From: Promethearchaeota archaeon
GTDB taxonomy: Archaea > Asgardarchaeota > Lokiarchaeia > Sigyniarchaeales > SOKP01
DNA: 23,419 nucleotides
Assembly (NCBI GenBank): GCA_048940645.1
Contig: JBHLOI010000052.1
Span: 1 to 23,419 of the forward strand
Direction: 5' to 3'
Part shown: one piece after another, positions 1 through 23,419 of the stretch
How the letters are laid out: each line of letters begins with the position of its first letter
Numbering within the stretch: position 1 is the stretch's first letter
The notes under the pieces: generated by a model
The model's input: only the letters and a program-made list of their open reading frames with translations
What the model was told of the DNA's origin: nothing
The model's database searches: none
Translations under genes and position numbers: made by a program

Positions 1-1
1 T

Positions 2-3000
2 TTCATAAAATCATGTACGATAACCTTTATTGCTGATGTTCCAGCAGGAACAAATAAAACATATTTTCTATATTATAATGAAAATTCAGAGGGTATTAAT
101 CAGCTAGATTATAATACTGGTTTTTCTAGTTCATTAGCAGGTGGTATTCTCACAATAACTGTTGGTACTGATTATGAAGTGGAACTTGAACAAGGATTAT
201 CAGTAACGAAATGTGAAAGGTTAGGATACAATTTTCATTTGAATAAGTCATTATCACCTGAAAAACAATTAACTGATCCAAGTCTGAAATTCTTAGCCCA
301 TTTTGAAAATTCTGTTGCTGATTCAACAGGTAATGAGCCTGATGGCGTTTTTAATGGAGATCCGGAATATATAAACGGAAGAGTACAATATGGTATGGAA
401 TTTGATGGAAATGATTTTGTAAGCTATGCTAGTGGATTACAAGATGTTGGAGATCCATTTGATGATTTAAGTAATGAATTTACGGCTTGTGCTTGGATTA
501 ATCCAAGTCTACTTTCTGGTGGAGCAACTAATCATCAAACAGAAAATGTATTCCTTGCGAAAGCAAGTGATCCTTATAATGATAATTTTGAAATAGGTAT
601 TAACAACGAGGGTAATATTCACGTCTATCTTGACACTGAAACTGATGATAGATATGCTGATTTTGGACCTGCAGGTAAAATTACTACTACAGGTGGATGG
701 TACTTTGTGGCTGTACGTTATAGAAATGGTCTTGTTGAAGTTTTTATACAAGATACTTGGTACCCTGATTCAACTACATGGGCCGGAGCGATGGATATAG
801 ACCAAGCAGAAGGAAGTCCTTTCACTATAGGAGCTTCAGAGCATATTAATCAATACTTTAAAGGTGTCATTGATGAAGTGGCAGTTTACAATACATTTTT
901 AACTGATCAAGAGGTTGAAGATTATAAATTCGGCTCTATGCCCTCTAAAATTCAATCTATTACTGAATTAGAAAATGGTGATGTCTTTTCTCGATATTTA
1001 ATCGATTGGACAACTATTTTTGATATGCATGTAGAGGATACTTGTACTTTTTATTATGACTATAATCTATGGAGTGTTAATCGTAGTATATATTTTGATA
1101 ATGAGTTCAATTCAACAATAGATAGAATGTTTGTATTGAACACTTATTATGATCTTACAGGATTGAATGATCATAATGAATTTTTGTATATTTACGATGG
1201 AAACTTGCAAAAAGACATAACAACTGCTGGCTTTGTAGCTGAAAATTATACGATTATTCATAACTCTCCTGATCCTGCAAAAGATGCACTAGGAATCTTT
1301 ATTGAAGGTTATGAATTATCAGATGAAGCTCGTATGGATCTTACATATCTAAGAGGAGATGTTATTTATAACGATGGTTTAGTAGAATTTGTCCCAGGAT
1401 CGATTAATGATTTAGATAATGATATAGGCGGTGAAGATAATAGACTAAATGTTTACTTCTGGGAGTTAATAGGTGGTGTAAATGAAACTGGAACTTTAGA
1501 TAATACTGATATGATTCAGTATTTTGATGATATGCTTTCCACATTAAGAGATCCTTTAGATGTTTACCTTTATATGCAAGATAGTTTCTTCTACACTTTA
1601 GAGGTAAATGTAACAGATATTGATAATAGATTAGTACCTGAAACAACAATTACAGTTTGGAATGCTTCAAATCCGACGATTTTTTGGTCTCAACAAACTG
1701 ATGAGTTTGGTAAAACTATTTTTGATCGTTTATCAAATGGAACTTATATCGTAAATGCTTCTTATACACGATATAGTCAAACTTTAACAATTACAAATCC
1801 ACGAATTATAGAACTTAACGATACCACAGTGGATACATTTGGAATTTATAAATTAGAATTTACAAATGTAAAATTAACTTCTTTAGAATTGAAATTTCAG
1901 AGAGAACATCTGGGTGTTATTGAAGAGGATGTAGTTGGAGCAAATATAACATTTACTCTAGATGACGGCTCTGGGCCATCAGTATTAGGATCGGAATATA
2001 CGGATTCTAATGGTGAAGTTATCTTTCACTGGGCTAATTTAACAGACGCAAATAGTGGAAATGTTTCTTTAACAGTTAATTGGCACGGTGAAGATTCAAA
2101 TGATTTAAATTGTGACGATGATTTGGATTCTATACTTCCATTGGTTACACTACCTTTTTATCAGTATCTTAATACTATTGTTAATGTATCTACTGGAAAT
2201 ACATATAAATCATTCTTATATGTAGATTCAAGTGGGGCTAGTAATATTACCTTAGGAGGGAGCTTAAGCATTTGGGTTAACTACTCTTTTCAAAAAAATG
2301 TCGAACCATTAGAACCCATTTTAGGTGGAACTGTGAGTTATGATGTTAAGATTGGAAGTATAGTAATTAATACTGGAGACCTTTATTTTACTGAAACAGG
2401 CAATGGGATTTATAGTTTAGATATTGATACTTCTGATCTTATAGAACCTGGAGGCGCTTCTTGGTTAGCAGGTGTAGCATATGTCATGGATATTTATGCC
2501 ACTAAACCAGGACATATACCCAATCAGACATCTGTGGCATTTACACTTCTAGAAAAAACGACTAGTTTGCTTCCAAACATAAGCCAGGCTCAAGTGTATT
2601 GGAAAGATGTTCTTACTCTAGATGTACATTATATAGATACATTTGCAGATCCAGATATAGATATAAATGGAGCTACTGTTAGTTATGTTGCTCTTGGTGT
2701 AGGTGGAATATCAGGACTTCTTACTCCATACGGTTCAGGAGGATTATATCAACTTAATTTGAATAGTTCATCTTTTCCCATTTATGGAGACTATATATTA
2801 CAATTAACTGCTTCTAAACAGAATTATGAAATAAAAACGATATTTATACCGTTAACAATATTTGAAATTAATACAAGATTGAATGGAACAGCAGCATTAT
2901 ATGAAACCTTTGATGTATTCATTGGTACTTCTAAAATTTTTTCATTTGAATATACCATTGAACAAAGTGGAACCGGCTTATCAAACATTAATGTGAAGGA

Positions 3001-3832
3001 ATGTGTATGGGAAAAAGAAGTTGGTGGTGTTGTTGTTGATAATGGTATTATTGAGCTGACTGAGTTGGGTAATGGACGCTTTGAACTTGATTTAAATACC
3101 GAAAATTTAGAAATAGCAACTTATACCTTAATAGTTACTTTTAGTGAAACAAATTATGTGAGAAGAGATGCTATCATCTTTATTAATATAATTCCAAGAG
3201 AATTCGAGATTGGATATGCAGATATAGTGTCAGTAGTATCTGGTAATGATTTAAAGTTTGATATCTACCTAACCGATCCAATTGACGTAATTCCTATAAC
3301 TAATGCAGAAGTTTATTTAATGGTAGGTGGAACGAGATATAATTTCACTGATAATGGAGATGGAACATATACCGTTGTAGTTCCAGATTCAGCATTACCT
3401 GATGCATTTTTCACAACTGAACGATTATCAACCACTCTTAACATTGAGAAGGCAAATTATAGTGATACCACTAGAAGTGTATTTATCGACGTAAAAATGA
3501 CTGAAATATTCCCTGGTTTCCCTATGTTTTACTTCTTGATGATCGTAATAGGAGTTGTGGCTGTTGTAGGTAGCCTAGTTGCATATCGCGTTATTCAAAA
3601 AGCAAGGATTCCAACTTTTGTGAAACGAGCAAGAGAAATGAGAAGTGATATAAAGGGTAAGAAGACTATCTCTGAATCTCTTTTATATCCCTCTAAAGAA
3701 GAATATATATTAAAAAAGGTAGGAGATAAATGGGAAATGCTAGGATTATCATTAGGAGATATTTTAGGCGTTGAAAGGAAGAAGGGTAAACAAATCCCTA
3801 AGCCCGGTGAATTTGAAGGAGGTGGATTATAA
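2..3832 (+). CDS. Large single-pass cell-surface glycoprotein (LamG/ConA-like domain, Ig-like repeats, C-terminal TM helix and cytoplasmic tail); 5'-partial
   Basis: The frame is open from nt 2 (FIKSCTITFIADVPAGTNKTYFLYYNE...), so GTG179 is not the real start. LamG-type motifs at ~290-930 (EFDGNDFV, FTACAWINP, WYFVAVRY, FTIGA, FKGVIDEVAVYN). Repeated ~100-aa beta units with GxGxY/F turns (TGNGIYSLDIDT, GSGGLYQLNLNS, LGNGRFELDLNT, NGDGTYTVVVPD). More than 20 N-x-S/T sequons. PGF at 3512-3520, hydrophobic helix to ~3586, then an ~80-aa K/R-rich tail. Confidence 0.85.
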   Translation, partial: FIKSCTITFIADVPAGTNKTYFLYYNENSEGINQLDYNTGFSSSLAGGILTITVGTDYEVELEQGLSVTKCERLGYNFHLNKSLSPEKQLTDPSLKFLAHFENSVADSTGNEPDGVFNGDPEYINGRVQYGMEFDGNDFVSYASGLQDVGDPFDDLSNEFTACAWINPSLLSGGATNHQTENVFLAKASDPYNDNFEIGINNEGNIHVYLDTETDDRYADFGPAGKITTTGGWYFVAVRYRNGLVEVFIQDTWYPDSTTWAGAMDIDQAEGSPFTIGASEHINQYFKGVIDEVAVYNTFLTDQEVEDYKFGSMPSKIQSITELENGDVFSRYLIDWTTIFDMHVEDTCTFYYDYNLWSVNRSIYFDNEFNSTIDRMFVLNTYYDLTGLNDHNEFLYIYDGNLQKDITTAGFVAENYTIIHNSPDPAKDALGIFIEGYELSDEARMDLTYLRGDVIYNDGLVEFVPGSINDLDNDIGGEDNRLNVYFWELIGGVNETGTLDNTDMIQYFDDMLSTLRDPLDVYLYMQDSFFYTLEVNVTDIDNRLVPETTITVWNASNPTIFWSQQTDEFGKTIFDRLSNGTYIVNASYTRYSQTLTITNPRIIELNDTTVDTFGIYKLEFTNVKLTSLELKFQREHLGVIEEDVVGANITFTLDDGSGPSVLGSEYTDSNGEVIFHWANLTDANSGNVSLTVNWHGEDSNDLNCDDDLDSILPLVTLPFYQYLNTIVNVSTGNTYKSFLYVDSSGASNITLGGSLSIWVNYSFQKNVEPLEPILGGTVSYDVKIGSIVINTGDLYFTETGNGIYSLDIDTSDLIEPGGASWLAGVAYVMDIYATKPGHIPNQTSVAFTLLEKTTSLLPNISQAQVYWKDVLTLDVHYIDTFADPDIDINGATVSYVALGVGGISGLLTPYGSGGLYQLNLNSSSFPIYGDYILQLTASKQNYEIKTIFIPLTIFEINTRLNGTAALYETFDVFIGTSKIFSFEYTIEQSGTGLSNINVKECVWEKEVGGVVVDNGIIELTELGNGRFELDLNTENLEIATYTLIVTFSETNYVRRDAIIFINIIPREFEIGYADIVSVVSGNDLKFDIYLTDPIDVIPITNAEVYLMVGGTRYNFTDNGDGTYTVVVPDSALPDAFFTTERLSTTLNIEKANYSDTTRSVFIDVKMTEIFPGFPMFYFLMIVIGVVAVVGSLVAYRVIQKARIPTFVKRAREMRSDIKGKKTISESLLYPSKEEYILKKVGDKWEMLGLSLGDILGVERKKGKQIPKPGEFEGGGL
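3818..3825 (+). promoter_or_regulatory. Shine-Dalgarno site (GGAGGTGG) for the 3833 gene, inside the upstream CDS
   Basis: GGAGGTGG ends 7 nt before ATG3833. The upstream stop TAA (3830-3832) directly abuts this ATG, consistent with translational coupling. Confidence 0.75.
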
Positions 3833-4936
3833 ATGCCAGTAGGTTTAGTTGTTATGAAATGGGACGAAAGAGTAGGTACAGAAATCTTAGCCAAATATCC
3901 AGAAGAAATTAATATTTCAGATAAAACATTGATGCAAGTATATAGTACCCATGAATATAGCGGAGAATCGGGTATGATTAGTTTAATGGTAGGCTCCCTT
4001 AATATAGCTTCATATTATACAGGTCCTGATAAGGGATATTATATACTTCTATTATTAAATCTAGATGATGACCCTGATTCTTATGAAAGTGGATTAGTGG
4101 ATGTTTCCAGAATAATTTTACAAAACCTTGACGACAATGCATATGTTCGATTAATTCCTTCACTATTTCAAAGGTTATCTGTTTATCCTACATTAAACGA
4201 TGAGCAGCGCTTAGCAATTACTTATCAAGATGAAATAAAGAGAATGATCATTAATCGTTTAAGAGAAGAAGGGGTAGTGTCTAAATCAGAACTCATGGTT
4301 TGGCTTAAAGACAAGTATAAACAAGGGTTCGTTGATTTAGAAGGAGTTTTAATCGAATTGATAAAAAGCGATATTATAAAAGAAGCATCTGTTAAAGGAA
4401 TGCCATCAGAACTTATTTTCCTTACAAATGATATTTTAATGATGAGAGTACCTCCTGTGCAACTTTTAAAAGATCCTGTCGACAGAGGTTTGCCAGCTCA
4501 ATTGGCAGAAGATTATCGCACCGAATCTAAGAGATTTTTTCAAAACTATCGTCCTTCGGAACAAGACAATCTTACTGTAATTGATGTTATAATTAATCCT
4601 CAAGTATATGAAACTCTCCGTTTATTAAGAACCGCGATAGTTACTCGAAATGATCTTGAAAAGCTTAAAAAGAAAGGTGTAGATGACGTTGATGAGGTAC
4701 TAAAGATGCTCTGGGAAAGTAAAATGATTCAAGTTTTTCAAGATGCACGGAACAATGAATATTATGCTCTACTTTCTGATTTCTATGTTGATCTTATTTT
4801 TCCTAAATATTTACTAAATGTTATCAAAGAAGTGTATGAGAAAAAGTCAAAAGCTAGCCAAGTATTAATTGAATATCTAAACGTACTTGAGAATTCTTAC
4901 TTAGACCTAAAATCTACAGCAAAATCAAAAGATTAA
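3833..4936 (+). CDS. Longin/uDENN-like domain + two winged-helix-like domains (NPRL2/NPRL3-like architecture)
   Basis: N-terminal GLVVMKWDERVGTEILAKYPE fits the uDENN/longin beta-hairpin pattern (hhhxxFDxxxGPxhxxxYP). Two helix-helix-helix-hairpin segments follow: IINRLREEGVVSKSELMVWL...LIELIKSDIIKE...ELIFL and LRLLRTAIVTRNDLEK...VLKMLWESKMIQVF...EYYAL. The ORF is secure; the fold call is inference. Confidence 0.6.
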   Translation: MPVGLVVMKWDERVGTEILAKYPEEINISDKTLMQVYSTHEYSGESGMISLMVGSLNIASYYTGPDKGYYILLLLNLDDDPDSYESGLVDVSRIILQNLDDNAYVRLIPSLFQRLSVYPTLNDEQRLAITYQDEIKRMIINRLREEGVVSKSELMVWLKDKYKQGFVDLEGVLIELIKSDIIKEASVKGMPSELIFLTNDILMMRVPPVQLLKDPVDRGLPAQLAEDYRTESKRFFQNYRPSEQDNLTVIDVIINPQVYETLRLLRTAIVTRNDLEKLKKKGVDDVDEVLKMLWESKMIQVFQDARNNEYYALLSDFYVDLIFPKYLLNVIKEVYEKKSKASQVLIEYLNVLENSYLDLKSTAKSKD

Positions 4937-4941
4937 CTTAA

Positions 4942-4971
4942 TTTTATTTATTTTTTTTTCTTTCTACTTTT
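4942..4971 (+). terminator. Archaeal oligo-T terminator tract
   Basis: TTTTATTTATTTTTTTTTCTTTCTACTTTT starts 6 nt after the stop at 4936. Confidence 0.5.
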
Positions 4972-5087
4972 AAAGTCTAAATACGCAAATTATTAACTAT
5001 AATTTTTTCCCAGTTTTTTATTTAGATTTTTCATAAAAATATTATTTTTCCATAGATTATTTCATTTATTATTAATAATTTAAAATT

Positions 5088-6458
5088 GTGATAAATTTGG
5101 ATGAAAAAATTCCCCCAGAATTTGATGATTTTGATTTAGAAAATCTTTCCAAACCTAATGCTCTTCCAGAAGATATAGATTACGAGAATCATATTGTTGC
5201 TACTTATAGTGCAATGCTTCATAGAAAAATGGATGCGTTTTATATGATGCAAGCTGTTTGCATTGAACAATCAACAGGTACTTTTGTTCCTGTTCCTGCA
5301 GAAACTCCAGAACAACGAAGAAAACATGTAGCAAAAGTGATTGGATGGTGGAGAATTCCAGATTTTGAATACGAGGGTGCAGAAGAATTTTTTGGAAACC
5401 CCAAAATGCATCAATACGTAGTACAAATAGCATTTCCCTTAAACTTTAGGCCTCAATTTCCTATGCTCTTTACAACTATATATGGAAATATTTCAATGGG
5501 CGGTCCATTAAAGATGATGGATGTTCGATTTCCAAAAGCATTTTTAAAGGAATTTAAGGGACCTAAATTTGGAGATGTGGGAATTAGGAATATTTTAGGA
5601 GTTAAAGAACGCCCATTACTAAATAACATGATTAAGCCTTGTGTATATTCTGATCCAAAAATAGGTGCAGAACTTGCATATCAAGCAGCAGTAGGTGGCT
5701 GTGATATCATAAAAGATGATGAATTAATCGCAGATGTGGGATTTAATCCCATTACCGAAAGGGTAACTGCTTTTATGGAAGCGCTAGATAGAGCAGATTC
5801 CGAAAAAGGCGAAAAAACTTTATACACGGTTAACATAACTGATAGAGTCGATAAAATGTTTGAGTTAGCAGATATTGTACAAGAACATGGAGCAAATGCT
5901 TTAATGGTTAATCATATTTCAACAGGATATTCTGCCATGAGGAAATTAGCCGAAGATCCTTCTGTTAAGGTACCTATTTTAGGACATATGGATCTTGCAG
6001 GAGCTCTTTATCAGGATCCTCTCAGTGGTATTTCAAGCCCTTTAATACTTGGTAAATTTGGAAGATTGGCCGGGTGTGATACAATAGTACATCCAGCACC
6101 ATATGGTAAAGCACCTACAATGGCAGATAGGTTCAAGGAAACTGCTCGACAAATGGTTATGCCAATGGGTAATGCTCCACATATTAAAAGAACCTTGCCA
6201 ATGCCATCCGGCGGTATTACTCCTAGTTTAGTTGAAAAATGTGTTCAGGATTTAGGGACAAATATTATGATTGGTAGTGGTGGTGGAATTCATGCTCACC
6301 CTGATGGTCCCATTGCTGGGGCAAAAGCATTTAGACAAGCGATTGATGCAGTAATGAAAGGTATTTCTGTAAGAGACTATGGCAAAGAACATAAAGAATT
6401 GGGTACCGCATTAGGTTTGTTTGGTGTAGGTAAAAAGACTGAATTTACTTCAGTATAA
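5088..6458 (+). CDS. RuBisCO-like protein (form IV RLP)
   Basis: Motifs EQSTGT, IYGN, FKGPKFG, MIKP, GGCDIIKDDE (carbamylated Lys motif), YTVNITD, PMPSGG and GSGGGIHAHPDG are present. The K177 equivalent is Cys (IKPC) and HR is replaced by HM (GHMDLAGA), as expected for a non-carboxylating RLP. Confidence 0.88.
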   Translation: MINLDEKIPPEFDDFDLENLSKPNALPEDIDYENHIVATYSAMLHRKMDAFYMMQAVCIEQSTGTFVPVPAETPEQRRKHVAKVIGWWRIPDFEYEGAEEFFGNPKMHQYVVQIAFPLNFRPQFPMLFTTIYGNISMGGPLKMMDVRFPKAFLKEFKGPKFGDVGIRNILGVKERPLLNNMIKPCVYSDPKIGAELAYQAAVGGCDIIKDDELIADVGFNPITERVTAFMEALDRADSEKGEKTLYTVNITDRVDKMFELADIVQEHGANALMVNHISTGYSAMRKLAEDPSVKVPILGHMDLAGALYQDPLSGISSPLILGKFGRLAGCDTIVHPAPYGKAPTMADRFKETARQMVMPMGNAPHIKRTLPMPSGGITPSLVEKCVQDLGTNIMIGSGGGIHAHPDGPIAGAKAFRQAIDAVMKGISVRDYGKEHKELGTALGLFGVGKKTEFTSV

Positions 6459-6478
6459 TGTGAAATTCAAATAATAAA

Positions 6479-6506
6479 TTTATTTTTTATTTTTTCTTTT
6501 TTTTTT
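6479..6506 (+). terminator. Oligo-T terminator tract after the RLP gene
   Basis: Long T run (TTTATTTTTTATTTTTTCTTTTTTTTTT) in the gap between convergent genes. Confidence 0.5.
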
Positions 6507-6509
6507 AAT

Positions 6510-7478
6510 TTATTCAAATCTCTCAACCAAATATCTTTTTAAAACCACTTTTATTTCAGGTTTAAAGTCAGTTGGTTTTATATAATTAACAATTTTATTA
6601 CCGCAAAGATCAAGAAATTCTAGATTAGGAAAGCCTTGAAGAAAACTGAGATTTTTCAAATCATTAAGTTTATTATTTGATATCCTTAAATGAGTCAACG
6701 ATTTAAGATCTTTTAATTTTTTTATATCTTCAATTTGATTATTTGAGAGATCCAATTTCTTGAGGTTTCTCAAAAGATTTAATCCTTCTATTTCAGAGAG
6801 ACTAGAAATATTATTTTTCCATCCCCAAGGTGTTCCCTTAACCTCGTATTCCAAATAATCCGATAAATCTAATTCTTCTACTAGTAAACTTTTTGGATTT
6901 ATTTCAAAATAAACATTAGGAAGCTTCTCTGATAAATGTTTTACAGTTAAAAAATTAATAATTATTTCTGAGATATGACTAAGGGAAAAACTTTCTAGCT
7001 TCCTCGTTTTAAGTATCCTCTTTATTCCCTTTTTATACTTTTTATTTTCATATCTCCTCTCGACATTAAGGTATTTGACTTTTCTTATTTTTTTTAGCTC
7101 TTCTATCAAAATTTTTTTAGATTCAGTTTCTTCAATTTTAGCTAAAGTTTTTAATAAAGCAATTAAACATTTATAAGAGGTTTCATATTTGACTGCCCAT
7201 TTTATGGGGGGTAAAACTTTTTCTTGATAATTGATGAAGAGGTAATTAAGAGCAGAATTTCTTAACTCTGGATTTTTATCAGAAACCAATAAATTTTCAA
7301 TAATTTTAAAAATTTTTTCATCCTTGGCTCTAATCCTATTTAATATTTCAATAGACTCTAATCTCAATTGATCCTCATCGGAATTTTCAATAATTGATAA
7401 CAACAAATCAATTGAAGATTTTTTATCTAAGTCATTATTATTTAGCTTCTCATAGATTTTTTGAGGGGTAAGATTCAT
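6510..7478 (-). CDS. HEAT-like N-terminal module + short LRR protein
   Basis: N-terminus IIENS..RLESIEIL..FKIIENLLVSD.N..LRNSA is shared with the 15629 and 17038 genes. C-terminal ~22-aa LRRs (LKKLDLSNNQIEDIKKL, LTHLRISNNKL, LEFLDLCGNKI). Confidence 0.85.
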   Translation of the reverse strand: MNLTPQKIYEKLNNNDLDKKSSIDLLLSIIENSDEDQLRLESIEILNRIRAKDEKIFKIIENLLVSDKNPELRNSALNYLFINYQEKVLPPIKWAVKYETSYKCLIALLKTLAKIEETESKKILIEELKKIRKVKYLNVERRYENKKYKKGIKRILKTRKLESFSLSHISEIIINFLTVKHLSEKLPNVYFEINPKSLLVEELDLSDYLEYEVKGTPWGWKNNISSLSEIEGLNLLRNLKKLDLSNNQIEDIKKLKDLKSLTHLRISNNKLNDLKNLSFLQGFPNLEFLDLCGNKIVNYIKPTDFKPEIKVVLKRYLVERFE

Positions 7479-7545
7479 ATTTTAAATATTTGAAGTATAA
7501 ATCGTATTAGTTTCAAATAATAAAAGATTTTAAAAAATAAAAGAG

Positions 7546-10032
7546 TTAAGATAATCGTGTTTCAATAGTAGCTTTATTTTCAAATTCAATGGTTAGCTCC
7601 CAAATATTTTCCTTTTTGTTAATAATATGAAAATTAGAATTGCAATCAATAATTTGCTTTCCAGATGGGAGTTTTAAATATAAGCTTCCTTTTCTTTGTC
7701 CAATTAACGCAATTTCAATTAAAAGTATTTTCTCTTTATTATTAAATTCATACTTTTTGATTTCATGGCATCCTTGGGAGATATGGAAAGAAGTAGAAAG
7801 TAAAATTGGATTAAAAAGGAGTTCACTATCAATAGGAATAATAGATATGAATTTACAAGAATGAGGAGGTATGTTAGCGAATTCAATTTCTTGATTTTCT
7901 TTATATTTGCCTAAGAGAATTCCATCCCAAAATTCATAAATCAAAAATTCTTTTTGATTAGGCTTATTTGTGAATATTATATTATTAATTTTTAACTTTC
8001 TATTAACGAAATTGTCATCCCAGTTTATTATTGCTACCAAAAATCGTTTTCCAATGGGTTCATCTGTTTCTAACATATAAATTGTTGGTAATTTTGAAAT
8101 AAATGCATCAACCACTACTGGATAGTAATTTTTTGGATTATATGGAGGAATAAGTAATTTAGCATCGTTTATTTCTTCATCTGATAATTTTGTCATATCA
8201 TCGGATATTAGAATTTGACCTCCAGACAATCCCATTATTGTTAATTGTAATTTTATTTCATCTATTGTTAATTCTGTATCGGTTCTTCTTATCATCAAAC
8301 AATCAGGGTCATTTATCCAAAAATTTCTATGCATAAATGACCTGTAGATAATATTTAGTAAGGACACTTTTAATGCGGGTGTATGAATCCCAGATTCTAT
8401 AAGTTGCATATTTGTCTCTTCCCATCTTGGATCAGTATCCTCTCCAATACGCATCGCATCAACTAAACCAACACATGGTCCTAAGGGGGCCCCACATCCT
8501 AGTAAAAAACTATGGCCCGTAATTGCATTTCTTATTGTTTTAACTCCATTATATAAAATTTGCGCTCTTGTAAGATCTTGGTTTGAAAAATCACCCTCAA
8601 TAGGAACTGCAGCATGTAAAAAATCTATTTTAAAGAACTCAATTTTATAATTATCAGATTTTTGGTCTAATTTATTGGCATATAGAAGACTTCTATAAAA
8701 ATTATTTAAATAATCTAAAACTTCATTATTTGAGAGATCTAACCCATATAAGTGGACATTCCAACTAAGTCCATAATGTACTTTAAGCAATTTCTTTGAA
8801 TTTTTATCTTTTAAAAACCAATCACGATGTTGCTTGAATAAGTTAGCTCTTCTTTCAGCAAAAAATGGTGCTGTCCAAATTCCACTTTTAAGACCAGATT
8901 CGTTAATTTTATTAAATAAATATGGTAAGCCGTTTGAAAATTTTGAATTAACGACGTTGAAATCACCTATATAAGTAAAGTATCCATCATCTAATTGGAA
9001 AAAATCAATAGGGATCATATGCTTATTTTTTTTGAAGAATTCTAAGTTCTTGATTATACTTGCTTCTGATATATCTGTAAAATAATAATACCAGCTACAC
9101 CATCCAATTGGAATTGTTTCATTTTGATTAGCATTAATGGTCTTCTTAATTATTTTTGCATAATCAATTAGACCATAATAACCATGATTTTCACTCTTAA
9201 AACAAATAAATAATTCCTCTGAAAAATTAATGGATGTGCTCCTAAAATGAATGCCATCCATGCACCCAAAAGCGGTAAGTAATTTAATTTCAATATTTCT
9301 ATCATAATCCAATATAATTCTTGAAAATTGATCTTTTAGAGTGAGAAAACCCATGATTAAAGAGCTATTTGATTCTATATCAGTTATAGCTGTACAATAT
9401 TCGCTATAAAATCTACCTTTAATTTCATAATCTTGATTATCAAATACGCGTTTATAAATTTCAGATTTAGGACCTTCATGATCTTTCTCATTACCGAATA
9501 AAATTGTACAGGGACTCCAACTTTGCCAACCATGTTTAAACCAAGAGATCTTATTTAATTTTGTTGCATTAAAGGTTCCAGATAACCATAAATTACTATT
9601 TTTAATAGTCAAAGGGGATATGCTGTGAACTCTTTCTTGAAATTTTTCATTATTGATAATATCAGTAATTTTTATCAAAATGAATTTTTGATTTCGATAG
9701 ATTTTAAATTGTATATTAAATTGGATTTTTAAACTTTTAGGGTTAATAGGAGTCAGGATTATCTTATTTCCATCCCCAATTTGATCTTTAACCTCCTCAA
9801 CCTTAGAATTAAAATTAATACCTTTAGAGCAGTATTCGTTAATGGGATTTGATTTTCCACTTAGAAAATTTATAGCACAATAAGCATCTTTCAGAAAATA
9901 TTTTTTACCATTTTCTTCATTGTGGAAAATCTCATAGGTTCCAGCATACTTTCCAATCTTATAAAAAGTTAGAGAAATAACACCATTGTTAATATTAATA
10001 AAATTTGTATTATTATTAACTAAAATTGACAT
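7546..10032 (-). CDS. Alpha-galactosidase, glycoside hydrolase family 36
   Basis: GH36/clan D motifs HGWQSWS, IGWCSWYYYF, FQLDDGY, GIWTAPF, FFKIDFL (nucleophile Asp), LGCGAPLG, MRIGEDT (acid/base Asp) and WINDPDCL. ATG10032 is preferred over TTG10053, but the start is uncertain. No signal peptide seen. Confidence 0.88.
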   Translation of the reverse strand: MSILVNNNTNFININNGVISLTFYKIGKYAGTYEIFHNEENGKKYFLKDAYCAINFLSGKSNPINEYCSKGINFNSKVEEVKDQIGDGNKIILTPINPKSLKIQFNIQFKIYRNQKFILIKITDIINNEKFQERVHSISPLTIKNSNLWLSGTFNATKLNKISWFKHGWQSWSPCTILFGNEKDHEGPKSEIYKRVFDNQDYEIKGRFYSEYCTAITDIESNSSLIMGFLTLKDQFSRIILDYDRNIEIKLLTAFGCMDGIHFRSTSINFSEELFICFKSENHGYYGLIDYAKIIKKTINANQNETIPIGWCSWYYYFTDISEASIIKNLEFFKKNKHMIPIDFFQLDDGYFTYIGDFNVVNSKFSNGLPYLFNKINESGLKSGIWTAPFFAERRANLFKQHRDWFLKDKNSKKLLKVHYGLSWNVHLYGLDLSNNEVLDYLNNFYRSLLYANKLDQKSDNYKIEFFKIDFLHAAVPIEGDFSNQDLTRAQILYNGVKTIRNAITGHSFLLGCGAPLGPCVGLVDAMRIGEDTDPRWEETNMQLIESGIHTPALKVSLLNIIYRSFMHRNFWINDPDCLMIRRTDTELTIDEIKLQLTIMGLSGGQILISDDMTKLSDEEINDAKLLIPPYNPKNYYPVVVDAFISKLPTIYMLETDEPIGKRFLVAIINWDDNFVNRKLKINNIIFTNKPNQKEFLIYEFWDGILLGKYKENQEIEFANIPPHSCKFISIIPIDSELLFNPILLSTSFHISQGCHEIKKYEFNNKEKILLIEIALIGQRKGSLYLKLPSGKQIIDCNSNFHIINKKENIWELTIEFENKATIETRLS

Positions 10033-10082
10033 GAATTTTCTCTCTAAGACCAATTTAGATTAAATTAACATCTGATTTCTGT

Positions 10083-11261
10083 TTATTTAAACTTCCTTCC
10101 CGGAATGTGATTAATTACATCTTTTACAGAAGCTTTTAATTTATTAAAAGGTCGTAAATTACCAGCAAAGGGTGTATCTATTCCATAATATAAATAGGGC
10201 TCAACTTTCTTCTCAACTAACTCAATCTTCTTTAAGTTTCCCTCAGATAAAAATGATAGAAAATAGTCATGATCATACTTTTTAAACGTTAAAAATCGGT
10301 AGTTTTGAAAACCTAACTTCACTGCTATCCATCTAGGGTAAGAACCAGTATTACCTAATGTATTAGCAGCGATAGCTTCAATCTTTGCTGTTAATAAAGA
10401 TTCTTTCATTTCAATTTCTTCAGCGTGATTATCAAATTCTCCAGGCACCTCCACATTTAGATTCCCTTCTTCATCTAAAAGGAGCGATATTACCCCTATC
10501 GACATTGAAGATAATCCTAAATAATCAACTCTAATCCAATCTTCTACATAAGGAATCTCTTGATCTGTGAATACTTCTTGTAAACTTAGATATTCATTTA
10601 ACATGAATTTGATAAGCCCCTTGAATTTATGGTTAATATTACTTTTTTCAAGTTTAGGTAAATTATCTACATCCTTTCCACGAATTAATTCAGAATAATA
10701 TTTTGCCATTTGTTCAAGAATCCATTTACCTTTTTTATCAGGAAAATTTCCATACACAATATAGATAATATTATCCTTAACATAGAATTGACATTTTTCT
10801 TCACTTTTTTTATCAGCAGTAAGAAGCATTTTATCTAATACCCCACCCAGAATACTTGTTGCAATGTAATCTAAGTTATTTGTCAATTCTAAAAGATATT
10901 TATATCGATGATTATTATTAAATAACGGAGTTCTTTCTACAGAGGTGATACCTAAAAATTTAACGTATTCCTCTTCATTTTTTAAATAAATAATCTCATC
11001 TTCAACTGAAAATGATTCTGCTTTTGTTTTAACTTTAATTTTTCCTTGAAATTTTGAACTAAGAGTTGAAGTTTTAGTCTTAAACTGTTTGGGCTCCTTT
11101 TTTCCTTCTACTTCTGAATTATTTACATATTTATATAACTCAGGAAGAAATTTCCTACATTTAGGGCAGAGTTGATCCTTAGGATAAGGTTTTACAATAG
11201 TATATCCACAATATTGACATTGTAATCCATCTGCTTTAAAGTGAAATATTGGGTTAGGGAT
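10083..11261 (-). CDS. Zn-ribbon + tandem longin/roadblock-like domain protein (~392 aa; probable non-canonical ATC start)
   Basis: The frame of the 267-aa ORF stays open upstream to TGA at 11268-11270. This adds IPNPIFHFKADGLQCQYCGYTIVKPYPKDQLCPKCRKFLPELY...EEYVKFLGITSVERTPLFNNNHRYKYLLE, which contains no ATG/GTG/TTG. SD-like GAGTTGA (11274-11268) lies 6 nt before ATC11261. The longin-like call is inferred from the strand/helix pattern. Confidence 0.65.
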   Translation of the reverse strand: MPNPIFHFKADGLQCQYCGYTIVKPYPKDQLCPKCRKFLPELYKYVNNSEVEGKKEPKQFKTKTSTLSSKFQGKIKVKTKAESFSVEDEIIYLKNEEEYVKFLGITSVERTPLFNNNHRYKYLLELTNNLDYIATSILGGVLDKMLLTADKKSEEKCQFYVKDNIIYIVYGNFPDKKGKWILEQMAKYYSELIRGKDVDNLPKLEKSNINHKFKGLIKFMLNEYLSLQEVFTDQEIPYVEDWIRVDYLGLSSMSIGVISLLLDEEGNLNVEVPGEFDNHAEEIEMKESLLTAKIEAIAANTLGNTGSYPRWIAVKLGFQNYRFLTFKKYDHDYFLSFLSEGNLKKIELVEKKVEPYLYYGIDTPFAGNLRPFNKLKASVKDVINHIPGRKFK

Positions 11262-11363
11262 TTTTAATCAACTCTGTTAAGAGTAGTAGATTAGTGATAA
11301 AAATACTATTTTGATAATAAATATTTTGATCAGTCAAATTATAAAATTTTCTCTTGAATAAGA

Positions 11364-12455
11364 TTATAAGTATTTGCTTGTAATTCCATCAAAAGCAGTA
11401 AGAAATTTGTTATTCTGTTCTTCTGTCCCTATGGTTAACCTAATGTAATTATATAATCCAGGTTGACTAAAGTGGCGTACTAGGATCTTCATATCCTTCA
11501 AATCCCATAAAAATTTAAGGGTGGTTGATTTATCGTCAAATTTTATAAATATAAAATTAGCATCTGAAGGAGCTACACTTATACCATTATATTTATTCAG
11601 TTCCTCGGTCAATCTCTTTCTTTCTGAAATAATTTCTTTATTTTGTTCAAAAATTTTTCTTCTATATTTTATGCATAACAGTGCTGTGATTTGCGCGATA
11701 TAACTTGTATTATACGGTAATTTAACTTTATTCATCTCTTTAATTATTATTGGGTCAGCTAACGCATAACCCATTCTCATTGAAGCTACAGAAAATGTTT
11801 TGGAGAAGGTTCTACAAACTATTAAATTTTTTATAGTTTTTAATAATGATAAACATGTAAAATCTGAGAAATCAGCATAAGCTTCATCTACAACTACAAT
11901 TCCAGAAAAATGTTCACACAAATTTGTAATAATTGAATTTTGAAATGATTTACCATTTGGATTATTTGGTGAATTAATAAACATTAATTTTCCTTTTACA
12001 TTAAAACTTGAATCTGGTATACTAAAATCATCATTTAATTTAATTTCGTTTATTTTGGCATCATAAAGATTAGCTAATACTTTATAAATCCCATAAGTGG
12101 GATAAAATACTACAACTTCATCTCCAGGATTTATAAAAACCTTAAATATAATATCAAAAATCTCATCTGAACCATTACCAATGAAAATACTATTTCTATT
12201 TGTAAGAGTATCTTTATCTCTTAAAAGCTGGTTAAGAACAGCTTTTCTTACTTCAAGTGCAAGAGAATCAGGATACTTTCTTAGCACTTCACCATTTCCA
12301 ATAGCATCTTTTATATCTTCCACAATTTCAGGAACAGGAGGGTATGGATTTTCGTTAGTATTTAATAAAATCCATCCATCTTCAGGGGCTTGTTCTCCCG
12401 GTTCGTAAGGATTATATTTCTTAAGACTATTTTTAAATAAATCTGCTATATCCAT
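11364..12455 (-). CDS. hisC: Histidinol-phosphate aminotransferase (class II PLP aminotransferase)
   Basis: Motifs LNTNENPY, YPD, GNGSDE, SPNNPNG, VVDEAY, RTFSK (PLP lysine), RMGY, SDANFI and RLTIGT. It lies next to a hisD remnant. Confidence 0.9.
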   Translation of the reverse strand: MDIADLFKNSLKKYNPYEPGEQAPEDGWILLNTNENPYPPVPEIVEDIKDAIGNGEVLRKYPDSLALEVRKAVLNQLLRDKDTLTNRNSIFIGNGSDEIFDIIFKVFINPGDEVVVFYPTYGIYKVLANLYDAKINEIKLNDDFSIPDSSFNVKGKLMFINSPNNPNGKSFQNSIITNLCEHFSGIVVVDEAYADFSDFTCLSLLKTIKNLIVCRTFSKTFSVASMRMGYALADPIIIKEMNKVKLPYNTSYIAQITALLCIKYRRKIFEQNKEIISERKRLTEELNKYNGISVAPSDANFIFIKFDDKSTTLKFLWDLKDMKILVRHFSQPGLYNYIRLTIGTEEQNNKFLTAFDGITSKYL

Positions 12456-12540
12456 AATTTATAACCTAGTTCGATTATATAAATATCTGAATAATGCTTT
12501 AATCAGGTAATTTAATAAATATGTTATTTCTTTATATATT

Positions 12541-12756
12541 TTAATTTTTTTCTTTTAATCTTTCTTCAATAGATTTTTTATCTGCTTAAAAGCCTTCAAA
12601 TTGAGCAATTCTAATTGCTGTTTTATATAAGATTTTCAATCCCTCTTTAGTAGATCTTAATACATCAAATATATTTAAAAAGGGATAAATATTCAACCCA
12701 GAATAGCTTTTTGCATTTCCACAAGTAGAAAGGATATGATTCGTCCCAGCAGAATA
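12541..12756 (-). pseudogene. hisD: Histidinol dehydrogenase C-terminal remnant
   Basis: Manual translation gives YSAGTNHILSTCGNAKSYSGLNIYPFLNIFDVLRSTKEGLKILYKTAIRIAQFEGF*ADKKSIEERLKEKN*. This matches the HisD C-terminus (GDYxAGTNHxLPTxGxAxxxSGL...F...EGLxAHxxSxxxR). There is an internal TAA at 12586-12588 and a TGA in place of the Asp before Y. The 5' ~350 codons are absent. Confidence 0.85.
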
Positions 12757-12893
12757 TCATTAGATATTAATTAATATGATAAATGTGTTTATTATCTTAA
12801 ATCAATAAATCATTTTTGAAAACTCAATTTTTAAATTTCCTAAAAATATTAAACTTATAATACTAATTATAATCATTTTATGTGGAGTTAAAA

Positions 12894-13751
12894 ATGGATT
12901 TCGCACTAATGTTTGAAGTGCTAGAAGGTGGTGTAAGTGAACCTATTAAATGGAATATCGATAATCTTTCACCAGATAAAAATATAATAATTCTTGATGA
13001 AGGATCCTCTTCTTTGTATTTGTGGCACGGATCAAGACAGGGATTGGTAGCTAGAAGAACTGCTCTTAGACAGGCTGAATCCTTAAAAGGTCATGGATAT
13101 GTAGCAGGAAAGAGCATAATTGGTAGAGATATAAAACTTTTAAAAGAAGTAGATCAAAGGAAGATTGGAAGAGACCCTGAAACCACAAAATTAAATGAAG
13201 AACTTCAAAATATATTAAATAGAGAATATAAGGATTTGGATAATTTTATCATCACTTTTGATATTGAAGGAGCTAAGCAAGTTCCTATTAAAGCTGTTTC
13301 GAAACCAGAACCCAAACCTACCCCAGTAATACCTAAACCCGCGCCGGTTCCAGAAGTTAAAGCTGAAGCTACTCCAGTTATTAAGCAGGAAGCAACAGTT
13401 GTAGCCCCACCTGCTATAAAGCATGCTTCTGAATATAATGCTACACCAGAAGCATCTCTAAAAACTGAAACAGCACCTAAAGAAGATATCACACCAGTAA
13501 AGAAACTAGATCTTGACATTCAAGCAAAAATAGGATTCGTTTTAATAGCTATAACTGAATTCTTTAACGACATCTGGGTATCTAAAAAGGATGATGGTAA
13601 TTTTTCAGTAGAACACATGGATGGGAAAGTATGTGAATTTTCAATATCCGAAGGAAAAATAAAATTCACGTCAGACTCATTTTCTGGAATCTCTACTAAT
13701 ATTAAGACTGAAATTCAAAAGAAGTTTGTAGAGCTTTCAAAATTATTATAA
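12894..13751 (+). CDS. Single gelsolin-like domain + Pro/Ala/Lys/Glu-rich linker + unknown C-terminal domain
   Basis: NLSPDKNIIILDEGSSSLYLWHGSRQGLVARRTALRQAESL fits the gelsolin repeat pattern (LxxxDxhILDxGxxhYhWxGxxxxxxExxxAxxxAxxh). Linker KPEPKPTPVIPKPAPVPEVK. GGAG at 12884-12887 favours ATG12894 as the start. Confidence 0.7.
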   Translation: MDFALMFEVLEGGVSEPIKWNIDNLSPDKNIIILDEGSSSLYLWHGSRQGLVARRTALRQAESLKGHGYVAGKSIIGRDIKLLKEVDQRKIGRDPETTKLNEELQNILNREYKDLDNFIITFDIEGAKQVPIKAVSKPEPKPTPVIPKPAPVPEVKAEATPVIKQEATVVAPPAIKHASEYNATPEASLKTETAPKEDITPVKKLDLDIQAKIGFVLIAITEFFNDIWVSKKDDGNFSVEHMDGKVCEFSISEGKIKFTSDSFSGISTNIKTEIQKKFVELSKLL

Positions 13752-13753
13752 TC

Positions 13754-13773
13754 TTTTTTTTCTAAATTTTTTT
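13754..13773 (+). terminator. Oligo-T terminator tract
   Basis: Two T7 runs immediately after the stop at 13751. Confidence 0.45.
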
Positions 13774-13867
13774 TGATATTGTTATTTAAATTTATAATGA
13801 TATTTATTAAATAATAATAGAGTAACTTTTCTTAATTTCTAATCGAAAAATACTTATAGAGAATCTT

Positions 13868-15625
13868 ATGCTATTCAAAAAGCTAGCAGATTTATTTTCT
13901 AAGCTAGAGAGCACATCAAAAAGACTTGAAATGATTGATATTCTATCAAATTTTTTTCTAGACATTAAAAATACAAATAATTTTTCTGATTTAGATAAAA
14001 TCGTTTATTTACTGCAAGGCCAACTAGTTTCCAACATTAAGCAATTTCCTAAATTAGGACTTGCTGAAAAGATGATCATTGAGGCTTTATCGCTCCATTC
14101 AGGCATTAATGGAAAAGAAATAAAAAATATCTTATTAAAAGAAGGAGATATAGGTGCTACAGCAGAATTAATTCTTTCTAAGAAGAAAAAACAAAAGTCT
14201 TTATTTGATTTTGATAAGCATTTGGAAGCCTCAGAATCATCTTTAGAGATATCTGAATTATATTCTGCGCTACAAAAAATAGCTACAACTGAAGGTTCTG
14301 GTTCTCAAGATATCAAATTAGGAATTTTGCGTAGTTTGATGAGAAAATGTTCTCCTATTGAAACAAAATATCTATTAAGAATAATAACATCGACCTTAAG
14401 GGTGGGAGTATCAACTTTAACAATTATTGATGGTTTAGCACAAGGATTTATTGGCGATAAAAAAGCAAGAGATTTCATTGAGAAGGCTTACAATCAACAT
14501 CCTGATTTGGGAGACGTCACTTTAATTTTAGCGAGAGATGGAATAGAAGAAGTAAAAAAAATTAAGATCTCTTACGGTACACCTGTTCGAAATATGCTTG
14601 CATCTCGAGTTTCTTATTCAGAAATTATTGATAAGTTAGGAAAACCTTGTATTGCTGAATATAAATTAGATGGTGAAAGATTACAAATTCACAAAATGGG
14701 AGAGAAGATATTGCTATTTTCTAGAAGATTGCTTGAAATTTCTGAGCAGTATCCTGATGTTTGTCAAGTTATTAGGGATAAAATTAAAGTAAAAAGAGTT
14801 ATTCTTGAAGGAGAAGTAGTAGCAATGGATCATTTTTATGAAAAAATGCTTCCATTCCAAGTGTTAAGTAGAAGGCGAAGAAAGTATGATATTGAAGACA
14901 TTTCTAAAGAAATACCTGTAAGTTTATTTTTATTTGACTTATTAATGATTGGGGATGAATCATACATAGATAAAACCTATCCTGAACGTAGGAAAAAGCT
15001 TGAAGAAATTGTAGAACAGAAAGATGAAATACGCCTAGTTGATTCAAAAGAAATTAAATCCACAGAAGAGATGTTGGACTTCTTTAATGAAGCAAGGAAT
15101 GCAGGAACCGAGGGTATAATTGTCAAATCCATAAAAGATGACTCATTTTATCAAGCAGGAAATCGTGGTTTTCTCTGGATAAAGCTAAAAGGACTTGAAG
15201 GTGGAAAGTTAGCTGATACGGTTGACGTGGTACTAGTAGGAGCATTTTATGGAAGAGGCCGTAGAAAGGGATGGTATGGAACCTATATTGGAGCAGTCTA
15301 TGATCCTTTAAATGATAAATTTGAAGCTTTTACTCGTATAGCATCAGGTTGGACTGATGAAATAATGGAAATATTAAAGAATGAGGTGAAGAAGTATGAA
15401 GTTGAGAAAAAACCGAGTGATGTTATATGTGATGATAAACCAGATCAGTGGTTAATACCAGAAATTGTTATTGAAATATTTGGTGATGAAATTACTGTTA
15501 GCGATAAATTTTCTTCTTTAGGGTATTCTATGAGATTTCCTGTATTTCAAAGAATTCGTCCAGAAAAGGGTCCAAAAGATATAACAACTGTTGATGAAAT
15601 AACACGCTTATATGAAACTCAATAA
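13868..15625 (+). CDS. lig: ATP-dependent DNA ligase, archaeal type
   Basis: Motif I EYKLDGERLQIH, plus LFSRRL, ILEGEVV, FLFDLL, EGIIVK, YQAGNRGFLWIKLK, DTVDVVLVGAFYGRGRR and RFPVFQRIRPEK. N-terminal DNA-binding domain present. Confidence 0.96.
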   Translation: MLFKKLADLFSKLESTSKRLEMIDILSNFFLDIKNTNNFSDLDKIVYLLQGQLVSNIKQFPKLGLAEKMIIEALSLHSGINGKEIKNILLKEGDIGATAELILSKKKKQKSLFDFDKHLEASESSLEISELYSALQKIATTEGSGSQDIKLGILRSLMRKCSPIETKYLLRIITSTLRVGVSTLTIIDGLAQGFIGDKKARDFIEKAYNQHPDLGDVTLILARDGIEEVKKIKISYGTPVRNMLASRVSYSEIIDKLGKPCIAEYKLDGERLQIHKMGEKILLFSRRLLEISEQYPDVCQVIRDKIKVKRVILEGEVVAMDHFYEKMLPFQVLSRRRRKYDIEDISKEIPVSLFLFDLLMIGDESYIDKTYPERRKKLEEIVEQKDEIRLVDSKEIKSTEEMLDFFNEARNAGTEGIIVKSIKDDSFYQAGNRGFLWIKLKGLEGGKLADTVDVVLVGAFYGRGRRKGWYGTYIGAVYDPLNDKFEAFTRIASGWTDEIMEILKNEVKKYEVEKKPSDVICDDKPDQWLIPEIVIEIFGDEITVSDKFSSLGYSMRFPVFQRIRPEKGPKDITTVDEITRLYETQ

Positions 15626-15628
15626 ACA

Positions 15629-17011
15629 TTAAATATAAATAACTAAACCATTTTCTTCTAACTTTTTTAAACCTGCTGGTATTTCTTTCAATTTATTATC
15701 GGTTAAATATAATTCTCTTAAAGATGTAAGAGAAAGTAATGATTCTGGGAGATGTTCGATATTATTTCTAGACAAATTTAAATATTTTAAGCTATTAAGC
15801 AATCCAATTGTTTTTGGAATTTTCGATAATTTATTATCACTCAAATTCATCATTTCCAGCTTTTTTAATTTACCAATTGTTTCTGGAATATAACTTATTT
15901 CATTTCTTTCAAGATCAAGAATTTTTAACTTAGAAAGGGAACTAAGTGAATTTGGGATGGTTTGGAATAGATTCCAACTTAAATTCAATTTTTCTAAAGA
16001 AACAAGTCCTGAAATCGAATTCGGTAGGTTATATAATTTATTATCATGAAGATTTAATTCATTAAGATGCTTTAAATTACCAATATTAAGAGGTAATTCT
16101 TTTAATTGATTTAACCTTAAATTTAAAACCTTTAAAGCTTTTAAATTACATATCGAATCGGGAAGTACCACAAGATCATTTTTCCATAAAGTTAACTGTT
16201 TTAAATGGGAAAATAAACCAATATTTTCAGGTAATTGATTTATAGTATTTACATTTAAATTAATACTCTCTAAATATTTCAATTTAGTAATCCATTCAGG
16301 TATACGTGTAATTTGATTGTACCTTAAGCTTAAAATTTTAAGAGAATCCAGATTTTGAATTGCTTCAGGAACTTTTATTAGACCCTTAAACTGAAAATCT
16401 AATTGAATAACTTTACAATTTTCTATAGTATAATTTAAACGCCATATCGTTTTTCTCAAATATGTTATCGTAAAATAATTTAGTAAAATTAAAGATAATT
16501 CATAATTAGTTATGCTATTAAATTCTCTCTTTTCTATTATATGCTCAAAGCCAATTTTAAATTCGCTATCATGCATTTGTTTTAATTCATGAATTAAAAA
16601 AAGCTTGGAGAGCCGATTATCTATTTTTCCTAGATTTTTCACTATTTTAAGAAGCGTTTGAAAGATTGTTTTTAGGCAGAGAGGAGAAAGTTCATGCTGA
16701 AGTGCCCATTTCATAGGATTCAAGGAATCTTCTAAAAATTTGTCCCCTAAGATTTTTGCTGCAGTATTTCTTATTTTCTCATTAGAATCAGAGAGCATTA
16801 AATTTTCGAATAATTTGAATATTTTTTTCTTAGAAATTCCTTTATTCTCGAAATTTTCCCCAATTTTTGCCAAAATTTGAATACTGTTAAATCTAATTGG
16901 AATACTATTACTGTTTTCTATTAGGACAATTAAGCGATTAATTGCTGATGATTTATCTATCCTCTTATCAAGTAGATCTTCATAAATCTTATTTGGGTCT
17001 AAATCTATCAT
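15629..17011 (-). CDS. HEAT-like N-terminal module + ~10-11 LRRs of 23 aa
   Basis: Shared N-terminal module, then regular LxxLxxLxLxxNxLxxLPxxIxx repeats and a C-cap LEENGLVIYI. Confidence 0.9.
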   Translation of the reverse strand: MIDLDPNKIYEDLLDKRIDKSSAINRLIVLIENSNSIPIRFNSIQILAKIGENFENKGISKKKIFKLFENLMLSDSNEKIRNTAAKILGDKFLEDSLNPMKWALQHELSPLCLKTIFQTLLKIVKNLGKIDNRLSKLFLIHELKQMHDSEFKIGFEHIIEKREFNSITNYELSLILLNYFTITYLRKTIWRLNYTIENCKVIQLDFQFKGLIKVPEAIQNLDSLKILSLRYNQITRIPEWITKLKYLESINLNVNTINQLPENIGLFSHLKQLTLWKNDLVVLPDSICNLKALKVLNLRLNQLKELPLNIGNLKHLNELNLHDNKLYNLPNSISGLVSLEKLNLSWNLFQTIPNSLSSLSKLKILDLERNEISYIPETIGKLKKLEMMNLSDNKLSKIPKTIGLLNSLKYLNLSRNNIEHLPESLLSLTSLRELYLTDNKLKEIPAGLKKLEENGLVIYI

Positions 17012-17037
17012 TTTACTTCATAATTTTTTAACAATTA

Positions 17038-18537
17038 TTATTTATAGATAATTAATCCTCGTTTCTCTAAATCTTTCAAAAAGTTTGGAATTTCAGCTAT
17101 ATAATTAAAATTTAAATCTAATATTTTAAGTGAAGATAAATTGGAAATAGATTGAGGAAGTTTATATAATTTATTACCCCATAAACTTAATGTTTCTAAT
17201 GATTGAAGAGAACCAAACCATTCTGGCAATTCTTCAAAATTGTTCCAACTTAAATTTAATTTTCTAAGAGATTTTAATAAGCTAAATGATTTAGGTAATA
17301 TAGTTAATCTATTATTCCATAATGTAAGTTCTTCTAAAGATGATAATGAACCAATAGATTTTGGAAGATTTATTAATTCATTGTCGTATAAATGAAGAGT
17401 TTTAAGGGATCTTAGTGAACTAATCCAATTTGGTAATTGCTTTAATTTATTTCCCCCTAATCCCAATTTTGTGATTGATTTTAGAGATTTTATCCAAGTC
17501 GGGAACTTTTCCAATTTGTTTAAACCAAGCTCTAAATATTTTAGCGATAATAGCTTTTTTAGTGAAATATTGATACTTTTTAAGTGATTTCCATATAAAT
17601 CTAAAACTTCTAAATTCGAAAGCCTATTTAATGATTTTGGTAAGGATTTTAATTTATTTGATCTTAAATCTAGGATTTTAAGAAGTTTAAGATTCCCTAT
17701 CGAATCTGGAACATGGGTCAATTGATTATATCTTAAATTTAGATGTTCTAATGCTTTTAAGTTTCCTATTTCGAATGGAAGTTCACTAAGTTTATTATAG
17801 CTTAAATCAAGATGAATTAATGAAGTTAATATACTTACGGAATTTGGAATGAAGCTTAATCGATTAAACTTTAAATCAAGTACTTTCAATGCCTTTAATT
17901 CTGTTATGAATTCGGGGACTTTTTTCAATATGCTCCATCCATATACACTACTACTTATATCGGATAAATCTAATTCAGTAATTACTCCTTTATATAATTT
18001 AAAATCTATTTTACCGTATTTTTTTTCTAAATGATAAATTATTAAATAATTCTTAAGAATATCAGCAAGATCCTTAATAGAAAAATTTAGTTTGTCTATC
18101 CTTTTAAATAGATTAGTATAATGGCTTTTAAAATCACTGATTTCTATTGTATTTAGTTTATTAATAATTATCGTTCTTGATTGATGGTTATCTATTTCAC
18201 CTAAAGTATTTGTTATAGTTAATAAACATCTCAGTGATTTCTCATGATTAAGTGCAAAAGCAAATGGTTCAAGTATTTTATCTTTGAAATTTTTTCTCAG
18301 TATGTTTAATGCGTTAAATCTAATTATTTCATGTTTGTCAGATATTAATAAATTTTCTAACAGTTTGAAAATGCGAGGATTTACTGCCGATAATTTTCCC
18401 AAAACAACTATGCTTTTGACTCTATCAATTATATTTTCACTATTATCTATTAATGAAATTAATTGATTTATAGCTGAAGACTTATCTATTTCATTATTAA
18501 GATAGCTATCATAAACTATATCTGGAGGTAATTCCAT
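17038..18537 (-). CDS. HEAT-like N-terminal module + ~12-13 LRRs of 23 aa
   Basis: Same N-terminal module (IDKSSAINQLISLIDNS...FKLLENLLISD...ALNHEKSLRCL), 12 clear 23-aa LRRs and a C-cap LEKRGLIIYK. Confidence 0.9.
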   Translation of the reverse strand: MELPPDIVYDSYLNNEIDKSSAINQLISLIDNSENIIDRVKSIVVLGKLSAVNPRIFKLLENLLISDKHEIIRFNALNILRKNFKDKILEPFAFALNHEKSLRCLLTITNTLGEIDNHQSRTIIINKLNTIEISDFKSHYTNLFKRIDKLNFSIKDLADILKNYLIIYHLEKKYGKIDFKLYKGVITELDLSDISSSVYGWSILKKVPEFITELKALKVLDLKFNRLSFIPNSVSILTSLIHLDLSYNKLSELPFEIGNLKALEHLNLRYNQLTHVPDSIGNLKLLKILDLRSNKLKSLPKSLNRLSNLEVLDLYGNHLKSINISLKKLLSLKYLELGLNKLEKFPTWIKSLKSITKLGLGGNKLKQLPNWISSLRSLKTLHLYDNELINLPKSIGSLSSLEELTLWNNRLTILPKSFSLLKSLRKLNLSWNNFEELPEWFGSLQSLETLSLWGNKLYKLPQSISNLSSLKILDLNFNYIAEIPNFLKDLEKRGLIIYK

Positions 18538-18659
18538 TAAGTCTCAAAATTTGCTGTAATTTTTAATTTTTTATTTTGAATCCAAAAGGACAATAATATG
18601 AAGTGGTTTTAATTATTGACTTTTACTATTTATGTTGAATTGAAATGTAAATTGTATGT

Positions 18660-19040
18660 TTAAATTTTAATTGTTAGGTCTCTTTCTTTTAAAACTCGCA
18701 AAGATTTAGATAAATTGTCTACCTTATTGAAATTTAAATATAAAGTTTTTAGATTTTTAAGGGATTCTATTGAGTCAGGAATTTCTTTTAAATTATTCCC
18801 CCAAAGATTTAAAAACTCTAGAGATGTAAGAGAGTCAATCCAATTTGGAATGGAATCTATATTATTCTCACTTAAATTTAGAGTTTTAAGTGATGTTAAT
18901 TTTGCGTTACATTGTGGTAATCCAGTAAACTTATTATTCCTAAGATTTAATTCTACCAATTTATTTAAAAATTGAAAACTGTCAAGGAGGTTCTTTAATG
19001 TATTATCATATAAATGCTATACTTTAAGGCATTCTCGGAG
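18660..19040 (-). pseudogene. 5'-deleted, nonsense-interrupted LRR paralog
   Basis: Upstream of the 99-aa ORF the frame reads LRECLKV*HLYDNTLKNLLDSFQFLNKLVELNLRNN..., with TAG at 19017-19019 occupying a conserved Leu position. The five repeats and C-cap align in order with the end of the 17038 protein. There is no room for an N-terminal module before the AMP phosphorylase stop. Confidence 0.8.
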
Positions 19041-19044
19041 TTAA

Positions 19045-19066
19045 AGGCACACTTTTTAATGTGCCT
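19045..19066. repeat. 7-bp inverted repeat (AGGCACA-N8-TGTGCCT), possible terminator hairpin of the AMP phosphorylase gene
   Basis: Perfect 7-bp stem starting 10 nt past the minus-strand stop at 19076. Confidence 0.4.
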
Positions 19067-19075
19067 ATATTTTCT

Positions 19076-20614
19076 TTAAATTTTCTCTAGTATCATACCA
19101 CCCAGAGTTATTGGTCCACCTGATGCATTATATATCTTTTCTGCTTTTTTCAATTTAGACTGACTATGAGAATAAATTCGAAAAACAAGATCTCCTTCCT
19201 TCAGCCTTGCACCTTGTTTCTTTATGATTTCAACACCCGATTTTTTTGAATTCGGGCACCCCACAGCCTTTGCTATTTGATTTATTATTGAATTTTTAAC
19301 CTCAACAATGTATCCTTCTTTGGTAGCAAAAAACTCTTTTACATTTGGCCCGATCTCAATATCATCAGGCGTTATCTCAGGATTTCCACCTTGGGTTTCA
19401 ATAATGCTTTTCATTTTTTCATAAGCTTTGCCAGATCTTAATAATTCTTTTGCCAAAGCTTGACCTGACCCTTTTTGAGCTTTTCCACCCATTTCTAGTA
19501 ACATACCTGCTAAATCAGTAGATTTCTCGATTAAAGAATTTGGACCTGCTGAATAATCTTTCAGTAAAGTTAAGGCTTCTTTTGCTTCAAGAGCTGGTCC
19601 AATTGCGTGGCCTATAGGTTGATGTGCTAAGGTTAGCGCACATTCTGCTTCTATTCCTACATTAGCAGCAATTTCTTTAAATAGATAAGCAAATTGTTTA
19701 CCTTTATCAGGGGTTTGGAATTTAGTACCCTCACCGACAGGAATATCCAAAACAAGCTTTTTTACACCCATGCTTAGTTTTTTAGTGAGTATAGAGGGAA
19801 TCATTAAACCAATAGGATCCATATGAAGAGGGCGTTCAATTTCAATTAAAATGTTATCAGCAGGCGCAATATCTAATGCTCCACCCCAAATGATGCAAGC
19901 ATTTTCTTTTGAAACGATATCCTTTAATTCATCTGATTTAAAAGTAACAGGAGCTAATACTTCCATTGAATCAGCTGTACCTGATGGTGAAGTAATTGCT
20001 CTTGTAGATGATTTTGGAATGGTTAATCCCGCAGCAGCAACAATAGGGACAATTAGTAATGAGACTTTATTACCGGGCACTCCGCCTGTACTATGTTTAT
20101 CATAGACATCCATACCAAAATAAAAAATATCTCCACTCCTAACCTCTGCTAAAGTCAATGACGTCATTTCTTCATTATCCATACCATTTATTTGAACTCC
20201 CGTTATAAAAGCAGCTAAATCTATTCGGGATAATGATCCTGAAACAGCATCTGATATAAAATTATTTATTTCTTCACTGCTAAGTTTTTTCCCCTTTATC
20301 TTTTTTTGTATAAATCTAAAAGAATCTGGGGGATCTGCGGGCTTTACTGAAATGATTGTTCCATCTGTTAGATTTTTCTTTTCTTTTAAAATATCTAGAA
20401 AAATCCCGATTTCACCTGGTTTTACAATAGAATCAGAATAATCTATCTGGATTATCGCAACCCAAAATTCACTCTCAATTGATTTTGATTCTTTATTTCT
20501 TATATAGATTCGTTCTCCCGCTTTTTGACCAAGTTCTTGAGCATCTTTAATATTTAAAACAATATCTTTAGTATTTCCAGTTTCATAGTCTACTTTTTTT
20601 ACTTTTAGCTTCAT
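19076..20614 (-). CDS. deoA: AMP phosphorylase (archaeal long-form thymidine phosphorylase family)
   Basis: Motifs DKHSTGGVPGNK, IPKSSTRAITSPSGTAD, WGGALDIAPAD, LDIPVGEGTK, QPIGHAIGPALEA and IIETQGG. It has the ~95-aa N-terminal extension typical of AMP phosphorylases. Confidence 0.92.
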   Translation of the reverse strand: MKLKVKKVDYETGNTKDIVLNIKDAQELGQKAGERIYIRNKESKSIESEFWVAIIQIDYSDSIVKPGEIGIFLDILKEKKNLTDGTIISVKPADPPDSFRFIQKKIKGKKLSSEEINNFISDAVSGSLSRIDLAAFITGVQINGMDNEEMTSLTLAEVRSGDIFYFGMDVYDKHSTGGVPGNKVSLLIVPIVAAAGLTIPKSSTRAITSPSGTADSMEVLAPVTFKSDELKDIVSKENACIIWGGALDIAPADNILIEIERPLHMDPIGLMIPSILTKKLSMGVKKLVLDIPVGEGTKFQTPDKGKQFAYLFKEIAANVGIEAECALTLAHQPIGHAIGPALEAKEALTLLKDYSAGPNSLIEKSTDLAGMLLEMGGKAQKGSGQALAKELLRSGKAYEKMKSIIETQGGNPEITPDDIEIGPNVKEFFATKEGYIVEVKNSIINQIAKAVGCPNSKKSGVEIIKKQGARLKEGDLVFRIYSHSQSKLKKAEKIYNASGGPITLGGMILEKI

Positions 20615-20736
20615 AGTTTAAATCCAATTTTTTGTTATAGAGATATAAGAACATTTAAGTTTATATTTTTAATGTTATAAATAAGTTTTCTGTTAGATAA
20701 ATAAATTTAATTAGAAAGCATTAAATAATTTGAATT

Positions 20737-21876
20737 ATGGATAAATTTGAAAAAGCTCAGAAAATTCTTAAAGAAATTAATGCTGATGGATGGTTAATTA
20801 TCTGTAATGAGGATAGTGATATAAATTCTAGATTCTTATTAGGAGTCGGATCACACGCTCGTCATTATATTTACGTAGCAGCTGATGGGAATCATAAGGT
20901 TCTATCTGTTGAAATGGAAGCTGCTATGATTGAGCACTCACTAAAGAAGAAAAATATAAAATGTAAAGTTATTAGCTATAAATCATTAAATGAATTAAGA
21001 AAATTATTGACAATAATCGTTAATAAATCTCGAATTGCTCTAAATTTTGGTGAAAATGTCCTAAAGGAAGATGGTACCTCACAAGCGGATTATATTCACG
21101 CTGGAGATTATTTTTCGGTAAAAGAATTAGCACCAAATACAGAATTTATATCCGCAGCTTCGATTATATATGAACTTAGAAGTGTTAAATCTTCCGAAGA
21201 GTTAAAAGATTTAAGAAACGTCTGTAAAGCTACACTTGAGATATTAGAAACTATACCGGAATTTGTAAAAGTAGGTATGACTGAAAAGGAAGTTAGAACT
21301 AAAATAGAATATGAGTATATGAAATTGGGGAAAACAGCATTCGAAACCATTGTAGGTTCAGGCCCTCATTCAGCAGATCCTCACCATAACACTTCAAATA
21401 AAAAGATTGAATCAGGCGTGTTATTAATTGATACCGGTTTACAAATAGATGAGATGTGTTCTGATATCACCTGGACTTTCTGGGTTGGAAAAAATCCATC
21501 TGATAAGTTTCTTCAGACATATAAAGTTCTTTTTGAATCAAAACAAATTGCTAATGAATATTTTATAGATGGCTCTCCCAATTGTCTTCCAGCGAGGAAA
21601 TGTCGCGAATATCTAGCAGAAAAAGGTTATGATCATGAGAAATTATTTTTCCATGGACTTGGACATTCATTAGGGTTTGAAGCTCATGATATCGGTGCGA
21701 GAATTAATAAAAGTATTCCAGAAACGCATACTCTTAAAGAAAATATGGTATATACAAATGAACCCGGTCTATATTGGAAAAGTGAATGGGGACTCAGGTT
21801 AGAAGATGATGTGATTATAGGGAAGACAAAATGCGAACAAGTAACCTACAACCCTGAAGATCCTATTTTAATTTAA
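20737..21876 (+). CDS. Xaa-Pro aminopeptidase/dipeptidase (M24B family)
   Basis: Motifs LRSVKSSEE, DPHH, LIDTG, SDITWT, HGLGHSLG..HD, NEPGLY and GLRLEDD carry the M24 metal ligands D, D, H, E, E. Confidence 0.92.
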   Translation: MDKFEKAQKILKEINADGWLIICNEDSDINSRFLLGVGSHARHYIYVAADGNHKVLSVEMEAAMIEHSLKKKNIKCKVISYKSLNELRKLLTIIVNKSRIALNFGENVLKEDGTSQADYIHAGDYFSVKELAPNTEFISAASIIYELRSVKSSEELKDLRNVCKATLEILETIPEFVKVGMTEKEVRTKIEYEYMKLGKTAFETIVGSGPHSADPHHNTSNKKIESGVLLIDTGLQIDEMCSDITWTFWVGKNPSDKFLQTYKVLFESKQIANEYFIDGSPNCLPARKCREYLAEKGYDHEKLFFHGLGHSLGFEAHDIGARINKSIPETHTLKENMVYTNEPGLYWKSEWGLRLEDDVIIGKTKCEQVTYNPEDPILI

Positions 21877-21916
21877 TTTCTAATATTTTTTTTGCTTTCC
21901 AAATTATTTGAGAAAG

Positions 21917-23224
21917 CTATAACTTTATCGAGATGGGGAATTCTTTAGTTTCTTCAATCAGATTTTGATCCGGATCTTTAAATTTAATTAAAAGTTTAAC
22001 AACATAATCTCCTGCTTCAAGTGGTTTAAGATTTACTTCCCATCTGATTTCTTCATTTGATCTCAATGAATAAATTTTTTTGGTGGTTGTACCTCGCATA
22101 ATTTTTAATTGTTCAGGAAACTCAGCATCAATATTTACATCCAACGCTTCACCCTGACTTTGATTTTGTACAAGGATTTCTAATGGAAAAGTCTGTTCTA
22201 TAAGTGGAGGTCTTAAATTTTTTGTAGAAATTTCCAGAGTTGGAGGTGGTGAAATTAGGTTTGGTATAATTTCAACTGTTTCATAGATAAATATTAAATT
22301 ATTATTTATTTCACAGGTTAACGATAAAGGTCCTATAAAAGGATTATCAAGCTGAAAATGTGGTTTAATTATAAAATCTAATTCATGGACTTTACCAATT
22401 TCCAAATCAACAGGAATAACCGGTTTCCTACTTGAACTTAGATTGTCTGATAATTGGAGGTTAAGTTTGATTATTTCAAATTTCTCAATTCTATAGCTAA
22501 AAAACGGGTTTTGGGTAACGGATAACAAAGGTTGGGTATTAATATTTACTTTTAAACTTATATTTTCATTTGTTCTATATAATTCTTTGTCTAATTGTAA
22601 TTCAGATTTTAAAGAAAGTTGCAGATTAGTAATAAAAAGAATTTCTCTCATCAATTTTAATTCAGCATCACTGAATTCATAATTTTGAAGATTAGTTTGA
22701 ATTTTTTCCAAATATTTTGGATTATTATCGCGTAAGCAAATTGTCAATTCTGTAACCAGAATAATTAATGGATGTTCTTTAAAATAAGAACTCTCAACTT
22801 TATTCTGCAATTTTTTAATAAAATTTAGTCCCTCTTCTTGTTTTATTTTAGTAAATAAGCATAAATAAGAAAGCACAGAAAATAATACATAATTATTATT
22901 CCGAGCCCCTTTACTTCTCAATTTTGGGATGAATTCGATTGCACTTTTGAAGATTTCATTTGCCTTCAAGTAATCATTATTTAGTAAGGAAGAATCCCCT
23001 GCCATTCTTAATAAATCCAAACTTGACTGGATTCTATCCAATTCTATAAACGCGTTTGCTCCATTAATAAAACTAATTATAGCTTGTTCATATTTATCCA
23101 ATTTTAAATAATTATTTCCAGCAGAATAATAATTTTTTGCGGCTTTCTTAAATTGTCTGGCTTTAAATAATTTTTCAGCTTTTAAAAATTGATTTTCAGC
23201 ATTTAAAAATAAATTTTTACCCAT
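21917..23224 (-). CDS. SNAP/TPR-like alpha-solenoid + two Ig-like beta-sandwich domains
   Basis: N-terminal AEKLFKARQFKKAAKNYYSAGNNYLKLDKYEQAIISFINGANAF is a TPR/alpha-SNAP-like pattern. Two C-terminal beta-rich repeats (YRTNENISLKVNIN...LDFIIKP...IGPLSLTC; LIEQTFPLEILVQN...WEVNLKPLEAGDYVVKLLIKF). No signal peptide or TM helix. Confidence 0.65.
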   Translation of the reverse strand: MGKNLFLNAENQFLKAEKLFKARQFKKAAKNYYSAGNNYLKLDKYEQAIISFINGANAFIELDRIQSSLDLLRMAGDSSLLNNDYLKANEIFKSAIEFIPKLRSKGARNNNYVLFSVLSYLCLFTKIKQEEGLNFIKKLQNKVESSYFKEHPLIILVTELTICLRDNNPKYLEKIQTNLQNYEFSDAELKLMREILFITNLQLSLKSELQLDKELYRTNENISLKVNINTQPLLSVTQNPFFSYRIEKFEIIKLNLQLSDNLSSSRKPVIPVDLEIGKVHELDFIIKPHFQLDNPFIGPLSLTCEINNNLIFIYETVEIIPNLISPPPTLEISTKNLRPPLIEQTFPLEILVQNQSQGEALDVNIDAEFPEQLKIMRGTTTKKIYSLRSNEEIRWEVNLKPLEAGDYVVKLLIKFKDPDQNLIEETKEFPISIKL

Positions 23225-23348
23225 TTACATTTCACAATTGTCTAAATTAATATTTCTATTAATTAATTTTAAAATTAAAAATTACTTGTAAAATCAGATT
23301 GCATGAAAGTAAAAATAAAAAAAATAATAAAAATTTAGATTAATTGAT

Positions 23349-23417
23349 TTAGAATGCCATTAATATGAGTATAAAGGCAATTAAAATGATCATTCCTCCA
23401 TAACCAAGAACAGGATA
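23349..23417 (-). CDS. 3' end of a probable membrane protein continuing beyond the window
   Basis: The frame reads YPVLGYGGMIILIAFILILMAF* (a hydrophobic helix), followed on the minus strand by a T-rich tract at ~23311-23333. Confidence 0.45.
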   Translation of the reverse strand, partial: YPVLGYGGMIILIAFILILMAF

Positions 23418-23419
23418 AC

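Follow-up and report, generated by a model that had tools for sequence, protein, structure and literature searches.

The window analysed here, a 23,419-nt stretch of DNA from a Loki-type Asgard archaeon, begins with two abutting genes; these and all window features located below are on the forward strand. The first (positions 2–3832) is an ORF of 1276 aa, open at its 5' end and closed by a TAA at 3830–3832. The second (3833–4936) encodes a cytoplasmic protein of 367 aa, here called partnerB. Its ATG (3833–3835) directly follows the stop (TAAATG, 3830–3835), and the two ORFs share a frame, with this single stop between them. A Shine-Dalgarno-like GGAGGTGG is located at 3818–3825, within the last codons of the upstream gene and 7 nt from the ATG. 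Dual coding here is consistent with the near-invariance of the tail's C-terminal (E)GG residues (columns G79 and G80 are at 90% or more across orthologues; alignment A3, 46 tails). Past the second gene there is a T-rich tract (4940–4962, with T9 at 4951–4959), and the first ORF beyond it opens only at 5088. Oligo-T tracts terminate archaeal transcription, and on that general ground this one is likely a terminator. A sequence-only reading had pointed out the abutting stop and start, the ribosome-site motif inside the upstream gene and the T-tract after the second, and each was confirmed. Contigs from one metatranscriptome run cover parts of both genes, none of them with 31 letters on each side of the 3832/3833 junction; 7% of sampled words were present in this run, and because the contigs are only 85–95% alike to the window they come from relatives.

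The open 5' end is an assembly break and not biology. The missing N-terminus was found at the end of another contig of this genome (C47, 41396–41914), which has an exact 77-nt overlap with the start of the window. The full protein, giantB, is therefore 1424 aa long with an N-terminal signal/anchor helix, its first 148 aa on C47 and its C-terminal 1276 in the window. The overlap also gives the true gene order: a related pair, giantA-partnerA; a longin-Arf-like GTPase on the opposite strand; and giantB-partnerB. The C47 join that exposes this locus is new.

GiantB has the layout of a surface receptor or adhesin, with the N-terminal helix, a lectin-bearing ectodomain, one transmembrane (TM) helix and a tail; its predicted topology is that of a giant single-pass surface protein, and it is probably glycosylated. 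A ConA-like lectin domain of the LamG_3 type (464–916, aa 155–305 of the window ORF; Pfam PF13385, E 2.2e-17, 64 bits against a cutoff of 27.6) is also present in the full-length orthologue L009. Among several Ig-like repeats, one is a Transthyretin/CarboxypepD_reg-like beta-sandwich (1595–1783, aa 532–594; PF13620, E 3.8e-5), a match below the curated cutoff that serves as a lead only; matches to Big_1, SdrD_B and NOMO are weak. N-glycosylation sequons are enriched (27, vs 15.8 ± 3.4 in shuffles). Together with LamG_3 and the Ig/transthyretin-like repeats, they bear out the lectin/adhesin ectodomain proposed at the outset. The TM helix (3503–3598, about aa 1168–1199; Kyte-Doolittle 19-residue window mean peaking at 2.64) is kept in every complete orthologue examined. 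These orthologues range from 1168 to 1933 aa and have a helix at the N-terminus and a single C-terminal TM helix.

Beyond the membrane the protein continues into a basic cytoplasmic tail of 77 aa (3599–3829), close to the 80 or so first estimated, with the motif RIPTFVKR...ISESLLYPSKEEY...GDKWE.LGLSL..ILG...EGGGL. Columns I9, P10, F12, I23 and S56 are invariant among the 46 tails of alignment A3, and 19 more are at 90% or more. The tail has a pI of 9.9 and a net charge of +8; the pI of partnerB is 4.9. At locus L014 the giant shares 39% identity with its window counterpart, the tail 77% and the partner 90%, and in L053 and L065 a two-helix membrane protein of 156–187 aa stands in the giant's place with the tail kept. 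Tail class follows partner class: the C109 and L086 pairs combine a tail of the form FKYPP.VRKIRKLRKK with a separate partner clade.

PartnerB belongs to a large family without a name. Its 819 homologues are all unnamed; of 201 genomes sampled across the phylum, 148 have a member (E up to 1e-10), and the ESM Atlas holds only unnamed Asgard clusters for it. It falls into no family of Pfam or NCBIfam; DUF4909 and eWH_GTF3C1 are the only Pfam hits at E up to 1. An AlphaFold2 model built with 59 sequences (pLDDT 93.1, pTM 0.86) predicts a longin domain followed by two winged helices. The longin domain (3833–4192, aa 1–120; motif W10-D11-[ED]-R13-x-G15) is of the order beta-beta-alpha-beta-beta-beta-alpha-alpha (by DSSP E2–11, E15–22, H30–43, E47–53, E56–62, E69–75, H81–97 and H104–120, with pLDDT about 90 or more). 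In VIA-align searches it matches 64 chains at Z 8 or more, and the matches listed are mostly longin/roadblock domains, including the GATOR1 chain 8fw5_B (Z 12.2, rmsd 2.7, 118 aa) and 9o5d_D (Z 12.5). A longin fold, on which the sequence-only reading had staked its case, is thus found in the model and in its structure matches.

The C-terminal half of the model is less distinctive. Winged helix 1 (4199–4450, aa 123–206; fragment model pLDDT 97) has generic matches at Z 8–9.2, such as MarR-type regulators and a cullin WHB domain. Winged helix 2 (4559–4798, aa 243–322) matches winged helices of the ArsR/SmtB type (Z 7.6–8.2) and is followed by C-terminal helices (4811–4930, aa 327–366). Fold searches with this half gave only generic winged-helix matches and, in Foldseek, none at 1e-3 or better, the best being ESCRT-II 2zme_A at E 1.1e-2; a PDB profile search with partnerB returned only winged-helix regulators, among them PH1932 (E 2.7e-4 over aa 248–316). 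The closest solved matches of both winged helices are among MarR/ArsR/Phr-type regulators, and a few family members have weak Pfam matches to HTH_20, HTH_5 or TrmB (best E about 1e-4). The partner could accordingly be imagined as a DNA-binding regulator held at or released from the membrane by the surface protein, a tethered transcription switch with a logic comparable to that of ToxR/CadC-type and anti-sigma systems. The charges speak against it: across the 59 members winged helix 1 has a median net charge of -1 (pI 5.8) and winged helix 2 of -2 (pI 5.0), acidic to neutral as in the acidic protein as a whole, and the basic DNA-binding surface of MarR/ArsR-type regulators is not seen in them. 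It would also leave no place for the N-terminal longin domain or for the conserved small-GTPase operon described below, and the winged helices of NPRL2/3 and ESCRT-II are protein-binding modules, according to the part of PMC3747258 available. A tethered regulator is accordingly considered very improbable.

The pairing of giant and partner, whose conservation the sequence-only reading had proposed to check, is strongly conserved. Of 61 related loci, 59 have an ORF on the same strand that ends between -1 and +15 nt from the partner start, and in the other two the genes are fused in frame. The spacing is 0 nt in 13 loci, -1 in 35, +1 to +4 in 10 and +15 in one. The 59 upstream ORFs include 41 complete ones of at least 1168 aa, 14 that run off a contig edge and four that are shorter with the same tail. 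Three more giant-partner pairs are found in the same genome, on C47 and C109. Because it recurs in 59 of 61 loci and in these three paralogous pairs, the abutting arrangement exceeds chance, with the proviso that the related genomes are kin, so that counts of pairs overstate their independence. Of the homologues in 20 regions of more distant genomes, nine directly follow a gene for a TM protein that has a cytoplasmic tail, and the other 11 have no membrane protein upstream.

Seven further fused proteins (1330–2548 aa) run from ectodomain through TM helix, the same tail and a linker into the longin-winged-helix module without a stop, and fragments of 722 and 588 aa show the same stop-free order. 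In these in-frame fusions the partner is physically tied to the tail. The fused forms group together as one clade in a tree of 198 modules, with the window-type and C47-type clades as its sister, so a single fusion event suffices; repeated independent fusions were considered and rejected, since the tree needs only two changes of state, and one of these falls at a fragment on a contig edge. That one event is enough also fits a reading in which the two proteins never touch, where the arrangement would serve only to balance expression, or the partner would aid folding, insertion or glycosylation of the giant, and the fusions would be an accident of one lineage. The 11 distant homologues found apart from membrane proteins agree with this. 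A biogenesis role has a precedent of sorts in longin-fold SRX and Arf-like SRbeta, which act in membrane-protein targeting, with SR chains reaching Z 8.7–10.2 against the longin domain. Mere co-expression would not account for a tail much better conserved than the ectodomain, kept where the ectodomain is lost (L053, L065) and tracking the class of its partner (C109, L086), and a module at the C-terminal end of a fused protein cannot serve early targeting. Such a reading is improbable.

The third element of the locus is the GTPase exposed by the C47 join. This 347-aa protein of the Arf family is encoded on the opposite strand, 49 nt beyond partnerA, and 480 nt separate it from giantB downstream. 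It combines an N-terminal longin domain with an Arf/Roc-like G domain (Pfam Arf at E 4e-20 vs Gtr1_RagA at E 2.7e-5). An hhalign comparison of the GTPase with the partner alignment A1 found no relation (probability 0.4), so the longin-like part at its N-terminus does not closely copy that of the partner. Of 37 loci, 15 have an orthologous GTPase in the position just upstream of the giant, where a density of 57 GTPase ORFs per 3.83 Mb would predict 0.55; chance adjacency at the window-type locus is rejected on this count, which is not a formal test because the loci are related. The remaining 22 loci, including those of the three closest orthologues (L009, L012 and L013), have no GTPase in this position. 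In three other Asgard families the GTPase and a longin-winged-helix homologue make up a two-gene operon: the GTPase is 0–42 nt downstream on the same strand in f8 (5/5 genomes) and f19 (5/5 genomes with a match), and in f7 the two genes overlap in 6/6 loci fetched. A further family, f12, has a longin-GTPase of 32% identity directly upstream of a homologue; the N-terminus of this relative resembles clathrin-adaptor small chains (PF01217, E 9.7e-5). Three of ten GTPase loci fetched blindly (L106–L108) have no family member nearby. The proposed link to GTPase signalling is supported by this conserved synteny with one longin-Arf-like GTPase, and with it all testable parts of the sequence-only reading (ectodomain, partner fold, adjacency and GTPase link) have held up.

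The fusions and the conserved GTPase gene suggest that the giant surface protein, its cytoplasmic NPRL2/NPRL3-like partner and the neighbouring small GTPase form one membrane-spanning unit. That the giant and partner genes encode such a unit, with the partner as an adaptor working with a dedicated small GTPase, is judged reasonably probable. Outside there would be a giant, probably glycosylated and fast-evolving lectin/Ig-repeat protein; inside, its short conserved basic tail would hold the acidic adaptor with its longin domain and two winged helices. Termination-reinitiation at the TAAATG junction may allow the two to be made in matched amounts. The adaptor would work with the GTPase, which has its own N-terminal longin domain and Arf/Roc-like G domain, likely by longin-longin pairing as in platforms of the NPRL2-NPRL3, FLCN-FNIP and SRX-SRbeta type; such pairing would couple the GTPase switch to the surface protein, perhaps with GAP or GEF activity, and signals might pass outside-in or inside-out.

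The direction could also be reversed altogether, with the longin-winged-helix protein as a cargo adaptor that, together with the Arf-like GTPase, binds the tail to sort, cluster or position a giant adhesin, for example on protrusions or vesicles, and no external signal involved. In eukaryotes, Arf-GTP recruits longin-containing AP and COPI adaptors to cargo tails. Longins of the AP sigma/mu type and of COPI zeta match the partnerB longin domain at Z 9.5–10.4, almost as closely as NPRL2 does, the neighbouring GTPase has its best Pfam score with Arf, the f12 relative has the clathrin-adaptor-like N-terminus noted above, and sorting signals, like the tail, are short linear motif regions. A cultured Lokiarchaeon, too, shows many complex surface proteins on its protrusions, as described in the available part of PMC9834061. 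On the other hand, the fused forms fix the adaptor to its "cargo" permanently, which would be unusual for a recycling coat adaptor, and no coat-like genes are seen beside the module in this genome. The f7, f8 and f19 operons have no giant protein, so the core function of adaptor and GTPase is independent of a giant cargo. Cargo sorting is judged rather unlikely.

For the membrane-spanning unit, contact or nutrient sensing may be envisaged. At its most specific this would be a true Asgard transmembrane receptor, in which a ligand or contact at the hypervariable lectin/Ig ectodomain acts through the tail and the NPRL2-like adaptor on the nucleotide state of a longin-Arf/Rag-like GTPase; taken to this length, the reading is doubtful.

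Longin/roadblock proteins and small GTPases number in the dozens in Asgard genomes, and to our knowledge almost none of them has been matched to a partner or given a role. No description of a giant-tail-longin-winged-helix-GTPase module turned up in the literature searches. The module is a concrete wiring proposal, naming a surface protein, a tail motif and a single family each of adaptors and GTPases, and is testable with recombinant proteins and cultured Lokiarchaea. If the link is true, the archaeal relatives of eukaryotes would have linked eukaryotic-type GTPase platforms to their cell surface, with a bearing on the origins of cell-cell contact, protrusions and later endomembrane signalling. 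If the receptor reading is true, the module would be an archaeal forerunner of the GATOR1, folliculin and C9orf72-SMCR8 longin GAP/GEF platforms, and longin platforms would have been membrane-wired before organelles existed. Even if the link fails, what is left is a large Asgard protein family, highly conserved and without a name, that this pair defines.

The closest comparison is with NPRL2 and NPRL3 (yeast Npr2/Npr3), the longin subunits of GATOR1/SEACIT, the GAP complex for RagA/Gtr1. In GATOR1 the two paralogues form a heterodimer that is bound to DEPDC5 and acts on Rag GTPases. NPRL2/NPRL3 chains take the first six places among Foldseek matches of the whole partnerB model (E 1.4e-4 to 7.6e-4) and are the best matches of its longin domain (Z 11–12.5, rmsd 2.6–3.0, 117–119 aa). 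Their layout, an N-terminal longin followed by repeated winged helix-turn-helix domains (PMC3747258, in the part available), is also that of the model (aa 1–120, 123–206 and 243–322), which with the full-length matches upholds the NPRL2/NPRL3-like arrangement first proposed. Both NPRL2/NPRL3 and partnerB are associated with a small GTPase that itself bears a longin/roadblock-type domain. As far as the Pfam and PDB profile searches go, however, the likeness of the partnerB model is architectural only. Whole-chain TM-scores are only 0.19–0.26, and NPR2, NPR3, DENN and folliculin are absent among the 25 Pfam families listed, of 66, for the 59 members. Unlike NPRL2/3, the partner is tied to a transmembrane surface protein, by coupling or by fusion, the GTPase beside it scores as Arf/Roc-like and not Rag-like, and no DEPDC5-like third subunit is seen with it. 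The catalytic arginine finger of the NPRL2 longin domain is Arg78; aa 1–120 of the partner family have no invariant Arg, R13 being R in 31 of 59 members and K in eight.

Also comparable are the longin GAP complexes FLCN-FNIP and C9orf72-SMCR8 and the Asgard longins of FLCN/SMCR8 type. The longin fold is shared (Z 10–10.9 for FNIP2/FLCN and 8.5–8.9 for C9orf72-SMCR8), but the partner family has no DENN module and no invariant arginine in its longin domain, and the GP motif is mostly missing. GAP-type longins carry this motif at the start of beta2, with W33-D34 ... G38-P39 in C9orf72 (PMC12290439, available text), and by the residue numbers given there W10-D11-x-x-x-G15 in the beta1-beta2 loop of the partner is spaced as in C9orf72. 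The GP motif of FLCN, SMCR8, C9orf72 and NPRL2 is not a general feature of the 59 partner family members: G15 is present in 55, and the next residue is P in seven and most often T, A or V.

Within the Asgard archaea, many NPRL2-like longin fusions are reported in the asCOG study of Liu et al. (bioRxiv 10.1101/2020.10.19.343400), and 'Ca. L. ossiferum' is described as enriched in NPRL2-like longin domains (PMC9834061), as far as the available parts of both sources go. The fusions described in the available part of Liu et al. are to two-component signalling domains, with no mention there of giant surface proteins, a conserved tail or a GTPase operon. Ragulator-Rag and SRalpha(SRX)-SRbeta offer another parallel, in that a membrane-held longin/roadblock platform docks a small GTPase, as is proposed for partnerB, and LAMTOR, MglB and SRX chains match the partnerB longin domain at Z 8.5–10.2. 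They differ in their anchor, which is a lipid or the GTPase's own helix where here it would be the tail of a giant protein, and partnerB adds tandem winged helices to the platform.

The first two genes of the window abut exactly. The ORF of the giant surface protein (giantB, 2–3832, forward strand; 1276 aa in the window, open at its 5′ end) stops with the TAA at 3830–3832, and that of its 367-aa longin–winged-helix (longin-WH) partner (partnerB, 3833–4936, forward strand) starts with the ATG at 3833. A Shine-Dalgarno (SD) sequence, GGAGGTGG, lies inside the upstream gene on the same strand at 3818–3825, 7 nt ahead of the partnerB start codon, and a T-rich tract (4940–4962, forward strand, with T9 at 4951–4959) follows the second gene; the abutting codons, the internal SD and the T-tract described in the sequence-only reading are all borne out by the window sequence. 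Since giantB and partnerB share one frame, a single stop codon separates them. The next ORF begins at 5088, directly downstream of the module, and is a RuBisCO large-subunit-like gene (5088–6458, forward strand; Pfam RuBisCO_large, E 1.4e-44), probably a separate transcription unit past the T-tract.

GiantB is truncated at base 2 because the assembly breaks there. Window positions 1–77 are identical to the final 77 nt (41839–41915) of C47, another contig of the source genome. C47 ends in an ORF of 173 aa, and the final 25 residues of that ORF are the first 25 of the giantB ORF in the window. This overlap joins C47 to the window and completes giantB at 1424 aa, with an N-terminal hydrophobic helix. 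Directly upstream, the join also brings in an Arf-like GTPase gene and another giant–partner pair, so that the order is giantA (C47 34401–38720), partnerA (C47 38720–39823), a 347-aa GTPase gene on the opposite strand (C47 39872–40915), giantB (C47 41396 through window 3832) and partnerB. Farther along the window, a GH31/melibiase-like glycosidase (7546–10053, reverse strand, 835 aa), a class I/II aminotransferase (11364–12455, reverse strand) and an ATP-dependent DNA ligase (13868–15625, forward strand) look like ordinary housekeeping genes. A HEAT and leucine-rich-repeat (LRR) protein (6510–7478, reverse strand) is encoded near the window module and an LRR protein (L093:1465–2448, reverse strand) near the modules of contig C109, a recurrence which may be chance.

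The pairing of a giant gene with a longin-WH gene, proposed from the window ORFs, is confirmed and conserved at related loci, of which 61 were collected in public genomes. At 59 of them an ORF on the strand of the partner stops between −1 and +15 nt from the partner start, the spacing being −1 at 35 loci, 0 nt at 13, +1 to +4 at 10 and +15 at one; at the remaining two the genes are fused in frame. The window and 12 other loci (13/61) have the single in-frame stop, where readthrough would yield exactly the fused architecture of other lineages, and the 35 loci overlapping by one base are in another frame. Forty-one of the 59 upstream ORFs are complete (1168–1933 aa), 14 run off a contig edge, and four are shorter (156–638 aa), keeping a transmembrane (TM) helix and a tail of the same type. 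At two loci (L053:9438–10001 and L065:9528–9998) the giant is replaced by a two-helix membrane protein of 156–187 aa, with the tail and the coupled partner gene kept. This points to the TM helix and tail as the conserved partner element, and a locus with such a stub resembles a naturally occurring minimal module.

The source genome has three further pairs. The one on C47 joins a giant of 1439 aa to a partner of 367 aa, and those on C109 join giants of 1343 and 1251 aa to partners of 375 and 376 aa, respectively. The C109 partners form a separate clade together with that of locus L086, which shares their tail type. On C109 (8362–21361, reverse strand) three giant genes (1343, 1251 and 1315 aa) stand in tandem and have in common a distinct motif in the tail; a partner gene is coupled to two of them, and the third (17414–21361) is directly followed, in place of a partner, by the next giant gene. 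Also on C109 (5206–7209, reverse strand) and on contig C19 (16112–18286, reverse strand), long proteins (667 or 724 aa) that match apolipoprotein-like coiled coils each come after a paralogous longin-WH gene on the same strand, the C109 protein having an N-terminal TrmB-type winged helix; such proteins may be another recurrent partner of longin-WH. In 20 regions sampled from more distant genomes, nine homologues have directly upstream of them a TM protein that bears a cytoplasmic tail, and 11 have none. At E ≤1e-10 the partner family is present in 148 of 201 sampled genomes of the phylum, and was not found in several genome families (for example, 0/21 in the one numbered f5).

Pfam places a ConA-like lectin/LamG_3 domain (E 2.2e-17) at aa 155–305 of the window giantB ORF, along with transthyretin/Ig-like repeats that stay below threshold. 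After a strongly hydrophobic helix (about aa 1168–1199) come 77 residues, in agreement with the cytoplasmic tail of about 80 aa first read from the sequence. The 1315-aa ectodomain has 27 N-x-S/T sequons, compared with 15.8 ± 3.4 in shuffled sequences; partnerB has two in 367 aa. From the sequence we infer both topology and glycosylation of giantB. Among orthologues the ectodomain diverges fast while the tail stays conserved: identities of locus L014 to the window are 39% for the giant, 77% for the tail and 90% for the partner. An alignment of 46 tails has five invariant columns (I9, P10, F12, I23 and S56) and 19 more that are at least 90% conserved. The conserved terminal (E)GG of the tail coincides with the SD bases, giving these codons a double purpose. 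The tails of the C109 pairs have a different motif (FKYPP.VRKIRKLRKK).

An exhaustive representative search recovered proteins of 1330–2548 aa, and shorter fragments, in which the C-terminal 360 aa are 53–66% identical to the partner. In seven long proteins and two fragments, the ectodomain and TM helix are followed by a tail of the same motif, a linker of about 25 aa and the longin-WH module, with neither a stop nor a start methionine ahead of the latter. In a FastTree reconstruction of 198 modules, 13 fused forms and one contig-edge fragment make up a single clade, placed as sister to the clades of window type (59 rows) and of C47 type (15 rows) within a starred clade of 89, and two state changes between fused and unfused are enough. 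The fusion is genuine Rosetta-stone evidence, counting on this tree as one evolutionary event, not many. One genome has three fused giant–longin-WH genes in tandem (L036:1–19452), two of them complete at about 2655–2670 aa.

PartnerB has no Pfam or NCBIfam family in searches of both. Its 819 homologues in a large protein collection are all called hypothetical, the best 120 being 79–95% identical. The longin fold claimed for it is recovered in an AlphaFold2 model from a 59-sequence alignment (pLDDT 93.1, pTM 0.86): aa 1–120 form a longin domain of beta-beta-alpha-beta-beta-beta-alpha-alpha order, followed by a winged helix (aa 123–206), a linker helix, a second winged helix (aa 243–322) and C-terminal helices. 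In Foldseek, GATOR1 NPRL2/NPRL3 chains take the first six places for the whole model (E 1.4e-4 to 7.6e-4), ahead of Mon1-Ccz1, SEAC Npr, Fuzzy-Inturned and ESCRT-II; TM-scores over the whole chain are low (0.19–0.26). The longin domain alone aligns to the GATOR1 chains with Z 12.2–12.5 (VIA-align; rmsd 2.6–2.7 over 118 aa), and VAMP7, Ykt6, FNIP2, Lst4 and DENND1 score about one Z unit lower, so NPRL2 is its best match and not a uniquely specific one. Folded alone, the C-terminal half (pLDDT 97) has just generic winged-helix matches (Z 8–9), and no Foldseek match at E ≤1e-3 (best ESCRT-II, 1.1e-2).

The 347-aa GTPase between the two pairs matches Arf (E 4e-20), Roc (1.4e-14), Ras (1.8e-13) and Gtr1_RagA (2.7e-5) in Pfam, and has the motifs GVGKT, DFAGQ and NKQD; some 120 aa of longin-like sequence extend it at the N terminus. 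An orthologue (E below 1e-147) lies 260–700 nt upstream of the giant, on the opposite strand, at 15 of the 37 loci with at least 1400 nt of upstream sequence, where 0.55 loci would be expected by chance (57 GTPase-like ORFs in a 3.83-Mb genome); the other 22, including the three closest orthologues, have none there. Elsewhere in the Asgard families sampled, the GTPase follows a longin-WH homologue on its own strand after 0–42 nt (f8, 5/5 genomes; f19, 5/5 with a GTPase match), and in f12 a 32%-identical longin-GTPase is directly upstream of a 580-aa homologue. At all six f7 loci fetched blind around the GTPase, its gene overlaps that of a longin-WH protein and a giant is missing; of the ten blind loci, three (f3, f21) have no family member and one has a longin-only relative and nothing else of the family. 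The arrangements in f7, f8, f12 and f19 make the adaptor–GTPase association wider than that of adaptor and giant. All these counts are descriptive, since the loci are related by phylogeny. On contig C54 of the source genome (58109–63517), a divergent 357-aa family member without a giant neighbor lies close to genes for a 230-aa Arf-like GTPase, a membrane protein with a VTT/DedA domain and a PAP2 phosphatase.

As far as genomic and structural inference goes, the evidence supports the receptor–adaptor interpretation, in which a lectin or adhesin acts through its tail and an NPRL2/3-like protein on GTPase signaling. The most economical reading is a three-part unit of surface protein, adaptor and GTPase. 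The conserved, basic tail (pI 9.9) of a variable extracellular binding protein would hold a longin-WH adaptor of acidic pI (4.9), with synthesis of the two kept in step by translational coupling, and the longin domain of the adaptor would pair with that of a dedicated Arf/Roc-like GTPase. In such a unit the adaptor may be a GAP, a GEF or a passive platform. Outside-in sensing, the idea of the sequence-only reading, fits these parts, and so does an inside-out route that sorts or positions the adhesin. That the winged helices instead bind DNA is unlikely, because they are acidic throughout the partner family and longin-WH genes occur in GTPase operons.

Levine et al. (PMC3747258) describe NPRL2/3 as an N-terminal longin domain with at least two winged HTH repeats, a layout that partnerB matches. 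The proposed NPRL2/NPRL3 likeness therefore stands for architecture and best structural matches, but not as sequence-level membership: NPR2, NPR3, DENN and folliculin are absent from the 25 families listed for 59 members. The best conserved longin motif, in the beta1–beta2 loop (W10 in 54/59, D11 in 47/59, R13 in 31/59, G15 in 55/59), has the W-D-x-x-x-G spacing of C9orf72 W33-D34 ... G38-P39, as given in PMC12290439, although the proline after the glycine is found in just 7/59. No arginine finger is conserved among the 59 members, which, with the GP motif mostly missing, would argue against a self-sufficient NPRL2-type GAP; by sequence, the adaptor seems more like a non-catalytic partner subunit. 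Asgard NPRL2-like longin proteins (Liu et al., 10.1101/2020.10.19.343400; also PMC9834061), longin-GTPase fusions (10.1101/2020.10.19.343400) and FLCN/SMCR8-type longins (PMC12290439) have already been published. In the papers covered by full-text searches, no description was found of longin-WH genes coupled or fused to genes for giant surface proteins, of the conserved tail or of the GTPase operon. Longin GTPase platforms and archaeal surface adhesins, both known, are joined here in an undescribed way, a finding that bears on how the GTPase-based membrane biology of eukaryotes originated.
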